Part shown: one piece after another, positions 1 through 64,000 of the stretch
Layout of the letters: every line of letters begins with the position of its first letter
Position numbering within the stretch: the first letter of the stretch is position 1
Virus record (IMG/VR): IMGVR_UViG_3300042391_000634
Coordinates: 124,001 to 188,000 of that record
Reading direction: 5' to 3' (one strand)
Length of the DNA stretch: 64,000 bases
The notes under the pieces: model-generated
What the model saw: only the letters and a program-made list of their open reading frames with translations
Told to the model about the DNA's origin: nothing
Database searches by the model: none
Program-made: the position numbers and the translations under genes

Positions 1-948
1 GATTCGGATGTTGATGCTGACGTTGACATGGATACCGATATGGAATCTATGAGTGACGAAGGTTCAATGGATGATGAAGATGTTATGGATATGACTGGCG
101 CTTCAGATGATGAAGTTCTTAAAGTATTCAAGGCTATGAAACCAGAAGATGGTATTGTAGTTAAAAAAGACGGTAACAATGTAGAATTCGGTGACGGAGA
201 AGATGAATACATCATCAAATTAGATGGTGGAGATTCTGGTCTTGATGCTGGTATGGACATGGGAACTGATGTTGATTCTGAAATGGATTCTGAAATGGAT
301 TCTGAAATGGATTCTGACGTTGATACTGATATGGATACAGATATGGACACAGATGTTGATGCTGATACTGATGTTGACGCTGAAACAGATGAGGAAACAA
401 TCTATGAAATAGAATTAGACGAGGAAGACGAAATTGAAGAACCTAAAAAAGTTGAAGCTACTGAAGCTGCTCGCACAAAATCAAACCCTCATGGAAACAA
501 GAATGGTATGAATCGTGCTGGCTTACCAAGTAAAAAAACTTATAAGGCCGGTTCATCAATCAACGAAGAAGTTGAAACATTGAAAAAACAAAATGCTGAA
601 TATAAAAAGGCGTTAGTGTTATTCAAAGATAAATTAAATGAAGTTGCTGTGTTTAACGCAAACTTAGCTTACGCTACACGTTTGTTCACTGAACATTCAA
701 CTACAAAACAGGAGAAATTGAATATATTAAAGAGATTTGATACAGTTTCTACTATGAATGAAGCTAAGTCTTTATTCTCAACAATCAAAACTGAATTAGG
801 TTCAAAAACTACGGTTACCGAATCAGTTGCGAAAAAAATCTCTAACACTCCATCAACATCTTCTTCTACAGAGGTATTATCTGAGTCAAAAGCTTATGAA
901 AATCCTCAATTCAGTAGAATTAAAGAAATGATGAGAAAAATAAAATAA
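1..948 (+). CDS. Prohead core scaffolding protein (gp22-like), 5' truncated by the window edge
   Basis: Frame is open from base 1 (DSDVDADVDM...). Very acidic D/E/M low-complexity N-part, coiled-coil C-part (EVETLKKQNAEYKKALVLFKDKLNEV...NANLAYATRLF), directly upstream of the major capsid gene as in T4-like phages. Confidence 0.8.
   Translation, partial: DSDVDADVDMDTDMESMSDEGSMDDEDVMDMTGASDDEVLKVFKAMKPEDGIVVKKDGNNVEFGDGEDEYIIKLDGGDSGLDAGMDMGTDVDSEMDSEMDSEMDSDVDTDMDTDMDTDVDADTDVDAETDEETIYEIELDEEDEIEEPKKVEATEAARTKSNPHGNKNGMNRAGLPSKKTYKAGSSINEEVETLKKQNAEYKKALVLFKDKLNEVAVFNANLAYATRLFTEHSTTKQEKLNILKRFDTVSTMNEAKSLFSTIKTELGSKTTVTESVAKKISNTPSTSSSTEVLSESKAYENPQFSRIKEMMRKIK
274..317 (+). repeat. 12-bp tandem repeat GATTCTGAAATG, about 3.7 copies (DSEM repeats), inside the scaffold gene
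   Basis: Copies read directly at 274, 286, 298 and a partial copy at 310; degenerate DTDM/DVDA repeats follow. Confidence 0.9.
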
Positions 949-970
949 AAAATTAAAACCAATATTAAAA

Positions 971-2746
971 ATGGGAGCATTATTAGAAAGCGGTATGGTT
1001 GGTAACATAGGTCTTAAGCACCTACGTGTTATCAAAGAAGATACCATCAAAAAATGGGACGAACTAGGATTCTTAGAAGGTCTAGAAGGTCACCAAAAAG
1101 ATAACATCGCGCAATTGTATGAAAACCAAGCGTCTTACTTAATCAACGAAGCGGCAGTAGCTGATGCGTCTGGTTCTTTCGAGACTGTAGTTTTCCCTAT
1201 CATTCGTCGTGTGTTCTCTAAATTATTAGCTAACGACATCGTGTCTGTTCAAGCTATGAACTTACCAATCGGTAAATTATTCTTCTTCATTCCTAAAATT
1301 CAGGAAAGAACTGGAACAGACCATTACTCACCTTATGGTGGAGCAAATAACGATTTAGGTTTACCTACAAATCCAACATCAGGATACCCTACAACTGCGA
1401 AAAGTCTTTACGATCGTTTTTACGAAGGATCTGACGCTAATGACCAAGGTCTTTTTGATTACTCAAAAGGTAAATATGCGGTAACAAGTTTAGTTGTTAA
1501 CGGTTTTACAACTTTTGCAAATGGTGTTGTAACTACAAGTTCATCTGCTTTAACAAGTGCAACTTGTGTAAACAAATCATATGTAATCATCGAGGTTACA
1601 GGATTTACATCGGCAGGTGCTGGTAAATTAAAAGGTGCTAACGGTAATGAAATGGATTCTGAAGAATTCTTAGCTTCATTACAAGTTACTACTACTGACG
1701 CAGGTTTGTTAGCTCACTTAGGTGTTACTGATTCAACTGCATTACCAATCAATATCGTAACTCAGAAATACGGTAAAGGTATTGTTGAATATGGTGCAAA
1801 AGCAGGTTCTGCTCAAGCTCAATATTATGATGTTTGTGATGCTGACGGTAAAATCTATATTCAAGTTGATCTTGAATCATATAGTGCAACTGCAGGTTTC
1901 ACTCCATTCACTTTAACCGGTTCAACTACACTTGCTACCTCTGAATTAGTTTCAACATTCCGTTTGTATGAGTCTTTAGAATTTGAAGAGCAAATTGGTG
2001 AAGTATCTTTCGATTTACAATCAGTAACAGTTTCTGTAACTGAAAGAAAATTAAGAGCTAGCTGGTCTCCAGAATTAGCACAAGATGTTAGTGCATTCCA
2101 CAACATCGACGCTGAAGCTGAATTAACAGCTTTATTATCAGAGCAAATCGCTGCTGAGGTTGACCGTGAAATCTTACGTGACTTACGTAAAGGTGCAGCA
2201 TGGAAAGCTAAATGGGATTACAATGAATGGAAATATGGTGGAAACTCTGGTGCAACCTTACAAGGTTATACTCAGAAAGATTGGAACCAAACTTTGGTTA
2301 CAAAAATCAACCAAATTTCTGCTCAAATCCACAAAACTACGTTAAGAGGTGGTGCTAACTGGATCGTTGTTTCTTCAGAAGTTTCTGCAGTATTTGATGA
2401 TTTAGAGTATTTCCACGTTTCTAACGCAGAACCAGAACAAGATCAGTATAACATGGGTATCGAGAAAATCGGTACAGTAGGTGGACGTTACCAAGTGTAT
2501 CGTGACCCTTACTTCCCAGCTAACAAAATCTTGATTGGTCATAAAGGTAAGTCTTTGTTAGATGCAGGTTATGTATACGCACCATATGTGCCATTACAAT
2601 TAACTCCTACAATGTACAATCCATTTAACATGACTCCGATTAAAGGTATCATGACTCGTTACGCGAAAAAAATGGTAAATAATCGCTACTTTGGCGTTAT
2701 TGACGTACAAGGTATTCAAGTGTTTGGTTTAGATACATTAAGATAA
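971..2746 (+). CDS. gp23: Major capsid protein (T4 gp23 family)
   Basis: Motifs KKWDELGFLEGL, FPIIRRVF, VSVQAMNLP, RKLRASWSPELAQD, IDAEAELTALLSEQIAAEVDREI, GYVYAPYVPL, GIMTRY. Confidence 0.97.
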   Translation: MGALLESGMVGNIGLKHLRVIKEDTIKKWDELGFLEGLEGHQKDNIAQLYENQASYLINEAAVADASGSFETVVFPIIRRVFSKLLANDIVSVQAMNLPIGKLFFFIPKIQERTGTDHYSPYGGANNDLGLPTNPTSGYPTTAKSLYDRFYEGSDANDQGLFDYSKGKYAVTSLVVNGFTTFANGVVTTSSSALTSATCVNKSYVIIEVTGFTSAGAGKLKGANGNEMDSEEFLASLQVTTTDAGLLAHLGVTDSTALPINIVTQKYGKGIVEYGAKAGSAQAQYYDVCDADGKIYIQVDLESYSATAGFTPFTLTGSTTLATSELVSTFRLYESLEFEEQIGEVSFDLQSVTVSVTERKLRASWSPELAQDVSAFHNIDAEAELTALLSEQIAAEVDREILRDLRKGAAWKAKWDYNEWKYGGNSGATLQGYTQKDWNQTLVTKINQISAQIHKTTLRGGANWIVVSSEVSAVFDDLEYFHVSNAEPEQDQYNMGIEKIGTVGGRYQVYRDPYFPANKILIGHKGKSLLDAGYVYAPYVPLQLTPTMYNPFNMTPIKGIMTRYAKKMVNNRYFGVIDVQGIQVFGLDTLR

Positions 2747-2766
2747 TCTTAATAGGTATAAAAAAT

Positions 2767-2798
2767 AACCCTCGAGAAATCGGGGGTTTTTTATTTTT
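2767..2798 (+). terminator. Intrinsic terminator after the capsid gene
   Basis: AACCCTCGA-GAAA-TCGGGGGTT stem (one G-U pair) followed by a T tract. Confidence 0.85.
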
Positions 2799-2829
2799 GG
2801 TATATTCTAAATAAAATTACATATATTTG
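2796..2829 (+). promoter_or_regulatory. Bacteroidota-type housekeeping promoter (TTTG ... TAnnTTTG)
   Basis: TTTG at 2796-2799 and TATATTTG at 2822-2829, 22 nt apart (slightly longer than the usual 19-21), 5 nt before the ATG at 2835. Confidence 0.45.
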
Positions 2830-2834
2830 CTATT

Positions 2835-3140
2835 ATGTCGGAAATTAACTACGAAATATTAAGATTAGATGTTTTATCTAAACTCATCGATGAAAGGAAT
2901 ATTTCTTGTAAAAACAAGAAAGAAGAGATGATTAAGTATCTAAAAATGGATGATGAAGACAAATACATTAGAGAGACAACATACGAAAAGTATGGAGGTC
3001 AATTCTTAGTGGGTATAGACCTTAAAAACAAACCTCATTTATCTCAGATGAATAAGTTAGTGGAAAAGAAACAGGCCTTCTATAAAGGTCTGTATGCGTC
3101 TGATAGGATATATTTCGTATCAAATCAAAAATTAATTTAA
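2835..3140 (+). CDS. Small hypothetical protein with an N-terminal SAP/HeH-like helix-extension-helix
   Basis: YEILRLDVLSKLIDERNISCKNKKEEMIKYL fits the Y-x-x-L-x-x-x-x-L-x-x-L-x-x-x-R-x-I ... K-x-E-x-I-x-x-L pattern of SAP/Rho-N-like motifs. Confidence 0.5.
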   Translation: MSEINYEILRLDVLSKLIDERNISCKNKKEEMIKYLKMDDEDKYIRETTYEKYGGQFLVGIDLKNKPHLSQMNKLVEKKQAFYKGLYASDRIYFVSNQKLI

Positions 3141-3536
3141 CTACCAGCTACGACAAGCCCAATATCTTGGTTTCCAACGAGGACCTGGATTATCACAATT
3201 CATACGTGCTCTAAAGTTCTTTCTTCTTTCAGGGTTATTTTTCTTAATAACCATTCTTTTACCTTTGGCGGATTTACCACCAAAACCGAAATTAACTTTA
3301 ACGACTTTACCTTTATCGTTTTTAACGTATACCTTAAATTTCTTTACGTCCCCTTGCATGATTTTACCCAATTGAACTTTACGTCCTTGATATTCCGCCT
3401 CGTTTAATAAACCACCATTATATTCAAAATTGGTGTTTTCAACAGAACCATCCTCATCTTCGTAAATTAATACGGGAGTTTGTTCGTTATATTCAAAAAG
3501 TCTTTCAAATTGGTCTTCTGTTATTGTTATTATCAT
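3141..3536 (-). CDS. Conserved T4-like phage small basic protein, probable head-associated
   Basis: LNEAEYQGRKV...KKFKVYVKN...KVNFG...PERRKNFRARMNCD...RYWACRSW resembles a conserved hypothetical family of T4-like aquatic phages; LNE-A is a candidate prohead protease site. Confidence 0.6.
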   Translation of the reverse strand: MIITITEDQFERLFEYNEQTPVLIYEDEDGSVENTNFEYNGGLLNEAEYQGRKVQLGKIMQGDVKKFKVYVKNDKGKVVKVNFGFGGKSAKGKRMVIKKNNPERRKNFRARMNCDNPGPRWKPRYWACRSW

Positions 3537-3964
3537 TATTTTTTCTTTTTAGGAACACAATTAGGAACTTCTTTACCGTTCTTCTTTTTCTTACCTACCA
3601 TTTCATATCCTTTCCAACAAGGGTCTTTTTCACCACTTTCCATTTTACCATCTTCATTCATACTAAACTGACCCATATCAGCGGTAACATCTTGTTTATC
3701 TTTACTTTTAGTTTCATTCATAAAGAAATCAAAAACTTGATCCATATTATTCTTAGCCTCAGATACATGATCGTCAGCCCAATCGTGACCATTTTTAATA
3801 ATGTTGTCCAATTCTTGTGGATCCATTTTCATCAACATCTCACATTGTCTATGTATTTGTTGTAAATTACTGAAAAACATGTAGTTTTCAGTTGATTGGT
3901 TTTCCTTTATAATCTTAGCAATATATTTTCTAAGATCGTTTTCTTTTAGTTTAATTACTTTCAT
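3536..3964 (-). CDS. Hypothetical, probable head-associated protein with a C-terminal CWKGY...VPNCVP motif
   Basis: N-terminal IKLKENDLRKYIAKIIKE helix; C-terminal DPCWKGYEMVGKKKKNGKEVPNCVP; TATTTAT box 6 nt upstream. Confidence 0.55.
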   Translation of the reverse strand: MKVIKLKENDLRKYIAKIIKENQSTENYMFFSNLQQIHRQCEMLMKMDPQELDNIIKNGHDWADDHVSEAKNNMDQVFDFFMNETKSKDKQDVTADMGQFSMNEDGKMESGEKDPCWKGYEMVGKKKKNGKEVPNCVPKKKK

Positions 3965-3979
3965 AATATATAAATAGTT

Positions 3980-5368
3980 TTATTTTTCAGATAATATCTC
4001 AAACTTAATTGAGTCATTATAGTAAATTTCTTCGGTATGTGTCTTAGCTTTAATTTCTAAATAATACTCTCTTGGAATGTAATTAGATGTATTAAAATAG
4101 AATGAATTTTCATTTGTTTTATCTAATAAAGTCCAATCATGTACAACCACATCAGTTGTTCCTTCTTTAATATATAATCTATAATAAACCTCATCAAATA
4201 ATACTGATTTAGGAACATCTAAAGATTTAAAGGTAACAATCACCTTTCTAATATCACCACGTTTAATTTTTTCACCTTGTTTAATACCAAAATATTGTAT
4301 TTTATAACGTTGTAATTCTGTTTGGTTTTCACCAATTGTATATTGTGTTGTAAATGGTTTAGGAACAAATTTTTGTCTTATATCTGAAAGTTCAGCACCA
4401 TCAATTGATAGATTGGTCCAATTATCATAAAAGAATTTTTTACCGTCACATAATATTCCATCAATACCAAAAGTCACTTTATATACACCCTTTTTAACTT
4501 GGGATACTAATATAACATCTTCTAATCCAATTATTGGATTACCATTAGAATCTAAAATATCCACTCTCGGCATATTATCTAAATCATAGAAGTTTGTTCC
4601 TTTAGTAACATATAGATATAAGTTATTAAAAACTCCAGCCGCAAAATTTTGACGATTATCATCTATCCTATCATCAATAAAGGTTTCAACATATGGTTCA
4701 AAGAAAGTTTGTGTATATTTTGTAAAAAATGAAACAGATTGTTCGGTCATAGGTGTTAAATCTTGAAATGGAACTGAAAACGCTAAACCAAATCCTTCAC
4801 AATCACCTAATGTATCATTGTATAACATATAATTAATTTCAGTGGTAATATCAACATCTATATGTTCGTTACCATTATCAAAATGAATAGTTTTTAAAAT
4901 TATTGGATTTTCTGCATATACTCCTGAGGTTGCCCAACTATCTAATGTAGTTCTATCATACCATGTCGATGGTCTTTGGTCAAATGTTTTGTTTCCAGTT
5001 AACGTATCTGCATTAGTGTTAACATAGTCAAATCCAACCCCTTCATCCCAATATTCATCCAATCCAAATAAAATTAAATCAAACGAAGTTGCTCTGTCTC
5101 TACCTGTTGATCTTAGTTGACCTTTAAACCCTTCATCACCAAAAATACAATTAGTTAAACGTAGTCTATGTGTAATTTTATTAAGATTTGCAAGTAACAG
5201 TTCGCCAGTATCAAATTTGTTAATTAAATCACTAAAATCTACTTTAAAAATAAATTTAGAAAATCCACCACCATAATATATCTCAGTTGTTGGGTTTTTA
5301 GCCGTATTAACCTGAGAATTCTTTATAATTGTATTATTCTTCTCAAAATAGGAACGTAAATATGACAT
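3980..5368 (-). CDS. Probable virion structural protein (beta-rich, Ig-like C-terminal domains)
   Basis: 462-aa ORF, beta-strand-rich composition, TATTTAT box upstream, structural neighbourhood; no specific family recognised. Confidence 0.5.
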   Translation of the reverse strand: MSYLRSYFEKNNTIIKNSQVNTAKNPTTEIYYGGGFSKFIFKVDFSDLINKFDTGELLLANLNKITHRLRLTNCIFGDEGFKGQLRSTGRDRATSFDLILFGLDEYWDEGVGFDYVNTNADTLTGNKTFDQRPSTWYDRTTLDSWATSGVYAENPIILKTIHFDNGNEHIDVDITTEINYMLYNDTLGDCEGFGLAFSVPFQDLTPMTEQSVSFFTKYTQTFFEPYVETFIDDRIDDNRQNFAAGVFNNLYLYVTKGTNFYDLDNMPRVDILDSNGNPIIGLEDVILVSQVKKGVYKVTFGIDGILCDGKKFFYDNWTNLSIDGAELSDIRQKFVPKPFTTQYTIGENQTELQRYKIQYFGIKQGEKIKRGDIRKVIVTFKSLDVPKSVLFDEVYYRLYIKEGTTDVVVHDWTLLDKTNENSFYFNTSNYIPREYYLEIKAKTHTEEIYYNDSIKFEILSEK

Positions 5369-5391
5369 CTTTTTTATTAATAAATATCAAA

Positions 5392-6915
5392 TTAGTTGAT
5401 TCTAATCGATTTATTTAATATGTCATTTTCAAGGGTCTTAAAAAGTTCTTTTAATTGGTTACCGTCATCGTAATCATACTGACCAACAATCGGCATTAAT
5501 GGGTTATGTCTATGGGTAAAAATAACCTCAATCATCTTGGTAAGTAATTTTAACAAGTTTTCACCTCTAACGGTTGAAAATGTGGCTGTACCTATACGTT
5601 TTATATAATCTTCCTGTGTTAACTCGTAACCGTTTAAATCAAAAAATGGGACAGGATTATTAGATTCATTATTACCCAAATCGGTGGATAATAGATATAT
5701 TTTATCTGCGGTAACTGAACCAAATGTTTGTTCAGGACTATTAGGGTCAATTTTTATTCTCTCTTCTATAGAGTCAACACTTTTAACTTCAGACTTAGCA
5801 TTTTTAGCTGACCATATTAATCCACTTGAAGGTCCTACTCTTAAAACATTAATATTATTTAATATAGTCTGTCTATTAGTATTTTCTTCTGTGGTTGTTA
5901 AAATTCTAGTTTTAAATGTTTTTCTTGGTCTGAAATAAAAAGGATGTGCATCACCACTCTCATATTGTTCATTTAATTCATTAAGACCTTTATCGTGTAT
6001 TAAAAAAATCTTATCTCTAATTTCTTTATAAATGTCATTTATAGAAGATGCTGTTATTGTGTATGTGGTGGTAACACTATCATTTTCAGTATTAACTAAT
6101 TTTACTAAAGAGTCTGTAATTATTGAATGTTCAGTAAAATAGTTTGTTTTAAATTCATCACCAAAAGGTGTAACAACTTTATAAACATATAGATCTATTT
6201 TAGCTGTATTTTCATCAGATAAATCTTTTAATTTATCCACCTCATATTCTATGATGTATTTTAAATCTTTATTTTCTGATACACTATTTTTAACAACAAC
6301 TTCTTCTATCACCATTTTCTTCGGAAACTTTTTTAAATAAATTCTAGCCGATTTTTTGGCCATAATCGGATGGTCAAGTAATATCGTTCTATTTGCAACA
6401 CTTGCCGCTTCTTTTGATAATAATTTACCACCTCTTAATTGTAATCCATTTTCAGTAAAAAGAACGTCGGATCCGTTCTTACCATATATGGCAAAATCTT
6501 TTTCGTTTGCAAACGCATTATTAGATTTTTTATTGATGTATTCACCAGTGGTATTAAGTATATTTGGTTTGTTTTTTACATTAGAACCATACGTTGTATT
6601 GGCAACTTGTTGTGAAAATGTTTGACCATTATAATCATACATTGTTGTAAATGGTCCTGCGATGTATTCAACGTTTACGGTATCTTTGTCGGTGTCATAT
6701 TGAATAATTTTAACAGACTGATTAATTTCTGGTATAAAATTAATATTATTAGGTAAAAATGGTTTAGCTAAAAATAAATCTCTATCTCCCCATGGTTCAT
6801 AGTCAATAGCCTTTTCTTTTTGCCCCGTATATTCGTTATAACGACTAACTCGTATTCTACCAATACCTAATGGGTCAACATTATCAATACATTTACCAAT
6901 ATCTATTATTTTCAT
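5392..6915 (-). CDS. Baseplate central spike (gp5/gpV-like)
   Basis: N-terminal OB-fold signature IGKCIDNVDPLGIGRIRV; C-terminal VRGENLLKLL...FTHRH with the H-x-H apex motif of gpV-type spikes. Confidence 0.7.
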   Translation of the reverse strand: MKIIDIGKCIDNVDPLGIGRIRVSRYNEYTGQKEKAIDYEPWGDRDLFLAKPFLPNNINFIPEINQSVKIIQYDTDKDTVNVEYIAGPFTTMYDYNGQTFSQQVANTTYGSNVKNKPNILNTTGEYINKKSNNAFANEKDFAIYGKNGSDVLFTENGLQLRGGKLLSKEAASVANRTILLDHPIMAKKSARIYLKKFPKKMVIEEVVVKNSVSENKDLKYIIEYEVDKLKDLSDENTAKIDLYVYKVVTPFGDEFKTNYFTEHSIITDSLVKLVNTENDSVTTTYTITASSINDIYKEIRDKIFLIHDKGLNELNEQYESGDAHPFYFRPRKTFKTRILTTTEENTNRQTILNNINVLRVGPSSGLIWSAKNAKSEVKSVDSIEERIKIDPNSPEQTFGSVTADKIYLLSTDLGNNESNNPVPFFDLNGYELTQEDYIKRIGTATFSTVRGENLLKLLTKMIEVIFTHRHNPLMPIVGQYDYDDGNQLKELFKTLENDILNKSIRIN

Positions 6916-7115
6916 TTACCAGTATATCTTTTTTCTAATTCCTTATTAACTTTATTATATAACCCCTCAACCCCATCTAAATGACGTGTTAAATCAATAA
7001 TCAATTCCTTTGTTTTTTCAAATTCTTCTAACAATTCATCTGCAACAATGACTAAATCTTTATTAGATTTATTTCCAACATCGTTTGCTATTTCAATTAA
7101 TTTTTGACTTTCCAT
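6912..7115 (-). CDS. Hypothetical small coiled-coil protein
   Basis: 67-aa ORF overlapping the spike start (ATGA-type coupling); helical heptad pattern. Confidence 0.6.
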   Translation of the reverse strand: MESQKLIEIANDVGNKSNKDLVIVADELLEEFEKTKELIIDLTRHLDGVEGLYNKVNKELEKRYTGK

Positions 7116-7118
7116 ATT

Positions 7119-9077
7119 TTAATTTTTCATTAATGCATATGATGGTGTTCCAACAGGTCCATTAACACTTTTAAATGGTGTAATGGCTAAGTTATCGGCA
7201 AAACCTTGTACTTGTGCTGACGTTGATAAGACATGATAATTAGGTTCCCCATTTATATCTCCAGTTGGTATTCCCATATTTTGCATTTTTTCAGTTATAT
7301 CCATTGTTGTTTTAACCGCACTAAATCCAGGTAATTTACCGGCTAATAATAATAAAGGATTTGGTATATCTAAACCACCTGAAGCACTAAGTGCTCCACT
7401 AATTGCCGCACCAATTGCGGCGATAATCGCTTCACAACTGTCTAATCCTGTTTCAAGTACTTGTTTTAATAGAGCAATTAATGCTGCTATAACTAAATAA
7501 TATCTTTTTAATTTATCTTTTAATATTTTTCTAATTATTTTCATTAAGAAATTCTTAAGGTCGGCTTTAACTCTTTTCCAAAACTCCCTAATAAATTTCC
7601 AAAATAATTCTTTTATTGTACAAGTGAAGATTTTTTTAAGTTTTTTCATTAAATCTTTAGCATCAACAATTGCATTTTTAGCTCCGGCAACAAATTGTTT
7701 ATATATTATTACAAATGGTAAAAACATTTTTGGTGAAAGAATACTCATTATTAATGCTTTAGGAATATTAAAAATAAAAGATAAGTTAATTGAAATTTGA
7801 AAACTAGGTAAGTCAATTGAAAAATCTGACTGTTCATATGCATCCGATGCTGCCTTATTTAATGCACTATCTATTAATTTTCTTCTATCTTGTTTATCTT
7901 CTAAATAAACAAAATCCTCCATGTGAACTGTATTATATGGAACTTCATAGTTATTACAGTCAGCAAATTTTAACACCTTTCTTCGTCTTGCGTCTTCATC
8001 ATCTAAATCAATACCCTCAACATCATCAAAATCAAAATAAAATTCATCATTTTCTTCGTCATCATTAAATAAATTGGTTGGTGTTGAACCGGTTAATCTA
8101 CCACTATTACAGAATGCAAAAATTTTATTTAACATTCTCTCAAGATTTTGAATTGCCTCATCTAAAGACGGAGCAAAATCTAAAGGATTTTCCATACCAC
8201 TAAACGAACCACCAACACTAACACCATTTTTATCAGCAGACGCATTACATGCTTTTAATGTCATTAACATTGCCTTTTTAACAATCTCATTCAAATCTGG
8301 CATTTCTATATTTGAATAATAATCATTAAAAAAATCACCGACATTTACAAAACCATATTGACCCACCCCATTACCTTGAGTTAAACCTGTGATTTTAAAC
8401 CATTGGTGTTCTGATTGCCATGTAGAAGTAAATAAAGTTTTATTACTCGGTGTGTCATATTGATATTGGATTCCGATTGGTGTTGTTGTTCCTGAATTTA
8501 TAAATGTTTGGTATAAACCATAATTTATTTGAGCTTTATTACCATTTCTTTTTTTAGGGTCTTCATACATTATTTTACCATAGTCACTTTCAGGTGGAAC
8601 TTTAAACATACCTAAAAAATCAATTTCTCTTGGGTAAATGTTAACTTCGTCCATTTCTTGTGTTCCACCCATAACTTGATTTGTACCACAAATACCATCA
8701 TTTGCAAAAAATGCGTTTTTAACACAATCCATAAGGATTTGTTTAGCTGAATTTTTTGTAACATCAACTGAATCCAATACGTGTTGTCTAAGTCTTTGAG
8801 TTGATTGAAATCTATCGGGATCGTTAACAGTTCTACCCGCATCTAAAAATTTATTAACAACTGAAACAACTTCTTCAAATATGTTTTTTTTGTTTTTAGT
8901 TTTCGGTTTTTTGTTTCCTAATTTAGATTTAAGTTGTTCTAATTTGGTATTTAAATTTGGAAGGTTTGGTTGAAACTTTTTTAAAGCATCTTCAGGACTT
9001 ATGTTAAGATTAGCATATTTGTCTTGGTCAACACTTTTTTGTATAATATCAATAGTATTTTTTAGTGATTCAAACAT
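7119..9077 (-). CDS. Large hypothetical protein, probably structural
   Basis: 652-aa ORF coupled to the 125-aa gene under a TATTTAT box and upstream of the spike gene; no family recognised. Confidence 0.55.
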   Translation of the reverse strand: MFESLKNTIDIIQKSVDQDKYANLNISPEDALKKFQPNLPNLNTKLEQLKSKLGNKKPKTKNKKNIFEEVVSVVNKFLDAGRTVNDPDRFQSTQRLRQHVLDSVDVTKNSAKQILMDCVKNAFFANDGICGTNQVMGGTQEMDEVNIYPREIDFLGMFKVPPESDYGKIMYEDPKKRNGNKAQINYGLYQTFINSGTTTPIGIQYQYDTPSNKTLFTSTWQSEHQWFKITGLTQGNGVGQYGFVNVGDFFNDYYSNIEMPDLNEIVKKAMLMTLKACNASADKNGVSVGGSFSGMENPLDFAPSLDEAIQNLERMLNKIFAFCNSGRLTGSTPTNLFNDDEENDEFYFDFDDVEGIDLDDEDARRRKVLKFADCNNYEVPYNTVHMEDFVYLEDKQDRRKLIDSALNKAASDAYEQSDFSIDLPSFQISINLSFIFNIPKALIMSILSPKMFLPFVIIYKQFVAGAKNAIVDAKDLMKKLKKIFTCTIKELFWKFIREFWKRVKADLKNFLMKIIRKILKDKLKRYYLVIAALIALLKQVLETGLDSCEAIIAAIGAAISGALSASGGLDIPNPLLLLAGKLPGFSAVKTTMDITEKMQNMGIPTGDINGEPNYHVLSTSAQVQGFADNLAITPFKSVNGPVGTPSYALMKN

Positions 9078-9454
9078 TATAATGAATAGTTACTTGTTTT
9101 ATTATCGTTTCCATCATTAACCAATCTATCTAAAATCTCACGATCTTCATCAGATAAAGTCAATTTACCCATAGAACCTCCACCACCTGAACCACCGGTG
9201 GTTTGTTTAAGTAAAACACTTTGTAATTTAACTAGTGAAATTTTCTTTTCAGTACAATCGTTTAATATCTTCTGTTGTTCTTTAATAACAGGTCCAATTG
9301 TACTCATGTCTTCGGCGTCCTTCATAAAACTCATCATTTTTCTCAAAATGGTGGATGCAGTATTTCTGTTCTCAACAACATCGTTGTAGATTTCCTGCAT
9401 TAAGGCTAACGCTGAATCAACATCTAATGTAATATTGTTTCTTTGTGTTCTCAT
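9077..9454 (-). CDS. Hypothetical helical protein
   Basis: 125-aa ORF, TATTTAT box at 9459-9465 (minus), stop overlaps the next start. Confidence 0.6.
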   Translation of the reverse strand: MRTQRNNITLDVDSALALMQEIYNDVVENRNTASTILRKMMSFMKDAEDMSTIGPVIKEQQKILNDCTEKKISLVKLQSVLLKQTTGGSGGGGSMGKLTLSDEDREILDRLVNDGNDNKTSNYSL

Positions 9455-9468
9455 ATCAATAAATAGAT

Positions 9469-10170
9469 TTATTCTAAAAATCCACCCAAAATACCGTCAT
9501 ATAGTTTCTTATAACGTTTAAGAGAGACTCTAATCTCTTTTGTTGATAAGGAGGTCATTTCTCGTAAAGAGAGTAAGATAAGGTTCTTATTGAATTTGTT
9601 ACCATCACCTACTTGAAATATCTTATCAAAATTACTGAAGATTTCAAGTAATGCGTAACCTAACTTTCTCTCGTTATCAGATAGATTTTTTTCTTTTTCA
9701 ATAAAATTTTCTAAATCAATTGTAAGTTTAGTGATAACAGAACTATAATCAATTACGAATTCATCCGTAACATATGAATGGTCTTTACTATCCTCAAAGT
9801 CGGAAGATATATCATCATAAGAAACCTGTCTATTCTGTTCTTTGGTATCTTTCTGTATTGCTCCCATAAGGTAGTTTTTACAGATGGTTCCAAAATATGA
9901 ATACGCTTTAGTATTCTTTGTGTGGTCAAATTTGTTAATCTTAGTTATAAGAAAAGACATTGTATCGGTATGAATTTCTTCAAATTCCATATCTTTTCTA
10001 TAAAGTTTATAACGTCGAATAATTGATTCAACCATTATAATTAGGGGTTCACGTAAATATTCATTGAATATCTTATTTCTTTCTGTTTCGTCACTACTTT
10101 CTAAGTAATTGACTACCGCCTTCTCTTGATCCTCCCCAAAATATATTTTTTGGGTTCTTGGTCTTGGCAT
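9469..10170 (-). CDS. gp55: Phage sigma factor, gp55-like (late transcription)
   Basis: Sigma region-2 pattern LIIMVESIIRRY...EEIHTDTMSFLITKINKFDHTKNTKAYSYFGTICKNYL, comparable to the gp55 F-D-x-x-K...A-Y-F-T-x-I motif; no clear region-4 HTH. Confidence 0.7.
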   Translation of the reverse strand: MPRPRTQKIYFGEDQEKAVVNYLESSDETERNKIFNEYLREPLIIMVESIIRRYKLYRKDMEFEEIHTDTMSFLITKINKFDHTKNTKAYSYFGTICKNYLMGAIQKDTKEQNRQVSYDDISSDFEDSKDHSYVTDEFVIDYSSVITKLTIDLENFIEKEKNLSDNERKLGYALLEIFSNFDKIFQVGDGNKFNKNLILLSLREMTSLSTKEIRVSLKRYKKLYDGILGGFLE

Positions 10171-10949
10171 TAAGCTATTTCATAATTTATATCTCGTTTA
10201 TTTTTAAAGAAAAATTCTTTCTTTGCACTCTCTAACCAAAATTTAGATTCATCTTCTGTAAGTTTAGAAGAATCATCATTTTTATATAACCAAAATAATG
10301 AGTCCTCTCTAAAATTTAAATGTTGATAACCTATCTTTGGAACAGTCATAATTTTAACACTATTGTGTGTTAATCTTAATAAAAATTCATATCCAAATGT
10401 AAGTTTAATATTATCCTTTAATGAACCGTTATCTTTAATAGTTTTTGTTCTATACAAACCACCTGAAATTTGATAATTTTGAAAGTCTAATAAAACTTCA
10501 TTATCTAACGTTCCTTGTTTTTCTGTAAACCCATAAGCCCAAACTGACTCATTTGTGAAACTAATAAAATTACCTTCACTATTAATGTCCTTAACCACAG
10601 GTAAAAAAACGTCAACATCTGTATATTTTTTTACGTATTCATCGATAGATTTTAACCAAATTGGTTTATACTCATCATCCACTTCTAAAATACTAAACCA
10701 TTCAGTATCACATTTTTCAATACCCAAATTAATTTGAGAACAAAAATCAGTTTTAGAACTATTGGTAACTATGTTAACATCTAATACCTCAGAAATATTT
10801 GTTAATTCAGATTTAACTGAAGGAGGACAAACAATCATTAATTTAACATCTTCGTGAAATTGTTCTACGGATTTAATTGCGTTATCTAACATTACACGGT
10901 AACTATCTTCTATTCTATGTACTGGTAAAATTATTGTTATATTTTTCAT
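10170..10949 (-). CDS. Glycosyltransferase, GT-A fold (GT2-like)
   Basis: N-terminal ITIILPVH strand, SQINLGIEKCDTEWFSILEVDD (DXD-equivalent), GYEFLLRL. Confidence 0.85.
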   Translation of the reverse strand: MKNITIILPVHRIEDSYRVMLDNAIKSVEQFHEDVKLMIVCPPSVKSELTNISEVLDVNIVTNSSKTDFCSQINLGIEKCDTEWFSILEVDDEYKPIWLKSIDEYVKKYTDVDVFLPVVKDINSEGNFISFTNESVWAYGFTEKQGTLDNEVLLDFQNYQISGGLYRTKTIKDNGSLKDNIKLTFGYEFLLRLTHNSVKIMTVPKIGYQHLNFREDSLFWLYKNDDSSKLTEDESKFWLESAKKEFFFKNKRDINYEIA

Positions 10950-10950
10950 A

Positions 10951-12006
10951 TTATTTATCTTCTTGTTTTAAATTTTCTAATGCTTTTGATAATAGTTCAA
11001 TTCTTTTATTTGTAAATGAATTGAAGATAGACAAAATATTATTTTTAGTTATTTCTGTATCATATGGTAATAACGTTTCTTTCATTTTTTCTTTAACTTC
11101 GTTAGTTAATTCAATACCATCTAACCAAGCTAAAACAAATGTACCTAAAATGTCAACTAATTTATTTTCATCATATGTCCACATACCGTTTTCACTTAAC
11201 CAATCAGGTTCTATGTTTGGTATTTTACCGATAATTGGAACACCTGATTTCATTGATTCTAATGGGAATGTTCCAAATGTTGATTCGTCGTCGGCCCATA
11301 ATGAAACCATACAGTCTTTTAATCCTTCAGAGAATTCTTCATAAGTCATTTGTACCATATCTCTAAAAGTAATCCAACGTAAATGTGGATATTTTAAATA
11401 AAACTCAGAAATGAATTTTCTATGTTTAACTCTATCTCTACAACTAATTGCAATATATGGTTTAACAATATCTTCAGTAGGTTTAAAATTATCACCAATA
11501 ATTGGTGGAATAATATGAACTAACATTTCTGGAAAAATTTCATTAATATATTTTTTTGTTGCTTCAGTTGTTACAATTACACGATCAAATCCATAATCAC
11601 TCCAACGACTACCAACAGGTAATGTTTCAAAAATATATTCTTTTTGTTGTACTAACATTATTTTAGTACATCTTACATTTGCCAATTGTTGTAAAACATT
11701 TGAATAATATTCAGGAACAACAATAACGTCATCAATTGAAATATTAATCTTATCTTCTTTAATTGATACGAGTTCTAAAACATCGTATTTTTCACCCAAC
11801 CATTCTGGTTTGATGTATGATTTATCTTCTGTTAAAATTTTTGAATTATATCCATTTTCTTTTAACGTAAGTGCCATATCGTAGATATGTTTAATTGCTG
11901 CTCTCGCATTGTTTTTAGTGTCATATGTTAAAAAATATATGACATTTTCTTTTGTTTCTAACCTTCCTAAGGCTGATTCAAGTTTTTCTATGTTTTCTTT
12001 ACTCAT
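10951..12006 (-). CDS. Glycosyltransferase, GT-B fold (GT4-like)
   Basis: DDVIVVPEY and C-terminal ESTFGTFPLESMKSGVPIIG (E-x-F-G-x-x-x-L-E-A/S-M donor-binding motif). Confidence 0.8.
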   Translation of the reverse strand: MSKENIEKLESALGRLETKENVIYFLTYDTKNNARAAIKHIYDMALTLKENGYNSKILTEDKSYIKPEWLGEKYDVLELVSIKEDKINISIDDVIVVPEYYSNVLQQLANVRCTKIMLVQQKEYIFETLPVGSRWSDYGFDRVIVTTEATKKYINEIFPEMLVHIIPPIIGDNFKPTEDIVKPYIAISCRDRVKHRKFISEFYLKYPHLRWITFRDMVQMTYEEFSEGLKDCMVSLWADDESTFGTFPLESMKSGVPIIGKIPNIEPDWLSENGMWTYDENKLVDILGTFVLAWLDGIELTNEVKEKMKETLLPYDTEITKNNILSIFNSFTNKRIELLSKALENLKQEDK

Positions 12007-12283
12007 CTTCGTCTTCTATTAAAATTTGATTTTTTATTAATGTATTAAATGCAATTCTGAAAGATACCGATGTTCCCTCTTGTGCAAATTTCCCAAGTTC
12101 TTCATCTACGTCATCAATTTCACCTAAAACCCTATCCAAACACATTTTTATAATTTCGTATTTGAATATGTTCACTTCAGTTACTTCTGTTCCGTCTTCG
12201 TCTGGTATTGTTCCACCTGTTCTACATTTTTCTGTGATTCCATCAAGGTCAATGTAGTAGTTTTTTCCAAAGATTTCAACCAT
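11999..12283 (-). CDS. Hypothetical acidic protein
   Basis: 94-aa ORF filling the gap between the HAD-like and GT4 genes; overlaps both. Confidence 0.6.
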   Translation of the reverse strand: MVEIFGKNYYIDLDGITEKCRTGGTIPDEDGTEVTEVNIFKYEIIKMCLDRVLGEIDDVDEELGKFAQEGTSVSFRIAFNTLIKNQILIEDEDE

Positions 12284-12867
12284 GGTTCTTGTATTTCATT
12301 TAATTTAGTTATTTCTTTACCATAAGTAAAGAATTGATTATAAGTGGTATTAAATTTCATTCCTATTTTATTTTCGGGACATAAATCTAAAATACTTTTA
12401 TTGTCGGTAATCCATACATCACATTTACTCCAACAATCTTCAATATCTTTAGTTTTAATAAACTTAATATTATTACCAAGATATCCATTTTTTGATAAAA
12501 AGAATAGTGTTGCGGGTTTTGATTTACCTAACTCGTTTAACCCAACTAATGTAAAGTTGTGTTCAGTATTTTCAAATAAAATTTTGTGTAAATCTGTGAA
12601 AGTGGTGGAATAACTTATTCCGGCATGACCAAAAATCTCAATAGGGTATTCAATGAATAAAAAGTTTTCAAACTCTTCTTGTGATTGAAATTTGTAAGAA
12701 TTTAAAAGATTATCATTTTGAATAGGTTCAGTAACCGCATATTCAAATGTGTTTTCTTCTTCACCTTCAATTATAATATCACTATTAAAATATGATTCAT
12801 TATAATGATAATCAAACTTTTGAATTGTATTTCTTAAAACACCATCAATACTAATATATATTTCCAT
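12181..12867 (-). CDS. HAD-superfamily 5'(3')-deoxyribonucleotidase-like protein with degenerate catalytic motifs
   Basis: N-terminal IYISIDGVLRN (canonical DxDGV) and DVWITDN (canonical D-x-x-I-D-D). Confidence 0.6.
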   Translation of the reverse strand: MEIYISIDGVLRNTIQKFDYHYNESYFNSDIIIEGEEENTFEYAVTEPIQNDNLLNSYKFQSQEEFENFLFIEYPIEIFGHAGISYSTTFTDLHKILFENTEHNFTLVGLNELGKSKPATLFFLSKNGYLGNNIKFIKTKDIEDCWSKCDVWITDNKSILDLCPENKIGMKFNTTYNQFFTYGKEITKLNEIQEPWLKSLEKTTTLTLMESQKNVEQVEQYQTKTEQK

Positions 12868-12904
12868 TATAAAAATATACGATGATTAAAATCATAAGTA
12901 AATA

Positions 12905-13639
12905 CTAATCATATCTTTGTAAAATATCACCAATAATTGGATTACGAACAATGTCTTGCATTCCAAACTCAAAAATTCCAATTCCTTTAACATCTTGTAA
13001 TCTCATTTTAGCATCGAATAAACCAGATTTAGTTTTATCTCTAAATTTATCTGATTGTTCAAGATCTCCTGAAATAAAGAATTTTGAATTAAATCCAATA
13101 CGAGTTAATAATAACTTAATCTGTGATGGGGTGGCATTTTGAGCTTCTTCAAAAACAAGAATAGTATTATCTACGTTCCAACCTCTCATATAAGCAAGAG
13201 CAGCAACTTCAATGTAACCTTGGTCTTTTAATTCTTCGCGAGCCTCTTTACCAATAATTTTATTTAATAGATAATATGATGGATAAATGTATGGGTCTAA
13301 TTTCTCTTCTAAACCCCCTGGAAGTGACCCTAATTTCTCCTCAGCTTCAACTGCGGGTCTTACTATGATAATCTTCTCATACTTGTTAGAATCGTCGTAT
13401 AATAGGTCTACCGCACGTTTCATTGCTATGTAGGACTTACCTACACCTGCTGGACCGAAACATAATGTAATTTGATTTTCTCCAAGAATGTTCCAATATA
13501 TTTCTTGGTTTTTTGTAAGGAACTTTTCTTTAGGACGTTTAATGATTTGTCTAATCCTATCTTTATGTGATATCTTCTTCTCTTCTACTAATACAGGTGG
13601 TGGTTGGTGAGATGTTTTGATTCTTGTTTTATAAGCCAA
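12905..13639 (-). CDS. phoH: PhoH-family ATPase
   Basis: Walker A FGPAGVGKS, IIIVRPAVE, LGSLPG, AYMRGW, EEAQN, GDLEQSD; TTG start. Confidence 0.95.
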   Translation of the reverse strand: MAYKTRIKTSHQPPPVLVEEKKISHKDRIRQIIKRPKEKFLTKNQEIYWNILGENQITLCFGPAGVGKSYIAMKRAVDLLYDDSNKYEKIIIVRPAVEAEEKLGSLPGGLEEKLDPYIYPSYYLLNKIIGKEAREELKDQGYIEVAALAYMRGWNVDNTILVFEEAQNATPSQIKLLLTRIGFNSKFFISGDLEQSDKFRDKTKSGLFDAKMRLQDVKGIGIFEFGMQDIVRNPIIGDILQRYD

Positions 13640-13682
13640 AGTGAATAGTTTTAATTGTTCCGTTTATTGTTTATAAATATCA

Positions 13683-14330
13683 TCAAACACCGGTAGATCC
13701 AAAACCACCTGACCCTCTTTCTGTATTAGATAATTCAGGAACCTCAGTCATATATATGGTAGGATAAGGTAATATGATAATCTGAGCACCTCTTTCACCC
13801 ACTTTATATTTAATTGAGTCTAAACCTTGAGTTTTCTTGAATGTTGCTTGTAATTCTCCTCTATATCCACTATCAATAACACCAACACAATTTGATAATA
13901 TTAAATCTTGATTTCTAACTGATGAACGAGGAAATACTAACCCAACATAACCTTTAGGAATTTCCATCGCAATACCAAAACCATATGAAACACTAAAAGA
14001 TGTATTTTCGATTTCTTTTGTAATGGTTAAATCCATACCAGCATCACCAACTTTTGAGTATGAAGGAATAACCGCATTAGAATCTAATTTTTTTACTTTA
14101 ACTAAAACACCACCACCCGTCATCGTTGATTGAGTGTTAATTATATTTTGTTCAGTAACAGGAGGAGTTCCTAAATCTTCTTGTAATTTATTTAATAAAT
14201 CATTTAATTCAGTAACAAAATTTAAATCAATTTCATCGTCATCCGATCCTATTGTTTTTTCAAAACCTTCTAATTGTTTTAGATAGTTTTCAACATCTTC
14301 TTTTTCCATTCTATTTGTTTTTCTTTTCAT
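13683..14330 (-). CDS. dut: Trimeric dUTPase with an acidic N-terminal extension
   Basis: All five motifs: GDAGMDL, FPRSS, GVIDSGYRGE, GAQII, RGSGGFGSTG. Confidence 0.96.
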   Translation of the reverse strand: MKRKTNRMEKEDVENYLKQLEGFEKTIGSDDDEIDLNFVTELNDLLNKLQEDLGTPPVTEQNIINTQSTMTGGGVLVKVKKLDSNAVIPSYSKVGDAGMDLTITKEIENTSFSVSYGFGIAMEIPKGYVGLVFPRSSVRNQDLILSNCVGVIDSGYRGELQATFKKTQGLDSIKYKVGERGAQIIILPYPTIYMTEVPELSNTERGSGGFGSTGV

Positions 14331-14526
14331 CCAACCATTTATCTAACGCCTTAATTCTTTGTTTAAGGTTATCGTCTTGGGGTCGTAAACATATCTCTAC
14401 AAATAAATCGGTAATCCTTACCAACTCTTCAAGAGTAACAGAAACACCAACTGATGTTACATATTCCAATGCCATTTTACTTTGTGATTGACGCATGATT
14501 TGTATCTCACGACTATAAAATTCCAT
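14311..14526 (-). CDS. Hypothetical protein
   Basis: 71-aa ORF in the leftward operon, overlapping the dut start. Confidence 0.6.
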   Translation of the reverse strand: MEFYSREIQIMRQSQSKMALEYVTSVGVSVTLEELVRITDLFVEICLRPQDDNLKQRIKALDKWLDEKKNK

Positions 14527-14546
14527 ATCAGTTGGTGTTTAAATTG

Positions 14547-14783
14547 TTATTTACTTTTGTAATACTCGGGTGTGTTCTTTTCGTCGATAACACACTCAAT
14601 TGGAAATTTAGCGACACTTAAACTTTCGCTACCTCTAATGTCACCTTCACGATATCTTGCCGCAACAATTGTTGCTTCTTCTACCGATTCGGCTTGAATT
14701 ACGTATTTTACTTTTTTAACACGAGGGTTTCCTTCTCTGTCCATTTGTTCGGTTTCATAACCGATTGTAACTTGATAATACAT
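14547..14783 (-). CDS. DUF4494-like small protein
   Basis: MYYQVTIGYE...KKVKYVIQAESVEEA resembles the Bacteroidota DUF4494 pattern (W/Y-F/Y-x-x-x-V-x-Y-E ... Y-L-V-x-A-x-S-x-x-E-A). Confidence 0.5.
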   Translation of the reverse strand: MYYQVTIGYETEQMDREGNPRVKKVKYVIQAESVEEATIVAARYREGDIRGSESLSVAKFPIECVIDEKNTPEYYKSK

Positions 14784-14790
14784 GTTGTTT

Positions 14791-16014
14791 CTATTTAATT
14801 ATTGATTTAAAAAATTCTACTCTATCTTTACATACTTTCTTTAATGAGTATGTATCTTTAACTGTTTCATATAAACGGTTTCCTAAGTCTTCAATCATAT
14901 TAGGATTTTCCACTAAACGTTTCATATGTTTCGCCCAATCTTTATGATTCTTTTTTGTTCCTACTAATAACGCATTTCCTTTATCGTTAAATTTACCTTC
15001 ATCAACTGCCGAAATTAAATCAATTGTAAAAGGGTCAACATCACTTGCAATAATTGCCTTCTTAAAAAATCCAGCCTCAATTATTTTCAATTGTGATTTA
15101 TTTGCGTTAAACACAGATTCAACTAACGGTGCTAATGAAACATCAAAGGTATTATAATTTGTCGCGTAGGTATTAATATTTTTAGTCCATCTTCTTCTAT
15201 ATGGTTCGTTTTCATCATTATATGGAGTTTCCACAAATGTTTCTAAATAACTTTTATATTCGGGACTTAACACTTTATAATTGTCTGTAAAGAATTTTTC
15301 ATACTTATACCAAACAGTCTCTATAGGTTGGATAGGTCTATTTTTTTGTTCTTTTGTTTCTGGATTAATTTCAGTAACACTTCCTCTTAAATCAAATCCA
15401 CATAAAACAAATTGAACTTTGTCTTTAAAAGAATTGTGTGTGGATGAAATACCATTTTCCATTAATTCTAAATCATAAAGATGTGATGAACCACCTAACC
15501 AACCAAATCTAATTTTGTCTGATTTTACAATTTCATTTTTAAATTGTGGTTCATCTTCATTAACTGCATTTGGGAAAACCTCAACATTCTTTACTTTTAA
15601 TTTATCCTTAATTGTTTTTGCAAAAATAGATGTTGTAGTTGTTACATAATCAACCTCCTTTAACATCTCCATCTTCATCTCACCTATTTTATTATTCTTA
15701 ATTGCATAATACATTGGGTGTCTTTGGTCTACAAACCATAAATCGTCAATATCCATTATGGTAATAATACCTTTAGATTTTAACCATTTAATTCTTTGAA
15801 TATTATTAGCGTGGTTTGTTTGATGAATAAATGTATGAAATACAACAATATTATAGTTTAAAAAAACTTCATCTCTATCCTCAACGTTATATGATATATC
15901 AACATGGACATCATCAGAATGTTTATCACCAATTAAAACATATGGATCTGTTATTCTAAATTTACCCACACCAAATTTATCTGAGGGAATTGCTAAAATT
16001 CTTATTTTCGACAT
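14791..16014 (-). CDS. Glycosyltransferase, GT-B fold (GT4-like)
   Basis: IMDIDDLW, VDYVTTTT, VFPNAV, RFGWLGGSSH, DVSLAPL...NKSQLKIIEAG. Confidence 0.85.
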   Translation of the reverse strand: MSKIRILAIPSDKFGVGKFRITDPYVLIGDKHSDDVHVDISYNVEDRDEVFLNYNIVVFHTFIHQTNHANNIQRIKWLKSKGIITIMDIDDLWFVDQRHPMYYAIKNNKIGEMKMEMLKEVDYVTTTTSIFAKTIKDKLKVKNVEVFPNAVNEDEPQFKNEIVKSDKIRFGWLGGSSHLYDLELMENGISSTHNSFKDKVQFVLCGFDLRGSVTEINPETKEQKNRPIQPIETVWYKYEKFFTDNYKVLSPEYKSYLETFVETPYNDENEPYRRRWTKNINTYATNYNTFDVSLAPLVESVFNANKSQLKIIEAGFFKKAIIASDVDPFTIDLISAVDEGKFNDKGNALLVGTKKNHKDWAKHMKRLVENPNMIEDLGNRLYETVKDTYSLKKVCKDRVEFFKSIIK

Positions 16015-16066
16015 TAATCATTAATTATATTGTTATAATATAACTAAAAAAAATGAAAAAACAAAA

Positions 16067-16636
16067 TTACTTTGCTTTATTTACTCCTGTGATTTTACCT
16101 TTGAATATCGAATCTCCTACCTTTAATACTAAATTTTCATTGATTGAAGATGTTGTGGATGCAGTAAGGATTTGATTTAATTTTTCATCCATTACTTTAC
16201 GAACTGTATTCTCAATAAGAACGGCCATTGCATTCATATCAATATTGTTATTAACAATAGTTTGTTTTGGTTGTGCCGATGGTCTTGTTGCCACACCTTC
16301 TTGTTCCATTAAACGTTTTGCACCTTTAACAAAATCCATATCTAAAGTATCATTTAAAGAAATTTGTTGAATTGGATTTTCCATCATTGCTTTTTTAATT
16401 GCGTCAGGTAACTTTGAATTTTGAATTTTATCAACACTCATATTAGCACCTACAGGTCTTGTATTAGGTTGTTGTGGGGTCTGCATTTCCATTAATTCTG
16501 ATGGGTCGGATCTTAACATTTCACTATTAACATGACCTCTTTCATAATTTCCACCATCCACTTTGTTCATAATTTTTTTAGCTTGAACTAATTTTTTCAT
16601 TAAATCGTTAGACGATATTGTTCCTTGTTGTGCCAT
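16067..16636 (-). CDS. Hypothetical protein (late, possibly virion)
   Basis: 189-aa ORF with a TATTTAT box at 16641-16647 (minus). Confidence 0.55.
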   Translation of the reverse strand: MAQQGTISSNDLMKKLVQAKKIMNKVDGGNYERGHVNSEMLRSDPSELMEMQTPQQPNTRPVGANMSVDKIQNSKLPDAIKKAMMENPIQQISLNDTLDMDFVKGAKRLMEQEGVATRPSAQPKQTIVNNNIDMNAMAVLIENTVRKVMDEKLNQILTASTTSSINENLVLKVGDSIFKGKITGVNKAK

Positions 16637-16669
16637 GTTAATAAATATTTTATATAATAATAAACCTTT

Positions 16670-17404
16670 TTAAGAAAACATTAAACGCTTAATATTTTTA
16701 ATACTTTCTTGTAAATTTTTATTTTCTTCATCTTCCTCAGGATTAACAACCGGTTTTTCTTTCTGTTTTGGTTGTGGTAATTCTTTTACTTTTGGTTCCT
16801 CAGGTGTTGTTGGTTCAGGTTTTGATACAACTTTTTCTGGTTTAGTTTGAGGTTTTGGTTGTGGTAGTTCCGTTGTCTTCGGTTCCGTAGGTGTTACTTC
16901 GGGTTCCGTAGGGGTTACCTCAGGTTCCGTAGGGGTTACCTCAGGTTCCGTTTGAGTTTTAGGTTTAATTATTCTTGGTTTCTTAACCTCAGGTTTTTTA
17001 GTCCAATCTGTTGTTACATATGTTACACTTAGTCCGCTATCATCACCTTCTTTATAACCTGGTCTTTTTTCATCAAAAATTTCATCTGTTATTTCTGTTC
17101 CACTCATTCTACTTAACATAAATGTCCTCCATCCATGTTTGGCAAATCCTTTTTTTGATACGGACGGTGGTTGAACAAACGCTCTCATTACTAAATTACC
17201 CTTTTTACTTAATCCCAAAGCAACCACTTCCGCCTTTACACGATATCCAGCCTTTACACTATTTTTTTTAGGTTTTCTTGGCCCTGAATAATAGAATGTA
17301 ATTTTCTTCCTATTTTTGATGGCATCAACAATAGGTTTTGTTCTTGTCGTTTTAAGTGCAAGTTGTTCTTCTAATATTTCAAATATGGTATTTGTAAAAC
17401 TCAT
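16670..17404 (-). CDS. Stand-alone WYL-domain protein with a Pro/Glu/Thr-rich tail
   Basis: IVDAIKNRKKITFYY...GYRVKAEVVALG...GNLVMRAF...GWRTFMLSRM fits the WYL fold pattern (AI-x-x-R-x-x-I-x-F-x-Y ... R ... R-x-F-x-L-x-R-I); no HTH. Confidence 0.72.
   Translation of the reverse strand: MSFTNTIFEILEEQLALKTTRTKPIVDAIKNRKKITFYYSGPRKPKKNSVKAGYRVKAEVVALGLSKKGNLVMRAFVQPPSVSKKGFAKHGWRTFMLSRMSGTEITDEIFDEKRPGYKEGDDSGLSVTYVTTDWTKKPEVKKPRIIKPKTQTEPEVTPTEPEVTPTEPEVTPTEPKTTELPQPKPQTKPEKVVSKPEPTTPEEPKVKELPQPKQKEKPVVNPEEDEENKNLQESIKNIKRLMFS
16881..16950 (-). repeat. 21-bp tandem repeat, 3 copies (TEPEVTP), in the WYL gene
   Basis: GGTTCCGTAGG(T/G)GTTAC(T/C)TC(G/A) units on the plus strand. Confidence 0.85.
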
Positions 17405-18096
17405 TATGTTGTTGGGTGTCTATTATATTCTTTTTTAGTATTATAACTATTTTTACCTGTATTTTCAGTTCTAGTTAATATATCTGTTTTAGAACCTATG
17501 GTTCCATTTTCATCTTTTTGTCCTTTACCATATTCATCACCGTCGGATAGGGCGTCGGGATTTTTACTATTATAAAGATTTTTTTTAGTAAATTTATTTT
17601 TAACTAAATTTTCTGTTCTTTTTAATATATCAGTTTTAGAACCGACTTCTCCTGTTTCACCTTTTTGCCCTTTACCAAATTCGTCACCATTAGATAATGC
17701 ATTAGGGTTATTAGTATTATATTGATTATTTTTACCGTAATGATTTTTACTCATTAATAAATTTCTGTTTGCAATATCAATAGAGGTTCCTATAGCGACA
17801 TTATCTTCTACTTGACCTCTACCTTTTTCATCTCCATCAGCTAACGCATTTGGATTTGTAATACCATATTGGTTATTTTCATTATATGAATTTCTTCCTA
17901 AACTTGAAATTCTATTTTGAATGTCTGTTGTTGAACCTACAGTGCCGGTGTCTCCCTTTTGTCCCTTACCTTTTTCATCTCCACTAGATAATGAGTTTAC
18001 ATTCTGACTATTGTATAGGTTTTTTTCACCATAAGAATTTCTTGTTACAGATTCTTTTCTAAATTGTTCTGATATTTGGTCTAATTTTGTTGCCAT
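17404..18096 (-). CDS. Protein built of about 4.3 tandem 49-aa repeats
   Basis: Unit R-x5-(R/K)N-x-(Y/F)-x3-N-x-Y-x3-N-(P/V)-(N/D)-(A/S)-L-x-x-GDE-x-G-(K/R)-GQ-x6-G-(S/T)-x-x-DI repeats with an exact 49-aa period. Confidence 0.85.
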   Translation of the reverse strand: MATKLDQISEQFRKESVTRNSYGEKNLYNSQNVNSLSSGDEKGKGQKGDTGTVGSTTDIQNRISSLGRNSYNENNQYGITNPNALADGDEKGRGQVEDNVAIGTSIDIANRNLLMSKNHYGKNNQYNTNNPNALSNGDEFGKGQKGETGEVGSKTDILKRTENLVKNKFTKKNLYNSKNPDALSDGDEYGKGQKDENGTIGSKTDILTRTENTGKNSYNTKKEYNRHPTT

Positions 18097-18097
18097 A

Positions 18098-18589
18098 TTA
18101 TAACATTAATTTTTTTATTCTTTCAAGTTGTTCAAATAACCCCGTTAATTTTATTGATGATATTGAATTTTTTTCTGAATTAGAATTAAATTTAAATGAA
18201 GGTAACCAACTTGATTTTTTTGTATGTTTCTTTAAGAAACTATTTTTTCTTTCTCCTGTGGTGCTTGAAATATCATCAGATTGTTTTCTACCTTCTTTTC
18301 TATTTTGTATTAAATCTCTTTCTCCTTGGAGATGTTGTTTAGACCAATTGTCCATTAAATCACCACCAGCCAAGTCATACCTAATTTTATCAGCAACTTT
18401 ATCCATACTTTGTATGTCATGAATAATACGTTTAAGTTGACCATATGTTACTTTTTTATCGGTTAAGAGTTTTTTAGCTCTCATTACCCCATGCATATTT
18501 TGACCGTTAAGACCTGTAACCGTGTGGTTGATCTTATCTAAAATGTTCTGTGGTAAATCAAAGTCCCTATTTTTTAACTCTTTATTCAT
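18098..18589 (-). CDS. Hypothetical basic protein, probable head-associated
   Basis: 163-aa ORF ending LFEQLERIKKLML, in a late-box operon. Confidence 0.55.
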   Translation of the reverse strand: MNKELKNRDFDLPQNILDKINHTVTGLNGQNMHGVMRAKKLLTDKKVTYGQLKRIIHDIQSMDKVADKIRYDLAGGDLMDNWSKQHLQGERDLIQNRKEGRKQSDDISSTTGERKNSFLKKHTKKSSWLPSFKFNSNSEKNSISSIKLTGLFEQLERIKKLML

Positions 18590-19337
18590 TATCGTCTTTA
18601 AGTCCTTTTAAAATATGGTCGGGTTTAAGACCATAAGTTTTCATACTATTTTTAAGTGATTTTATTTGTTTTGCAACTATTGGATTGATTTCAATTTCTT
18701 CAACCTCTTCTTCTTTAGATAATACATCGTTGTCTTTTCCTTTTTGTTTTAAAAGATTGTCAATGTATTCCTCCATGAATTTTTTAGGATTTTCAACCAA
18801 TCTTACTTTGTCTTCAGGTAAACTTGGGTCAAAACCTAATTGTTTTGCTCTTTCATCTCGTTCAACAGGATCTTCAATACCTAAATTTTCAAATTCACCT
18901 TCAGCATCCTCATAATCAACATTGTCAGAATGTAATAATTTATCAGCACCCAATACTTTACTCATATCAGATTCACCCCAATATCTTCTAAAACCCATAC
19001 CTAATTTTGGTGATATTGATGATTGTCCCGCACCTGTTAATGCCACTTCATCACTTGTTGAATTTGATGATATACCTTTAGTATTAAAATCTCCTGGTTT
19101 TTTACTCTTTGCAAAATTACCGGCAGCATCTACAATTTCATCAACCTCTTCTTCTTTTTCTACTTTATTAGGGATTTTATCATAATCTGTATCATCGGAG
19201 AATTCTTTAGCCCATTTTGACCATTTCTTCTTTTCTTTCTTGGGTTTACCCTTTTCATTCGCCTTAGCGTAGAAAAATCTTTGTTGTGCTTTTGAAGCAA
19301 ATTTCTCTTCAATTACCTGTTTTATAAAATTATTCAT
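18582..19337 (-). CDS. Hypothetical protein, probable head-associated
   Basis: N-terminal VIEE-KFASKAQQRFFYA; SKAQQR-type motifs recur in T4-like phage small proteins; first gene after the TATTTAT box at 19354-19360 (minus). Confidence 0.55.
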   Translation of the reverse strand: MNNFIKQVIEEKFASKAQQRFFYAKANEKGKPKKEKKKWSKWAKEFSDDTDYDKIPNKVEKEEEVDEIVDAAGNFAKSKKPGDFNTKGISSNSTSDEVALTGAGQSSISPKLGMGFRRYWGESDMSKVLGADKLLHSDNVDYEDAEGEFENLGIEDPVERDERAKQLGFDPSLPEDKVRLVENPKKFMEEYIDNLLKQKGKDNDVLSKEEEVEEIEINPIVAKQIKSLKNSMKTYGLKPDHILKGLKDDNE

Positions 19338-19353
19338 CTAAATGGACTTTTAT

Positions 19354-19384
19354 ATAAATATCAAATGTTATGAAAGATATTTAT
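19354..19384. promoter_or_regulatory. Back-to-back TATTTAT late-promoter boxes (representative of 20 such sites)
   Basis: ATAAATA at 19354-19360 drives the leftward operon; TATTTAT at 19378-19384 drives the rightward structural genes. Confidence 0.7.
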
Positions 19385-19390
19385 ATTATA

Positions 19391-20929
19391 ATGAATAGAC
19401 AGAATATTTTAAACTATTACGGATCTAAATTGGATTTAAAGTTAGATTCATCGGAACTTTACGACTATCAGTTAACTACAAATGAGGTTGATTACGATAT
19501 AGATGTGTTAGATTTATCTACCCCAATCGTATATAGTGCACTTACAATTAACGATAGTTTAGAAGATTTGGGTTGCGCCAAAACAAGAATAACTCTTGTT
19601 GAGGATAACATAAATGATTTGTTAACTCCATATTCATATTTAGGATTATCAATGACTTTATCATATAATAATTTTGTTTCTTATTTTGGAACGGGTTATA
19701 CGTATACAATTTTAGATGGTAATAGATTTAAATTTACACTTTTAAACAATGAAAATCACTATTTTAAAATATACGGTTATAATCATACCGGTTTAACTTC
19801 TACAGTTTTATCAGGTTATACGGAATCAGAACTAATTTCAGGATTTACCACAAATGTTTACGTGGACAGAAGAAATATAGTAAATGTTTTTGCCTGTTCA
19901 TCACAAGCACCAAAAACAAACGTAAAACCTTGGGCGTTTAATTTTAATGAGGGTTTGGGAACCGATAAATGCACCCCAATATTAAAAAGAAGAACTGAAA
20001 AGGGATGGTCTTTGGATTTTATATTTAATAGAGAAAACTTATCTTGGTCAAATGGTAGTGTGTTTTATTATGTGGGTGTTAGAGGAGATAATGATATTGC
20101 CGATTATAGTGATAACAATTTATCTTTTGGATTTACATCAGATGGTAGAATTAAATGGACATCAAAACATTACTCAGGAACATGTGTAAATGATACATCA
20201 TATAATGAATCGTATTACACCTCGAGTGGACAAACTCCGACTTTATGTACAACGGGATTAACAAAAGATTTTAATGTTACAATTGTTTTTAATAGGTATA
20301 AACGTTACACCGATTGTGATATTGAAAATATGGGTGGACAAAATGATTTAATTATTGGTCCTCACCCTACGGATTATATTATTAATACTGGAGTCACTGC
20401 GGTTACATCTACTCAAGTAGTAACAGGATATTTGATTACGAACTCTTTAGATGTTTTAACAGGTGCAACACCTGTATATCAATATATTGAAACATTAAAT
20501 AAAAAATGGTCAGACGAAAGAGATAGAAGATTAGGAACCCTAAAAATATATTTAAATGGAAATTTAGTTTATAAATTAGAAGATTGGGAAGAGGTTATTC
20601 CTTCAAAAAGGGGAGAACAACCGTTTATTCAATCTTGGGGAGGGGGAACCGGATTAATGGGTGGAGTTCATGAAGGTGTTTGTTGTTTTAATATTAAATC
20701 AATAAAATATTATGAGGAACCATTAGATTTTATTCACGTTAAACATAACTTTATAACAAGATTAGATAACTTTGATTTTGAAATATGTAATGCACCTTGT
20801 GTGGATGATGTATATCAATATGTCCCACCAACCGCAACACCTACCCCTGTACCAACTAGTACCCCAACTCCAACCCCAACATCAACCCCAACTCCCACTC
20901 CAACGGCAACGCCTACACCGACAATATAA
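19391..20929 (+). CDS. Virion protein with a LamG/concanavalin-like domain and a C-terminal Pro/Thr tail
   Basis: NVTIVFNRY...GTLKIYLNGNLVYK...NIKSIKYYEEPL is LamG-like. The ORF track starts at 19370, but a TATTTAT box at 19378-19384 favours the ATG at 19391. Confidence 0.6.
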   Translation: MNRQNILNYYGSKLDLKLDSSELYDYQLTTNEVDYDIDVLDLSTPIVYSALTINDSLEDLGCAKTRITLVEDNINDLLTPYSYLGLSMTLSYNNFVSYFGTGYTYTILDGNRFKFTLLNNENHYFKIYGYNHTGLTSTVLSGYTESELISGFTTNVYVDRRNIVNVFACSSQAPKTNVKPWAFNFNEGLGTDKCTPILKRRTEKGWSLDFIFNRENLSWSNGSVFYYVGVRGDNDIADYSDNNLSFGFTSDGRIKWTSKHYSGTCVNDTSYNESYYTSSGQTPTLCTTGLTKDFNVTIVFNRYKRYTDCDIENMGGQNDLIIGPHPTDYIINTGVTAVTSTQVVTGYLITNSLDVLTGATPVYQYIETLNKKWSDERDRRLGTLKIYLNGNLVYKLEDWEEVIPSKRGEQPFIQSWGGGTGLMGGVHEGVCCFNIKSIKYYEEPLDFIHVKHNFITRLDNFDFEICNAPCVDDVYQYVPPTATPTPVPTSTPTPTPTSTPTPTPTATPTPTI

Positions 20930-20944
20930 TTTACACCTACATCA
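20827..20944 (+). repeat. Pro/Thr (PT)n low-complexity repeat
   Basis: PPTATPTPVPTSTPTPTPTSTPTPTPTATPTPTI, then after the stop in-frame FTPTS. Confidence 0.85.
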
Positions 20945-21002
20945 AGGAAAATTCATATAAAAAAAATAAAAAAGACAAAAATAAAAGTATTTATATAACA
21001 TA

Positions 21003-21872
21003 ATGGCAACAACAAGACCCTTCGCATACAACACAGGATCCACCATAGATGGAACAACACAAATTGGAAACATCGCAATAGGTGTTTCAGATCAAGATTA
21101 TTCACAAAATCCAGGTGGGGTTAAATGGTGGATGGGACCTGACGAAGATTTGGGTTATGTTATTGCATACGAGGTACCAACAGGAGATCAACCAACACAA
21201 GTTGAGGTGGATGCGTACCTTAATTTTTGGAGATCAACAAGTTTAACGGATCAATCTTTAGTTGATTTATTAAACTCAATACCACCTACAAATGGTTTAC
21301 CATTATTTACAAATAAAACAGACGCATTAGATTGGTTAAATACTAATGGATATTTTACATCATATTCAAGTTTTGGTAGTTCAGGATTTCAATGGATGAC
21401 TATTAACTCAATTACCGATACAACCGCATCAGGTGTAGGTCAAAACGGCATCACAGTTACAATTACACAAGACAATGGAGGTATGGAAACGGAGAATGGT
21501 ATGTACAGCCCAACGACATTTCCAGAACAATACGGGGTTCCACTAAATGGTAATCAAATCCGAAACACTAAAGATGGTGTATTTACGGCAACATTTAGTC
21601 AACCTGTTTTAAATCCACTAATTGCATTTGCTAGTGTAGGTAATCCAAATTTATCAGTTCCAGTTCAATCAACTTTACCGTTTACTCCAATTTGGGAGCA
21701 GTCAACAACTTATCAAAACGCATCAGGTCCAACTCAATACACTCAATTCACAGGACAAGAAGGATTCAATATTATTCGAATAGATGGTACTGTAAGTAGC
21801 GTATCTTTTTTATATACAGTTGAGGAATATTATTGCACAGTTTGTTTTGGATTTGTAGATCAGAACTCGTAA
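21003..21872 (+). CDS. Probable virion surface/fibre protein, two-module
   Basis: N-module RPFAYNTG...KWWMGPDEDLGYVIA; beta-rich C-module (FSQPVLNPLIAFASVG...GQEGFNIIRIDG); TATTTAT box upstream. Confidence 0.55.
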   Translation: MATTRPFAYNTGSTIDGTTQIGNIAIGVSDQDYSQNPGGVKWWMGPDEDLGYVIAYEVPTGDQPTQVEVDAYLNFWRSTSLTDQSLVDLLNSIPPTNGLPLFTNKTDALDWLNTNGYFTSYSSFGSSGFQWMTINSITDTTASGVGQNGITVTITQDNGGMETENGMYSPTTFPEQYGVPLNGNQIRNTKDGVFTATFSQPVLNPLIAFASVGNPNLSVPVQSTLPFTPIWEQSTTYQNASGPTQYTQFTGQEGFNIIRIDGTVSSVSFLYTVEEYYCTVCFGFVDQNS

Positions 21873-21890
21873 TAGTTGTATTTATAACAT

Positions 21891-22262
21891 ATGGAATTTC
21901 ACATAAGACAAGGGGCAACTGACCCAATATTAAAAATGAGAATGATTGACGACGGTAAAAACGATAAGTCATCATTTAATGAAATGTTAGCCACAGGTTC
22001 AACAATTACATTTGAAATGTCCGATGTAACAACTGGGGAGCCTATGGTTGTAGGTGGGGAATGTTTATTAACCAATAGGGTAAAGAAATATGATTATACA
22101 ACAGATGAGAATTATATTACATATAGATTCACAGAAGAACAAACATCACAAGTAGGAAGATTTGAGGGTAAGATTACGGTTCAATTTAAAGACACTAATC
22201 AAAACCCAACAACCAAACTTATTCTACCAATTAAAGAAAAACTTTACATTAATATTTTTTAA
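21891..22262 (+). CDS. BppU-N-like Ig-fold structural protein
   Basis: FHIRQGATDPILKM...YRFTEEQTSQVGRFEGKITV matches the BppU N-terminal pattern (I-K/R-Q-G-D/A-T-x-P ... Y-x-F/W ... T ... G-x-F/Y); TATTTAT box upstream. Confidence 0.55.
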   Translation: MEFHIRQGATDPILKMRMIDDGKNDKSSFNEMLATGSTITFEMSDVTTGEPMVVGGECLLTNRVKKYDYTTDENYITYRFTEEQTSQVGRFEGKITVQFKDTNQNPTTKLILPIKEKLYINIF

Positions 22263-22304
22263 TACCCTATTTTTTAATTATAATTTATTAAAATTAAAAA
22301 ATAA

Positions 22305-22685
22305 ATGTCAAATCCAATTAACGAAAGTGGTTCAAAACTAGAAGATTTAGTGGAGGGATTTTTATTTAAAAATAATTATAAATTTATTGATGGAGGTAGT
22401 ATAGATATAGATTTTATTATTGAAACAAGAAATGAAAGGATATATGTTGATTGCACCAATCAAAACACAGAAGGGAGTGTTATAGATAAATTACCTCACA
22501 AAATTTACAAATATTATAAAAAACATAAAATGAATGATTTTTATATTATTAGAGGATTATATAAAAATTTTCCAAAATCCGTATTTGAACATATTAATTT
22601 TTTAGAGGATTATTTTAATTTTAAAGTAATAATATTAACATATGATGAATTTATTGAGATGTTAATAAATAAAAATATGATATAA
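22305..22685 (+). CDS. PD-(D/E)XK-family nuclease-like protein
   Basis: NESGSKLEDLV...IDFII...IYVDCTNQNTEGSVIDKLP matches restriction-endonuclease-like motifs (E ... D-F ... E/D-C-K-x-Q ... G-S-V-x-x-K); the catalytic Lys position reads Thr; noticeably more AT-rich than its neighbours. Confidence 0.6.
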   Translation: MSNPINESGSKLEDLVEGFLFKNNYKFIDGGSIDIDFIIETRNERIYVDCTNQNTEGSVIDKLPHKIYKYYKKHKMNDFYIIRGLYKNFPKSVFEHINFLEDYFNFKVIILTYDEFIEMLINKNMI

Positions 22686-22784
22686 TTTTTTATTCCTCCT
22701 TTTTTTTCTTATACTTATTAATGTAAACAAGGCAAACTGTGATTTAATCACAAGCTAATACGTCACATTAAAAAAATATAAAAC

Positions 22785-25682
22785 ATGAAAGAGGTTATCT
22801 CTCAGGAGGTTATTGAAGGCTTCCTCAATGGTGGAGACGATGAAATGTATATCGTCGGAGTTGAATACGACTACCCAACCAACACAATTTACAAGATTAT
22901 ACAAGACCCAATTGAGGGTAAAATTATTAAAACTGATACATTTACTCCGTTTTTATGGGTAGGTGATTTAACAGGTTTAAATTTCTATAACAACTCAAAA
23001 GCCATGCAAAAGAAACGTATGGGTGAGTTTGGTATATTAATTGAAAAGTTAGATACACATAATAACGAACGTTTAGAAAATGGTATGACCCATATCGTTA
23101 AGAGTATTAAATCTTATACGGATTTAGTTTCGTTTTTTAGAATGGGTGGATTGAATCCTTGGGACGAAAAAGTTAGACATAATTTTACAATCTTAAACCC
23201 TGTTGAACAATACCTTATACAAAAGAAAAAAAGATTATTTAAAGGTATTGATGAGTATAGTGGTGTGAATAGATTTGTGTTTGATATTGAAACCACAGGT
23301 CTTGACCCTGAAACTTGCGTTATTATATTAATTGGGGTTAAGGATAACCGTGGTATGAATGAAACTATATCAGCGTTCGGTGAAAATGGAGAAAAGAAAT
23401 GTATTGAAAGATTTTTCAAATATATAAAAGATTTAAAACCAACCATTGTTGCAGGATATAACTCTGCCTTCTTTGACTGGCCCTTTATTTTAAAACGTGC
23501 TGAAATACTTGGTGTCGATGTTGATGGTTTAACACAAATCTTTACATCTCAAGGAATGAAAGAGAAAGAAGGTATGTTAAAACTTGCCAATGAGGTTGAA
23601 CCATATAAACAACACGTTATATGGGGATTTAATATTATTGATATTGCACATTCTGTAAGACGCGCTCAAGCGATTAATTCTGAAATTAAATCTTGGGGAT
23701 TAAAATATATTACAACATATTTGGAAAAAGAAAAACCTAATCGGGTTTATGTTGAAGGTTCTAAAATTTCAAAAATATATTTGGATAATGAAAGTTATTA
23801 TGTAAATCCAAAGACAGGTGGATATAAACAAATTGGAGAACCTGGAACAGAAAATTTAACACAAAAATATCCAGGTAAGTATGAGATATGGACAGGTAGA
23901 AAAATTGTAGAACAATATCTAGATGATGACTTGTATGAAACAATGGTTGTAGATGATTCATTCTCTCAATCAACATTTTTACTATCAAAACTCGTTCCTA
24001 CAACGTATGAAAGAATTGCCACAATGGGAACCGCAACACTATGGAAAATAATAATGTTAGCTTGGTCTTATGAAAATAATTTAGCAATACCAGCAAAAGA
24101 TGAGAAACGTGCTTTCACGGGAGGTTTATCTCGTTTATTAAATGTTGGGTTTGCAAAGAACATTGTTAAGTTTGACTATGCGTCACTTTACCCATCTATT
24201 CAATTAGTTTATGATGTGTTTCCCGCTTGTGATGTAATGGGTGTTCAAAAATCAATGTTAAAATATTTCCGTGATATTCGTATTAAATATAAACATCTTG
24301 CGGGTTCGTTAGCAAAAACAAATCCCGTTGAAGCTGAGATGTATGATAGAAAACAATTACCAATTAAGATTTTTATCAACGCATATTTTGGTAGTTTATC
24401 CGCTCCACACGTATTCCCTTGGGGAGAAATGGATTCAGGTGAAACCATTACCTGTATTGGTCGTCAGTGTTTAAGAATGATGATTATGTTCTATATGAAG
24501 AAAGGATATAAACCACTTGTAATGGATACGGATGGTGTGAACTTTGAAACACCTGAAGGAATTGAAAATACAAAGTATATCGGTAAAGGATTAAATGAAT
24601 TGGTTATAGAAGGAAAAGAATATTCAGGTATTGAAGCAGATACCGCAGAGTTTAATGATATATTCATGAGAAATGAAATGGGGTTAGATATTGATTATGT
24701 TGCACCGGCTTGTATTAATGTTTCTCGTAAGAACTATATTATTAAGATGATGAAGAAAGGTAAAGAGAAAATTAAATTAACAGGTAATACAATTAAATCT
24801 AAAAAGTTACAAACATATGTGGTGGAATTTTTAGATGAAGGATTAAAGTATTTGTTAAATGGTGATGGACATTCTTTTGTGGAATTATATTATGATTATG
24901 TAAGTAAAATATTTGAGAAAGAAATACCATTGTCTAAAATGGCAAACAAAGCACGTGTTAAACAAAGTGTTAATGAATACAAAAAGTATGTAACGAAAAC
25001 TACTAAAGCTGGTTCATTAATGTCTCGTCAAGCACATATGGAATTAATTATGAATAATAATTATCCCGCAGGTTTAGGAGATACAATTTATTATATTAAT
25101 AACGGAGTAAAAAAATCATCAGGCGACGTTCAGAAAATAACTAAACCAACAAAGAAACAACAAGAAGAGTTTACGGCGAAGAACGGATATCCAATGCCCG
25201 ATAATTTTATTGAGGTTAATTGTTATATGATTGATGAAAAGGAAATAACAAATAATCCAGATTTAAAAGGTGATTATAATGTTCCTCGTTATTTAAACAT
25301 TTTTAATAAACGTGTAGAACCATTATTAGTTGTTTTCAATCCAGCAATTAGAGAAGATATATTAATTGAAGACCCAAAAGATAGACAATACTTTACAAAG
25401 GCACAATGTGATTTAGTTAATGGTTTTCCATTAAAAGAAGAAGGTCAAGATAAGTTAGATGAGGTTATGACTTTATCTGATAGTGAGGTTATATTTTGGA
25501 ATAAAGTTCAAAGAGACCCTTTCTTTATGTATGTAGAAAATAGTTTAGAACTTGCTGACCAATATTGGGTGGAACATAATAGAAAAGTTGTTACACTACA
25601 AGCTGAAAGTATTAAATCTAATGAAGAAGAAATAATCGAGAATAACAATCACGATTATGCGTTTCACGCAATAGAAATTTAG
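22785..25682 (+). CDS. gp43: Family B DNA polymerase (gp43-like) with a 3'-5' exonuclease domain
   Basis: ExoI FDIETTG, ExoII GYNSAFFDWPFI, ExoIII YLDDD; polymerase motifs FDYASLYPS, KIFINAYFG, MDTDG. Confidence 0.96.
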   Translation: MKEVISQEVIEGFLNGGDDEMYIVGVEYDYPTNTIYKIIQDPIEGKIIKTDTFTPFLWVGDLTGLNFYNNSKAMQKKRMGEFGILIEKLDTHNNERLENGMTHIVKSIKSYTDLVSFFRMGGLNPWDEKVRHNFTILNPVEQYLIQKKKRLFKGIDEYSGVNRFVFDIETTGLDPETCVIILIGVKDNRGMNETISAFGENGEKKCIERFFKYIKDLKPTIVAGYNSAFFDWPFILKRAEILGVDVDGLTQIFTSQGMKEKEGMLKLANEVEPYKQHVIWGFNIIDIAHSVRRAQAINSEIKSWGLKYITTYLEKEKPNRVYVEGSKISKIYLDNESYYVNPKTGGYKQIGEPGTENLTQKYPGKYEIWTGRKIVEQYLDDDLYETMVVDDSFSQSTFLLSKLVPTTYERIATMGTATLWKIIMLAWSYENNLAIPAKDEKRAFTGGLSRLLNVGFAKNIVKFDYASLYPSIQLVYDVFPACDVMGVQKSMLKYFRDIRIKYKHLAGSLAKTNPVEAEMYDRKQLPIKIFINAYFGSLSAPHVFPWGEMDSGETITCIGRQCLRMMIMFYMKKGYKPLVMDTDGVNFETPEGIENTKYIGKGLNELVIEGKEYSGIEADTAEFNDIFMRNEMGLDIDYVAPACINVSRKNYIIKMMKKGKEKIKLTGNTIKSKKLQTYVVEFLDEGLKYLLNGDGHSFVELYYDYVSKIFEKEIPLSKMANKARVKQSVNEYKKYVTKTTKAGSLMSRQAHMELIMNNNYPAGLGDTIYYINNGVKKSSGDVQKITKPTKKQQEEFTAKNGYPMPDNFIEVNCYMIDEKEITNNPDLKGDYNVPRYLNIFNKRVEPLLVVFNPAIREDILIEDPKDRQYFTKAQCDLVNGFPLKEEGQDKLDEVMTLSDSEVIFWNKVQRDPFFMYVENSLELADQYWVEHNRKVVTLQAESIKSNEEEIIENNNHDYAFHAIEI

Positions 25683-26794
25683 ATAACAATAATAGATGAA
25701 GGCATTGCTCTAAATTTAAGTGCCTTATTAAGATTCTCCGCCTCACCCGCTTTTCTTTCAAGAAGTTTGTCGGGGCGGAGTCTTTCTAATCTAGCCATAA
25801 GTTCCTCAACCAATTTAGATTTTTCATCTTTACCTTCCGTAATTAATGATGAGTAATCTAATTTAACTGAACTATCTGGAACTTGTAAGTCCCCACTAAA
25901 TTTACCCCAAATACGACCTAAACCTTCCTTAGCATAAGCAATCAAATACTTTCTAATCCAGTTTTGTGCGGGTTTATTTAATTGGTCCCATGTTAATTCT
26001 TCAGTCATAACATCAGATGGTAATTTAATTACATCTTTGTTATTTTTTAAACAAGTGTCTCTATCCATAGTATCATAATACCAATACCAAACGTTGTAAT
26101 TTTTTTGTTGTATAGAACCAAAATCAAATTTACCACCAGGTACATTGTGTAAGTGAACTAATTTTTTACCTTCAGGACCCGCAGTAATTCTATAAGTTAA
26201 ATCGCCACCAATTAATCTATTTTTCATAGACCTATCTTGCATCCTCAATAATAAGTCAAATGCTGGCATCATAAAGTAAGAACCCGCGTTACCAGCTTGA
26301 GCAAATCCACCCGCACCACCAAATCCCATACCACCAAGACCACCAAATCCAGCCATAAACGGATCAACAAATGAATCATTTAGTTCGGCACGTGTAAACC
26401 ACAAAAGTTCGTTTATTTCACGACCGGCAGGGATTTCATATGTTTGAGTTCCACCTGTAAGTTCAAAAAAATCCTTTTTCAATTCACTTGTTCCTCCAGC
26501 CTGTAAACCTACAATTTTAGAATATGAGTGTGTATATTGAGTTTCGTAATCTAAACTTCTTGTTGTAAATGCTCTTGATAATGATTGTGTATCCACATCT
26601 AAACCAGCTAAGGCCGACCATTGAGATTCGATTAACCAATCACTAACATATTGTTCATATTCAGATAAAGATAACTCCATAAAGGTATCCATTTGTTCTT
26701 CCGTAAGTTCAATACCACGAACTGGCATACCTAAAAGATGAAATACTTGGGTATATAATTTATCTTTCTCCGCTTGTGAAATAATTTGAGACAT
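25679..26794 (-). CDS. gp13: Neck/head-completion protein (gp13-like)
   Basis: N-terminal HLLGMPVRGIELTEEQMD and C-terminal WIRKYLIAYAKEGLGRIWGKF...LITEG match the gp13 pattern; TATTTAT box upstream. Confidence 0.75.
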   Translation of the reverse strand: MSQIISQAEKDKLYTQVFHLLGMPVRGIELTEEQMDTFMELSLSEYEQYVSDWLIESQWSALAGLDVDTQSLSRAFTTRSLDYETQYTHSYSKIVGLQAGGTSELKKDFFELTGGTQTYEIPAGREINELLWFTRAELNDSFVDPFMAGFGGLGGMGFGGAGGFAQAGNAGSYFMMPAFDLLLRMQDRSMKNRLIGGDLTYRITAGPEGKKLVHLHNVPGGKFDFGSIQQKNYNVWYWYYDTMDRDTCLKNNKDVIKLPSDVMTEELTWDQLNKPAQNWIRKYLIAYAKEGLGRIWGKFSGDLQVPDSSVKLDYSSLITEGKDEKSKLVEELMARLERLRPDKLLERKAGEAENLNKALKFRAMPSSIIVI

Positions 26795-26832
26795 AATTTG
26801 ATTTATTATTATAAATATCTTATATTTAGGTT

Positions 26833-27033
26833 ATGAACAAACCATTATTAGACTTATTTGAAACTGCGGGTAAGAACGATTTTGAATTCACTTATAAAAC
26901 AGGTGATGGAGATAATGTTTTAACTTTGGATTTAGAGAATAAAAAATTAACATTAATTATTGGGAACCCTGAAGATGAAAATTTAGAAACAACACTAAGG
27001 GACGCTATTTTAACCATTAAAGGAGACTCTTAA
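26833..27033 (+). CDS. Hypothetical small acidic protein
   Basis: 66-aa ORF with its own TATATTTA box at 26821-26828. Confidence 0.5.
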   Translation: MNKPLLDLFETAGKNDFEFTYKTGDGDNVLTLDLENKKLTLIIGNPEDENLETTLRDAILTIKGDS

Positions 27034-28768
27034 GTAAATCCTTACTAAACGATTCAGAGTATTCCCCGTCCCCCATAACTTGGTCTATAATTCCTTTTTT
27101 CTTTTGTAAAATATTATAAATTATCTTTTCAACTGTATTCTCAAAAACGGGATAATAAACTAATACACTATTCTGTTGTCCATAACGATATGCTCTATCT
27201 TCGGCTTGACTATGATGTGCAGGAACAAATGATAAGTCATTCATAATAACAACCTCACCGGCGGTTAAAGTAATACCAACACCACCAGCAATAATATTAG
27301 AAATGAATATTTTTACTTTATCTTCATTTTGAAATCTATCAACACTTTCTTGTTTCTTTTCTTTAGACATACTACCATTTAATATTACAGAGTTCTTTTT
27401 GTATTTCTCATGTAACATATCTAATGACATTGTAAAGTTGGTGAATACAATTACTTTCTTTCCTTGGTCTAAACATTTATCTATAATCTCACAAGTATAT
27501 GGAATTTTTTCGTAAGCAATAAGTTGTCTAATTTTCATTAAACGATTTAAAGTCACACTTAATGTTTCTTTATCTTTATTGTCATTACTAATTCTTGTAA
27601 ACTCTTCTAACTCCTCATCATACATTTTACTACTTAATTCCACAAACACAGGAGTAACAATCTTTTCAGGTAAATCTAAAATATCGGTTTTCATTCTACG
27701 AAGAACATATGATTTTGTTCTTTCACGTAATTCGTCTAAATTACTTGCCCCACTTGTGTTCCACACTTTTCTATTTCCAACTGTGAATTGATATCCTTTA
27801 CAATAACGACGAACGTATGATTGCCAATTTAATGTTAAAGGTGAATCAACAATCTTCAATAAGTTGAAGTAATTTATTGGTCTTGATGTCATCGGTGTTC
27901 CCGTCAATAACCAAACTCTTGGTATGGTTTCCAATACGTCATTTAATAAACGAGTTCTATTTGCCGTGGAGTTTGAAACATAATGAGCCTCATCCACAAT
28001 TGCCAAATCAAACTTTTCATTTACCAATAACTTATAGTCGTCACTATCTTCACTTTTTTCTGTGGTATGATAATTCTTTAATATATCGTAATTAATAATA
28101 TAGTAATCAAAAGTAGACCCCCACTTACGACCTTCAACTATTAAAACTTTTCTATCTGTGTAATTTTTAATCTCCCTGTCCCAATTTATTTTAAGAGATG
28201 CTGGACATACAATTAAAACTTTCTTAGCTCCACTTTCCATTGACGCAATAACCGCTGCCGTCGTTTTTCCAAGACCCATATCGTCAGCTAATATAAACTT
28301 ATTGTTCGCTAATAACTTCTCAATGGCAACCTTCTGGTGTTCCATAGGGGGACGATTATCATATGGACTATAATCAATAACACGATTTAACTTTTTCTCA
28401 TCTTGAACAATGGCGGACTTAGGTAACCACATTGCGTAGTTTTGTTCTTTTTCAATTACTTTACCCCAAATATGATAAGCTTTATCTGACTCACATAATA
28501 ATTTTTCACACCATATTTTTTCAGGAACTAACGGAAGTAATCTCTCCTCCATTATTTTCTCACCAAATGTAGAAACGATATTAATATACTTACGAGCTAC
28601 CTTTGGGTCGGTATCTTTATATTTTAGGACATATTCAGACTGAGGACGAGTTAGTTTAAAATTTTTAACTTCCACAAATTTGCGTTTGTATTCCAACAAA
28701 ACATTATTGGAACCGATATAATCGTTTAACATTTCCCTTGCTTCAACCTCAGGTATTTTCTTTTCCAT
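27017..28768 (-). CDS. SNF2-family (SF2) helicase/annealing ATPase
   Basis: ILADDMGLGKT, IVCPASLKINW, IVDEAHY, LLTGTPMTSRP, GVGITLT, QAEDRAYRYGQ. Confidence 0.93.
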   Translation of the reverse strand: MEKKIPEVEAREMLNDYIGSNNVLLEYKRKFVEVKNFKLTRPQSEYVLKYKDTDPKVARKYINIVSTFGEKIMEERLLPLVPEKIWCEKLLCESDKAYHIWGKVIEKEQNYAMWLPKSAIVQDEKKLNRVIDYSPYDNRPPMEHQKVAIEKLLANNKFILADDMGLGKTTAAVIASMESGAKKVLIVCPASLKINWDREIKNYTDRKVLIVEGRKWGSTFDYYIINYDILKNYHTTEKSEDSDDYKLLVNEKFDLAIVDEAHYVSNSTANRTRLLNDVLETIPRVWLLTGTPMTSRPINYFNLLKIVDSPLTLNWQSYVRRYCKGYQFTVGNRKVWNTSGASNLDELRERTKSYVLRRMKTDILDLPEKIVTPVFVELSSKMYDEELEEFTRISNDNKDKETLSVTLNRLMKIRQLIAYEKIPYTCEIIDKCLDQGKKVIVFTNFTMSLDMLHEKYKKNSVILNGSMSKEKKQESVDRFQNEDKVKIFISNIIAGGVGITLTAGEVVIMNDLSFVPAHHSQAEDRAYRYGQQNSVLVYYPVFENTVEKIIYNILQKKKGIIDQVMGDGEYSESFSKDLLKSLL

Positions 28769-28822
28769 CTATTATATATAATATAACTAAATAGAACGGA
28801 ACATTAAACTATTTATTAAGAT

Positions 28823-29335
28823 ATGAACAATAAGTTACCAATTACCCGTTTAGGTAAATTCTTCTCACAAGACGATTTTGATGTTAATATTCAAATGGGT
28901 CAGGAGTATCTACATGGAGATTTGAATATGAAATTGGTCTTATATCGTGTAGATAGACAAAAGACCGATAATGACGATGTTTATGCTGAAGCAGGTATGG
29001 ATGAAATTAAGTTTTTTCCTCCTGTTGAGTTTAATGCATTAGTTAAAATAGATGAACCTAAAAACGCATCATATACAAAAGGTCTCATGAGGTATAACGA
29101 ACCAGGTAATATGACATTATCTATTTATATCACACATCTTAAAGAATTGGGGATAGACATAAGATACGGTGATTATATAGGTTATGCAGATTCTGAAGAA
29201 AGATTAAGATATTATACCGTTACAAACGACGGTAGAGTAACGTCGGATAATAAACATAAAATGTTTGGATACAAACCACATTATAGAACGGTAGTTTGTG
29301 CACCAACACAAGAAGGTGAATTTAGAGGAGTTTAA
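28823..29335 (+). CDS. Neck/head-closure protein (gp14-like)
   Basis: DDVYAEA...FFPPVEFNALV...LKELGIDIRYGDYI; TATTTAT box upstream; lies before the gp15-like gene. Confidence 0.55.
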   Translation: MNNKLPITRLGKFFSQDDFDVNIQMGQEYLHGDLNMKLVLYRVDRQKTDNDDVYAEAGMDEIKFFPPVEFNALVKIDEPKNASYTKGLMRYNEPGNMTLSIYITHLKELGIDIRYGDYIGYADSEERLRYYTVTNDGRVTSDNKHKMFGYKPHYRTVVCAPTQEGEFRGV

Positions 29336-29338
29336 TAT

Positions 29339-30598
29339 ATGGGAATACCTAAAAGAAAAAACATGATTAATGTTTACGGAAATAAGGACACTTATGAAGG
29401 TGAACATATTGGAAAAAGAAGACAAGAGTTATTGGATAAAATAACAAAGTCAGATTCTTTTTTACCTGATTCTATTTTACATGATGATTTAGATAAGGGG
29501 ATGTTGGATTATGTAAAAGATAATTTAAAAGTGGTTTCTGATGCAGTTCAAATTCCAATTATAGAAAAAATTCTTACAATACAAAGATGGGGTGAATTTA
29601 CCTCAAATTGGTCTTTTTCTGATGATGACGGTAATGTTAAATTACCTTTTATTGCAATTATTAGAAAACCAGATGTACAATTTGGAACAAACCCATCAAT
29701 ACAAAGAACCATTCCTGATAGACATCAGTTTCATTATGCAACCGTTCCTACTTGGGATGGAACATCTGTGGGTGCTGATATATACAAAATACCACAACCA
29801 ATACCGTGTGATATTAGTTATGATATTACAATCGTTTGTAATAAGTTTAGAGATTTAAATAAGTTTAATAAAATTATTCTACAACATTTCTCATCTAGAC
29901 AAGCCTATACACAAGTTAAAGGACATTACATTCCTATTATATTAGAAACAATTGAAGATAACACACCAATGGATACAATAGATGGACGTAGATTTTATAT
30001 GCAAAACTATAAATGCACAATGTTAGGGTTTCTGATTGATAGTGATGAGTTTGAGGTAAAGCCAGCAATAAGTCGAGCATTTATTGTTAATGAATCTTTA
30101 GGTGGGGCAACTTTTAAGAAAAAATATGTAAATAAATCGGTAGACATAGTTATCTCAACAATCATAGCGGGAGAAAACCAAACAATATTTACGGTTGGAG
30201 AAAGTATTACAGTTTTATTTAATGTTGCAATAAATGGAATCGTTCAAGAAAAAGATATACATTATAGACATATTGGAGGAACATCTAATATTATATTTGA
30301 TTTAGTTGGAACTCCATCATTAGGTGATGTTATTACGATTAGTTATTATAAAGGAAAAAATAATAAGATGTATGATCAATTTGGTTATGAACTTACGGTT
30401 GGACGTGAAAGTTATACTTTTAATGGAACCAATTTATCTTTTACGTTATTACATAAAATTAGTTCTGTTATCAGTATTACCACAAATGGTTTGGTTGAAT
30501 ACAACGATGAGGGATATCAATTAACCGATACAAATGAGGTTACTTTAACAAGTGCACCAGTCAACGGGTCAAAAATGGATTTTGTTTATCTTTATTAA
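29339..30598 (+). CDS. Tail terminator/completion protein (gp15-like) with a C-terminal beta-repeat extension
   Basis: LPFIAIIR, PIPCDISYDITI, LGFLID core; position directly before the sheath gene. Confidence 0.6.
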   Translation: MGIPKRKNMINVYGNKDTYEGEHIGKRRQELLDKITKSDSFLPDSILHDDLDKGMLDYVKDNLKVVSDAVQIPIIEKILTIQRWGEFTSNWSFSDDDGNVKLPFIAIIRKPDVQFGTNPSIQRTIPDRHQFHYATVPTWDGTSVGADIYKIPQPIPCDISYDITIVCNKFRDLNKFNKIILQHFSSRQAYTQVKGHYIPIILETIEDNTPMDTIDGRRFYMQNYKCTMLGFLIDSDEFEVKPAISRAFIVNESLGGATFKKKYVNKSVDIVISTIIAGENQTIFTVGESITVLFNVAINGIVQEKDIHYRHIGGTSNIIFDLVGTPSLGDVITISYYKGKNNKMYDQFGYELTVGRESYTFNGTNLSFTLLHKISSVISITTNGLVEYNDEGYQLTDTNEVTLTSAPVNGSKMDFVYLY

Positions 30599-30753
30599 TC
30601 ATCTCCATAAATGTCCTTTTTCTTAGGTTTTACCAAATCCTCAATGTGTTTTTCTAAGACTTTATAAATTTTAAGTCCATTATTATCACAATAATTTTTT
30701 AGTATTTCATGGTGTTTTACACTTATTTTAACGTTTTTTTGATTCTTTTCCAT
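30595..30753 (-). CDS. 52-aa ribbon-helix-helix-like DNA-binding protein (below the ORF-track length cutoff)
   Basis: Translated by hand: MEKNQKNVKISVKHHEILKNYCDNNGLKIYKVLEKHIEDLVKPKKKDIYGDD; beta strand KNVKIS, helix A, G-L turn, helix B; TATTTAT box at 30771-30777 (minus). Confidence 0.7.
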   Translation of the reverse strand: MEKNQKNVKISVKHHEILKNYCDNNGLKIYKVLEKHIEDLVKPKKKDIYGDD

Positions 30754-30756
30754 AAT

Positions 30757-30830
30757 AAAGATATTAAAAGATAAATAACTATCTTTTTTAAAAAAGTTGG
30801 GAAATCTTTGATAAAAACAAAGATATTTAT
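30757..30830. promoter_or_regulatory. Divergent late promoters (RHH gene and sheath) with four AAAGATA boxes
   Basis: AAAGATA at 30757, 30767 and 30819, inverted TATCTTT at 30780; TATTTAT boxes at 30771-30777 (minus) and 30824-30830 (plus). Confidence 0.55.
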
Positions 30831-30869
30831 TAGATAAGTAATAAAATTAATTTAACCAAACAAAAATCA

Positions 30870-33767
30870 ATGGCAAGTAATAACAGAGTTTTCGTGTCTC
30901 CAGGTGTCTATACATCCGAGCTCGATTTAACATTTGTAGCACAGAGTGTAGGTGTTACCACATTAGGTTTATCAGGTGAGACTTTAAAAGGTCCAGCTTT
31001 TGAACCAATTTTAATTTCTAGTTTTGACGATTTTAAATTGTATTTTGGTAGTACATCACCAGAAAAAGATGGTAACGGTAATCCTAAATATGAATTAGGA
31101 TATGTTGCAAAATCATATTTACAAGAATCAAATCAATTATTCGTAACAAGAGTATTAGGTCTTACAGGATATAAACCATATAAAACATTCGGTATTAAAA
31201 CTATCGGAGGTGTTATATTACAAGAATATCAAACTATAACAGAATGGACAGGTACATCTGGATTAACACCGACAACAGTTGGTATTGATGATATATCTTT
31301 AATTTATAATCATTTGTCGAATAAACCGGCACATGATGGTACTATGATTACTGATTATATTGTTAAAAATTACAGTGGATTAACAAATGCAGATAATGGT
31401 AAGTGGTTTGTAATGGGAGCAATTCCATCTGAAGAAATATCATTACTACCAAGTTCAACTTTAGAACTTGAGTCTCCATTAACAGGAAAAGTTAATAGTG
31501 ATAATAATAATACTAAAGAATGGACTAATGTATTATTCAATTTAGCAACACCGAGTGATCACACAACTGTAGATGGTGTTTATTCATATTTATTTGAATG
31601 GAAAAGTGGTACAACTAAATTTGATGTAACAAGATTTAATTGGGATGCTGAATTGGCTGTAGATTATGATAACATAATTGTTGCCGCTTTTAGACCTAGA
31701 GGTCGTTACAGTGGACAAACATTAATTCATGAGGTTACAACAAATACGGGTTTCACTTTAACTGAGATTGATGATATGGAACATAATCCATTAGGAGAAT
31801 TTACAATAAATGTTGTAGGTCATACAGAAGGTGCAAAAGAATTTACATGTACATTTGACACCACTTCATCAAAATATATTACTAAAGTTTTAGGAGTTGA
31901 TGTTTTCGATAAAGATTATCGTGATTACCCCATTTATATTCATGAATCATATCCAAATTTTTTAAAGTCAGGATTTGAAAGAGGTTTAATTAGAGGTATT
32001 TCTATGGATGTTTCTTACGAGACAGAGGGAAATAATTTCTTACAACAATGGGACACAACAATTTCTCCAATGGTAGTTTCTGAAGTTCGTGGTGGTAGTG
32101 TTGCTGATTTATTCCAAGTTATTACAATTTCAGATGGTGAGGCCGCTAACTTTGAAGTAAAAATTAATATTCAAAACATTAATTTAGATACTATGGAGTT
32201 TGATTTAGTAGTTCGTGATTTTAATGATACTGATGACAATCAAGTTGCTTTAGAGAAATATACAAGATGTTCAATGAATCCAGATGTTCCAGGTTATATA
32301 GCTAAGAAAATAGGTACATCTGATGGTGAATATGCATTGGTTTCAAAAAGAATCATGTTAATGATGGCAGACGGAGCACCTGTGGATGCAATTCCAGCTG
32401 GATTTAAAGGTTTTGCTAACAATGAACAATTTGGGGCAGATAACGATACATTTGGTAGTATTATATATAAAACAAAATATAATGACGCTGGCGATGTTGT
32501 AACATATGATACAACAGGAGCACCTAATATTGAGGGTGGAGATAAAGTGAGAAAGGTTATTTTAGGATTATCAAGTACAGTTGGTTTTGACCGAGATTTG
32601 TTAAAATATAAAGGTGTAAATGCGTCAACTGAAACATTCGGTTTCCATTTATCCGTAAATGCGGCAACAATTACAGGTACAACTTTTCATACTACCGAAT
32701 ATGATTTAGAAGGACAAACTAATGAAGAAACAAATAAATTAACAAATATCAACTATCGTAAATTTGCTTTTGCAGTATATGGTGGTAGAGATGGTTGGGA
32801 CATTTATAGAAATGTTAGGACTAACGACGATCGTTATATTTTTGGTAAAACAACTTATAAGTCAGAAGTTTTACTTACAGGTGTGTTTAATCCAACTATC
32901 GGTAATTCTGACTATTATGCTTATTTACAAGGTATTGAAACATATTCAAACCCTGAAGCTGTTGATATTAACGTATTTGCAACCCCTGGTATTAACTTTT
33001 ACGACCATAGTTCTTTAGTTAATCAAGCAATTGACATGATTGAAACAGATAGAGCGGATTCTTTATATGTTATGAATTCACCAAATATCACAGGTCCTTC
33101 TGCAACGGAAGATATTGTAAATGCTTTAGACAGTGCTTCAATTGACTCTAACTACTCAGCAACATATTGGCCTTGGATTCAAGTAAGAGATGTAGATAAT
33201 GCAACTCAATTATATATCCCACCAACAGGTGAGGTATTGAAAAATATCGCCTTAACTGATAATGTATCATATCCTTGGTTCGCAGTTGCGGGTTACAGTA
33301 GAGGTTTGGTTAACGCAGTCAAAGCAACCAAAAAATTAACTTTAGACGATAGAGACGTATTATATAAGAATAGAATTAACCCAATTGCAACATTCTCTGA
33401 TACAGGAACCATTATTTGGGGTAACAAAACGTTACAAGTTAGAGAATCTGCACTTGATAGAATCAACGTAAGAAGATTGTTATTAAGAGCAAGAAAGTTA
33501 ATTTCAGCTGTTTCTGTAAGATTATTGTTTGAACAAAACGATGACCAGGTAAGAAACGAATTCTTAAGATTGGTAAATCCTATCTTGGATGCAATTAAGA
33601 AAGAAAGAGGTTTGTATGACTTCCGTGTAACAGTATCTAACGATCCTGAGGATATCGACGCAAACACAATGAGAGGTAAGATTTACATCAAACCAACTCG
33701 TTCTCTTGAATACATCGATGTAGAATTCATTATTACTCCAACAGGAGCTTCATTTGAAAATATCTAA
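30870..33767 (+). CDS. gp18: Tail sheath protein (gp18 family)
   Basis: N-terminal FVSPGVYTSELDLT; C-terminal YWPWIQ...PPTG...WFAVAGYSRG...LYKNRINPI...WGNKTLQ...DRINVRRLL...IKPTRSLEYI. Confidence 0.97.
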   Translation: MASNNRVFVSPGVYTSELDLTFVAQSVGVTTLGLSGETLKGPAFEPILISSFDDFKLYFGSTSPEKDGNGNPKYELGYVAKSYLQESNQLFVTRVLGLTGYKPYKTFGIKTIGGVILQEYQTITEWTGTSGLTPTTVGIDDISLIYNHLSNKPAHDGTMITDYIVKNYSGLTNADNGKWFVMGAIPSEEISLLPSSTLELESPLTGKVNSDNNNTKEWTNVLFNLATPSDHTTVDGVYSYLFEWKSGTTKFDVTRFNWDAELAVDYDNIIVAAFRPRGRYSGQTLIHEVTTNTGFTLTEIDDMEHNPLGEFTINVVGHTEGAKEFTCTFDTTSSKYITKVLGVDVFDKDYRDYPIYIHESYPNFLKSGFERGLIRGISMDVSYETEGNNFLQQWDTTISPMVVSEVRGGSVADLFQVITISDGEAANFEVKINIQNINLDTMEFDLVVRDFNDTDDNQVALEKYTRCSMNPDVPGYIAKKIGTSDGEYALVSKRIMLMMADGAPVDAIPAGFKGFANNEQFGADNDTFGSIIYKTKYNDAGDVVTYDTTGAPNIEGGDKVRKVILGLSSTVGFDRDLLKYKGVNASTETFGFHLSVNAATITGTTFHTTEYDLEGQTNEETNKLTNINYRKFAFAVYGGRDGWDIYRNVRTNDDRYIFGKTTYKSEVLLTGVFNPTIGNSDYYAYLQGIETYSNPEAVDINVFATPGINFYDHSSLVNQAIDMIETDRADSLYVMNSPNITGPSATEDIVNALDSASIDSNYSATYWPWIQVRDVDNATQLYIPPTGEVLKNIALTDNVSYPWFAVAGYSRGLVNAVKATKKLTLDDRDVLYKNRINPIATFSDTGTIIWGNKTLQVRESALDRINVRRLLLRARKLISAVSVRLLFEQNDDQVRNEFLRLVNPILDAIKKERGLYDFRVTVSNDPEDIDANTMRGKIYIKPTRSLEYIDVEFIITPTGASFENI

Positions 33768-33791
33768 TATAAAAGGAGATATAAAAAGAAG

Positions 33792-33820
33792 AAGGATATC
33801 AGAAATGGTATCCTTTTTTT
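33792..33820 (+). terminator. Intrinsic terminator after the sheath gene
   Basis: AAGGATATCA-GAAA-TGGTATCCTT followed by a T run. Confidence 0.85.
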
Positions 33821-33821
33821 G

Positions 33822-33837
33822 TGCTCCACGTGGAACC
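33822..33837. promoter_or_regulatory. parS-like palindrome TGCTCCACGTGGAACC
   Basis: 14/16 identity to the parS sequence TGTTCCACGTGGAACA with a perfect TCCACGTGGA core; intergenic. Confidence 0.6.
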
Positions 33838-33877
33838 ATATTATATAATAATTATATCTTTATAAGATACCCAGAAT

Positions 33878-33951
33878 ACTGGAACTAGATATACTAGTAT
33901 TTATTATTAATATTAATTTATTTAAGTAGAATGTTAAACTGGAACTAGATA
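33878..33951 (+). repeat. 14-bp direct repeat ACTGGAACTAGATA, 2 copies 60 bp apart, flanking an almost pure A/T tract
   Basis: Copies at 33878-33891 and 33938-33951. Confidence 0.85.
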
Positions 33952-34088
33952 CTGGGGCCTGTAAAAAACTACGAAAAATAATTGACATAAACAACCTTTT
34001 TCATATAATTAATCTAAAATAAAATTATTTTCCTTTTGGATATATTTATAAGAAAGTAAATAACTAAAAAAATTTAACAACACACAAT

Positions 34089-34577
34089 ATGGCCGATTTA
34101 TTAATGAAAATGCCGACACCTTACGAACCAAAAAGGACAAACCGATTTATTGTAAGATTTAACTCATCTTTGGGTATAAACGAATGGTATGTATCCTCAG
34201 CCGCAAGACCAAGTGCAAAAATAAAATCTGTAGAGATTCCTTTTTTAAACACTAAAACATATGTTGCTGGTCAATTTGAATGGAACGAAATTAAAGTAAA
34301 GTTCAGAGATCCAATCGGACCTTCAGCAGCTCAAGCTTTAATGGAATGGTTCCGTTTACATGCTGAATCTGTAACAGGTCGTATGGGATATGCTGCTGGT
34401 TATAAAAAAGATGTAGAATTGGAGATGTTAGACCCAACAGGAGTTGTGGTTGAGAAATGGTTATTAGAAGGTTGTTTCTTAACTGATTTAAACTTTGGTG
34501 AATTGGACTACTCAAGAGATGATTTAGCCATGATTGATTGTTCATTAAGAATGGACAGATGTATATTAATCTATTAA
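34089..34577 (+). CDS. gp19: Tail tube protein (gp19 family)
   Basis: EPKRTNRFIV, ARPSAKIKSVEIPFLN, YVAGQFEWNEI, LDPTGVVVEKWLLEG, ELDYS, LRMDRC; follows the sheath gene. Confidence 0.92.
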   Translation: MADLLMKMPTPYEPKRTNRFIVRFNSSLGINEWYVSSAARPSAKIKSVEIPFLNTKTYVAGQFEWNEIKVKFRDPIGPSAAQALMEWFRLHAESVTGRMGYAAGYKKDVELEMLDPTGVVVEKWLLEGCFLTDLNFGELDYSRDDLAMIDCSLRMDRCILIY

Positions 34578-34601
34578 TATTATAATTTTTCATATATTAA
34601 G

Positions 34602-34638
34602 ACCGATAATTCAAAAGATTATCGGTTTTTCTTTTTTA
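34602..34638 (+). terminator. Intrinsic terminator after the tube gene
   Basis: ACCGATAAT-TCAAAAG-ATTATCGGT 9-bp stem plus a T run. Confidence 0.85.
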
Positions 34639-34680
34639 AAAACTTTACTTTGAACTAGTTATTATTTAAATTAAGATATT

Positions 34681-35430
34681 ATGGAAGAATCAAAAATTGA
34701 CCCAACAATAGGTTACGATGTAATTGAATTACCAAGTAGAGGAATACATTATTCAAGTAAAAGAAAAACATTAAGAGTTGCTTATTTAACGGCTTCAGAT
34801 GAGAACATTCTTTCATCCCCAAGTTTTTTAAGTACAAATACTGTTATTAGTGAACTTTTAAGAAGAAAAATTTTAGATAAAGATTTTCCAATTGATGAGG
34901 TTGTTGAGGAGGATAGACAAGCAATTTTAATATTTTTAAGAAATACTGCTTTTGGAACAGAATATAATATCACCACTACCGACCCAAAAACAAATTTAGA
35001 TTTTACAACAACTGTAGATTTAGAATCTTTAAAATTAAAAGATTTTAATTTAACTGAAAATTCTGAAGGTGAATATGGTTATTATTTAGAAAAAAGTAAA
35101 ACTGATATAACTTTTAAATTTTTAACACAAAAACAAGAAGACGAAATTAATAAAATTAAAGAAAGTTGGAACGGAAACGGAGTAGCTCCTATCATAACAA
35201 AACAACTTGAAATGATGATTAAATCTATTAATGGAGTAAAAGATGCTTTAAAAATTAGGAGTTTTGTGGAGTTGATGCCAATAAGAGATTCACAAAATTT
35301 TAGAAAATACGTTCAAGATAATAAACCAGGGTTAGATTTAACCCAAACAGTAACAACCCCGTCAGGAGACACAATCCAAGTTAATATTGGGTTCGGGGTT
35401 GAGTTCTTTCGCCCTTTCTACTCAATATAA
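34681..35430 (+). CDS. Tail/baseplate assembly chaperone (gp26-like, gpG analogue)
   Basis: YDVIELPSRGIHY, VAYLTASDENIL, DRQAILIFLRNTAFG, PGLDL...GVEFFRP; lies between the tube and tape measure genes. Confidence 0.75.
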   Translation: MEESKIDPTIGYDVIELPSRGIHYSSKRKTLRVAYLTASDENILSSPSFLSTNTVISELLRRKILDKDFPIDEVVEEDRQAILIFLRNTAFGTEYNITTTDPKTNLDFTTTVDLESLKLKDFNLTENSEGEYGYYLEKSKTDITFKFLTQKQEDEINKIKESWNGNGVAPIITKQLEMMIKSINGVKDALKIRSFVELMPIRDSQNFRKYVQDNKPGLDLTQTVTTPSGDTIQVNIGFGVEFFRPFYSI

Positions 35431-35563
35431 AAAAGGACAATTAGACGAAATTTTATTTTTAGTTAAAAAAGGATTCACATATGGTGATGTTTTAACTATG
35501 CCCGTCCATTTAAGAAGATATTATGTTAATTATATAATTGAATTAGAAAATAATACTCAATAG
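35408..35563 (+). CDS. +1-frame extension of the chaperone (gpGT/gp51-like segment), not in the ORF track
   Basis: +1 frame reads FALSTQYKKGQLDEILFLVKKGFTYGDVLTMPVHLRRYYVNYIIELENNTQ*; the only ATG is late; candidate shift site TTC TTT CGC at 35404-35412. Confidence 0.65.
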   Translation, partial: FALSTQYKKGQLDEILFLVKKGFTYGDVLTMPVHLRRYYVNYIIELENNTQ

Positions 35564-35574
35564 TATTTATAGGT

Positions 35575-37446
35575 ATGCCCAATTATTCAAAAATATTAAG
35601 TGAGTCAAGAAACGCAAGTGAAGCAATTAGTAAATGGAAAAGTGAAAATAATAACGTAATTGACGGAGCAACTGAATCATCTTTTAGGGGAGAACCATCT
35701 TCATCATTTAAAGGTGGTAATAATCCACAAACATCCGCAAACAGAGGTAGTATTACAGATCCTAGATCTGTGTTAAATGCGTCGGCGAACGTAAAATCAG
35801 GACTTTCTGAAAAGACAGACACATATGTTACTCCTGAAAAATTAGGAAAAAATTTGGGGGACGAAATTCTAAAACAAATAGAAAGAGAATCTCAATTACA
35901 TACTGACATCAATGAAAAAATGGGTATTACTGGAGAATTATCCAGAGCTTATAGAGATTCAATTATAGAAACAGTTCCAAGTGCAATTAGATTAGGTTTT
36001 GATATTAAAAATTTAACTGAATTAACAACAAAATTAGCTGAGACTTCTGGTAGATTTAATTTAATATCTCAAGATACAATGGAAAAGACCATTGTAACAA
36101 CAAGAGCGTTTGGAACAACAATGTTGGAAATGGGTAATACAATGTCTGAATTTGAAAAAATTGGTCTTGGTCAGTCAGATACATTAGCTAAAATTAATAA
36201 AGCTGGTAGAGATTCATTATCTGTAGGTTTAAATTCTAAAACTGTATTAAAAGATATACAAACTAATTTAGGAAAATTAAATGAATATGGGTTTAAAAAT
36301 GGAGTTGAAGGTTTAACTAGAATGTCTCAAAAGGCGACGGAATTTAGAATGAAAATGGATGAAGCATTTAAATTAGCGGACAAAGTAATGGACCCAAGTG
36401 ATGCAATATCATTAACTGCAAATATGCAAATGTTAGGTGGTGCCATAGGAGACCTTAACGATCCACTTAAGTTAATGTATATGGCAACAAATGATGTTGA
36501 GGGATTACAAGACGCATTACATGGTGCCGCTTCTGGTTTAGCCACATATAATCAAGAACAAGGTAGATTTGAAATTACAGGTGCCAATTTAAGGAGAGCA
36601 AAAGAAATGGCAAAAACTTTAGGTGTTGATTATAAAGAATTTGCTCAAGGTGCTATTGCCGCAAATGAAAGAATTTCAGCTGGTCAGGCGTTAGCGTCTA
36701 GAGGTCTTAATATAGACCCTAAGGATCAAGAATTTTTAACCAATATGTCCCAAATGAAGGGTGGTGAGATGCAAATCACAATACCACAAAGTTTAATGGA
36801 AAAATTTGGTAAAGATTTTAATAATAAAAGTGAGGTAAAATTATCTGAATTAACGGATAAACAAGTAGAAATATTAAAAGAAAATAGAAAGAAACTTGAA
36901 GAAATGAATCCTGAGGATATTGCAAAGGGACAATTTACCGCAATGAAAAACTCAGAAAACTATTTACAATCCATATCTGCTGAGATAGTACAAGGAGGTA
37001 AAAATAAATTAGTAGGTAGAAATGAATATACGGGTACTGTTGATAAAGAAAGAGGTGCTGTAAATTTAGAAGGTGTGGCTCAAACATGGGCTAAAGCTAC
37101 CGATCAACAATCTAAACAAATATTATTAGGTTTTGAAAATCAAATTACAACAACACTTAATAAAACCATTGAAACATTAAGTGTGGCGGTTAAAGGTGCT
37201 TTTGGAGAGACGTTTAAACCTGAAAATATAGATAAAAAACTTAAATCAATCTATGGTATGGGTGGAGGAGATATTAAAAATTTAGAAGCGGAAAATAGAA
37301 GATTAAAAGAATTTTACGATAAAGGTAATGGTAAAGACCAACCAATACCACATTTAGTTAATTTTAAATTTACCACAGTCGGAATGCCAGACGGTTCAAC
37401 ATTAGAGAATACTTCAGGTCGATCTTTTTTATTACCAACCAAGTAG
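35575..37446 (+). CDS. Tape-measure-like protein
   Basis: Long helical Ala/Gly/Leu/Met-rich protein directly after tube and chaperone genes; TATTTAT box at 35564-35570. Confidence 0.65.
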   Translation: MPNYSKILSESRNASEAISKWKSENNNVIDGATESSFRGEPSSSFKGGNNPQTSANRGSITDPRSVLNASANVKSGLSEKTDTYVTPEKLGKNLGDEILKQIERESQLHTDINEKMGITGELSRAYRDSIIETVPSAIRLGFDIKNLTELTTKLAETSGRFNLISQDTMEKTIVTTRAFGTTMLEMGNTMSEFEKIGLGQSDTLAKINKAGRDSLSVGLNSKTVLKDIQTNLGKLNEYGFKNGVEGLTRMSQKATEFRMKMDEAFKLADKVMDPSDAISLTANMQMLGGAIGDLNDPLKLMYMATNDVEGLQDALHGAASGLATYNQEQGRFEITGANLRRAKEMAKTLGVDYKEFAQGAIAANERISAGQALASRGLNIDPKDQEFLTNMSQMKGGEMQITIPQSLMEKFGKDFNNKSEVKLSELTDKQVEILKENRKKLEEMNPEDIAKGQFTAMKNSENYLQSISAEIVQGGKNKLVGRNEYTGTVDKERGAVNLEGVAQTWAKATDQQSKQILLGFENQITTTLNKTIETLSVAVKGAFGETFKPENIDKKLKSIYGMGGGDIKNLEAENRRLKEFYDKGNGKDQPIPHLVNFKFTTVGMPDGSTLENTSGRSFLLPTK

Positions 37447-37508
37447 ATAAAGATTATTAATACAATTAAAAAAACTATATATTATCTATTTATAGATAAA
37501 AGAATAAG

Positions 37509-40500
37509 ATGCCGAAATACCTAGATTTTGACGCTACTAAAGATTTTAGGGACGCAATGTTAAAAAGGACATTAAATCCTGTTTACGGAAAAAGTCCATC
37601 CCCTAAAACATTTACAAGTTCAAATTATACAGTTCAAAGTTTAGGAGATAGTGAAAATTTATTACTACCTCAAGTAGATGGTAATAGAAAAAATGACTTA
37701 TCATTACCACAAAAATTTAATATTTTTAAACCAACTGAATTTTTGGTTAAAGATACAATCAAAGATATACCAAGAAGGGCTAATTTAAATTTATATCCCT
37801 ATTTTACACAGACTAATAATACATTAATCGGTATCATGTTAACAAAAAACTACGATACTGAATCTGAATTATTTAAATTTGCTGCGAATAATATTAGAAC
37901 AAATCCACAAGGACCTGTCTTAGCTAGAATAAGTCAAAATCTTAATACCGCAATTAATGCAAAAAATAAGATAGGTGAGGCTTTAGGTGGTAATACGAAC
38001 ACGTTAATTAATATTATTAGAGGTAAACAACCTTTAATTGAGGGAAATGAAAGTATTACGGTATCAAGTAGTTTATTAGGTAAGGGAATTGATTTTTTAC
38101 AGACTGTTGCGGGAACTCAATTACCGTTTAGCACAATACCAGGAGATTACTTAACAAATCCTCGTAATCCGATTAATGTTAGACCAACGGATGTTTCCAC
38201 AGGAACTAAGGTTTGGCAGGATTTAACGGGTGTTTTAGGGTCAATAGTGGGTATTCAGAGAAGACCTTTACCATCAAGAAAACCATCGGATATATTGATT
38301 GAACATATGGGTAGTTCATCAAAAAATAGATTATTTGATTTATTATCATATTCAAAGTATGCTCCAGATTATACCACAACGGCAAGATCACAAATGTCAA
38401 CTCAATTAGGTAAAATACCTAGTCAAATTGCTCAAGGTGTAAAAAGTTTATTAGGTATGGAAGCACCAAATAGTGGTGCTTATATCGGTGATGATAGGGA
38501 AAATAATGTAAAAAACGCAACAACTGATTTATTTAGTGGAAGACCAACAAGAAGTAGTTATTATTTAACCCTTATGTATGATAAGGTATCCGCCGAATTA
38601 TTCCATAATACAAAAAGTATAATTGAGAACGGACCAATAGGTGGTAATTTAACTTGGATTAGTAAAAATAGAACCGATAAGTCCGATATTACAGGTTTAG
38701 GTAAAACAAAATCAACTGATTTTAAATTTAGAACAGATTCAATACTTGAAACTACACAACAAATATTAGACTCAAAACCACAAAATGGTGGTGATGCGTT
38801 ATCTCATATAGGTCGTGTTTTAGATCAGACAAGTAAATATTTTAAAGACGGAGATACATTAATTTCAAGAGGTTCTGGTGTTCGTTATATGGATAATTCA
38901 GGAAGAGATATTGGAGTTGAATATGCGAGAGTTTGGACTAAGGATAGACCATATCTTACATATGGTAATACAATGCCACTTTATAAAGAAACAACAAAAA
39001 AACCATATTATAAAGGTGGTGAGACCCCTTTTAGAAGAACAGGTATAAGAAGATTTGATAGTAGTGTAATGACAAATACTTGGAACCTTAATATGGCTCC
39101 AATGTCAGATGGAACATCAAGTAAAGATTTTCCAGGTTCATCTAATATAGTTAGAAATCCAAATGGAAAAGGTTTTTATGCTAAAAAATATATGTTATCT
39201 ATTGAGAATTTAGCGTGGGCGGCATCAACATTACCAGGATATACAGTTAATGATTTACCATATTCAGAAAGAGGACCTAATGGAGGTCGTGTTATGTGGT
39301 TTCCACCATATGATTTAAAAGTATCGGAACAAAATAGTGCAAAATGGGAACCTAATTTATTTTTAGGTCGTCCAGAACCAATTTACACATATCAAAATAG
39401 TGAAAGAAATGGAACAATTTCTTTTAAAGTAGTTGTCGATCACCCAAGTATATTAAATTTATTAATAAGAGAACATTTTAAATCTGTTAATGAAACAGAT
39501 ACGGATGCTTATATAAACGCATTTTTTGCTGGTGCGAAAGATATCGATTTTTATAGTTTAATTAGACAATATTCTAATTTAGATAGTGATGACATTACGA
39601 TGATACAAAATTACTTAGGTAATAATGGTAACCCTAATGATATTCAAAGATATAAAAATGCCGTTTCTTCACAAGTTGTAAATAATCCAGGTGGAACATC
39701 GACAGCTGATGCTAATAAAGAAAATGTAACAGAAAAATATATACTTCATTTTCCAAATAATTTACCAGGAGTTAAAAATAGCAGTATTTCAAATAAATCA
39801 TATGACGCTATAACAATTGATAAAACAAATAGTATAACTACTTTAACCACCACATTACAATCATTAGTTACAGGAACTGACCCAATAGATGATTCAGATA
39901 GAATTTCTGTTTTTGGTAAAAAAACATTAGAAAGTTTTGAATCAGGAACAACAATAAATAATATTGTAACAGATTTAACTACGTTATTAACAAATAATGA
40001 AACCTCCTTTACAAGTTTTAATACAACATTAGAAACATTAAAAACTAATTTAGAAAATAAAAATATACAAGGTGATGTTGTTATATTAGTTAGTTCCACA
40101 GCTTCTGGTGCCGGAGATGGTAGTGATGAAAATTATAAATTATCAGTAAGAAGATCACATTCAATTTTTCAAACTGTAATCAATAAAATAAAAAAGACAG
40201 ATCCACCTGCAGAAAATAAATGGGATTTTAAAGAATTAGAAGGTATAAAGTTTGCCGCTGGACTTGAAGTGTATCCATATGAGAAATCATATAGTTTTAC
40301 AAATCTAGGTTATGAAGGAGATAAAAGTATAATAATCAGAACAACAAATTACGGATCAAATGCAAATATTGACAAAATTGAATGTGGTAAAATAAAATAT
40401 ACAGGTAAAACAGGTAATGATTTATCAAAATATACACCACTATCTTATGGTTGTAGATCATCCGTAGTTTCAGTTGAATATGATAAAATAAAAAAGACAG

Positions 40501-42245
40501 AACCATCATCAAATGCTTCGGTAAAAAACACACTTACACCAACAGGGGTAATACCAACAAATAAAACTAAACCACCGATAGATTTAATGAAAAGAATTAT
40601 AATGAAAACATTGTCGGAAGAATATTACTTTAAGAAATTAGAGGAAACTTCACCAATGATTTATAGTTCTTTGAAAGAAAAATTAAGATACTTTCATCCG
40701 GGTTTTCACTCAATGACACCAGAGGGGTTAAACTCACGTTTAACATTTTTACAACAATGTTTAAGACCTGGAAATACAATACCTGTTAAAGGTATATCTG
40801 ACAATTCAGATATTAATGCAAGAAATACAACATTCGGACCACCACCAATCTGTGTGTTAAGAGTTGGAGATTTTTATAATTCAAAAGTTATTATAAAAGA
40901 CCTCAATATACAATTTGAGGAAAATACATGGGATTTAAATCCTGAAGGTATTGGCATCCAACCAATGATAGCCAGTGTTACAATGCAAATAAGTTTCTTG
41001 GGAGGACATGGTTTAGAAAAACCGATTGAGAGATTACAAAACGCATTATCATCTAATTTCTTTGCAAATACGGAAATGTATGATGAAAGAGCGGAATCAA
41101 CCAATACAAAAATAGGTGGTAAAGATGCTAACGAATTTACAAAAGAGTTTATACAAAGTTTAAATGACACACTTATACCACCAACAGGTTTAAAAGATAG
41201 TAACGGTAAAGGTTCGGTTGAAGGTCAATATATTGGAACTTTAGAACCTATGCAACCATCAATTAATTATACAACTGTAGTTGATGAACTTTTTAAAAGG
41301 ACAAATACATATTTTACATCATACGAGAGTTTCTATAATAATGTATTAACATCCAATGGTTCAATACTAACAAATTTAATTATTAATAAAGACTATAGAA
41401 AAATTAATACTTACGACGTATTCACTATAACAAGTACCCCAATTAGTTTATTTGGATTATATAAAGATAAAACATTACCAACCTATATTAATGACCTATC
41501 TACAAAATTAAATACATATTTAAAAGATTCAAATCCTTTATATTTGATTGATACGTTTGACTTAAATAATATTATACCACAAAAATACCAAACAGACATT
41601 AATCAAATATTAAGTAATAATATAATTAATATAACATCAACAAAATTAAATGAAATTAATGAGTTAAAAAGTATTAAAGAGTTTGAAACAAAAAGAAATG
41701 AATTAATTGAATCGTTAGACAAATTAAACTATATAACTCAAAATAGTTATGATGTTAAAACTGAAAAAAATAAATCTACCAAATTAACATTAGGAACTGG
41801 AGATTTTAATCCAATTGAATTTTATTCAAATTATAGTACGAATATTGATTATATTAATAGTAACACAACAAAAATGTATGAAAAGTTAGACACAAGTTTA
41901 AATTTTGAAAATATAGTAATAACACATGACGTTGTAAAAAATATATTAAATGCAATATTAAAGAATAGTGTCGATGATATTATTGTAGGAGTTGAAATTC
42001 CATTACCACAAGAAGACTATTCACTTTCACCTAAAATTAAAGACGGTATTACTAAATGGTTTACTAAAATAAAAGAGGAAAAATTAAAGTTTGGAAAACC
42101 ACCAATTCGTAAAAATAGTAAACCAGTTGTTTATACGATGCCACCATTAGACGTTAGTGAATCTGAAATTCCAACAACCGATGAAATAAAATGGTTATTT
42201 GGTCAAAAACATAATGTTACAGATAAATTAAATTATTATAGATAA
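37509..42245 (+). CDS. Large baseplate/tail-tube-initiator protein (gp48/gp54-like domains) with an internal OmpA-like domain
   Basis: Tube-like segments WFPPYDLKVSE...GRPEPIYTYQNSERNGTISF and PPICVLRVGDFY...IQPMIASVTMQISF; between them HFPNN...SSTAS...NYKLSVRRSHSI...CRSSVV. Confidence 0.6.
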   Translation: MPKYLDFDATKDFRDAMLKRTLNPVYGKSPSPKTFTSSNYTVQSLGDSENLLLPQVDGNRKNDLSLPQKFNIFKPTEFLVKDTIKDIPRRANLNLYPYFTQTNNTLIGIMLTKNYDTESELFKFAANNIRTNPQGPVLARISQNLNTAINAKNKIGEALGGNTNTLINIIRGKQPLIEGNESITVSSSLLGKGIDFLQTVAGTQLPFSTIPGDYLTNPRNPINVRPTDVSTGTKVWQDLTGVLGSIVGIQRRPLPSRKPSDILIEHMGSSSKNRLFDLLSYSKYAPDYTTTARSQMSTQLGKIPSQIAQGVKSLLGMEAPNSGAYIGDDRENNVKNATTDLFSGRPTRSSYYLTLMYDKVSAELFHNTKSIIENGPIGGNLTWISKNRTDKSDITGLGKTKSTDFKFRTDSILETTQQILDSKPQNGGDALSHIGRVLDQTSKYFKDGDTLISRGSGVRYMDNSGRDIGVEYARVWTKDRPYLTYGNTMPLYKETTKKPYYKGGETPFRRTGIRRFDSSVMTNTWNLNMAPMSDGTSSKDFPGSSNIVRNPNGKGFYAKKYMLSIENLAWAASTLPGYTVNDLPYSERGPNGGRVMWFPPYDLKVSEQNSAKWEPNLFLGRPEPIYTYQNSERNGTISFKVVVDHPSILNLLIREHFKSVNETDTDAYINAFFAGAKDIDFYSLIRQYSNLDSDDITMIQNYLGNNGNPNDIQRYKNAVSSQVVNNPGGTSTADANKENVTEKYILHFPNNLPGVKNSSISNKSYDAITIDKTNSITTLTTTLQSLVTGTDPIDDSDRISVFGKKTLESFESGTTINNIVTDLTTLLTNNETSFTSFNTTLETLKTNLENKNIQGDVVILVSSTASGAGDGSDENYKLSVRRSHSIFQTVINKIKKTDPPAENKWDFKELEGIKFAAGLEVYPYEKSYSFTNLGYEGDKSIIIRTTNYGSNANIDKIECGKIKYTGKTGNDLSKYTPLSYGCRSSVVSVEYDKIKKTEPSSNASVKNTLTPTGVIPTNKTKPPIDLMKRIIMKTLSEEYYFKKLEETSPMIYSSLKEKLRYFHPGFHSMTPEGLNSRLTFLQQCLRPGNTIPVKGISDNSDINARNTTFGPPPICVLRVGDFYNSKVIIKDLNIQFEENTWDLNPEGIGIQPMIASVTMQISFLGGHGLEKPIERLQNALSSNFFANTEMYDERAESTNTKIGGKDANEFTKEFIQSLNDTLIPPTGLKDSNGKGSVEGQYIGTLEPMQPSINYTTVVDELFKRTNTYFTSYESFYNNVLTSNGSILTNLIINKDYRKINTYDVFTITSTPISLFGLYKDKTLPTYINDLSTKLNTYLKDSNPLYLIDTFDLNNIIPQKYQTDINQILSNNIINITSTKLNEINELKSIKEFETKRNELIESLDKLNYITQNSYDVKTEKNKSTKLTLGTGDFNPIEFYSNYSTNIDYINSNTTKMYEKLDTSLNFENIVITHDVVKNILNAILKNSVDDIIVGVEIPLPQEDYSLSPKIKDGITKWFTKIKEEKLKFGKPPIRKNSKPVVYTMPPLDVSESEIPTTDEIKWLFGQKHNVTDKLNYYR

Positions 42246-42571
42246 TGAGTAGAGATTATTTTGACAGATATCAATTTTTTATAGATGACGGTAAATTTAG
42301 AATTGTACCGGGTATAGAAATTGCGATTAAAGGAACAGACAAATACATACAATATAAAAAAGGTAAAGATAGATTGGATAAAATGTCACAAGAGTATTAT
42401 GGTAGTCCTACTTTCGGTTGGTTGATATTACAATCAAACCCAACGGCTGGAGGGATAGAATTTGAGATACCCGATAATTTCTTTTTAAGAATACCATATC
42501 CATTAATTAGCTCTTTACAAGATTACAAAAGAGGTGTAGAATTGTATAATCTATATTATGGTGAAAAATAA
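42245..42571 (+). CDS. Baseplate wedge protein, gp53/LysM-like
   Basis: KGKDRLDKMSQEYYGSPTFGWLILQSNP...LRIP matches the gp53/gpX LysM-like pattern. Confidence 0.75.
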   Translation: MSRDYFDRYQFFIDDGKFRIVPGIEIAIKGTDKYIQYKKGKDRLDKMSQEYYGSPTFGWLILQSNPTAGGIEFEIPDNFFLRIPYPLISSLQDYKRGVELYNLYYGEK

Positions 42572-45500
42572 CGTATCAAATAGTGAGGATATACATGTTA
42601 AGGTAGATCAAAATAATTTAATTTATATTGACCCAAACTCTACTATCGACAATCAGGGTAACATTTCCCCAAGAAATATTAAGGCGGAAAAATTAGTTAT
42701 GTATGTTAATCTTGAGGCGGATATAATATCTAGATCAACATTAACATCAAATACGGATTCTAATACATTAACAAGTATTGCAAGTGGAACTTTAAATTTT
42801 CTTAAAAACGGAGACGGACAAGATTATGATACTTCATGGACTAACGCATTTTTAAATACACAAGAAAAAAAAGACGGTAAAGGAAATCCAACAGGTGAAT
42901 TTTACCAATCTGACAAATCGGGACAAACATTTGGTATTAATGATATTAAAATAGATATTAAAGGTTTTAATGCAATACCAACAATAACTATTAATTTTTT
43001 AGATGTAAGAGGTAAGACGTTATTTGAATCACCTGAAAATTCACCATATCAAGCGTTTTTTCATATCCCATGGCCAATATTTTATTTAACAGTAAAAGGG
43101 TTTTATGGTAAAGCTATAAAGTATAGATTACACTTAGTAAAGTTCAGTAGTAAATTCAATGAATCAAACGGTAATTTTGAGGTTAATACATCATTCGTTG
43201 GGTCAACATATGCGTGGTTATCCGATATACCATTACAAGGTATTTTAAATGCGCCATATCTTTTTCCAAGTGAGTCTGTTAAATCAGATAAAACAAATAC
43301 AATAACACTTAAAGAACTTGAAACAATCAAAAAATCTTCAAGAGGTTATGAAATATTAAAAACGGTTTATAATGAATATAAATTAAAAGGACTTATACCA
43401 AACGATTTTCCCATTAAAACATTACGAGAAGTTTTAACAATTGGTGAATCATTAGATTCATTATTAGAAAAACAAATATTTGACCAAGTTGTAGATATGA
43501 GATTATTTGCGGCAATGAAAGAATTCGGTCAAAATATTGATGACTTTGAAAAATCAATTAGAGGTTGGGCTAAAGAACGTTTAGAAACCAACCCCGTTCC
43601 ATCTATGATGGAACCTAATCCTACTGACCCATTAAACCCAATCCAATGGTATTATGTAAATGAAAAAGATAAAATTAAAGATGGTAGATTATATATTTCA
43701 GGATTGGAGGAAGGAAGGTTAGAACGTTTATTTAATTTATATATTGGAAAAGAAGGTAAGATTACAAAAAGTCAATTATTTGCTGAAAATTTAATAAAAG
43801 AAGGACAACCAACAATGATTAATAATACGGGTTCTTCTTTTACAAAAGGAGGATTAAAGGTTAGCACTATCGGAGATGTTAATCTTTATGTTAAAGAAGA
43901 TGATGATAAAAAAGTAGTTGTTAAAATTGATGAATTAATAAACGGCATAAGAGAAATTAGAAAAAACTTTCAACAACAAAGAGATAAATTGGAGAAAGAT
44001 GTTGAGAAAAAAATGAACGAAATTGTTCGTAATAAAAAGAACGGTTTTGGATTTGAACCAACAATTAGAAATTTATTTGCGGTTATTTTATCAAACGCAG
44101 AAGTTTTAATACGTATTATGAAAGATGTCCATAATAAGGCATTTGACCAAGCAGACACAAGAAAAAAAATAGTAGGTAATTTTTCTAAAGAAAGTAAAGG
44201 AGAATCAATATATCCATGGCCAGAATTAAAGGCCACAGTTCTTAATAAAGAAAATATAATTATATATCCAGGTGACCCTGATTTTCAAACCTTATTAGGT
44301 TCAGATAATTCAGTTAGATGGCCTGAGGTTGCATTTTTAGAAAGCTATATTGGTATTGCAACCAACAAAGTTGACCCGTTAGCGGAAAAAGAAAGTGGTA
44401 ATAGTAAAATTACCAATCAACCAGAAAATGATGTTGATATTAAAAAAATAAAAAAAATCAGCACATCAAATGCTATTTCTAGTATCATACCATATGTTAA
44501 TAAAGAACCCGATTCTTTTTTATATGAAATATATGAAAGGGCTTTCAATTCTACTTTAATAGATTCATTCAATGCATATAGTATTAAACAATTAGTAGAT
44601 GTAGAGTTTAATAATATATCAGAATCGGTTAAAAACGAAGGAAGTCTTAGAAAAATATTAAAAGAAAATGTTACCAGTAAAACAACATTAATTAATCAAT
44701 TAAATAAGTTATCTCCATTTGAAAAATATGCGTATTATAAAGATAACTTACCAACAACGAATTATTTAAAGGCTTTTTATGAGGTTCAATCATTTAATAT
44801 TGAACAATATCAAATATCAAATGATTATAATGATAAAAAATCATTTGAACTTTTAGATACAGAATTACAAAATTATATTCCCGAAACATATAGAAAAAAT
44901 ATATATCCGTTTTCTTCAAATACATATTTAAATTATATTGAAACAGGTAGAACATCAATAGACGACAATTTATTAGATTGTAAAAATTTTTTAAATATAG
45001 ACACAACACAAGGATTTATATCAGGTAAAATAGATCCTAAATTTTGGGTTAAAAATAGTGGTGCAACGGTAAATTTATTTTCACAAAAGTTTAATGTAGT
45101 TGATACATCCACAAATATTTTAAACACACCTTATTTTCACAAACAATTATTTTCAGATTTTAATGATATTACAATTAATAGTTCATATGGAAAATATGCC
45201 GGTTCGGCTTATCTTCTATTAAATTCATTACCATTTGTTGGTTTAGATGAAATAAAAACTGAAAATGTTAATAAAGTTTTAGTTTCTTCTTTATTTAGGG
45301 AAATTGGTTCTTCACAATATGTTCCATATCATTTAATGTTAAAATGGGGTTCCATTTATCATAGATATAAAAAATACTTAACCGAAGGAAAAGATATTTT
45401 AGGTGACCATTATGATGGTCTTGGTAATTTAACAAAAGAGGGTTGTATCACAACTGGATTTACAACGAATACAATTGACGGATCGACATTTTTTGATAAT

Positions 45501-48401
45501 GGGAATGGTTTATTATATCAAATTGATACAAATTTAATTTCATATAACGATACAACTATCGGTATTTTTCCACTTATAATTCCTATTACAGGACATAAAA
45601 ATGTTGGTATTCATCCCTATTATGACGATGTATTTCATAGTATAGTAAATGGTTATAGTTATTATGATTTTGTAACCAGCGGCACAACTGGTTATACCGA
45701 ATCAATATCAAGAGGAGTGTTAAACGTAAAAAATGATGTAAAAACAAGTACTGGAGGAACATTGAATTATTGGACACAATATGTCGATAATTCAAAATTA
45801 GATTCAAAGGATACAAAATTTACATTATTACCATCCGTGGGTGGAAATACTCGTATAGGTGAAAAAAAATCAAAAATAAGTGAATCTACAAGTTCAAATA
45901 ATACTTTTTCAATTGAAGAACAAAATTACTTTAGAATTATATGGGACGATGAATTATTAAATGATAATTTCAGTGGAAAAACATTTAATTCACCTATTGA
46001 ATGTGAAACAACAATATCAGGGAGTTATGGCATAGGTTCAAATTATAAAAAGGTAATGGATTTAATTGCCACATTCAGTCCTCCAATATTAGATGAATTT
46101 GAAAAATATTTTCTAAACTTTGCTTCTGAAAGGTTTAATTTAAACGTATCTGATAAACCGTTTCAAAATGTTGTTTATAGTAATTTTCAAGATTTATTAA
46201 AAGAAATTGTTACGGTAACAAAAAAGACAGACGACACTTCTATACAAGTTCAAGATTTAAAAAATAAACAAAAAACTAATTTAGAGAGTATCACAAATTT
46301 TATTTTATCAAATAATAATTTAATTAAAATTACAATTGGTAATCCTAAGGAAATAGACCCACACGTTTTAGTCGGTTTTATTGGTAAAAATAAAGATAAT
46401 AGTTTTACATATAAACCATACGAAGACCCAACCTCACCACAAAATGAATTGGAAAGAAGAAATTTAATAAAATTATATTTAGGTGTAGAACCTGAAAATT
46501 TTTCAGGATCAACAAATGGTTGTTATGAAGATTTTTTTATTGATAACGATGTTGAATTTAGTGAAGAAAATTTATTAATTTTTAGACCCATTATTTATAT
46601 TTATGCTGGATTTAAAAAACTTAATTTAACAAATAAATTATTTAAAGACTATCTTAATGAAAAAATTTTTACAGAACCAGGAAGGGCAGATGAAAGATTG
46701 GATAGATTTTTACAAGAATTGACATTAAGATTTAAAGAGTTTAATTTTGAACAAGACCAAACAAAAATTGATTTTTTTGATGGTTATAATAACAAACCAT
46801 TAAAGGTTGAATTATATAATTTCTTTAAGTCCATGAATGATAAATGGATAGCGGGAAACTCAATTGGACAGAAATCGTTATTAGAGGAATTCTTATTCTT
46901 AGATAAAGCAAATAAGGATATTGGTAATGATTATTATTTTGATATTACAAGGTTAAAAAGTTTGGGTGACCCCAAAAACGTAAAACAAAGTTTATATGGT
47001 TCCATATCTGTTTTATTACAAGGAACTGGATTTGATATAAGAGCACTCCCATCCTATATAAATTTCTACGGAACCAACTTTTCAAACACACCAAAGTTAA
47101 CTCCGTCTAAAAAAATTGCTCAGAATTTATTCGGAACATTTTTAGAGGTCGATTATCAAGAGTCATCACCTAAAATTATTATACAGTATGTTGGTAAAAA
47201 TTCAACACGTCCAGATATGCAAGACAACAGTAAGTATAAATTTACTGATGATAGTTTTAATATTGGAAATGTTAATAATAACCCAATTATGATAACATTA
47301 CCTAAAGTTTTTAAAACGGGTGATTTAGCTAAAACAAATAAAGTTGTTGCATTTGAGGTTAGTTTTGGTGACCAAAATCAAAGTATATTTAAAGGTGTTA
47401 CATTAGACCAAGCAACAATAAAAAATACAAGTGAATCTTTTTACGTATTAGAAAATTTGGCAAGGTCTGAATCAGGTTCAGCATCACATAATGTGGATAT
47501 TGGTTTATATGATTATTATAGACAAGCGGCATATTCATGTGATGTAACATGTATGGGTAATTCAATGATTCAACCAACAATGTATTTTTATCTTAAGAAT
47601 ATTCCAATGTTTAAAGGAACATATTGGATTACTGAAGTTTCACATTCAATTAGAAATGGTTCTATGACAACAACATTTAAAGGGTCAAGAATGCCATACA
47701 CGGCGTTACCTGACTTGAAAGATTCATTTATGTCAAGTTATAGAACGTTATTTGACAAAATACAACAAAAGGCGGTTAATAGAATTAATGGTTCGGATAA
47801 GGTAACAACAACAAGTCAACAACTTACAACATCCAATGGAACATTCACATATGATCTTGGTGACCCTAAATATCATGTTAATGGTGAGGTAACCACAACG
47901 GAGGCCGATATTACAAAGTCAGGTATTCCATATAATGGTTTTAATAATTCTAGATATATTACACAAGTAACACATCCATCGGGTACGTGGTTAAGAGCAC
48001 AAGCGGTTACTATGGGTGAAAAAAACTATATGTTAAATAACGATTCAGTTATGTCAATTATATCAAAATCAACCTCTCAAGCAAAACCAACTGTAACATG
48101 GGAGACCGCTTTTAAATATACTAACGAATATCAATTCTATACAACTAAATTCGTAATGGATAAGATTAGTGTCTCTGGAACTACAACAACATTTTTTAAC
48201 CCAAAAACAAATGGTAAAACAGTAAAAGTGGAGACTGTATTTGATGTCGATAGAAGTAATAACCCAACAATTCCTCAAAAATTCTCAGGACCTATTGATG
48301 TAATGAAAGAAACGGAACCATATGGAATTGCGTTATCAAGTAAATTAATGAGAGATTTAAAATTGGAAGAGGGTCATATAGTATACTTTAAAATTGAATA
48401 A
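42558..48401 (+). CDS. Very large baseplate hub protein (gp27/gpD-like)
   Basis: 1947 aa; hub-type C-terminal segment CDVTCMGNSMIQPTMYFYLKNIPMFKGTYWITEVSHSI...TTFKGSR; follows the gp53-like gene. Confidence 0.6.
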   Translation: MVKNNVSNSEDIHVKVDQNNLIYIDPNSTIDNQGNISPRNIKAEKLVMYVNLEADIISRSTLTSNTDSNTLTSIASGTLNFLKNGDGQDYDTSWTNAFLNTQEKKDGKGNPTGEFYQSDKSGQTFGINDIKIDIKGFNAIPTITINFLDVRGKTLFESPENSPYQAFFHIPWPIFYLTVKGFYGKAIKYRLHLVKFSSKFNESNGNFEVNTSFVGSTYAWLSDIPLQGILNAPYLFPSESVKSDKTNTITLKELETIKKSSRGYEILKTVYNEYKLKGLIPNDFPIKTLREVLTIGESLDSLLEKQIFDQVVDMRLFAAMKEFGQNIDDFEKSIRGWAKERLETNPVPSMMEPNPTDPLNPIQWYYVNEKDKIKDGRLYISGLEEGRLERLFNLYIGKEGKITKSQLFAENLIKEGQPTMINNTGSSFTKGGLKVSTIGDVNLYVKEDDDKKVVVKIDELINGIREIRKNFQQQRDKLEKDVEKKMNEIVRNKKNGFGFEPTIRNLFAVILSNAEVLIRIMKDVHNKAFDQADTRKKIVGNFSKESKGESIYPWPELKATVLNKENIIIYPGDPDFQTLLGSDNSVRWPEVAFLESYIGIATNKVDPLAEKESGNSKITNQPENDVDIKKIKKISTSNAISSIIPYVNKEPDSFLYEIYERAFNSTLIDSFNAYSIKQLVDVEFNNISESVKNEGSLRKILKENVTSKTTLINQLNKLSPFEKYAYYKDNLPTTNYLKAFYEVQSFNIEQYQISNDYNDKKSFELLDTELQNYIPETYRKNIYPFSSNTYLNYIETGRTSIDDNLLDCKNFLNIDTTQGFISGKIDPKFWVKNSGATVNLFSQKFNVVDTSTNILNTPYFHKQLFSDFNDITINSSYGKYAGSAYLLLNSLPFVGLDEIKTENVNKVLVSSLFREIGSSQYVPYHLMLKWGSIYHRYKKYLTEGKDILGDHYDGLGNLTKEGCITTGFTTNTIDGSTFFDNGNGLLYQIDTNLISYNDTTIGIFPLIIPITGHKNVGIHPYYDDVFHSIVNGYSYYDFVTSGTTGYTESISRGVLNVKNDVKTSTGGTLNYWTQYVDNSKLDSKDTKFTLLPSVGGNTRIGEKKSKISESTSSNNTFSIEEQNYFRIIWDDELLNDNFSGKTFNSPIECETTISGSYGIGSNYKKVMDLIATFSPPILDEFEKYFLNFASERFNLNVSDKPFQNVVYSNFQDLLKEIVTVTKKTDDTSIQVQDLKNKQKTNLESITNFILSNNNLIKITIGNPKEIDPHVLVGFIGKNKDNSFTYKPYEDPTSPQNELERRNLIKLYLGVEPENFSGSTNGCYEDFFIDNDVEFSEENLLIFRPIIYIYAGFKKLNLTNKLFKDYLNEKIFTEPGRADERLDRFLQELTLRFKEFNFEQDQTKIDFFDGYNNKPLKVELYNFFKSMNDKWIAGNSIGQKSLLEEFLFLDKANKDIGNDYYFDITRLKSLGDPKNVKQSLYGSISVLLQGTGFDIRALPSYINFYGTNFSNTPKLTPSKKIAQNLFGTFLEVDYQESSPKIIIQYVGKNSTRPDMQDNSKYKFTDDSFNIGNVNNNPIMITLPKVFKTGDLAKTNKVVAFEVSFGDQNQSIFKGVTLDQATIKNTSESFYVLENLARSESGSASHNVDIGLYDYYRQAAYSCDVTCMGNSMIQPTMYFYLKNIPMFKGTYWITEVSHSIRNGSMTTTFKGSRMPYTALPDLKDSFMSSYRTLFDKIQQKAVNRINGSDKVTTTSQQLTTSNGTFTYDLGDPKYHVNGEVTTTEADITKSGIPYNGFNNSRYITQVTHPSGTWLRAQAVTMGEKNYMLNNDSVMSIISKSTSQAKPTVTWETAFKYTNEYQFYTTKFVMDKISVSGTTTTFFNPKTNGKTVKVETVFDVDRSNNPTIPQKFSGPIDVMKETEPYGIALSSKLMRDLKLEEGHIVYFKIE

Positions 48402-48450
48402 TAAGAATATTAATAAAAGTTGGGATATTTATACATATAAAACAAATATT

Positions 48451-48654
48451 ATGGAAAATAATAGATTAAATGATACCATGGATCAGTTTTTAAACCCTAA
48501 AAAAGTTAAAAACGTATCTAATGACGGTATGGAAAGAGAAGAATGTGATATAGTAACAGGAGAATGTTACACAATCAGAGAAAAAGACGGAATCGTTGAA
48601 AGAATAAATAAAAAATACGTTACAAACGACGGTAGACAATTATTACAAGATTAA
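48451..48654 (+). CDS. Hypothetical small protein
   Basis: The ORF track starts at 48394, but a TATTTAT box at 48426-48432 favours the ATG at 48451; EECDIVTGEC motif. Confidence 0.55.
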   Translation: MENNRLNDTMDQFLNPKKVKNVSNDGMEREECDIVTGECYTIREKDGIVERINKKYVTNDGRQLLQD

Positions 48655-48658
48655 TACT

Positions 48659-49336
48659 ATGTTAGAGAAAAAATTATTAGAAGAAGTTAAACGTTTTAAT
48701 GCTATCAACAAGTATAGTAAGAAAATGATTACAGAGCAAGATGCTCCACCACCTGCACCAATAGATGCACCAATAGACGCACCGACAGATGTACCAACGG
48801 ATGTTCCACCACCGCCACCAGCGGGAGATATGGGAGCACCAATGGACACCCCACCACCGGCAGGTGATATGGGAACTCCTCCAATGGATGAAGCAGGTAT
48901 GGGAGGAGATACAGAAGAAATTGATATTACAGATTTAGTTAACATGACTAAGAATATCAAAAACGATCTTGAAAATAATAAACAAGACAATTCTGCGGTT
49001 ATTAATAAAATGGATGACGTATTCACTAAATTAAATGACTTAGAAGGTAAGTTGGCTCAAATGGACCAAGTAATGGCTAAGATAGACCAATTGGGAGCGT
49101 CGGTTGAAGCTAACAAACCTAAAAGTGAAGTTGAAAAACTTGAAATGAGATCTTTAGATTCCTATCCGTTTAATGAAAAACCACAAGAATTCTTTGCACA
49201 CAAACAAGGTGAAATGAGAGCTAGTGGTAAGAACGAATATGTATTAACTAAGGATGATGTTGAGAACTATGCACCTGATGCGTTAAGAAGTTCATTTAAC
49301 CCAAACGAAGACCAAAAAGATGAATATAGCTTCTAA
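48659..49336 (+). CDS. Probable head-associated protein with Pro/Asp-rich repeats and a coiled coil
   Basis: N-terminal LLEEVKRFNAINKY...MITE-QD; DAP/DVP and PPPAGDMG repeats; heptad C-half. Confidence 0.6.
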   Translation: MLEKKLLEEVKRFNAINKYSKKMITEQDAPPPAPIDAPIDAPTDVPTDVPPPPPAGDMGAPMDTPPPAGDMGTPPMDEAGMGGDTEEIDITDLVNMTKNIKNDLENNKQDNSAVINKMDDVFTKLNDLEGKLAQMDQVMAKIDQLGASVEANKPKSEVEKLEMRSLDSYPFNEKPQEFFAHKQGEMRASGKNEYVLTKDDVENYAPDALRSSFNPNEDQKDEYSF

Positions 49337-49691
49337 AATAAAGTTCCTTATGGAACTTCAGGCTCAAGTTAAGATTAACCATTGGCAAACCAAAGGTTAC
49401 GCAAGACATAAAGCCTTTGACAAGTTATATGAAGGATTAGTTGATTTGACAGACACGTTCGCTGAGGCCGCGATGGGTAAGTATGGTAGATTCACATTGG
49501 AGAATGATGATAAGGCACTAAACATTGTGAATTTAACTGAATTGGATTTAAAAGAGATGTTACAAACATCTAAAGAGGCGTTAATCCAATGGAATGATGA
49601 GTTCGATTCAACAGATACGGATATAATGAATATACGTGATGAAATTTTAGGATTATTAAATAAAATAACATATCTATTAACATTAGAATAA
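49320..49691 (+). CDS. Ferritin/Dps-like four-helix protein (DUF5856-like)
   Basis: HWQTKGYARHKAFDKLY...DTFAEAAMG and IRDEILGLLNKITYLLTL. Confidence 0.7.
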   Translation: MNIASKIKFLMELQAQVKINHWQTKGYARHKAFDKLYEGLVDLTDTFAEAAMGKYGRFTLENDDKALNIVNLTELDLKEMLQTSKEALIQWNDEFDSTDTDIMNIRDEILGLLNKITYLLTLE

Positions 49692-49712
49692 AAACAAAAA
49701 AAAATATTTAAG

Positions 49713-49940
49713 ATGCAATCAGGATCAGCAGCAAGAACGGCTTCAAATACGGCAACAGGTTCATTAACATATATTGATGGTTTAATATCGGGAGCAACAG
49801 CTCAAGGACTATATCAAATTAAGTTAGACCCAAGATATGTGAATAGTGCAATAGTAACCACATTAACAAATTATGGTTATAAGGTTCATACTAAGAACGA
49901 TTTTATGGGAACCAATAATGATTATGTTATTAGTTGGTAA
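49713..49940 (+). CDS. Hypothetical small protein
   Basis: 75-aa ORF with an A-rich leader, ending before a terminator. Confidence 0.55.
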   Translation: MQSGSAARTASNTATGSLTYIDGLISGATAQGLYQIKLDPRYVNSAIVTTLTNYGYKVHTKNDFMGTNNDYVISW

Positions 49941-49964
49941 GAAAAAATACTTTTAAAATAAATT

Positions 49965-49993
49965 AACCCAGATTTTACAGTCTGGGTTTTTTT
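49965..49993 (+). terminator. Intrinsic terminator
   Basis: AACCCAGA-TTTTACAG-TCTGGGTT plus a T run. Confidence 0.8.
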
Positions 49994-50040
49994 ATGTATA
50001 TTATAACATAAATGATTATTAAAATTTAAATCAAAATCAC

Positions 50041-50880
50041 ATGTCTACATTTGACGCAGTACTAGCACAGTACGAAAAAAACAAAAACGCCACAAGTGGC
50101 AACAACAAGATATCCTCCGAGGATAGATTAAAACGTTATTTCACAACCGTATTACCTAAGGGTTCTAAGGGTGAAGAAAGACGTATCCGTATATTACCCA
50201 CAAAAGACGGTTCATCTCCATTTGTTGAGGTGAAATTCCACGAAGTTCAAGTGGACGGAAAATGGGTAAAATTATACGACCCAGCACAGGAAGGAAAACG
50301 TTCCCCATTAAATGAAGTTTATGAAGGTTTAATGATGAGTGGTGTGGATTCTGACAAAGAATTAGCACGTAACTATCGTTCTCGTAAATTTTATATCGTA
50401 AAAGTTATCGATCGTGACCACGAAGCGGATGGAGTTAAATTTTGGAGATTTAAACATAATCACAAAGGTGATGGTGTTATTGATAAAATCTTCCCAATCT
50501 TCCGTAACAAAGGTGATGTTACCAATCCTGAAAATGGACGTGACTTAATCTTATCTTTAACCTTAACAAAGGCGGGAACAGGTAAAGAATACACAGTTAT
50601 TAATTCGGTATTAAACGACGACCCAAGTGCATTACATTCTGACGCTAATGTTGCAAAAACATGGTTAGATGATGAATTAACTTGGTCTGATGTTTATTCT
50701 AAAAAGGGCGATGATTATTTGGAAATGGTTGCAAGAGGTGAGGTTCCACGTTGGGACACTGCAAGTAGTAAATGGGTTTCTAATTTAACAACAGAAGAAA
50801 CTATCGGATCACCGAAGTCTTCAACTCCTGTTGTTGACCCACAAGATGACGCAGAAGTGGATGGTGATTTACCATTCTAA
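50041..50880 (+). CDS. gp32: Single-stranded DNA-binding protein (gp32-like)
   Basis: RRIRILP, FHEV, RKFYIVKVIDRD, VKFWRF, GRDLIL; acidic C-tail DDAEVDGDLPF; directly before the recombinase gene. Confidence 0.8.
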   Translation: MSTFDAVLAQYEKNKNATSGNNKISSEDRLKRYFTTVLPKGSKGEERRIRILPTKDGSSPFVEVKFHEVQVDGKWVKLYDPAQEGKRSPLNEVYEGLMMSGVDSDKELARNYRSRKFYIVKVIDRDHEADGVKFWRFKHNHKGDGVIDKIFPIFRNKGDVTNPENGRDLILSLTLTKAGTGKEYTVINSVLNDDPSALHSDANVAKTWLDDELTWSDVYSKKGDDYLEMVARGEVPRWDTASSKWVSNLTTEETIGSPKSSTPVVDPQDDAEVDGDLPF

Positions 50881-50889
50881 TTATTTAAC

Positions 50890-50917
50890 GGGGTGGTGAA
50901 ATATCCACCCCATTTTT
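50890..50917 (+). terminator. Hairpin/intrinsic terminator after the SSB gene
   Basis: GGGGTGG-TGAAATAT-CCACCCC followed by ATTTTT. Confidence 0.7.
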
Positions 50918-50929
50918 AAAAACAAAAAC

Positions 50930-51910
50930 ATGGCAGGTATTAAAAAAACAGATTTCTCGGCTATTAAGAAAAAATACTCGAAAGAGGCAGAATATAAACC
51001 AGATCGTTTCTTTGATTTAGGAGATGCTTTCTTAGACGCTTGTGGTATTCCAGGTCCAGCAATGGGTCATATCAATATGTTGTTAGGACATAGTGATACG
51101 GGTAAAACTACAGCATTAGTTAAAGCGGCAGTAGATGCTCAAAAGAAAGGGGTTGTTCCTGTATTTGTTATTACAGAACAAAAATGGAGTTGGGACCATG
51201 CTGAATTAATGGGTTTTGATAAATCTCAAGATTACCTTTTTAATAGTGATTTTGAGTATATTGAACAAATTACAGAATATATTAATGAGTTATTAGACGC
51301 TCAAGAAAAAGGAGAATTACCTCACGATTTATTAATTCTTTGGGATTCGGTAGGTTCAGTTCCTTGTAAAATGACTTACGATGGTAAAGGTGGTAAACAA
51401 CACAACGCGTCGGTTTTGGCTGACAAAATTGGAATGGGTATCAACCAACGTATATCAGGTTCAAGAAGGACAGATAAACCTTATACGAACACATTAATCA
51501 TTGTTAACCAACCTTGGGTAGAATTACCTGACAATCCTTTTGGACAACCAAAGATTAAAGCAAAAGGTGGAGAAGCAATTTGGTTAAACTCAAGTATAGT
51601 ATTCTTATTTGGTAATCAAAAAGGTGCGGGAACAACAAAAATCTCAATCACTAAAGATAAAAGAAAAGTAAAAATTGCAACAAGAACTAAAATCTCAATT
51701 ATGAAAAACCACATCAATGGTTTAGGATATGAGGATGGACGTATCTTGGTTACATCACACGGATTTATGCCAGGTAGAGAAGACGCTGAAGAGAAGAAAT
51801 CTATCGAAGAGTATAAAAAAGAAAGTGGTGATTACATCAGTAAGATGTTAGGTGTTAATGTTACAGACATTACGGACGTAGAAGTTGTAACAGAAGAAAG
51901 TGATCTTTAA
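50930..51910 (+). CDS. uvsX: RecA/UvsX recombinase
   Basis: Walker A GHSDTGKTT, Walker B ILWDSVGS, IIVNQ, KGGEAI. Confidence 0.9.
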   Translation: MAGIKKTDFSAIKKKYSKEAEYKPDRFFDLGDAFLDACGIPGPAMGHINMLLGHSDTGKTTALVKAAVDAQKKGVVPVFVITEQKWSWDHAELMGFDKSQDYLFNSDFEYIEQITEYINELLDAQEKGELPHDLLILWDSVGSVPCKMTYDGKGGKQHNASVLADKIGMGINQRISGSRRTDKPYTNTLIIVNQPWVELPDNPFGQPKIKAKGGEAIWLNSSIVFLFGNQKGAGTTKISITKDKRKVKIATRTKISIMKNHINGLGYEDGRILVTSHGFMPGREDAEEKKSIEEYKKESGDYISKMLGVNVTDITDVEVVTEESDL

Positions 51911-51919
51911 ATTAAATGA

Positions 51920-52954
51920 ATGTCGGTTTTACTTGTTGATGGTGATAATCTTTTAACAATTGGTTATTACGGAGCGAAGAATGTGTTTTATAGAGGAACA
52001 CATATAGGTGGTATCTACCACTTTCTAAACACCTTAAGAAGGTCTTTCGAGGAATACCAATTAGACAAGATTGTTGTTTTTTGGGATGGTCGAGAAGGGT
52101 CGCAAAATAGAAGAAAGATTTATGCTCATTATAAGGAAAACAGAAGAGAAAGGGTTAGAACAGAAGAGGATTTACAATCTTATTTATATCAGAGAGATAG
52201 GATTAAACAATATCTTGAAGAACTATATGTAAGACAAGGGGAATTTGAGTATTGTGAGACTGATGACAACATCGCTTACTATACTCAAAATTCACCCAAC
52301 GAAAGGAAAATTATTTATTCATCAGACGGGGATTTAATACAACTCGTTTCAGAAAACACACAAGTTTACAATCCTTCACACAGGAAATTATATTCACAAA
52401 ATGATATAATCGTTTACGAACACGAAGAAATTCTCATTGAGAACGTTCGGTTAGTTAAAATGATATGTGGAGATCCATCAGATAACATTGCAGGAATAAG
52501 AGGAATGGGACTTAAAAGATTATTGTCTTTGGTTCCTGAACTAAAAAATCAACCAATTACGGTTGAACAGGTTAAAGATAGATGTAACCTATTATTTGAA
52601 CAAGATAAACACAATAAGTTAATTGCAAATTTTTTAACTGGTGTAACAAAACACGGAGTTCTTGGTGAGGAATTCTTCGACGTAAACAATCGAATTGTAA
52701 GTTTGGATGAACCGTTTTTAACGGATGATGCAAAAGAGGTTATTAACCTATTGATAAGTGAATCGTTGGACCAAGAAGGTAGGTCATATAAAAACGCAAT
52801 GAAAATGATGCAAGAAGATGGACTTTTCACCGTTCTACCAAAATCAGAAGATGCGTGGATTAATTTTTTAAACCCTTTTCTTAGATTAACAAGAAAAGAA
52901 AAAAACATAAACAATAACAAAATAAAAACAATTAAAGTAAGACCCTATGAGTAG
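51920..52954 (+). CDS. rnh: 5'-3' exonuclease/flap endonuclease (T4 RNase H-like)
   Basis: LLVDGDNLL, VFWDG, ETDDNIA, SSDGDLIQL, H3TH motif GDPSDNIAGIRGMG. Confidence 0.9.
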   Translation: MSVLLVDGDNLLTIGYYGAKNVFYRGTHIGGIYHFLNTLRRSFEEYQLDKIVVFWDGREGSQNRRKIYAHYKENRRERVRTEEDLQSYLYQRDRIKQYLEELYVRQGEFEYCETDDNIAYYTQNSPNERKIIYSSDGDLIQLVSENTQVYNPSHRKLYSQNDIIVYEHEEILIENVRLVKMICGDPSDNIAGIRGMGLKRLLSLVPELKNQPITVEQVKDRCNLLFEQDKHNKLIANFLTGVTKHGVLGEEFFDVNNRIVSLDEPFLTDDAKEVINLLISESLDQEGRSYKNAMKMMQEDGLFTVLPKSEDAWINFLNPFLRLTRKEKNINNNKIKTIKVRPYE

Positions 52955-53405
52955 AGATTACCAAAACCAAGATAACATAACTAAATTTGAGTTCTTGTTA
53001 TCATTAGAAGGACACATTGTCTGTCAAAGATTTTTTAACGTTAGAGACCATGTTGAACAAGCTAGACGTTCAATGGATCTTCATTACTACATAAAAAATA
53101 TTTCTGAAGATTTTATGGAAGATTTGAAAATAAAAAGTTCCAACTACCTATGTGAGAATCAAAACTATATCCTCAATTTAGAGGCTGTGGATGATACGGC
53201 AACTTTAGAAAAAGAACATTTTTTATTAGAAATAAAGCTAGGCGAAGATGTATTTATTCAAAGACAGTTTCCCGCATACCTTTACCACCCAAAGGCGAGA
53301 TACACGGTAGATATTCGCCCAAGATTAAAGAGAATTTTGTCAGATTTGACAGACATTTTGTCTTCGGAAGAATTGGAAACAAGTTATTTAGGACACGAAT
53401 TATAA
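52947..53405 (+). CDS. Hypothetical protein in the replication operon
   Basis: 152-aa ORF coupled between the exonuclease and helicase genes. Confidence 0.65.
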   Translation: MSRDYQNQDNITKFEFLLSLEGHIVCQRFFNVRDHVEQARRSMDLHYYIKNISEDFMEDLKIKSSNYLCENQNYILNLEAVDDTATLEKEHFLLEIKLGEDVFIQRQFPAYLYHPKARYTVDIRPRLKRILSDLTDILSSEELETSYLGHEL

Positions 53406-53430
53406 GAAAAACAATATATATAAGAACATT

Positions 53431-54807
53431 ATGGAAGAAAGGAATTTTGGGTATTTGGGGTTTTCGTTTCAACAATCCCTTATCAAAGCAATCATTGAAG
53501 ATAAGAAATACGGAGAAACAATTATTGATGTATTAGAAAGTAAATTTTTTGATAATAACTCATTCAGATTTATTATGGAAAACACGAAGGAGTTGTATCG
53601 TAATTACAACAAAATCCCTGATTACAATACATTGGCTCAGAAAATTATGGCCGAAGGTGGTAATAAAGATTCCTCTAAAATTCACGTCGATACATTAGAA
53701 GCGATTAAAAATAACGAGTCTCAAATTGAATATGTAAAAGACACGGCACTTAATTTCTGTAAACAACAAAACTTAAAAAGAGAGTTAAAAAGTGTGCAGA
53801 GTATTATTGAAAGTGGTGAGTTTGAGGCTTATAATAAAATTGAGGAAATTATACAAAAGGCATTACAAGTTGGTATTTCCAACGATGAGGCAACAGATGT
53901 ATTTCATGATATCGATGGAGCGTTAGAGAAGGATTTTAGACACCCATTACCGACAGGTATTGTGGGAATCGACAACTTACTTAAGGGTGGGTTGGGAATC
54001 GGAGAATTAGGGGTTGTATTAGCACCTACTGGTACTGGTAAAACTACCTTACTTACTAAGTTCGCTAATACCGCATATAACTTAGGTTATAATGTTGTTC
54101 AGATTTTCTTTGAGGACAATCCGGGTAATATTAAAAGAAAACACTATACGATTTGGACTGAAATTGCACCCGACAGCCAACCTGAATTTAAAGAAGAAGT
54201 TAAGGCTAAAGTAGAAGAGGCTCAAGCTAAATCTAAAGGTAGTTTAAAGTTATTAAAATTGGCAAGTGATAATGTTACCGTTTCTGAAATTAAAAATAAA
54301 ATCAGAAAGATGAATTCTGATGGTAATAAAAAAGTTGATTTATTGGTAATAGATTATGTGGATTGTATTTCAACTGATAAATCTTCTAATGGTGAAGAAT
54401 GGAAAGGTGAGGGTTCTATTATGAGAAGTTTAGAATCAATGACCGGTGAATTTGAAATGGCAATATGGACAGCAACACAAGGTAATCGTGAATCAATTTC
54501 AAGTGAAGTTGTTACAGGAGACCAAATGGGTGGTTCAATTAAGAAAGCACAAATTGCTCACGTTATAATATCTATTGGTAAAACATTAGAACAAAAAGAT
54601 CATAATTTGGCAACACTTACATTATTAAAATCACGTATTGGTAGAGATGGTGTTGTATTCCAAAACTGTAAATTTAATAATGAGTTTCTTATTATTGATA
54701 CGGAGTCTCAAAATACATTATTAGGACATGAAGAACAAAAGGTTCAGATAAACGCCAACAGAGCCGCTGAAGCATTTAAGAGAAGACAACAAGTTGCAGG
54801 AAAATAA
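53431..54807 (+). CDS. gp41: Replicative DnaB-like helicase (gp41)
   Basis: LAPTGTGKT, VIDYVD, WTATQGNR, LLKSRIG. Confidence 0.93.
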   Translation: MEERNFGYLGFSFQQSLIKAIIEDKKYGETIIDVLESKFFDNNSFRFIMENTKELYRNYNKIPDYNTLAQKIMAEGGNKDSSKIHVDTLEAIKNNESQIEYVKDTALNFCKQQNLKRELKSVQSIIESGEFEAYNKIEEIIQKALQVGISNDEATDVFHDIDGALEKDFRHPLPTGIVGIDNLLKGGLGIGELGVVLAPTGTGKTTLLTKFANTAYNLGYNVVQIFFEDNPGNIKRKHYTIWTEIAPDSQPEFKEEVKAKVEEAQAKSKGSLKLLKLASDNVTVSEIKNKIRKMNSDGNKKVDLLVIDYVDCISTDKSSNGEEWKGEGSIMRSLESMTGEFEMAIWTATQGNRESISSEVVTGDQMGGSIKKAQIAHVIISIGKTLEQKDHNLATLTLLKSRIGRDGVVFQNCKFNNEFLIIDTESQNTLLGHEEQKVQINANRAAEAFKRRQQVAGK

Positions 54808-54827
54808 AATAAACAAGATATTAAAAA

Positions 54828-55841
54828 ATGAGTAAATTATTTACAGATAGAATTGCATATAAACCATTTGAATTTCCTGATTATTATAATGAAGGTTGGT
54901 TAAAACAAATGCAGGCATTTTGGTTACACACTGAAATACCAATGCAAGGAGATATAAAAGATTGGAATGAAAATTTAACAAAAGAAGAAAAACATTTAGT
55001 TGGTAATATTCTTTTAGGTTTTGCACAAACCGAATGTGCGGTATCAGACTATTGGACGGGTATGGTTACCAAATGGTTTCCAAAGCATGAGATTAGACAA
55101 ATGGCAATGGCATTTGGTTCTCAAGAAACAATTCATTCAGTAGCATATTCATATCTTAATGAAACATTAGGATTAGATGACTTCGCAGGTTTTATGCATG
55201 ATGAAGTTATGAAAGAAAGATTTGAGTTGTTAACAAATACAACCGCAGATTGGACTCCAAAAGATTTAGAAAAGAATCATACTGCTAGAGTTGAGGTTGC
55301 TCGTTCACTTGCAATATTTTCGGCATTTGCAGAAGGTGTGGCATTATACTCATCATTTGCTGTGTTATATTCTTTCCAAATGAGAAATCTATTGAAAGGA
55401 ATTGGACAACAAATGAAGTGGAGTGTTAGAGATGAATCCCTACATTCAAAGATGGGTTGTCAATTATTTAGACATATGTGTCAAGAGTTTCCTGAATTAT
55501 TAGAGGAAGCTAAAAAAGATATCTACGAAGCTGCACTAATCATTAGAGATTTAGAACATAAATTTATTGATAAGATTTTTGAACAAGGAGATTTAGAAAA
55601 TCTTAAAAAGAATGACTTAAAAGAATTTATTACAAAAAGAATTAATGAGAAATTAGCGGAGTTAGGATACAGCCCAATTAAAGGTACTGAAGATTATTTT
55701 GAATTTAACGAAAAGAAAGCATCTGAATTAGATTGGTTTTATCATTTGACTGGCGGCGTTACACATACGGATTTCTTCGCAATGAGACCTACTGATTATA
55801 GTAAGGCCGGTGAAGGAGAAAATTGGGACGATATATTTTAA
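54828..55841 (+). CDS. nrdB: Class I ribonucleotide reductase, beta subunit
   Basis: Diiron ligands in QTECAV, QETIHSVAY, FAEGVALYSSF, RDESLH. Confidence 0.96.
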   Translation: MSKLFTDRIAYKPFEFPDYYNEGWLKQMQAFWLHTEIPMQGDIKDWNENLTKEEKHLVGNILLGFAQTECAVSDYWTGMVTKWFPKHEIRQMAMAFGSQETIHSVAYSYLNETLGLDDFAGFMHDEVMKERFELLTNTTADWTPKDLEKNHTARVEVARSLAIFSAFAEGVALYSSFAVLYSFQMRNLLKGIGQQMKWSVRDESLHSKMGCQLFRHMCQEFPELLEEAKKDIYEAALIIRDLEHKFIDKIFEQGDLENLKKNDLKEFITKRINEKLAELGYSPIKGTEDYFEFNEKKASELDWFYHLTGGVTHTDFFAMRPTDYSKAGEGENWDDIF

Positions 55842-55859
55842 AAAAAAAATTAATAGATT

Positions 55860-57638
55860 ATGAAATACTACGGAGAAGAACTCGGGTGGGAAATTGGTGT
55901 CGACTACCCTGAATGGGCAAACACAGAAATATATGTTAAAACTATTTCAAAAGGTTATTTACAAGAAGGTGAAAAACCAAAAGATGCATATTGGAGAGTT
56001 GCAACAACGGTTGCCAAAAGATTAGGTAAACCAGCGTTAGCAACAAAATTTTTTGATTACATTTGGAAAGGTTGGTTATGTTTGGCAACACCTGTATTAT
56101 CAAATACAGGAACAGATAGAGGATTACCAATCTCTTGTTTTGGTATTGATGTAGGTGATAGTATTTATGAAATTGGTAACAAGAATTTAGAATTAATGTT
56201 ACTTGCAAAACATGGAGGTGGTGTTGGAGTTGGTATTAATATGATTAGACCCGCAGGCACAAAAATAACAGGTAACGGAACTTCAGATGGTGTAATTCCA
56301 TTTATTAAAATTTACGATTCAACAATCCTTGCAACAAATCAAGGCTCAGTTCGTAGAGGTGCGGCATCAGTTAATATTAAAATTGAACATAAAGACTTTG
56401 AAGATTTTTTAGAAGTTAGAGAACCAAAAGGTGATGTGAATCGTCAATCACTTAACTTACATCAATGTGTTGTGGTTAGTGATAAGTTTATGAAGAAGTT
56501 AGAGGAAGGTGATAGTGAAGCTCGTAGAAAATGGGGAAAGTTATTACAAAAAAGAAAGGCAACAGGAGAACCTTATATTATGTTCAAGGGTAATGTAAAC
56601 AAAGCAAATCCTGAAATGTATAAGAAGAATGGATTGAAAGTTCACATGACTAACATCTGTTCTGAAATTGTTTTACACACAGACGAACAACATTCATTCG
56701 TTTGTTGTTTAAGTTCTTTGAACTTAGCAAAATATGACGAATGGAAAGATACAGATTTAGTTTATACATCTACTATTTTCTTAGATGGCGTATTAGAAGA
56801 GTTCATTCAGAGAGCAAAAAATATGAGAGGATTTGAAAACGCGGTTCGTTCAGCTGAAAGAGGAAGAGCACTTGGTTTAGGTGTATTAGGATGGCACACA
56901 TACCTACAACAAAAAGGTATTCCATTTGAAGGGTTACCAGCACAATTTGAAACTCGTAAAATATTTTCTCAAATCAAGATTGAATCTGAAAGGGCAAGTA
57001 GAGATATGGCAAAAGAATTAGGAGAACCATTATGGTGTAAAGATTTTGGTATGAGGAATACACACTTAAGAGCGGTGGCACCTACAGTATCAAACTCTAA
57101 ATTGAGTGGTAATGTAAGTAGTGGTATTGAACCATGGGCGGCAAATGTATTCACCGAACAAACATCAAAAGGAACTTTTATTCGTAAAAATCCTGAATTA
57201 GAAAGAGTGTTACGTAAAATGGGTAAAAATACAAAAGAGGTATGGGACCAAATTTTATCTGACGGTGGTTCGGTATTGGGTTTGGATTTCTTGGATGATT
57301 ATTGTTTTATTGATTCAAAAGTGGTTGAAGTTAAAGATGTTGAGGAAGTGAATAAATATAAAATGATTCCAATTAGAGATGTGTTCAAAACATTTAAAGA
57401 AATTAACCAATTAGATTTAATCAGACAAGCTGGCATTAGACAACAATATATTGACCAAGCGGTTTCGTTAAACTTAGCTTTTCCCGCAGTTGCTGAACCA
57501 AAATGGGTAAATCAAGTTCATTTAGAGGCGTGGAAACAAGGTGTTAAGACACTATATTATATGAGAACTGAATCGGTATTGAGAGGTGACATTGCACAAC
57601 AAGCAATGAATCCAGATTGTGTAAGCTGTGAAGCATAA
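55860..57638 (+). CDS. nrdA: Class I ribonucleotide reductase, alpha subunit (no ATP-cone)
   Basis: ATPVLSN, PISCF, TNICSEI, CCLSSLN, GLGVLG, APTVSNS, TLYY, C-terminal CVSCEA. Confidence 0.97.
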   Translation: MKYYGEELGWEIGVDYPEWANTEIYVKTISKGYLQEGEKPKDAYWRVATTVAKRLGKPALATKFFDYIWKGWLCLATPVLSNTGTDRGLPISCFGIDVGDSIYEIGNKNLELMLLAKHGGGVGVGINMIRPAGTKITGNGTSDGVIPFIKIYDSTILATNQGSVRRGAASVNIKIEHKDFEDFLEVREPKGDVNRQSLNLHQCVVVSDKFMKKLEEGDSEARRKWGKLLQKRKATGEPYIMFKGNVNKANPEMYKKNGLKVHMTNICSEIVLHTDEQHSFVCCLSSLNLAKYDEWKDTDLVYTSTIFLDGVLEEFIQRAKNMRGFENAVRSAERGRALGLGVLGWHTYLQQKGIPFEGLPAQFETRKIFSQIKIESERASRDMAKELGEPLWCKDFGMRNTHLRAVAPTVSNSKLSGNVSSGIEPWAANVFTEQTSKGTFIRKNPELERVLRKMGKNTKEVWDQILSDGGSVLGLDFLDDYCFIDSKVVEVKDVEEVNKYKMIPIRDVFKTFKEINQLDLIRQAGIRQQYIDQAVSLNLAFPAVAEPKWVNQVHLEAWKQGVKTLYYMRTESVLRGDIAQQAMNPDCVSCEA

Positions 57639-57663
57639 GTTGGATATTTATAAAAAAAAGAAA

Positions 57664-57927
57664 ATGGTAGAGGTAAAAAAATTTGGGGCTTCTTGGTGTG
57701 GCCCGTGTAGAGCATTAGCACCTATATTAACTGAAATAAAGTCACAATTTAATAATGTTTTATTTACAGAACATGATGTTGATGATGATTATGAAGAGGC
57801 AACAAAATACGAAATAAGGTCCGTCCCAACAGTCATCTTAATAAAAGATGGTGTGGAGGTCGATAGAATAATTGGTTTAGCCGCAAAATCCAAATATGTT
57901 GGATTGATAAACGAACAGACAAATTAG
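57664..57927 (+). CDS. trxA: Thioredoxin
   Basis: WCGPC active site and cis-Pro segment SVPT. The ORF track starts at 57628; the ATG at 57664 follows a TATTTAT box and an A-rich leader. Confidence 0.93.
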   Translation: MVEVKKFGASWCGPCRALAPILTEIKSQFNNVLFTEHDVDDDYEEATKYEIRSVPTVILIKDGVEVDRIIGLAAKSKYVGLINEQTN

Positions 57928-57937
57928 TAAAATTTAG

Positions 57938-57965
57938 AAACCAAGACTCAAATCTTGGTTTTTTT
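57938..57965 (+). terminator. Intrinsic terminator after the RNR-thioredoxin operon
   Basis: AAACCAAGA-CTCAAA-TCTTGGTTT plus a T run. Confidence 0.85.
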
Positions 57966-58014
57966 ATTAAAACTATATACATAACCATTTTGTGTTTGTT
58001 TATATTTATTGAAT

Positions 58015-58467
58015 ATGGCAGTAACATACGGTATTGATTATCCATTTAGAGACAGTTCCAAGGGAGATTATCTGAACATGACAGAAATCCCTGAGAAAGA
58101 GATTAGGGCCAACCTAATACACCTTATTTTAACAAGAAAAGGTAGTAGGTATTATTTACCTGATTTTGGAACTAGAATGTATGAATTTATTTTTGAACAG
58201 AATGATTTTGTTACACATAATTTAATTGAAGAAGAAGTAAGGGAGGGTGTAAAAAAATACATACCAAATTTAGAGATTAATTCAATATCAATAATGTCAG
58301 CTGAAGATGACCCTGATGAACGTAGAAGTTCCAATCAAGAAGAAGATGAAAGACTATATAGAGTTTCTGAGGAATCAACAAAACCATATACTGCGGTGGT
58401 TAAAATAGATTATACCGTAAATAATGGATCATTTTCCACATCTGACTTTATAATTTTAAACATATAA
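58015..58467 (+). CDS. gp25: Baseplate wedge subunit (gp25 family)
   Basis: IRANLIHLILTRKGSRYYLPDFGTR...IKKYIP-like segment; TATTTAT box at 58003-58009. Confidence 0.9.
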   Translation: MAVTYGIDYPFRDSSKGDYLNMTEIPEKEIRANLIHLILTRKGSRYYLPDFGTRMYEFIFEQNDFVTHNLIEEEVREGVKKYIPNLEINSISIMSAEDDPDERRSSNQEEDERLYRVSEESTKPYTAVVKIDYTVNNGSFSTSDFIILNI

Positions 58468-58468
58468 A

Positions 58469-60301
58469 ATGAGCAAACAAATATCATACGCAACAAGAGA
58501 TTTCCAAGGATTAAGAAATGAATTGGTAACACTAACTAAAGATTATTATCCTGACTTAGTTAAGAATTTTAACGATGCATCGGTCTATTCGGTGTTATTG
58601 GATATCAATGCTGCGGTTGCGGATAATCTACATTTTCATATAGATAGAGTTTGGCAGGAAACTATGTTGGATTTTGCTCAACAAAGACAATCATTATATC
58701 ATATTGCTAAAACATATGGATTAAAAATACCTGGAGTTAGACCTTCCGTTGCGTTATGTGATTTTTCAATAACAGTACCGGTGAGAGGTGATAAAGAAGA
58801 TACGAGATATTTGGGTATATTAAAAGGTGGGGCTCAGGTTTCTGGCGGAGGTCAAATATTTGAAACAATAGAGGATATAGATTTCTCAATTCCATTTAAT
58901 AAGAAGGGAGAACCCAATAGATTAAAAATACCGAATTTTGATGCAAATAACAGATTAATATCATACACAATCACAAAGAGAGAAGCGGTTGTAAATGGTG
59001 TTACTAAAATATACAGAAGGGTTATAAATCAAATTGACCAAAAACCATTTTTAAAATTATACTTACCCGAACAAAACGTTTTAGGTGTTACATCGGTTAT
59101 ACATAAAGACGGAACCAATTTTGCTAGTAATCCAACATCAAATGAATTTAATAGTGCAACAAATAAGTGGTATGAGGTAAAATCGTTGATGCAAGATAAA
59201 GTTTTTATTCCTGACCCAAGTGCAGTATCTGATACTAATAACTTTACGGCGGGAACTTTCTTAGGTGTTAATAATAAATTTGTAACAGAATATACACCTG
59301 AAAATTATTTTTCATTAACTTTTGGTTCTGGAACGGTTAATCCACTTGATAATTTGGATGATTACATGACAGGAAAATTAAAAGTTAATTTGGCTAGTTA
59401 CCTTAATAACCTATCGTTAGGTTCTACACCAAAACTTAATACCACCATATTCGTGAAATATCGTGTTGGTGGGGGTAAAGACAGTAATTTAGGGGTTAAT
59501 GTTATCACAAGTGTAGATGATGTTGAATTTACAGTTTCAGGTCCCGTATCGACAATAAATTCACAAGTTGTTCAATCTTTAAGAGTTCTTAATATAACAC
59601 CTGCTGTAGGTGGTGCAGACCAACCAACAACTGAAGAGGTTCGTAATATGGTTTCGTATAATTTTGCAGCACAAAACAGAGCCGTTACATTAAATGACTA
59701 TAAATCATTAATTGAAACTATGCCATCCACATATGGTGCTCCGGCTAAAGTTAACGTTATGGAGGAAGACAATAAGGTTAGAATTAAATTATTATCATAT
59801 GATGATAAGGGTAATTTAACGGATACCGTTTCTAACACATTAAAATCCAATATATTATCATATCTTTCTGAATATAAAATGATTAATGACTACATTGACA
59901 TTGTAAGTGGTGAGGTTATTGATTTAGGTTTAGAGATTGATTTAAACATTGATAAAAACGCTAATCAAACCGATATAACCCAAACTGTTATTGATGATGT
60001 AATAAGTTATTTTGACTATTCTAAACGTAAAATGGGAGATCCATTATTCATTGGAGCGTTAAACAAAATAATCGGTAGTGTAACTGGAGTTATTAATGTA
60101 ATTGAAATTAGAGCTTACAATAAAATAGGTGGAGAATATTCATCCGCTCAGGTTTCTCAAACATACAAGGATAACACAACTAAAGAAATTGCACAATCAG
60201 ATAGTATTATATTCATGAAATCAAATCAAATATTTCAAATCAGGTTCCCAAATAAAGACATCAAGGTTAGAGTTAAAACTTTAGGGACGACTACCTTTTA
60301 A
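58469..60301 (+). CDS. gp6: Baseplate wedge subunit (gp6/baseplate J-like)
   Basis: YATRDFQGLRNEL, FHIDRVWQE, YRVGGG, GGADQ, AQNRAVTLNDY. Confidence 0.85.
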   Translation: MSKQISYATRDFQGLRNELVTLTKDYYPDLVKNFNDASVYSVLLDINAAVADNLHFHIDRVWQETMLDFAQQRQSLYHIAKTYGLKIPGVRPSVALCDFSITVPVRGDKEDTRYLGILKGGAQVSGGGQIFETIEDIDFSIPFNKKGEPNRLKIPNFDANNRLISYTITKREAVVNGVTKIYRRVINQIDQKPFLKLYLPEQNVLGVTSVIHKDGTNFASNPTSNEFNSATNKWYEVKSLMQDKVFIPDPSAVSDTNNFTAGTFLGVNNKFVTEYTPENYFSLTFGSGTVNPLDNLDDYMTGKLKVNLASYLNNLSLGSTPKLNTTIFVKYRVGGGKDSNLGVNVITSVDDVEFTVSGPVSTINSQVVQSLRVLNITPAVGGADQPTTEEVRNMVSYNFAAQNRAVTLNDYKSLIETMPSTYGAPAKVNVMEEDNKVRIKLLSYDDKGNLTDTVSNTLKSNILSYLSEYKMINDYIDIVSGEVIDLGLEIDLNIDKNANQTDITQTVIDDVISYFDYSKRKMGDPLFIGALNKIIGSVTGVINVIEIRAYNKIGGEYSSAQVSQTYKDNTTKEIAQSDSIIFMKSNQIFQIRFPNKDIKVRVKTLGTTTF

Positions 60302-60355
60302 AATGTTTTTTCGTTATAATAATAGAAAATCACATAGTTTCTATTTATTATAAGA

Positions 60356-63300
60356 ATGATACAAAAGCATAGAATTTCGACTGACATTGGTAAAGACCAA
60401 AAGATTACGGTAGAATTGAAACAAGATTTTGATGTGCTTGAAATTTTATCATTAAAATTCAGTCAACAAGATATCTACACTTCAATTTGTTCGGACTATG
60501 GTGTTGTTTGTGGTAGAATTACCGCTAACAATGGTTTTGGAGTTGGTAACGCTCGTGTTTCTATTTTTATCCCTTTAGATACGGAAGATGAGGATGATCC
60601 GGTGATATCTAAATTATACCCATACAAAGAGGTTACCGATAAAGACGATTCTAATTATAGATATAATTTATTACCATCAAGACAACAACACGGAGGACAT
60701 GCGGCAACAGGTACATTTCCTGACCAATCTGATATTTTAACAAGAGAAGAGGTTTTAGAGGTATATGAAAAGTATTACAAATACACAGTAAAAACAAATA
60801 GTGCTGGTGATTTTATGATTTGGGGTGTGCCGACAGGTAATCAAACAATTCATGTAGATGTTGACTTATCTGATATTGGTTGTTTTTCATTAAGACCTAA
60901 TGATTTTATTAGACAAGGGGTTGGACTTGATGCGTTTAAAAACAAATACTCTTTTAAAGCTTCTGAAGATATAAATTCGTTACCTCAAATTATTACGTTT
61001 GATAAAATAATTGAAGTATACCCATTTTGGGGAAATGAGGATATATGTGAAATTGGTATTACAAGAAGTGATTTTGATTTAACAGAAAAAGGAGTTAAGA
61101 TACAACCTAAGGCACATCTTATTGGTGGAATTTATACAGATAGTGGTAAAAATGCAATTAACAAAAGCTGCACTCCAAGAAGAAAGATGGGTAGAAAATG
61201 TGATATGGTTGCTAAATCTGGAAAAATAGAGGCTATTCGGTTTCTACCAATTAAAGATGAACTTAATAGACCATATTTAGAATATGTTGAATTAAATGAA
61301 GATATACCAGATGATGGTGGATTTGTATTACCATTAGAAATGAATATGGACTATGTTTATACAAATGAATTTGGTGAAAATGAAATTACAAATGACCCAA
61401 ATAAAGGTATCCCAACGTCCGCTTGTTATAGATTAAGAATTAATTTAAACGATAATGGTTTATCAAGAGTTAGAGCTAATGCCGATTATTTAATTCCAAA
61501 CATTAGAGAATATAGTAACGATATTGATAGTTCATATTATTTTGGCACGGAATATAGTGGTTATCCGTCAGGTGCACAAAGTTTAATTTTAAATAATGAA
61601 GGTGGAGAATTTTATCCACAAGATTATTTTTATCGTTTTAATTATAATAAAGTTTATACATTATCAGAATTTCATAGTCATTATATTGGAAATGATATTT
61701 TAGGAAGACCAGGATTTGCTAACATAACTGATTTACATCCAAGTGAAGAGGAAGACTGTGGAGATAAATTAACACCACCATCTAATTTTGGTTATAAAAA
61801 TTATTCATTCACATTATTAATTGCCGATTTTTTATTGTTATTAGATTACGCTGTTAAATTTGTAACATTACAAGCGTTAAATTTTTTGGTTAAAGATGTA
61901 TTAGGACCTTTTGCTGAATTATTAATTGATATTGGGCTTACTAAAGGTGCAGGTAGAAGATTAAGAAGAACAGTTAGTTTATTACAGATTAATAATACAA
62001 CAAATTTACAATTAATAAATTTTCCAGAGTGTGAAGAATGTGATGGAAGTAACACTGGTAATTGTACTATGTATGATAATGTTTATGATGATAATTTAGC
62101 CACCGGATATTTTATTGATAATGGTTTAGGTGGAAGAACATACGTTGCAAATATAACAGTTGGTCAAACAATTGTAGGTGTTTTATTAGCGGGAGACAGC
62201 ACCTATGTTCGTAGATCACAACCAACTTATGCGGGTGACCCAAATATTAGAGATATGGAAGGTGAAGTTTGGTATTTACAAGCTTTACCATTAAGTCATA
62301 GAAGTGAATTTAGTAATGGTGTTTTTACTGTTGTTCCAGGAACACAAACAACATCTAGATTAACACAAATTTTAAAAGAATATTATAAAAGAAAAAGAGT
62401 AGGTAAAATGTTTTGTGGAGGAATAGTCAATTATGGTTTTATTGATAATTGGTTATCTGGATCTTTATATTTTTTACAATTTAAAGTTAAAGGATTATCA
62501 TCTGGAGTTGAAACATCCATAAGATATTGTAGAGATTTAGTTAGATTTGTGGGTAATGGTGTAAATAGATTTTATTACAGATCAGCACCATTTAATGGAA
62601 GCAACTTTACATCTGTAAAACATCCTACAACATTTGTTGATTTAGGACCTAGAGATGAATTTATTAAAGAAATATGTGTTGATTCAACATTAGATCCAAA
62701 CTGTTCAGTATCACGTTCAATTGGTGCAACATCTTATCAAGATATGGGTGAATTAATAGGGTTAGCAATTAATTATAGAATGGACGTTGCTGGTGTAAAC
62801 GGAAATTTGGATATATTTTTTGATAATAAAGGTTTCTCAAGTAAAGTGTCGTTACCAAAAGTTTTAGATGGTGATATATTACAATTATTATCAATAAATA
62901 ACGAAGTCGGAATAAAACAATTTGATTTACAAAGTTCAAGATATGTTGGGTATCAATTTAACTATTTAGATCCAGAAGAATATCCTGAATTTTTCAAAGT
63001 TAATGGTGATTGGGGTCCCCTACCTGTAACATTTGAATTAGATGAAGATGACGGTGAAAGAGTTAGATTATGTTTAAATGAACCAACACATTTAGGATAT
63101 ACGGGAAATGTAGTGCAAGGTAGATTAACAGAATCATCACAAAGAATACCATTTTATTTATGGGATAAAGGAGGACCTGGATTTGGCCCAAGTGGAATTA
63201 ATCAAAACAACCAATCTTGGGATTATGGAACATTACAGGTGCAACCATTACAAGGTATGACATATGGTTACAATATACCACATACATCACCAAATGATGA

Positions 63301-63748
63301 TAGTGACCCATATATGTTATTACCAATGACAAATAATTTTTCAGGTAAAACGGTAACAGGATTAGACCTTGTTAGTTCTATTGAATTTAATGTCATTTCC
63401 GCAAACGATAAAAACCCATCATACGATGGTGAATACCCTGGTTTTAGTTATTTATATGTTCCAGGTTGGAACGAGATTGATGAACCAACATCAGGGACGT
63501 TATATATAAGAGTTGGACCTGCTGAATATAACTCACCCGATAGTTTAGTAGTTAATGGTTGGCAAACAATATCATGGAACACAAGTGTGGATATAATTTT
63601 ACCATATAGAAAAGATTATTACGATGGAAATAAACAAATACTTTCAACCCCATTCCAATTTTATTTTGGATTAAATGCGGGTAAAACGGGTATGGATAAA
63701 TTTATTGACCTATTCGGTCCTAATGGGGCATTCCCAACTGCAGAATAA
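60356..63748 (+). CDS. Large virion structural protein (baseplate/tail-associated)
   Basis: N-terminal beta-sandwich (VVCGRITANNGFGVGNARVSIF...TNSAGDFMIWGVPTG); TATTTAT box upstream; follows gp6. Confidence 0.6.
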   Translation: MIQKHRISTDIGKDQKITVELKQDFDVLEILSLKFSQQDIYTSICSDYGVVCGRITANNGFGVGNARVSIFIPLDTEDEDDPVISKLYPYKEVTDKDDSNYRYNLLPSRQQHGGHAATGTFPDQSDILTREEVLEVYEKYYKYTVKTNSAGDFMIWGVPTGNQTIHVDVDLSDIGCFSLRPNDFIRQGVGLDAFKNKYSFKASEDINSLPQIITFDKIIEVYPFWGNEDICEIGITRSDFDLTEKGVKIQPKAHLIGGIYTDSGKNAINKSCTPRRKMGRKCDMVAKSGKIEAIRFLPIKDELNRPYLEYVELNEDIPDDGGFVLPLEMNMDYVYTNEFGENEITNDPNKGIPTSACYRLRINLNDNGLSRVRANADYLIPNIREYSNDIDSSYYFGTEYSGYPSGAQSLILNNEGGEFYPQDYFYRFNYNKVYTLSEFHSHYIGNDILGRPGFANITDLHPSEEEDCGDKLTPPSNFGYKNYSFTLLIADFLLLLDYAVKFVTLQALNFLVKDVLGPFAELLIDIGLTKGAGRRLRRTVSLLQINNTTNLQLINFPECEECDGSNTGNCTMYDNVYDDNLATGYFIDNGLGGRTYVANITVGQTIVGVLLAGDSTYVRRSQPTYAGDPNIRDMEGEVWYLQALPLSHRSEFSNGVFTVVPGTQTTSRLTQILKEYYKRKRVGKMFCGGIVNYGFIDNWLSGSLYFLQFKVKGLSSGVETSIRYCRDLVRFVGNGVNRFYYRSAPFNGSNFTSVKHPTTFVDLGPRDEFIKEICVDSTLDPNCSVSRSIGATSYQDMGELIGLAINYRMDVAGVNGNLDIFFDNKGFSSKVSLPKVLDGDILQLLSINNEVGIKQFDLQSSRYVGYQFNYLDPEEYPEFFKVNGDWGPLPVTFELDEDDGERVRLCLNEPTHLGYTGNVVQGRLTESSQRIPFYLWDKGGPGFGPSGINQNNQSWDYGTLQVQPLQGMTYGYNIPHTSPNDDSDPYMLLPMTNNFSGKTVTGLDLVSSIEFNVISANDKNPSYDGEYPGFSYLYVPGWNEIDEPTSGTLYIRVGPAEYNSPDSLVVNGWQTISWNTSVDIILPYRKDYYDGNKQILSTPFQFYFGLNAGKTGMDKFIDLFGPNGAFPTAE

Positions 63749-64000
63749 TGGAAAAGAAAGAAATATTATTACCGAGTAAAAGATACTTTAAGGCAGAAGA
63801 ACAAGATTTAAATCTTAGTGTTAAGTTAGATAATGATGAAACATTATTAAGAGAGGGAGATAAAGACATAGTATTAAATTTATCTGAATTATTTGATGAT
63901 GAAAGAAATGAATCAATTAATTATAAAATTTACGGTAAAATAAAAATGGTATTTAGAAACATGTATTCTGGATATACAGATTATACCCCTCTATTAAAAA
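63748..64000 (+). CDS. Hypothetical structural protein, 3' truncated by the window edge
   Basis: ATG overlaps the previous TAA (TAATG); reads MEKKEILLPSKRYFKAEEQDLNLSVKL... open to the end of the window. Confidence 0.7.
   Translation, partial: MEKKEILLPSKRYFKAEEQDLNLSVKLDNDETLLREGDKDIVLNLSELFDDERNESINYKIYGKIKMVFRNMYSGYTDYTPLLK

What the first reader, a model, noticed from the sequence alone, without database searches (positions are those of the whole stretch)
16670..17404. Stand-alone WYL domain that looks built for packaging into the virion
Seen: short leader ending ILEE, then a WYL-like domain with no HTH, a TEPEVTP/PK-rich flexible linker, and the scaffold-like C-terminal helix LQESIKNIKRLM; last gene of a late-box operon. 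Known: WYL domains sense ssDNA or nucleic-acid ligands and control anti-phage and DNA-damage regulators (BrxR, CapW, PafBC, DriD). Inference: an injected WYL protein could sequester the signal, poison host WYL regulators by heterodimerisation, or bind the incoming genome. That would be a pre-emptive counter-defence delivered with the DNA, which I do not know to have been described.
Basis: partly seen in the sequence, partly recalled or inferred. Interest (0 to 1): 0.75.

Follow-up and report, generated by a model that had tools for sequence, protein, structure and literature searches.

The report
Phage stand-alone WYL protein, likely packaged
A 335-kb freshwater T4-like phage makes, from a late-type operon, a small basic WYL (nucleic-acid-sensing) domain with no DNA-binding HTH, flanked by a T4-style cleavable leader, a long proline-rich spacer and a conserved C-terminal helix. 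This fits a DNA-binding protein loaded into the phage head, but loading has not been shown.

Summary
ORF 16670..17404 (-) encodes 244 aa. Residues ~19-131 form a WYL/Sm-like domain: AF2 pLDDT 87, and the best PDB matches are all BrxR, CapW, DriD or PafBC (VIA Z 8-9.8). There is no HTH and no WCX domain. Around the domain sit:
- a 13-residue acidic leader ending hydrophobic-hydrophobic-x-Glu (97% of 163 full-length homologues);
- a ~93-residue P/E/K/T spacer of variable length;
- a 12-residue amphipathic basic C-terminal tip (95% of homologues), also carried by the 163-aa protein two genes upstream.

The phage has a T4-type prohead protease, scaffold and gp23-like capsid protein. The four-gene cluster starts behind the same box (TATTTATA) that precedes the portal, protease and scaffold genes. 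Two other cluster members have T4-like leaders.

Best reading (confidence ~0.4): an Ip-like internal head protein whose payload binds single-stranded nucleic acid.

Packaging, cleavage, ligand and any counter-defence role are inferred. No cultured relative or proteome exists. Poisoning host WYL regulators by heterodimerisation is unlikely, because the dimerising parts are missing. Injected counter-defence as a concept is already known (T4 Ip1-3). The WYL payload with this architecture is new, so I rate it a new variant of a known kind.

The parts
16670..17404 (-). Gene for the 244-aa stand-alone WYL protein
   Evidence: ORF list and sequence. Single copy in the 335,630-bp phage genome. More than 900 homologous 90%-identity clusters in metagenomes.
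17366..17404 (-). N-terminal leader, residues 1-13 (MSFTNTIFEILEE). Acidic, ends phi-phi-x-Glu. Candidate prohead-protease site after E13.
   Evidence: Conservation of P4, P3 and P1 with variable P2. Present in 158 of 163 homologues. Charge -3.5. T4 sites are of the same form. Cleavage itself is inferred.
17012..17350 (-). WYL / Sm-like domain, residues ~19-131, pI 10.2
   Evidence: Structure prediction and fold searches. Pfam WYL in 66 of 95 relatives. Conserved Y39, R55, G64, R74, W92, R/K93.
16721..16999 (-). P/E/K/T-rich spacer, residues 136-228, with two ELPQPK motifs. Variable in length between homologues.
   Evidence: Composition and alignment A1.
16881..16951 (.). 21-bp tandem repeat x3.4 that encodes the TEPEVTP repeats of the spacer
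   Evidence: Tandem Repeats Finder: 94% matches, score 121.
16679..16714 (-). C-terminal amphipathic tip, residues 231-242 (LQESIKNIKRLM)
   Evidence: Present in 155 of 163 homologues. A 12-mer matrix scores 36.6 here and 31.6 on the 163-aa neighbour; the next hit in the genome scores 18.9. Hydrophobic moment 0.60.
18098..18589 (-). 163-aa protein of the same cluster, built the same way (folded N-domain, S/K-rich linker, same tip)
   Evidence: Its N-domain fold gives weak matches to C-terminal domains of prohead-protease/XkdF fusion proteins.
18104..18139 (-). Tip of the 163-aa protein (LFEQLERIKKLM)
   Evidence: Conserved in every related locus examined.
17404..18096 (-). 230-aa repeat protein with a T4-CTS-like leader (MATKLDQISE; homologues MATQLEILAE)
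   Evidence: 147-bp tandem repeat. T4 CTS MKTYQEFIAE (PMC8442874).
18582..19337 (-). 251-aa first gene of the cluster, leader MNNFIKQVIEE
19353..19360 (-). Late-type box TATTTATA (reads TATAAATA on the + strand), starting 23 nt upstream of the 251-aa gene's ATG (box spans -23 to -16)
   Evidence: Motif enrichment 53 of 195 against 1.6 expected, and its presence before the portal, protease and scaffold genes.
16640..16647 (-). Variant box TATTTATT, 3 nt upstream of the next gene (189 aa, 16067..16636). Argues that the WYL gene ends a four-gene unit, but no terminator is present.
   Evidence: Sequence. TATTTATT is enriched, 11 against 1.1 expected. Terminator scan negative.
16067..16636 (-). 189-aa conserved neighbour, always downstream of the WYL gene in related phages. 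Function unknown.
   Evidence: Synteny. No family hit.
971..2746 (+). gp23-like major capsid protein. With the scaffold (ends at 948) and the T4-type prohead protease just upstream of the window, this is the head module that the proposed mechanism needs.
   Evidence: PF07068 211 bits. PF03420 72.5 bits at G000 123018-123485. Protein sequences.

Best explanation
The gene encodes a late protein with four modules: a 13-residue acidic leader, a basic minimal WYL domain, a long extended Pro/Glu/Lys spacer, and a 12-residue amphipathic basic C-terminal helix.

The most likely life history, step by step:
- It is made with the head proteins.
- It is recruited into the assembling prohead core by the leader and/or the tip. 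The tip is shared with the co-transcribed 163-aa protein.
- The gp21-type prohead protease removes the leader after Glu13, as it does for T4 internal proteins.
- The basic mature protein stays in the head with the DNA and probably leaves with it at infection.
- Its WYL domain keeps most of the arginine-lined face that BrxR, CapW and DriD use to hold single-stranded DNA. Its job is therefore to bind single-stranded or otherwise exposed nucleic acid, either on the phage genome or in the newly infected cell.

Shown: the fold, the missing HTH and WCX, the conservation of leader, spacer and tip, the late-type promoter box, the T4-type head module, and the conserved gene order.

Inferred: targeting, cleavage, packaging, ejection, ligand and biological purpose.
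For: Fold and pocket:
- In the profile alignment to BrxR, R74 falls on the second Arg of the RWHVR motif and R93 on the Arg of FRxF. PMC11662680 identifies these as ssDNA contacts.
- R55, R74 and R/K93 are kept in 94, 89 and 94 of 95 relatives.
- The domain has pI 10.2 and charge +14.

Head module:
- Peptidase_S77, a gp23-like capsid protein and an acidic scaffold are present.

Leader:
- Conserved phi-phi-x-E with variable P2 and a variable-length gap after it.
- T4 gp22, gp23, gp24 and the Ip signal end the same way (PMC8442874; PMC5694885).
- Relatives of ~125 aa keep a 13-aa leader (MKLxx..IIxE) without spacer or tip, while ~100-aa ones lack it.
- Two other cluster members have leaders of this kind.
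- Across the genome, such leaders number 31 against 16.9 +/- 3.9 in shuffles.
- They are 2.8 times commoner directly behind the late-type box (Fisher p 0.013).

Promoter:
- The TATTTATA box is shared with portal, protease and scaffold and is absent from the replication genes.

Tip:
- Only this protein and its 163-aa neighbour carry it.
- The scaffold tail shares the core RIKxMM in three genomes.
- The 163-aa N-domain weakly resembles domains fused to prohead proteases.

Conservation:
- Gene order 251-163-230-WYL-189 is kept in about 30 contigs.
Against: - There is no virion proteome and no cultured relative.
- The leader could instead be a structural or dimerising helix. VIA-align lays model residues 1-125 on the linker-helix plus WYL region of PafBC and DriD.
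- The leader differs from the commonest shared leader of this genome (MKLxDIIxE).
- The capsid protein's own maturation site could not be fixed, so the protease's exact specificity here is unknown.
- Tip similarity to the scaffold tail is limited to six residues and scores badly with the 12-mer matrix (-6.2).
- In other phage lineages, related WYL domains lack the leader and lie among ligase, kinase and lysis genes.
- The cluster lies next to non-structural genes (glycosyltransferase, dUTPase, PhoH, gp55-like).
- Complex prediction for the WYL protein with the 163-aa protein gave no answer and counts neither way.
Confidence: 0.4

Rival explanations
1. It is a late cytoplasmic nucleic-acid-binding adaptor that is not packaged. 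It would work like an SSB: a binding domain, a disordered spacer and a C-terminal tip that docks on a partner. With the 163-aa protein it would mark or protect single-stranded regions, nicks or ends of replicated DNA during concatemer processing, repair or packaging.
For: - The domain-spacer-tip layout occurs in both tip-bearing proteins.
- The ssDNA-contact arginines are conserved.
- Related WYL domains in other huge phages sit beside DNA and RNA ligase-like genes, and in another lineage near a polynucleotide kinase.
- Nothing shows the protein is in virions.
Against: - It does not explain the separately conserved acidic leader ending phi-phi-x-E, or why co-operonic proteins carry T4-type leaders.
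- Expression is from the box used by head genes, not with the replication genes.
Confidence: 0.27
2. It is a cytoplasmic 'signal sponge'. The free WYL domain soaks up the single-stranded DNA fragments that host BrxR/CapW-type repressors sense, so defence operons stay repressed. No packaging is needed.
For: - It has the same fold and most of the same binding face as the host sensors.
- ssDNA is the ligand of CapW, BrxR and DriD (PMC11662680; PMC13622015).
Against: - Late expression is the wrong time to stop induction of defences.
- PMC13622015 reports that derepression is not needed to block the first infection.
- The spacer, tip and leader are left unexplained.
- No host or defence system is known for this phage.
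Confidence: 0.1
3. The amphipathic, basic C-terminal helix is a membrane anchor of the MinD/FtsA kind. It would tether the WYL domain, on a long rigid spacer, to the inner membrane, for example at head-assembly sites or against superinfecting DNA.
For: - Hydrophobic moment is 0.55-0.60 with flanking Lys/Arg.
- The Glu-Pro/Lys-Pro-rich spacer resembles spacers that span a distance (own knowledge of TonB).
- T4 head assembly starts at the membrane (PMC5694885).
Against: - An amphipathic helix fits a protein groove equally well.
- The tip is highly sequence-specific (L-Q/F-E-x-I/L-x-R/K-I-K-x-L-M), more than membrane helices usually are.
- There is no experimental or comparative support.
Confidence: 0.1
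4. It is a split WYL regulator. The 163-aa neighbour supplies a DNA-binding domain, and the two proteins pair through their identical tips to regulate phage genes in response to ssDNA.
For: - Co-conserved neighbours carry the same tip.
- Two weak AFDB matches of the 163-aa fold are named 'DNA-binding protein'.
Against: - No HTH was recognised in the 163-aa model, and its PDB fold search gave nothing.
- The complex prediction gave no answer.
- The tips are both strongly basic.
- No operator-like repeats were looked for or seen.
Confidence: 0.05

Closest known systems
WYL domains of BrxR, CapW, DriD and PafBC (HTH-WYL-WCX regulators)
   Same: Sm-like barrel preceded by a helix. These are the best structural matches. 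The Arg of the FRxF strand and the second Arg of RWHVR are kept, and the domain is basic. They bind ssDNA (PMC11662680).
   Different: No wHTH, no two-helix linker domain and no WCX, so no evident way to bind promoters or to form their domain-swapped dimer. The W-Y-L triplet itself is L-V-M, and the first Arg of RWHVR is Asn70. It has extra modules (leader, spacer, tip). It is phage-encoded and expressed late.
Minimal stand-alone WYL proteins of cellular genomes (AFDB clusters such as H0HJ55, 95 aa)
   Same: Same minimal domain, including the C-terminal RPGY..GD..M strand region. TM 0.84 by the hit. Sequence relatives of ~100 aa were found.
   Different: They have no leader, spacer or tip. Their function is not known either.
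T4 internal proteins Ip1-Ip3 and other gp21-processed head proteins
   Same: A small basic protein behind a ~10-20-residue N-terminal signal that ends hydrophobic-x-Glu, in a phage with a Peptidase_S77 protease and gp22/gp23-type head module, with late expression (PMC8442874; PMC5694885). T4 Ips are injected and block GmrSD nucleases (PMC12373910).
   Different: No sequence or fold relation to any T4 Ip. The leader is 13 aa rather than 10 and has a different sequence. There is an additional spacer and C-terminal tip. Packaging is not demonstrated.
C-terminal docking peptides: scaffold C-terminal helices and encapsulin cargo-loading peptides (own knowledge)
   Same: A folded cargo, then a flexible linker, then a short conserved C-terminal peptide. 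This phage's scaffold ends with a related core, R-I/V/M-K-x-L/M-M.
   Different: Only six residues are shared with the scaffold tail. No binding partner was identified.
SSB-type architecture (own knowledge)
   Same: A nucleic-acid-binding fold, then a low-complexity linker, then a conserved C-terminal tip used to dock partners.
   Different: Sm/WYL fold rather than OB fold. The tip is basic and amphipathic rather than acidic.

Membership tests
WYL domain (Pfam PF13280) | Score above Pfam's gathering threshold | tested here: inconclusive
   The query scores 17.1-19.1 bits against 21.8. However, 66 of 95 relatives match at E<=0.01, best 2.5e-8.
WYL domain (Pfam PF13280) | Sm-like five-stranded barrel with a preceding helix, structurally closest to known WYL domains | tested here: met
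   pLDDT 87. The Foldseek top 10 and VIA-align top 12 are all BrxR, CapW, DriD or PafBC, Z 7.7-9.8. AFDB WYL clusters match at E down to 4e-8.
WYL domain (Pfam PF13280) | Conserved ligand-face residues (Ser/Thr after the strand-1 Tyr, R-W-H-V-R arginines, Arg of FRxF) | tested here: inconclusive
   Judged by the HMM alignment to 7qfz and column counts. Y39 95/95, R74 89/95 and R/K93 94/95 are kept. The first Arg is Asn70 (70/95). S40 is variable. The W-Y-L triplet is L-V-M. No ligand was tested.
HTH-WYL-WCX transcription regulators (BrxR, CapW, PafBC, DriD) | N-terminal winged HTH | tested here: not met
   Only 18 residues precede the helix-plus-barrel. No HTH family hit. The model shows one leader helix only.
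HTH-WYL-WCX transcription regulators (BrxR, CapW, PafBC, DriD) | C-terminal WCX domain and linker domain that make the dimer | tested here: not met
   After residue ~131 the sequence is a P/E/K spacer. Structural matches end at about residue 125.
T4-type internal / prohead-processed head proteins | Genome encodes a gp21-type (Peptidase_S77) prohead protease with scaffold and gp23-like capsid protein | tested here: met
   PF03420 72.5 bits. PF07068 211 bits. A 420-aa acidic scaffold lies between them.
T4-type internal / prohead-processed head proteins | Short N-terminal signal ending hydrophobic-x-Glu | tested here: met
   MSFTNTIFEILEE. P4 42/47, P3 43/47 and P1 Glu 42/47 with variable P2. The T4 comparators were read from NC_000866.
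T4-type internal / prohead-processed head proteins | Cleaved by the prohead protease and present in virions | not testable with these tools
   No cultured relative. No proteome is available.
T4-type internal / prohead-processed head proteins | Expressed with the head genes | tested here: inconclusive
   The TATTTATA box is shared with portal, protease and scaffold. Timing was not measured. Lake metatranscriptome libraries hold only a few read-sized pieces of the gene.
Scaffold-type C-terminal docking helix | Tail matches the phage's own scaffold tail and binds the capsid protein | tested here: inconclusive
   The core RIKxL/MM is shared, but the 12-mer matrix gives the scaffold tail -6.2. Binding was not tested.

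The most novel reading that the evidence does not exclude
A virion-delivered single-stranded-DNA 'blindfold'. The processed WYL domain would enter the cell with the genome and occupy the very ligand (ssDNA ends or fragments of the incoming or attacked DNA) that host BrxR/CapW-type WYL repressors read. The cell would then fail to raise BREX, CBASS or other WYL-controlled defences. Alternatively, it would cap exposed single-stranded parts of the genome against nucleases. This would be the first injected mimic of a host immune sensor domain.
Probability: 0.12. Interest if true: 0.85.

Novelty: new variant of a known kind. Interest (0 to 1): 0.55.

Why it matters
WYL domains are known almost only as sensor modules of bacterial regulators that switch on anti-phage and DNA-damage responses. 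Here a phage lineage that is common in lake metagenomes (more than 900 sequence clusters) keeps a bare WYL domain under strong constraint and equips it with what look like head-targeting signals.

If the protein is packaged, three things follow:
- The T4 idea of injected 'internal proteins' extends to a distant group of ~300-kb phages.
- That class gains its first member with a recognisable, ligand-binding fold.
- There is a concrete route to test whether phages interfere with ssDNA sensing by host immunity.

Even if it is not packaged, it defines a new, abundant architecture (WYL, spacer, tip) together with a partner protein that shares the tip. Both can be tested by simple binding assays.

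Tried and rejected
- **Plain T4 late box.** TATAAATA on the coding strand is not enriched. The real upstream motif is its complement, TATTTATA.
- **Cultured relatives.** tblastn of the WYL protein, the 189-aa and 230-aa neighbours and two distant family members against 50,697 phage records gave nothing except one unannotated 636-kb metagenomic phage. No virion proteome could therefore be consulted.
- **Context of distant family members.** Their contigs were too short to help.
- **Clamp-binding tail.** No gp45 C-domain hit was found, and no polymerase or gp55-like tail matches the tip. The idea was dropped.
- **First tip matrix.** It mixed two registers and was discarded and replaced. That replacement also showed that my first impression of a strong scaffold-tail match was overstated.
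- **Complex prediction (WYL plus 163-aa).** It gave no answer and is not used as evidence.
- **Atlas search of the 163-aa protein.** Only unnamed viral clusters came back. Its PDB fold search was empty.
- **Alignment-based locus search.** It failed for lack of a conserved stretch. The single-protein search worked.
- **Two 965-aa ORFs in the window.** They are unrelated.
- **Capsid protein maturation site.** It could not be fixed by alignment to T4 gp23. The candidates are LINE|A and GSFE|T.

Full report
**What is there**

The window lies in a 335,630-bp virus record with 31% G+C. On the minus strand, 16670..17404 encodes a 244-aa protein. Its ATG overlaps the stop of the upstream gene by one base. 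The protein has four parts:
- residues 1-13, MSFTNTIFEILEE, net charge -3.5;
- residues ~19-131, a basic domain (pI 10.2, charge +14);
- residues 136-228, a spacer with 22 Pro, 20 Asp+Glu and 17 Lys+Arg, partly encoded by a 21-bp tandem repeat;
- residues 231-242, LQESIKNIKRLM, a strongly amphipathic basic helix.

**The domain is WYL**

- Pfam WYL is below threshold on the query alone, but 66 of 95 relatives match it, best E 2.5e-8.
- A profile of the family finds BrxR (7qfz) and PafBC as its best PDB sequences, though weakly.
- An AlphaFold2 model built on 95 sequences has pLDDT 87 and pTM 0.78.
- Foldseek against the PDB ranks BrxR, CapW, DriD and PafBC first, all at probability 1.0.
- VIA-align gives Z 7.7-9.8 for the twelve best entries, all WYL proteins, ahead of Sm and Hfq.
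- AlphaFold DB clusters return stand-alone WYL proteins of 95-150 aa.
- Nothing resembling a winged HTH or a WCX domain is present.

In the alignment to BrxR, R74 falls on the second arginine of the RWHVR motif and R93 on the arginine of the FRxF strand. The CapW-ssDNA structure identifies these as DNA contacts (PMC11662680). R55, R74 and R/K93 are kept in 94, 89 and 94 of 95 relatives. The first RWHVR arginine is Asn70, and the W-Y-L triplet is L-V-M. Binding of single-stranded nucleic acid is therefore likely but untested.

**The family**

More than 900 clusters at 90% identity match the domain, and 144 representatives at 50% identity do. Of 163 full-length close homologues, 158 have the leader and 155 have the tip, while length ranges from 225 to 367 aa because the spacer varies.

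In the leader, P4 and P3 are hydrophobic in 42 and 43 of 47 representatives. P2 is free. P1 is Glu in 42, and a gap of variable length follows.

More distant relatives of ~125 aa keep a 13-residue leader of the same form (MKLxx..IIxE) but have no spacer or tip. Relatives of ~100 aa start directly at the domain. The leader is thus a separable add-on.

**The phage and the operon**

- Just upstream of the window lie a portal gene, a Peptidase_S77 (T4 gp21-type) prohead protease and a 420-aa hyper-acidic scaffold. The gp23-like capsid protein follows at window 971..2746.
- A gp55-like late sigma factor, a gp32-like SSB, UvsX, DnaB, ribonucleotide reductase and baseplate wedge proteins are also present.
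- The nearest cultured capsid proteins are from Microcystis phage Mel-JY01 and Flavobacterium phage immuto, at about 41-42% identity.

The octamer TATTTATA, the reverse complement of the T4 late box, is in 53 of 195 upstream regions against 1.6 expected, mostly 12 nt before the ATG. It precedes the portal, protease and scaffold genes, several large structural-looking genes, and the 251-aa gene that heads the cluster 251-163-230-WYL. It is absent from the replication genes.

The four genes overlap or nearly touch. No terminator follows the WYL gene. The next gene (189 aa) has its own variant box 3 nt from its ATG. The gene order 251-163-230-WYL-189-glycosyltransferase is kept in about 30 contigs of 300-kb-class phages.

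**Signals that point to the head**

T4 head proteins cut by gp21 end their propeptides with hydrophobic-x-Glu:
- gp24, MAKINELLRE|S;
- gp22, MLKEQLIAE|A;
- gp23..SFLTE|AEIGG;
- the Ip signal, MKTYQEFIAE (PMC8442874).

The signals are 10-20 residues long (PMC5694885).

In this cluster the 230-aa repeat protein begins MATKLDQISE (homologues MATQLEILAE). The 251-aa protein begins MNNFIKQVIEE, and the WYL protein begins MSFTNTIFEILEE.

Across the genome such leaders are about twice as common as in shuffled N-termini (31 against 16.9 +/- 3.9). They are 2.8-fold enriched directly behind the late-type box (p 0.013).

Nine accessory genes elsewhere share the leader MKLxDIIxE on otherwise largely unrelated proteins. 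Their synonymous codons differ, so the conservation is at the peptide level. None of the nine has a homologue in a related 310-kb genome. This recalls the variable Ip loci of T-even phages.

**The tip**

A 12-residue matrix built from the family scores 36.6 on the WYL protein and 31.6 on the 163-aa protein of the same cluster. The next hit scores 18.9, at the N-terminus of an unrelated 181-aa protein.

The 163-aa protein has the same plan of folded N-domain, S/K-rich linker and tip. Its fold weakly resembles domains appended to prohead-protease/XkdF proteins.

The scaffold ends FSRIKEMMRKIK, and in two related genomes FKRVKDLMSKMQ and FKRMKDLMSKIK. This shares only the core with the tip, so 'scaffold-like' is a hint and not a match.

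**Weighing**

Together these features fit a protein that is made late, taken into the prohead core, trimmed after Glu13 and kept with the DNA, like T4 Ips. Its payload would bind exposed single-stranded nucleic acid. I put this at about 0.4. Every step after 'made from a late-type operon' is inference.

Points against:
- The leader may be a structural helix.
- The protease's exact specificity here is unknown.
- Related WYL domains in other phages lack the leader and sit among ligase, kinase and lysis genes.

The main rival is a non-packaged SSB-like adaptor. A cytoplasmic ssDNA sponge, a membrane-tethered form and a split regulator are less likely.

The claim that injected counter-defence is undescribed is wrong (PMC12373910).

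I found no paper on a phage-encoded stand-alone WYL protein in the searchable library.

**Environment**

Two lake-water metatranscriptome libraries hold a few read-sized pieces of the WYL and 251-aa genes. This places the phage in fresh water, but it proves neither transcription nor its timing.

Noticed in passing
window 19353-19360, 19378-19385 and genome-wide (G000): The upstream motif TATTTATA, the reverse complement of the T4 late promoter TATAAATA, is found in 53 of 195 upstream regions against 1.6 expected. It peaks 12 nt before the ATG, so transcripts may be nearly leaderless. It marks portal, protease, scaffold and other structural genes but not replication genes.
   Followed up: partly
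window 19370-19393: The 519-aa ORF listed from 19370 probably starts at the second ATG (19391). The box GATATTTATAT lies at 19375-19385 inside the first seven codons, and some homologues start at the later Met.
   Followed up: partly
G000 genome-wide (e.g. upstream of 6147-7499, 39631-40185, 311155-313086): TAnnTTTG octamers (TATCTTTG 8 against 0.5 expected; TATATTTG 10 against 0.9) lie upstream of a different gene set. This is the -7 box of Bacteroidota promoters (own knowledge) and suggests a Bacteroidota host and host-polymerase early genes.
   Followed up: no
G000 15550, 18951, 21498, 21952, 41170, 42494, 44070, 46935, 48155 (outside the window; loci L049, L050): Nine accessory genes share the N-terminal peptide MKLxD-I/L-I/L-x-E on largely unrelated proteins (only three of them show a weak shared motif). 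One has DUF723/treble-clef zinc-ribbon repeats. Conservation is at the peptide level and not the DNA level, and most sit behind the late-type box. None has a homologue in a related 310-kb genome. They are possibly a set of head-targeted cargo proteins like the T-even Ip loci.
   Followed up: partly
window 17404-18096 (-): The 230-aa protein is built of about four ~49-aa repeats (..N-Y..N.NALSDGDE-GKGQ..G..GS.TDI..R), seen as a 147-bp DNA repeat. Its leader (MATKLDQISE; homologues MATQLEILAE) is close to the T4 capsid-targeting sequence MKTYQEFIAE. No family or cultured-phage match.
   Followed up: partly
window 18098-18589 (-): The 163-aa protein has a confident helical N-domain (pLDDT 73-94 over residues 1-95). 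It gives weak fold matches to C-terminal domains of prohead serine protease and XkdF fusion proteins, and to proteins named 'DNA-binding protein'.
   Followed up: partly
G000 40623-41168 (locus L050:623-1165): A 181-aa protein begins MNLQEDIQRIKEVM, the tip motif placed at the N-terminus (matrix score 18.9). It has a weak, sub-threshold Pfam hit to the prokaryotic STING domain (E 0.0085, 16.5 bits against 27.1).
   Followed up: no
G000 123686-124948 (window up to 948): The scaffold protein (420 aa) has a ~200-residue hyper-acidic D/E/S/T/M low-complexity core. Its conserved basic C-terminal tail is ENPQF-x-R-I/V/M-K-x-L/M-M in three genomes.
   Followed up: partly
window 10951-16014 (-): Downstream on the same strand lie a glycosyltransferase (phrog_7162, E 4e-38), a dUTPase and, by sequence motifs alone (no family search was run), a PhoH-like ATPase. 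A gp55-like late sigma factor is at 9469-10170. These are auxiliary and regulatory genes interleaved with the late cluster.
   Followed up: no
L080 (LR756504.1 330597-331853): In a 636-kb metagenomic phage the related WYL domain is embedded in a 418-aa multidomain protein with a P/E/K-rich C-terminus. It lies next to an ATP-dependent DNA ligase-like gene and an RNA ligase-like gene (both identified by eye, no family search).
   Followed up: partly

What the first reader, a model, noticed from the sequence alone, without database searches (positions are those of the whole stretch)
30595..30830. Hidden ribbon-helix-helix gene with a candidate operator over the tail-sheath promoter
Seen: a 52-aa minus-strand ORF missed by the track has an RHH-like pattern and its own TATTTAT box. 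The 75-bp gap to the divergent sheath promoter has four AAAGATA boxes, including an 8-bp inverted pair (AAAAGATA-N6-TATCTTTT, 30766-30787); two boxes overlap the two TATTTAT elements. Known: RHH proteins (CopG, Arc, Omega) bind arrays of short direct and inverted repeats and usually autoregulate. Inference: a feedback switch tuning sheath expression, unusual for T4-like late genes. Omega-like RHH proteins also act in partition, which is notable given the parS-like site 3 kb away.
Basis: partly seen in the sequence, partly recalled or inferred. Interest (0 to 1): 0.6.

Follow-up and report, generated by a model that had tools for sequence, protein, structure and literature searches.

The report
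Small phage repressor-like gene beside sheath promoter
A conserved 52-residue ribbon-helix-helix protein of a 335-kb lake-water jumbo phage sits back to back with the tail-sheath gene, and the short gap between them holds a unique, rigidly spaced array of AAAGATA boxes that most likely is its operator, so it probably controls itself and the sheath's late promoter; the kind of regulator is ordinary, its target is not.

Summary
The 52-aa minus-strand ORF (30595-30753) is a real gene. It has at least 200 homologs of about the same length, is syntenic in 71 of 71 related loci with enough flank, and shows pN 0.12 against a saturated pS 0.73. Profile, PDB and fold searches all point weakly but consistently to a ribbon-helix-helix (RHH) fold. 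No curated cut-off is reached, and the dimer test gave no verdict.

The 116-bp gap to the sheath gene holds five to six AAAGATA/TATCTTT boxes. It is the only such cluster in the 335,630-bp genome (expected 0.005-0.014). Across 40 distinct variants the boxes are 93-99% conserved, against 58-85% for the spacers, with core spacing fixed at 10, (10), 11 bp.

TATTTAT is the phage's late promoter box, and a gp55-like sigma is encoded. The 22 nt upstream of the sheath's box are 96% conserved, against 76% at the tube promoter.

Best reading: an autoregulated RHH regulator that also modulates, probably represses, the sheath late promoter, like SvtR and AvtR of archaeal viruses. DNA binding, the sign of the effect and the RHH promoter are all unproven. 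The partition idea is not supported: no ParA was found and the repeats are not contiguous. Verdict: a new member of a known kind.

The parts
30595..30753 (-). 52-aa ribbon-helix-helix gene. Predicted strand is residues 6-11 (KNVKIS), helix A 12-25, turn with invariant G26, helix B 29-41, then a conserved basic/acidic tail 42-52 (KPKKKDIYGDD). Its stop overlaps the stop of the convergent 419-aa gene (29339-30598).
   Evidence: ORF. At least 200 homologs of 49-70 aa at 69-96% identity. Present in 71 of 71 related loci with enough flank, always between the 419-aa gene and the sheath gene. pN 0.12 against pS 0.73. Alignment A1 gives invariant K6 N7 K9 I10 H14 H15 K19 C22 G26 K28 I37 D47 Y49. AlphaFold2 topology. 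Hits to RHH proteins. Single copy in the genome.
30757..30763 (+). Box D2, AAAGATA. It starts 3 nt after the RHH start codon, in what would be the RHH mRNA leader.
   Evidence: 97.5% conserved across 40 variants. 10 bp from D3 in every variant. Relatives with 131-136-bp gaps carry one more direct box 10 bp further on.
30766..30773 (+). Box D3, AAAAGATA. It is the left arm of the 22-bp palindrome D3-N6-I1.
   Evidence: (pair I14). 93% conserved.
30771..30777 (-). TATTTAT on the minus strand, 17 nt before the RHH ATG. It is a candidate late-type promoter of the RHH gene and lies in the centre of the D3-I1 palindrome.
   Evidence: Present in only 26 of 40 distinct variants, so it is uncertain as a promoter.
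30780..30787 (-). Box I1. It reads TATCTTTT on the + strand, an AAAAGATA box in the opposite orientation, and forms the right arm of the palindrome.
   Evidence: 98% conserved. Its core is 11 bp from the D3 core in nearly all variants.
30783..30796 (.). T6A6 tract (CTTTTTTAAAAAAG) between the two groups of boxes. It is a possible intrinsic bend or spacer.
   Evidence: pair I17. Only partly conserved (30787-30800: 71%).
30802..30810 (-). Box I2, AAATCTTTG, in inverted orientation. It is the left arm of the pair ATCTTTG-N7-CAAAGAT and lies about 27 to 34 nt upstream of the inferred sheath transcript start.
   Evidence: pair I15. 97% conserved. The pair is unique in the genome.
30818..30825 (+). 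Box D4, CAAAGATA, overlapping the sheath TATTTAT by 2 nt. Read on the minus strand it is TATCTTTG, a perfect Bacteroidota-type -7 element pointing towards the RHH gene.
   Evidence: 99% conserved. -7 consensus from PMC6847099 and PMC2483708. No -33 TTTG at the usual 19-nt spacing, and 64 nt from the RHH ATG.
30824..30830 (+). Late promoter box TATTTAT of the tail-sheath gene.
   Evidence: 100% conserved. TATTTAT occurs in 75 of 203 upstream regions against 5.7 expected, with no conserved upstream element. It precedes terminase, portal, fibre, baseplate, sheath and tube genes.
30831..30838 (+). Possible sixth box D5, TAGATAAG. Its AGATA core is 11 bp after the D4 core, at about the inferred transcript start.
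   Evidence: Present only in the closer relatives with 120-122-bp gaps; the 133-bp group has AGAATAA there.
30831..30869 (+). Conserved sheath leader. At 39 nt from TATTTAT to the ATG it is among the longest in the genome. It holds the near-invariant blocks AAGTAAT and AACCAAAC.
   Evidence: 83% mean conservation. (distance distribution: 33 of 75 late boxes lie within 8 nt of the ATG).
30870..33767 (+). Tail-sheath gene (965 aa), the presumed regulated gene.
   Evidence: Pfam Phage_sheath_1 and 1C, PHROG 23. Metatranscriptome contigs of relatives cover it.
9469..10170 (-). Context: gp55-like late sigma factor gene, the likely reader of TATTTAT.
   Evidence: Pfam Sigma70_r2 at 21.3 bits, below the cut-off. 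PHROG 234 'late sigma transcription factor', E 9.4e-5.

Best explanation
The 52-residue protein is a ribbon-helix-helix DNA-binding protein.

Inferred mechanism:
- It dimerises through its N-terminal strand. N7, K9 and S11 face the DNA; V8 and I10 face the core.
- Dimers bind side by side to the AAAGATA boxes in the 116-bp gap between its own gene and the sheath gene.
- The group next to its own start codon (two direct boxes 10 bp apart plus the 22-bp palindrome AAAAGATA-N6-TATCTTTT) covers every candidate promoter element and the leader of its own gene. The protein would therefore limit its own synthesis.
- The second group (ATCTTTG-N7-CAAAGAT, plus a weaker box after the promoter) covers roughly -34 to -11 and abuts the sheath's TATTTAT late promoter box. 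Occupancy there would most likely hinder the phage-sigma RNA polymerase and so delay or damp sheath synthesis.

Shown:
- The gene is real and under purifying selection.
- The fold evidence points to RHH.
- The array is unique in the genome, phased, and conserved far above the neutral level.
- The sheath promoter's upstream block is special among late promoters.

Inferred, not shown:
- Binding of this protein to these boxes.
- The sign of the effect.
- The timing of expression.
For: Gene:
- At least 200 homologs of about 52 aa.
- Fixed synteny in 71 of 71 loci with enough flank.
- pN 0.12 against pS 0.73.

Fold:
- PHROG Arc-like repressor, E 0.0013, and Pfam RepB-RCR_reg, E 0.0096.
- The profile hits ParG, SvtR and omega in the same register.
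- The model has an extended N-terminus plus two helices.
- RHH proteins fill the Foldseek top ranks and about 40 of the top 50 in the wide search.

Array:
- It is the only cluster in 335 kb, with an expectation of 0.005-0.014.
- Boxes are 93-99% conserved against 58-85% for spacers, although synonymous sites are saturated.
- Core spacing is fixed at 10, (10), 11 bp in nearly all of the 40 variants (36 of 40). Whole 10-bp units are gained or lost.
- The most divergent locus (L076) rearranges the boxes but keeps an AAAGATA-N6-TATCTTT unit.

Promoter:
- TATTTAT is the late box, and a gp55-like sigma is encoded.
- Late promoters have no conserved upstream element. Yet the 22 nt upstream of the sheath box are 96% conserved, against 76% at the tube promoter in the same phages.

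Precedent:
- The viral RHH proteins SvtR and AvtR repress their own gene and act on a structural gene.
- AvtR footprints about 100 nt between two promoters (PMC5569661).
Against: - No sequence match reaches a curated cut-off (Pfam 16.3 bits against 21).
- Fold scores are low: Foldseek E above 1, Z at most 4.8.
- The homodimer job gave no verdict.
- Nothing ties the protein to the boxes except adjacency. Both are nearly invariant, so no co-variation test is possible.
- The two inverted pairs have opposite polarity and different spacers. One binding geometry therefore cannot fit both.
- AAAGA just before TATTTAT also occurs at other late promoters, so box D4 may be partly promoter context.
- The whole gap, including the sheath leader, is conserved at 83%, so conservation alone is not specific to the boxes.
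- Two lake metatranscriptome contig sets of relatives cover sheath and tube but not the RHH ORF. This is weak evidence: they are contigs only.
Confidence: 0.55

Rival explanations
1. The RHH protein binds the array but activates the sheath late promoter, or activates at low and represses at high occupancy. It would sit at about -30, where this promoter class has no -35 element. It would act like a class II activator, like MotA at T4 middle promoters, or like AvtR.
For: Box I2 is centred near -30 and the block ends at -11. Late promoters here have no other upstream element. The sheath is needed in very large amounts and its transcripts are abundant in lake metatranscriptome contigs. AvtR both activates and represses. 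The conserved C-terminal tail could be a contact peptide.
Against: Most RHH regulators are repressors. D4 overlaps the TATTTAT box, and a further box lies at the inferred start site in the closer relatives. That is repressor-like geometry. No interaction partner was tested.
Confidence: 0.15
2. The protein only autoregulates through the boxes next to its own start (D2, D3, I1). The invariant block upstream of the sheath TATTTAT is an intrinsic part of an unusually strong late promoter, or the site of another factor.
For: The three left boxes form the regular 10-10-11 array. The right pair has the opposite polarity and a different spacer. AAAGA before TATTTAT recurs at other late promoters.
Against: The right pair uses the same 6-mer (AAAGAT/ATCTTT) as the left boxes. 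It is unique in the genome. No other late promoter has a conserved upstream block.
Confidence: 0.17
3. The boxes are not this protein's target. They could be iterons of a replication origin, sites for a host or other phage protein, or decoys of the host -7 element. The RHH protein would act elsewhere.
For: Phased direct repeats beside an A/T tract resemble iterons. The box is the reverse complement of the host-type -7 core TATCTTT.
Against: There is no skew change at the site beyond that of gene orientation. No replication gene adjoins it. The array and the RHH gene are inseparable in all 71 loci. There is no other box cluster in the genome for the protein to bind.
Confidence: 0.08
4. Omega/ParG-like centromere-binding protein of a type Ib partition system, with the array as a centromere.
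For: ParG and omega are the best PDB sequence and fold matches. Omega also binds 7-bp repeats in both orientations.
Against: No ParA/Walker partition ATPase (PF13614, PF01656) is found in a genome rated 100% complete, while the controls were positive. The repeats are 10-11 bp apart, not contiguous. Only five residues precede the strand, so there is no ParA-stimulating tail. The genes around it are virion genes of a lytic-type jumbo phage.
Confidence: 0.03
5. RHH antitoxin of a toxin-antitoxin pair.
For: Many fold hits are RHH antitoxins such as TacA, ParD, VapB and MazE.
Against: No co-oriented neighbour gene exists. The ORF is flanked by a convergent 419-aa gene and the divergent sheath gene in all loci. 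Its tail after helix B is only 11 residues.
Confidence: 0.02

Closest known systems
SvtR (SIRV1 gp08) and AvtR (AFV6 gp29), ribbon-helix-helix regulators of archaeal viruses
   Same: They are small virus-encoded RHH proteins. They repress their own gene and act on the promoter of a virion structural gene. AvtR protects about 100 nt between two promoters and is thought to spread from strong to weaker sites (PMC5569661). SvtR (2kel) and AvtR (4hv0) are among the sequence and fold hits.
   Different: They are archaeal viruses with TATA/BRE promoters. Their operators are different imperfect inverted repeats. AvtR is a tandem RHH monomer. There is no detectable sequence relationship beyond the fold. 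Here the target is a bacterial-phage late promoter, probably read by a phage sigma.
Arc and Mnt repressors of phage P22 (immI region)
   Same: They are phage RHH repressors of about 53 aa. Two dimers bind a roughly 21-bp palindromic operator over a promoter between divergent genes, and they autoregulate (my own knowledge). PHROG 'Arc-like repressor' is the best family hit (E 0.0013), and Arc (1arq) is in the fold list. The D3-N6-I1 palindrome here is 22 bp.
   Different: The match is far below family level. Arc and Mnt control an antirepressor in a temperate phage, not a structural late gene. Here additional direct repeats and a second inverted pair extend the operator to about 80 bp.
Omega (pSM19035) and ParG (TP228)
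   Same: They are RHH proteins that bind arrays of short repeats in direct and inverted orientation and repress several promoters. They are the best PDB matches by sequence profile and Foldseek.
   Different: Omega heptads are contiguous, whereas these boxes are 10-11 bp apart. Both proteins work with a ParA ATPase, and none is present here. Both have long flexible N-terminal tails.
CopG / RepB-RCR_reg (PF10723) plasmid copy-number repressors
   Same: This is the only Pfam family hit (E 0.0096, residues 7-40). Some homologs carry the precomputed PF10723 label. It is a small RHH repressor that binds over its own promoter.
   Different: The score is below the curated cut-off (16.3 against 21 bits). 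There is no replication gene downstream, and the context is a phage virion module.
T4 late transcription (gp55 sigma, TATAAATA box)
   Same: An 8-bp A/T box (here TATTTATA) a few to about 40 nt before structural genes. There is no -35-like element, and a gp55-like sigma is encoded.
   Different: As far as I know, T4 late promoters have no gene-specific DNA-binding regulator. No gp45-type clamp was detected here by Pfam models.

Membership tests
Ribbon-helix-helix (Arc/MetJ/CopG) superfamily | N-terminal strand with alternating polar and hydrophobic residues, then two helices joined by a short turn with a conserved glycine | tested here: met
   KNVKIS (6-11), helix 12-25, invariant G26, helix 29-41 in A1 and the AlphaFold2 model.
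Ribbon-helix-helix (Arc/MetJ/CopG) superfamily | Significant sequence match to a curated RHH family | tested here: inconclusive
   Pfam RepB-RCR_reg 16.3 bits, below the cut-off of 21. PHROG Arc-like repressor E 0.0013. PDB profile hits ParG at E 0.05, SvtR at 0.13 and omega at 0.7-1.2.
Ribbon-helix-helix (Arc/MetJ/CopG) superfamily | Structural similarity to solved RHH proteins | tested here: inconclusive
   RHH entries fill the top of both searches. Scores are low for so small a monomer model: TM 0.5-0.63, E above 1, Z at most 4.8.
Ribbon-helix-helix (Arc/MetJ/CopG) superfamily | Homodimer formed by pairing of the two N-terminal strands | tested here: inconclusive
   The complex job scored 0.38 against a mark of 0.42, with controls at 0.00. 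The tool's verdict was 'no answer'.
Ribbon-helix-helix (Arc/MetJ/CopG) superfamily | Sequence-specific binding to repeated operator sites | not testable with these tools
   A suitable repeated array adjoins the gene. Binding itself needs EMSA or footprinting.
Type Ib partition centromere-binding proteins (omega, ParG) | Partner Walker-type ParA ATPase encoded with it | tested here: not met
   No PF13614 or PF01656 match in the complete genome. Controls were positive in 14 of 14 genomes.
Type Ib partition centromere-binding proteins (omega, ParG) | Contiguous short repeats as centromere, and a flexible N-terminal tail that stimulates ParA | tested here: not met
   Boxes are spaced 10-11 bp. Only 5 residues precede the strand.
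Type II antitoxins with an RHH domain | Co-transcribed toxin gene next to it, and a C-terminal toxin-binding extension | tested here: not met
   The neighbours are convergent and divergent virion genes in all loci. The tail is 11 residues.
T4-type late promoter (for the sheath promoter) | Single A/T-rich box near -10 before virion genes, no -35 element, and a phage gp55-like sigma | tested here: met
   TATTTAT occurs in 75 of 203 upstream regions against 5.7 expected, before terminase, portal, fibres, baseplate, sheath and tube. There is no conserved upstream element. PHROG 234 late sigma, E 9.4e-5.
T4-type late promoter (for the sheath promoter) | Sliding-clamp (gp45) co-activation | tested here: not met
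   No PF02916 or PF09116 match. A divergent clamp is not excluded.

The most novel reading that the evidence does not exclude
The protein would be the first gene-specific DNA-binding regulator described for a T4-type (gp55-like sigma) late promoter. It would time or cap sheath synthesis in a widespread group of freshwater jumbo phages. Its box is also the reverse complement of the host-type -7 core: TATCTTTG heads 10 of the phage's 41 TAnnTTTG elements, and one such element overlaps the sheath TATTTAT back to back. The same protein could therefore compete with the host sigma at those early promoters. It would then act as a switch between host-sigma and phage-sigma transcription.
Probability: 0.1. 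Interest if true: 0.7.

Novelty: new member of a known kind. Interest (0 to 1): 0.45.

Why it matters
Late genes of T4-like phages are thought to be switched on as a block by a phage sigma, without gene-specific regulators. A conserved small repressor-like protein placed on the sheath promoter would show that at least one structural gene is tuned separately in these jumbo phages. One possible purpose is to keep sheath subunits from accumulating before baseplate and tube are ready.

It also gives an unannotated protein family a testable function and a defined 80-bp target. The family has at least 200 members in lake metagenomes, and some are misnamed 'coproporphyrinogen III oxidase'.

The promoter analysis done along the way (a TATTTAT late box, and TTTG-N19-TAnnTTTG early promoters) points to a Bacteroidota host for an uncultured 335-kb phage.

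Tried and rejected
- **Phage database search.** tblastn of the ORF found no match. blastn of the locus found only a 49-nt tube match to Cronobacter phage GAP32. There is therefore no cultured relative to lean on.
- **Homodimer prediction.** No verdict; not used as evidence either way.
- **Reads.** Only contig sets were available. Two lake metatranscriptomes hold relatives' sheath and tube sequences but nothing over 30185-30715. Contigs cannot show absence, starts or strand, so this settles nothing.
- **Rfam on 30400-31000.** Only a chance-level hit.
- **Sigma-70 and terminator consensus scan.** Nothing above the shuffled background.
- **Host-type promoter for the RHH gene.** The minus-strand TATCTTTG (30825-30818) is a perfect -7 box. 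However, it lacks the TTTG(G)AATAT -33 element that the phage's other host-type promoters keep at 19 nt, and it lies further from its ATG than in most of them. The conserved TTTGG on the minus strand is 31 nt away. It stays as a possibility, not a finding.
- **Window-wide AAAGATA enrichment.** Rejected as evidence because most copies are Lys-Asp codons.
- **Origin or iteron reading.** No support from skew.
- **Partition and antitoxin readings.** Rejected.
- **Large profile search of protein representatives.** Not run, since the word search already gave ample relatives.
Full report
**1. What is in the sequence**

The window is part of a 335,630-bp virus record with 31% G+C, rated complete. The record is found in lake-water metagenomes.

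- At 30595-30753 on the minus strand there is an ATG-started ORF of 52 codons.
- Its stop overlaps the stop of a convergent 419-aa gene (29339-30598).
- Its start faces the 965-aa tail-sheath gene (30870-33767; Pfam sheath domains, PHROG 23) across a 116-bp gap.

The gap holds these elements:

| Element | Sequence | Position |
|---|---|---|
| D2 | AAAGATA | 30757-63 |
| D3 | AAAAGATA | 30766-73 |
| I1 | TATCTTTT | 30780-87 |
| T6A6 tract | CTTTTTTAAAAAAG | 30783-96 |
| I2 | AAATCTTTG | 30802-10 |
| D4 | CAAAGATA | 30818-25 |
| Sheath late box | TATTTAT | 30824-30 |
| D5 (weaker) | TAGATAAG | 30831-38 |

A second TATTTAT lies on the minus strand at 30771-77, 17 nt before the small ORF's ATG. 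D3 with I1 makes a perfect 8+8 inverted repeat with a 6-bp spacer. I2 with D4 makes a 7+7 inverted repeat of the opposite polarity with a 7-bp spacer. It is one base off for the minus-strand box, and it missed I2 and D5.

**2. Is it more than chance?**

AAAGATA is twice as common in the window as in shuffles. Most copies are Lys-Asp codons inside genes, so I do not count that.

The cluster is what matters. In the whole genome this is the only place with four or more boxes within 75 bp, and it lies fully between genes. The expectation is 0.005 for four 7-mers and 0.014 for five 6-mers.

**3. The ORF is a gene**

- A word search found at least 200 proteins of 49-70 residues at 69-96% identity, on contigs of up to 330 kb.
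- Of 80 related IMG/VR loci fetched with the sheath protein, all 71 with enough upstream flank have the ORF in the same place and orientation.
- Against the window's copy, the median synonymous difference is 0.73 (saturated). The non-synonymous difference is 0.12.
- The gene is single-copy.

**4. Fold**

- The alignment (A1) shows an invariant KNVKI strand, HH at the start of helix A, an invariant glycine in the turn, an amphipathic helix B, and a conserved tail KPKKKDIYGDD.
- Family scans give only weak hits, all to RHH families: PHROG Arc-like repressor (E 0.0013) and Pfam RepB-RCR_reg (E 0.0096, below cut-off).
- The profile finds ParG, SvtR and omega in the PDB, in the same register, at E 0.05 to 1.2.
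- The AlphaFold2 model (pLDDT 72) has an extended N-terminus, two helices and a loose tail.
- Foldseek and the exhaustive aligner both return lists dominated by RHH proteins, with low scores as expected for 40 ordered residues.
- The dimer job gave no verdict.

I take the RHH fold as likely (about 0.85) but not proven.

**5. The array is a selected, phased element**

The 71 loci give 40 distinct versions of the gap.

- Synonymous sites are saturated, yet box columns are 93-99% identical to the window. The spacers between boxes are 58-85% identical.
- The (A/G)GATA cores are spaced 10, (10) and 11 bp in nearly all versions. Versions differ by having two or three direct boxes, which is gain or loss of a whole 10-bp unit.
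- The most divergent locus (L076, protein 53% identical) has the boxes in another order but keeps an AAAGATA-N6-TATCTTT unit.

One turn of helix between sites, conserved cores with free spacers, and a variable unit number are what a cooperative protein-binding array looks like. This matches what RHH proteins are known to use (Schreiter and Drennan as cited there).

**6. Promoters of this phage**

Late class:
- TATTTAT, mostly TATTTATA, is in 75 of 203 upstream regions against 5.7 expected. It lies 4 to about 40 nt before the ATG, with no conserved element upstream of it.
- It precedes the large terminase, portal, tail fibres, baseplate wedge, sheath and tube genes.
- The phage encodes a gp55-like late sigma (window 9469-10170) and a second sigma-70-type factor.

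Early class:
- A second class, TTTG-N19-TAnnTTTG about 20 nt before the ATG, matches the -33/-7 consensus of Bacteroidota (PMC6847099, PMC2483708).
- It precedes small unknown genes, a ParB-like gene and protease genes. This is the likely early class and points to a Bacteroidota host.

**7. Why the sheath promoter looks regulated**

The 22 nt upstream of the sheath TATTTAT (I2, its spacer and D4) are 96% conserved. The same stretch at the tube late promoter, in the same set of phages, is 76% conserved, and the 12 nt next to the tube box are roughly half conserved.

The I2-D4 pair uses the same 6-mer as the boxes by the RHH gene, and it is unique in the genome. Taking the start about 6-7 nt after the box, as in T4 (my own knowledge), the block covers about -34 to -11. 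In the closer relatives D5 sits on the start site.

**8. What drives the RHH gene is open**

- The minus-strand TATTTAT sits exactly in the middle of the D3-I1 palindrome, which is classic autoregulatory geometry. It is present in only 26 of 40 versions.
- Read on the minus strand, D4 is TATCTTTG, a perfect host-type -7 element. It overlaps the sheath TATTTAT back to back by two bases. It has no -33 element at the right distance and is 64 nt from the ATG.
- Either way, every candidate element is under a box.

**9. Mechanism I commit to**

The protein is an RHH dimer that binds the boxes cooperatively. It shuts down its own transcription through D2, D3 and I1. Through I2, D4 and D5 it hinders the phage-sigma polymerase at the sheath promoter, so that sheath synthesis is delayed or capped.

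Probabilities:
- About 0.55 for the whole statement.
- About 0.65 that the array is this protein's operator.
- About 0.45-0.5 that the sheath promoter is affected.

Rivals: activation instead of repression (0.15); autoregulation only (0.17); boxes that serve something else (0.08); partition (0.03); antitoxin (0.02).

**10. Comparison with what is known**

- By function, the nearest cases are SvtR and AvtR of archaeal viruses. By size and operator form, they are Arc and Mnt of P22.
- Omega and ParG are the best sequence and fold matches. The partition reading fails the membership test: there is no ParA, the repeats are not contiguous, and there is no N-terminal tail.
- No cultured phage has a homolog.
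- I file it as a new member of a known kind: an RHH regulator with a repeat operator. The unusual target is a gp55-type late promoter of a structural gene in a lytic-type jumbo phage.

**11. Limits**

- No binding, expression timing or transcript start could be tested.
- The reads tool gave contigs only.
- The protein's strand and the box core are both invariant, so co-variation could not be used.

Noticed in passing
genome-wide; in the window e.g. upstream of 2835-3140 (+); outside it at genome 50986, 59649, 328427 (+) and 30907, 32986, 33596, 39207 (-): A second promoter class, TTTG(G)AATAT-N-TAnnTTTG about 20 nt before start codons, matches the Bacteroidota -33/-7 consensus. It suggests that the uncultured 335-kb phage infects a member of the Bacteroidota. 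Genes behind it are small unknowns, a ParB-like protein and FtsH/Lon- and ClpP-like proteases.
   Followed up: partly
genome-wide, 75 upstream regions: 33 of 75 TATTTAT late boxes lie only 4-8 nt before the ATG. Many late mRNAs must therefore be leaderless or nearly so. The sheath's 39-nt conserved leader is among the longest.
   Followed up: partly
window 33768-34088 (sheath-tube gap): A G+C-containing hairpin followed by a T run lies at 33789-33818, just after the sheath stop, and is a likely terminator. In relatives, a conserved CTACGAAAAATAATTGA-N-AATCAAG motif with a TTGA/TCAA palindrome lies about 85 nt before the tube ATG.
   Followed up: partly
window 9469-10170 (-) and genome 214427-215236 (+): There are two sigma-factor genes. 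One is gp55-like (PHROG 234 late sigma). The other is a full sigma-70-type factor (Sigma70_r2 at 63 bits, PHROG 351). No gp45-type clamp was found by Pfam models.
   Followed up: partly
window 30595-30627 (residues 42-52 of the RHH protein): The tail after helix B, KPKKKDIYGDD, is as conserved as the DNA-binding core: K42, P43, K44, K45 and G50 are nearly invariant, and D47 and Y49 are invariant. It looks like a docking peptide for an unknown partner.
   Followed up: no
window 30771-30788 and 30813-30830: An 18-nt mirror repeat (83% complementary) makes the two divergent TATTTAT boxes each preceded by an AAAGATA box in the same relative orientation (pair I1).
   Followed up: partly
homologs P0019, P0020, P0045, P0056, P0073, P0098: One source names several 52-aa homologs 'coproporphyrinogen III oxidase'. 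This is surely a spurious transfer; the profile has a chance-level hit to that enzyme in the PDB (E 0.81).
   Followed up: no
window 30832 joined to 34086 in one DNA contig of run X2: A contig of a related phage joins the sheath promoter region to the tube gene start, skipping the sheath gene, with 32 other letters between. The matching side is only 20 letters, so it is probably a relative's similar leader rather than a deletion.
   Followed up: no
genome 35090-35836 (-), outside the window: A ParB-like protein (PHROG 12305, E 1e-35) lies behind a host-type promoter. No ParA was found in the genome, so it is more likely a ParB/sulfiredoxin-type nuclease or early DNA-binding protein than a partition protein.
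   Followed up: no

What the first reader, a model, noticed from the sequence alone, without database searches (positions are those of the whole stretch)
33822..33837. parS-like centromere site in a T4-like phage
Seen: TGCTCCACGTGGAACC matches TGTTCCACGTGGAACA at 14/16 with a perfect 10-bp palindromic core. It is GC-rich in an AT-rich genome and lies in the largest intergenic gap, right after the sheath terminator. My rough estimate for a two-mismatch hit anywhere in 64 kb is about 0.02 at uniform composition. Known: chromosomal ParB-CTP loads at this 16-bp consensus across many bacteria and recruits ParA/SMC. No parA or parB gene is in this window. Inference: the phage may borrow host ParABS/SMC to position or segregate its genome (pseudolysogeny or a carrier state), or titrate ParB to disturb host segregation.
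Basis: partly seen in the sequence, partly recalled or inferred. Interest (0 to 1): 0.8.

Follow-up and report, generated by a model that had tools for sequence, protein, structure and literature searches.

The report
Host-type parS site in jumbo phage
A 16-base palindrome just after the tail-sheath gene of an uncultured 336-kb T4-like phage is a conserved copy of the bacterial chromosome "centromere" (parS), so this lytic-type phage family probably recruits a ParB protein, most likely its host's, to its own DNA.

Summary
TGCTCCACGTGGAACC lies at 33822-33837, one base after the T-run of the sheath terminator, in the largest non-coding gap of the window (321 bp). A match with two or fewer mismatches is expected 0.01 times by chance.

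It is not a chance match. The box sits at the same place in 47 of 56 distinct sheath-tube spacers of related phages and in 31 of 60 more distant ones. Around it the terminator stem is replaced outright and the downstream spacer diverges. Many relatives carry the perfect palindrome TGTTCCACGTGGAACA, which is Pseudomonas aeruginosa parS2/3. In five Bacteroidota genomes the same sequence forms clusters beside ybeY, and in the two checked also beside mnmG/gidA.

I found no parA or parB in the window, or in the 169 kb (50%) of the 335.6-kb source contig that I could read. That stretch holds only this one site.

The best reading is a functional loading site for a chromosomal-type ParB, probably the host's. 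The host is probably Bacteroidota, since only 2 of 54 genes have a Shine-Dalgarno motif. What the phage gains is inference only: positioning, SMC loading or insulation at the terminator.

The exact palindrome is also at least 10-fold enriched across public viral contigs. No binding was tested.

The parts
30870..33767 (+). Tail sheath gene (965 aa), the gene immediately upstream of the site
   Evidence: Pfam Phage_sheath_1 and Phage_sheath_1C; ORF list
33787..33820 (+). Intrinsic terminator of the sheath gene: a hairpin ending in a 7-T run
   Evidence: RNA fold of 33780-33870 gives -21.4 kcal/mol, z -3.4. In relatives the stem sequence covaries or is wholly replaced while the hairpin and T-run are kept
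33822..33837 (.). parS-like 16-bp box TGCTCCACGTGGAACC, the finding. Proposed nucleation and loading site for a chromosomal-type ParB dimer
   Evidence: presence and chance. (conserved at the same place; logo T-G-Y-T-C-C-A-C-G-T-G-G-A-A-C-N). (identity with experimentally bound parS variants). (the same palindrome clustered at ybeY-mnmG in Bacteroidota)
33844..33864 (.). Conserved inverted repeat TATAA-N11-TTATA, 6 nt after the box. It is lost together with the box in relatives that lack the box. Role unknown
   Evidence: Nearly invariant columns in A1 and A2. Absent in L061, L066, L067, L069 and L073, which also lack the box
33870..33956 (.). CTAG-containing repeat region: CCAGAATACTGG, and the direct repeat ACTGGAACTAGATA twice (33878-33891 and 33938-33951) around a 46-bp AT-rich stretch. 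These look like protein-binding sites of unknown function. They persist in relatives without the box, so they form a separate module
   Evidence: CTAG occurs 41 times against about 181 expected in the window, yet 3 copies lie here. No convincing RNA structure
33982..34009 (+). Perfect sigma-70 consensus TTGACA-16-TATAAT preceded by an invariant A-rich block (GTAAAAAACTACGAAAAA). The -35 part is conserved; the -10 part less so
   Evidence: 12/12 match; conservation
34042..34051 (+). Invariant ATATTTATAA, 46 nt before the tube start codon. The same TATTTATA motif lies 12-47 nt upstream of several other genes. Probable phage promoter of the tube gene
34089..34577 (+). Tail tube gene (gp19-like, 162 aa), immediately downstream of the spacer
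   Evidence: Pfam Phage_T4_gp19, below its cut-off. tblastn to annotated tail tube proteins

Best explanation
The box is a functional chromosomal-type parS: a 16-bp palindrome at which a ParB dimer binds through its helix-turn-helix domain and, with CTP, closes into a sliding clamp that spreads onto flanking phage DNA. No parB or parA was found in the window or in half of the phage genome, and the box has the sequence that Bacteroidota and many other bacteria use in their origin-proximal parS clusters. The ParB is therefore most likely the host's. One site per genome marks each phage chromosome as a ParB partition complex. That complex could be engaged by host ParA and/or SMC to spread, condense or individualise replicating 336-kb genomes, or to keep a genome in dividing cells during delayed infection. 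Its fixed place right behind (or, in one lineage, inside) a strong late terminator fits a loading site that must be shielded from transcribing RNA polymerase. A bound ParB could in turn act as a roadblock that reinforces termination. What is shown: the sequence, its conservation, its identity with proven parS variants, the lack of parAB in 169 kb, and the terminator association. What is inferred: ParB binding, the host origin of that ParB, and every downstream effect.
For: (1) Chance expectation is 0.01 per window. (2) The box sits at the same position in 47 of 56 distinct spacers and in 31 of 60 distinct more distant relatives, 241-338 nt before the tube ATG. It forms a conservation island (about 1.3-2.0 bits per column) between a terminator stem that covaries or is replaced (0.2-1.3 bits) and a poorly conserved spacer. 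(3) Family variants match known ParB-bound sites. TGTTCCACGTGGAACA is P. aeruginosa parS2/3...AACC is parS1/4...AACG is M. xanthus, and CACGAG and CACATG cores occur in weaker P. aeruginosa sites; all ten P. aeruginosa sites are bound by ParB in vitro. Positions 5 and 12 switch between C/G and T/A, which is the degenerate 'N' of the general consensus. (4) The exact palindrome, with TGTTCCACGTGAAACA and TGTTTCACGTGGAACA variants, forms clusters of 2-5 sites next to ybeY in five Bacteroidota genomes, and next to mnmG/gidA in the two where that gene was checked. (5) In L054-type relatives the box is absent upstream of the tube gene but reappears inside the terminator hairpin downstream of it. The motif, not its neighbours, is what is retained. 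A same-composition palindrome with swapped half-sites gives 12 in the whole collection. This suits a factor shared by nearly all bacteria. (7) There is no ParBc, ParA or SMC Pfam hit in 169 kb of the source contig, and no second site there. (8) A chromosomal parS plus parAB stabilises an unstable plasmid, so a parS can confer partition on a foreign replicon.
Against: No binding data exist. The host is unknown, and Bacteroidota is inferred only from 2 of 54 genes having SD-like motifs and from distant relatives. Half of the genome (about 167 kb) was not read, so a phage parB or parA cannot be excluded. The window's own site carries two deviations (C3, C16), and such sites bind more weakly in P. 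aeruginosa. About half of the more distant relatives, and the cultured Flavobacterium phage immuto, have no site, so any benefit is dispensable. There is a single site rather than a cluster, and no known origin is nearby. The phage encodes DNA methyltransferases and might modify its DNA in ways that affect binding. The tight coupling to terminators, and the co-loss with the TATAA-N11-TTATA repeat, could instead point to a transcriptional role.
Confidence: 0.55

Rival explanations
1. The box is bound by a phage-encoded ParB-family protein (a partition ParB, or a KorB/Noc-like clamp used as a regulator) whose gene lies in the unread half of the genome. The phage would then carry its own parS-ParB pair and would not be borrowing the host's.
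For: Only 50% of the 335.6-kb contig was read. Many of its proteins have no Pfam hit. ParB-fold proteins are common in phages (my own knowledge). The sequence evidence for a ParB-type binder fits this reading equally well. Presence or absence of the box among relatives could track presence or absence of such a gene.
Against: No ParBc or ParA hit in 169 kb, including replication and nucleotide-metabolism genes (gp32, RecA, DnaB, RNR, primase). Plasmid and phage partition systems normally place parS next to parAB and use private sequences that avoid cross-talk with the host. Here the site is exactly the host-chromosome type.
Confidence: 0.15
2. The box is an operator or roadblock site for an unrelated phage or host transcription factor, which controls termination after the sheath gene or a promoter formed with the conserved TATAA 6 nt downstream. 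Its likeness to parS would be coincidence.
For: The box always abuts a terminator, or sits inside one in L054. If TATAAT at 33844 is a -10 element, the box spans about -34 to -19. The box and the TATAA-N11-TTATA repeat are lost together. The phage encodes its own sigma factors and a NusG homologue.
Against: Only about 25 of the 65,536 possible 16-bp palindromes lie within one half-site change of parS, so a coincidental match is unlikely, and the family's variants mirror natural parS variation. The same 16-mer recurs in unrelated phages of every GC content and in bacterial origin regions. A private regulator would not explain that. The relocated L054 box has no TATAA repeat beside it.
Confidence: 0.17
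3. The palindrome acts as a nucleic-acid hairpin, in RNA or in extruded DNA, that belongs to the terminator or to 3'-end stabilisation of the sheath and tube mRNAs.
For: It is a palindrome beside a terminator. In L054-type phages it forms the tip of the tube terminator hairpin. A few symmetric double changes keep pairing: T5/A12 in TGTTTCACGAGAAACA and T6/A11 in TGTTCTACGTAGAACA.
Against: In the window clade (18 of 47 boxes) position 3 is C opposite an invariant A14, and positions 1/16 do not pair, which leaves a 3-4-bp stem. The would-be loop (ACGT) is among the better conserved parts. In most phages the box lies after the U-tract, so it is outside the terminated RNA. RNAalifold finds no supported structure and Rfam finds nothing. 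A hairpin role does not explain the identity with parS.
Confidence: 0.08
4. The match is a non-functional relic or chance sequence carried along by recent common descent.
For: It is a single site. It is absent from many relatives and degenerate in some, for example TGTTTTATGTTGAATA in L080.
Against: It is retained in lineages whose sheath C-terminal region (tblastn with an out-of-frame query, an approximate measure) is only about 50% identical and whose terminator and flanks are unalignable. It forms a conservation island and has been relocated independently with the motif retained. Chance expectation is 0.01.
Confidence: 0.05

Closest known systems
Chromosomal parS of the ParABS system (general consensus TGTTNCACGTGAAACA; the TGTTCCACGTGGAACA variant of Pseudomonas aeruginosa/putida, Myxococcus xanthus and, as seen here, Bacteroidota)
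   Same: It is the same 16-bp palindrome. Relatives carry the exact P. aeruginosa parS2/3 sequence, and the variants match natural weaker sites. It is intergenic and conserved.
   Different: It sits on a T4-like jumbo phage, not a chromosome. There is a single copy rather than an origin-proximal cluster. No parAB was seen on the same replicon in the 50% read. It lies behind a late-gene terminator, not near an origin.
Partition sites of plasmid-prophages (P1, N15, mycobacteriophage and cyanophage Mic1 parABS)
   Same: These are phage genomes that carry a centromere-like site for ParB-mediated partition. Mic1 has parA, parB and a palindrome.
   Different: Those phages encode their own ParA and ParB and use private parS sequences placed beside the par genes, and they are temperate. 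Here the sequence is the host-chromosome type, no par genes were found, and the gene content is that of a T4-like phage. P1 and N15 details are from my own knowledge.
Hijacking of a resident ParABS by a mobile element (SGI1 using the IncC plasmid parABS; PMC10954446, seen)
   Same: In both cases a mobile element would gain stability or positioning by carrying only the cis site and using another replicon's ParAB.
   Different: SGI1 exploits a helper plasmid's system. Here the presumed target is the host chromosome's own ParB, and the element is a phage. I read only the title and abstract of that paper.
Plasmid stabilisation by chromosomal parS (P. aeruginosa parS2 with parAB, cited in PMC4368675; B. 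subtilis Spo0J/Soj, my own knowledge)
   Same: These show that one chromosomal parS is enough to make a foreign replicon a substrate of host ParAB.
   Different: They are laboratory constructs, not a natural phage feature.

Membership tests
Chromosomal-type parS (ParABS centromere) | 16-bp palindrome matching TGTTNCACGTGAAACA or its TGTTCCACGTGGAACA variant | tested here: met
   The window site has 2 mismatches to the variant and 3 to the general consensus. Relatives have 0-2.
Chromosomal-type parS (ParABS centromere) | Sequence maintained by selection (conserved against diverging flanks) | tested here: met
   47 of 56 and 31 of 60 distinct relatives keep it. It is a conservation island, and it has been relocated with the motif retained. 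No formal rate test was done.
Chromosomal-type parS (ParABS centromere) | Specific binding by a ParB dimer, with CTP-dependent clamp loading and spreading | not testable with these tools
   This needs EMSA/BLI and a ParB-CTP loading assay, or ChIP-seq.
Chromosomal-type parS (ParABS centromere) | Cognate parA and parB genes on the same replicon | tested here: inconclusive
   None in the window or in record 67,695-236,427 of the 335,630-bp contig, judged by precomputed Pfam lists. The other 50% was not read.
Chromosomal-type parS (ParABS centromere) | Several sites clustered near the replication origin | tested here: not met
   There is one site with two or fewer mismatches and an intact CACGTG core in 169 kb. 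No origin was identified. This is a typical feature, not a strictly defining one: a single site suffices in P. aeruginosa (title of PMC4368675).
Chromosomal-type parS (ParABS centromere) | Confers ParAB-dependent partition or stability on the DNA that carries it | not testable with these tools
   This needs a plasmid-stabilisation assay in parB+ and parB-null hosts.
Intrinsic terminator (the box as part of the hairpin) | Base-paired GC-rich stem directly followed by a U-run, with pairing kept by covariation | tested here: not met
   In the window and most relatives the box lies after the T-run. C3/A14 and T1/C16 do not pair. Only in L054-type phages is it inside a terminator hairpin.
Known structured RNA family (Rfam) | A match to a covariance model | tested here: not met
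   No hit at E<=1 in 33600-34200. The RNAalifold consensus is weak.

The most novel reading that the evidence does not exclude
A large family of uncultured T4-like jumbo phages (200-336 kb, probably infecting Bacteroidota) carries no partition genes of its own. It keeps a single host-chromosome-type parS directly behind a strong late terminator, so that host ParB-CTP clamps assemble on every phage genome. This would be one case of a wider, undescribed habit: many unrelated phages carry the exact host parS, often right after the terminator of their major structural gene, to co-opt host ParABS/SMC for genome positioning, condensation or carrier-state inheritance.
Probability: 0.35. Interest if true: 0.8.

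Novelty: new variant of a known kind. Interest (0 to 1): 0.62.

Why it matters
ParABS is regarded as a system of chromosomes, plasmids and plasmid-prophages that bring their own ParB. A virulent-type jumbo phage that keeps only the host's centromere sequence would mean that phages can plug into the host's chromosome-segregation and SMC-loading machinery with 16 bases of DNA. That would bear on how very large phage genomes are organised in the cell, on pseudolysogeny and carrier states in nature, and on host prediction, because the parS variant could report the host lineage. The enrichment of at least 10-fold for the exact palindrome across public viral contigs suggests the phenomenon is general. 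It is directly testable with purified ParB and short oligonucleotides.

Tried and rejected
- **DNA similarity to GenBank phages:** blastn returned only a 49-bp stretch of Cronobacter phage GAP32, so there is no close cultured relative. By protein, the nearest are Microcystis phage Mel-JY01, Flavobacterium phage immuto and Rhodothermus RM378, at 33-43% identity.
- **Complete immuto genome (160 kb):** it has no parS-like site with two or fewer mismatches, no annotated ParB, and a sheath-tube gap of only 45 nt. The site is therefore not a trait of the wider clade.
- **RNA readings:** Rfam found nothing. RNAalifold over the box-to-33969 segment gave a weak consensus (-6.3 kcal/mol, 2 covarying pairs), so I rejected an sRNA or leader structure.
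- **Walking the source contig:** all 12 look-ups found no ParA, ParB or SMC in 169 kb. They could not reach the remaining 167 kb.
- **Host inference from ESM Atlas:** phage NusG and bS21 hit only viral clusters, which was uninformative.
- **tRNAs:** none in the window.
- **Half-parS heptamers:** 22 against about 10 expected from base composition. I did not pursue this because codon usage could explain it.
- **Near-matches at record 226,990-231,558:** these lie inside two very large genes and lack the CACGTG core. I judged them to be coding repeats.
- **Box as a promoter element:** I considered a -35 element for an ECF-like sigma (GGAAC) or a T4 MotA box (TGCTT). I rejected both on spacing and because relatives read TGTTCC.
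- **Literature:** five searches found no report of host-type parS in virulent phages. The absence applies only to this library.

Full report
**The observation.** The 16-mer TGCTCCACGTGGAACC is at 33822-33837. It differs from the palindrome TGTTCCACGTGGAACA at positions 3 and 16 and contains the perfect 10-bp palindrome TCCACGTGGA. It is the only site in the window with two or fewer mismatches, and dinucleotide-preserving shuffles give 0.01 such sites per window. The site is 62.5% GC in a window of about 31% GC. The sheath gene (30870-33767; Pfam sheath domains) ends in a hairpin plus T-run at 33787-33820. The box starts one base later. The tube gene starts at 34089. The 321-bp gap is the longest between the ORFs I took as genes. 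No window protein hits a ParA or ParB family.

**The phage.** The window is bases 124,001-188,000 of a 335,630-bp JGI metagenome contig (3300042391, Ga0453978_0000001). It encodes T4-type capsid, portal, terminase, sheath, tube and baseplate proteins, a family-B DNA polymerase, gp32, RecA/UvsX-like and DnaB-like proteins, and ribonucleotide reductase. No cultured phage is close. The nearest by protein are Microcystis phage Mel-JY01, Flavobacterium phage immuto and Rhodothermus phage RM378, at 33-43% identity. Only 2 of 54 genes have a Shine-Dalgarno-like motif. From established knowledge, this is typical of Bacteroidota and their phages. Together with about 30% GC it makes a Bacteroidota host likely, but this is inference.

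**Conservation in relatives.** The tube protein retrieved more than 600 relatives from IMG/VR, some on contigs of 200-310 kb.
- In an alignment of 56 distinct sheath-tube spacers, 47 carry the box at the same spot, just after the terminator T-run.
- The terminator stem covaries or is replaced entirely, for example GGGTATC.., GGGAGGC.. and GGGGAGGGGA... The 5-8 bases after the box are poorly conserved.
- The box itself is a conservation island. Its logo is T-G-Y-T-C-C-A-C-G-T-G-G-A-A-C-N, with G2, T4, A7, A13 and A14 invariant or nearly so (46-47 of 47).
- Many of the more distant members carry the perfect palindrome.
- In a second sample of 60 distinct, more distant relatives, 31 have a box 241-338 nt upstream of the tube ATG. 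The other 29 have none within 3 kb.
- In one lineage (L054, L057, L058, L064, L065) the upstream box is gone. TGTTCCACGTGAAA(C/T)G instead sits 40 nt downstream of the tube gene, as the tip of that gene's terminator hairpin.

The motif is therefore what is kept, and it stays associated with a terminator.

**Identity with parS.** TGTTCCACGTGGAACA is P. aeruginosa parS2/parS3. TGTTCCACGTGGAACC is parS1/parS4. Sites with CACGAG or CACATG cores are weaker natural sites, and ParB binds all ten in vitro (PMC4368675). M. xanthus uses TGTTCCACGTGGAACG, and the general consensus is TGTTNCACGTGAAACA (PMC7022226). The phage family shows the same variants, including C/T at position 5 and G/A at position 12, which correspond to the degenerate position of the consensus. 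Only about 25 of the 65,536 possible 16-bp palindromes lie within one half-site change of parS, so a conserved palindrome landing there by coincidence is improbable.

**The same sequence in bacterial genomes.** Of the 80 listed, 16 are Bacteroidota. In Algibacter, Chitinophaga (5 copies in 8 kb), Flavobacterium soli, a Flavobacteriales MAG and a Chitinophagaceae MAG, the palindrome lies next to ybeY. The TGTTCCACGTGAAACA or TGTTTCACGTGGAACA variants accompany it in some of these genomes. In Algibacter and Chitinophaga, the two checked, it also flanks mnmG/gidA, the classical origin-proximal gene. The box is thus the sequence that likely hosts use as their chromosomal centromere.

**Search for phage par genes.** Using all 12 contig look-ups I read record positions 67,695-236,427, which is 168.7 kb or 50% of the genome. 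The precomputed Pfam lists show no ParBc, ParA/CbiA-type ATPase or SMC. The only parS-like site with two or fewer mismatches and an intact core is the finding itself. The other half is unread, so a phage parB is not excluded.

**Other readings.**
- Rfam finds nothing in 33600-34200.
- As a hairpin the window box pairs poorly. C3 lies opposite an invariant A14 in 18 of 47 boxes, and positions 1 and 16 do not pair. The would-be loop is conserved, and the box lies beyond the U-tract. RNAalifold gives no supported structure.
- A transcriptional operator remains possible. The box would span about -34 to -19 of a TATAAT at 33844. A conserved TATAA-N11-TTATA repeat follows and is lost together with the box. 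This reading does not explain why the sequence is exactly parS.

**A wider pattern.** The exact palindrome occurs in at least 120 IMG/VR contigs, with the scan stopped at its limit. Their GC content ranges from 23% to 71%, and only two belong to this family. A control palindrome with the same half-sites swapped (GTGGAACATGTTCCAC) occurs in 12 contigs in the whole collection.
- Of 114 sites away from contig ends, 35 are not inside any open frame of 100 codons or more. Seventeen sit next to a hairpin plus T-run, against 0 of 12 for the control.
- In unrelated siphovirus-like contigs the site directly follows the terminator of the major head protein (L132) or lies one gene further on (L120). In L114 it directly follows a 306-aa virion structural protein.
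- Three contigs pair it with a canonical TGTTTCACGTGAAACA 8 nt away.

**Mechanism.** I commit to ParB loading at this site, most likely by host ParB (confidence 0.55). ParB nucleates on the box, closes as a CTP clamp and spreads onto neighbouring phage DNA, giving each phage genome a partition complex. That complex could engage host ParA and/or SMC. The placement behind the strongest late terminators is explained if the loading site must be kept clear of RNA polymerase in a genome that is otherwise transcribed end to end. A bound ParB could in turn act as a roadblock. All of this beyond the sequence evidence is inference.

**Caveats.**
- The window site carries two deviations from the palindrome.
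- The site is absent from many relatives and from the cultured Flavobacterium phage immuto.
- The phage encodes DNA methyltransferases, so DNA modification could affect binding.
- The host is unknown.

**Novelty.** Five literature searches found partition sites only in plasmid-prophages with their own ParAB, for example cyanophage Mic1, and hijacking of a plasmid's parABS by SGI1. None reports a host-chromosome-type parS in a virulent-type phage. I class the finding as a new variant of a known kind. Interest is 0.62.

Noticed in passing
window 33870-33956: CTAG is strongly avoided in the window (41 copies against about 181 expected), yet three copies lie in conserved repeats here. These are CCAGAATACTGG and the direct repeat ACTGGAACTAGATA twice, 60 bp apart, around an AT-rich stretch. 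Distant relatives have many more TCTAGT repeats. The arrangement looks iteron-like (origin or regulator sites). It persists in relatives that lack the parS box.
   Followed up: partly
window 33960-34009: A perfect sigma-70 consensus, TTGACA-16-TATAAT, lies in front of a late structural gene. It is preceded by an almost invariant block, GTAAAAAACTACGAAAAA. The -35 half is conserved across relatives; the -10 half is not.
   Followed up: partly
window 34042-34051; also 3976(-), 13679(-), 19360(-), 20988(+), 21879(+), 26817(-), 35560s, 37480s, 60330s: The motif TATTTATA (ATATTTATAA before the tube gene, invariant in 56 relatives) lies 12-47 nt upstream of many genes. It is probably the phage's own promoter element, and it is the reverse complement of the T4 late box TATAAATA.
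   Followed up: partly
whole window (54 genes): Only 2 of 54 genes have GGAG, GAGG or AGGA in the -20 to -5 region. This near-absence of Shine-Dalgarno sites points to a Bacteroidota-like host.
   Followed up: partly
L054 4525-4560 (also L057, L058, L064, L065): In this lineage the parS-like box has moved from the sheath-tube spacer into the apical part of the terminator hairpin downstream of the tube gene (-19.2 kcal/mol, z -4.1).
   Followed up: yes
L013 3316-3732: One relative has a 138-aa ORF with an HNH-like 'LDHIVP' motif and no Pfam hit. It is inserted exactly between the sheath terminator and the box and has overwritten the first two bases of the box. It may be a homing-endonuclease insertion.
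   Followed up: partly
IMG/VR loci L081-L200 (for example L120 6483, L132 8770, L114 2493, L082 288, L084 5343, L136 310): The exact parS palindrome is at least 10 times commoner in viral contigs than a swapped-half-site control. In several unrelated phages it sits 0-3 nt after the T-run of the terminator of a major structural gene. Three contigs pair it with a canonical TGTTTCACGTGAAACA.
   Followed up: partly
L290 4745/6736, L296 2542-6181, L266 6699/6848, L252 7068/7105, L234 797/1468: In Bacteroidota genomes the parS palindromes cluster beside ybeY (all five) and mnmG/gidA (the two checked), not beside parAB. This could serve as an origin marker for that phylum.
   Followed up: partly
source contig outside the window: L225 6117-6926, 12633-12827, 15585-16109; L203 7185-7376; L218 4627-6639; window 9469-10170(-): The phage encodes a sigma-70 family protein with regions 2 and 4 (269 aa) and a second weak sigma-like protein in the window. 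It also encodes a NusG homologue, an Hc1 histone-like protein, ribosomal protein bS21, a ClpB-like ATPase, a Clp protease, and Dam and N6/N4 DNA methyltransferases.
   Followed up: no
L227, record 226,990-231,558 of the source contig: Several 16-mers resembling half of the box (for example TGGGTCAAGTGGAACA and AGTTTCAGGTGGAACA) recur inside two very large genes (893 and 1631 aa). They are probably a repeated coding motif, not parS.
   Followed up: no
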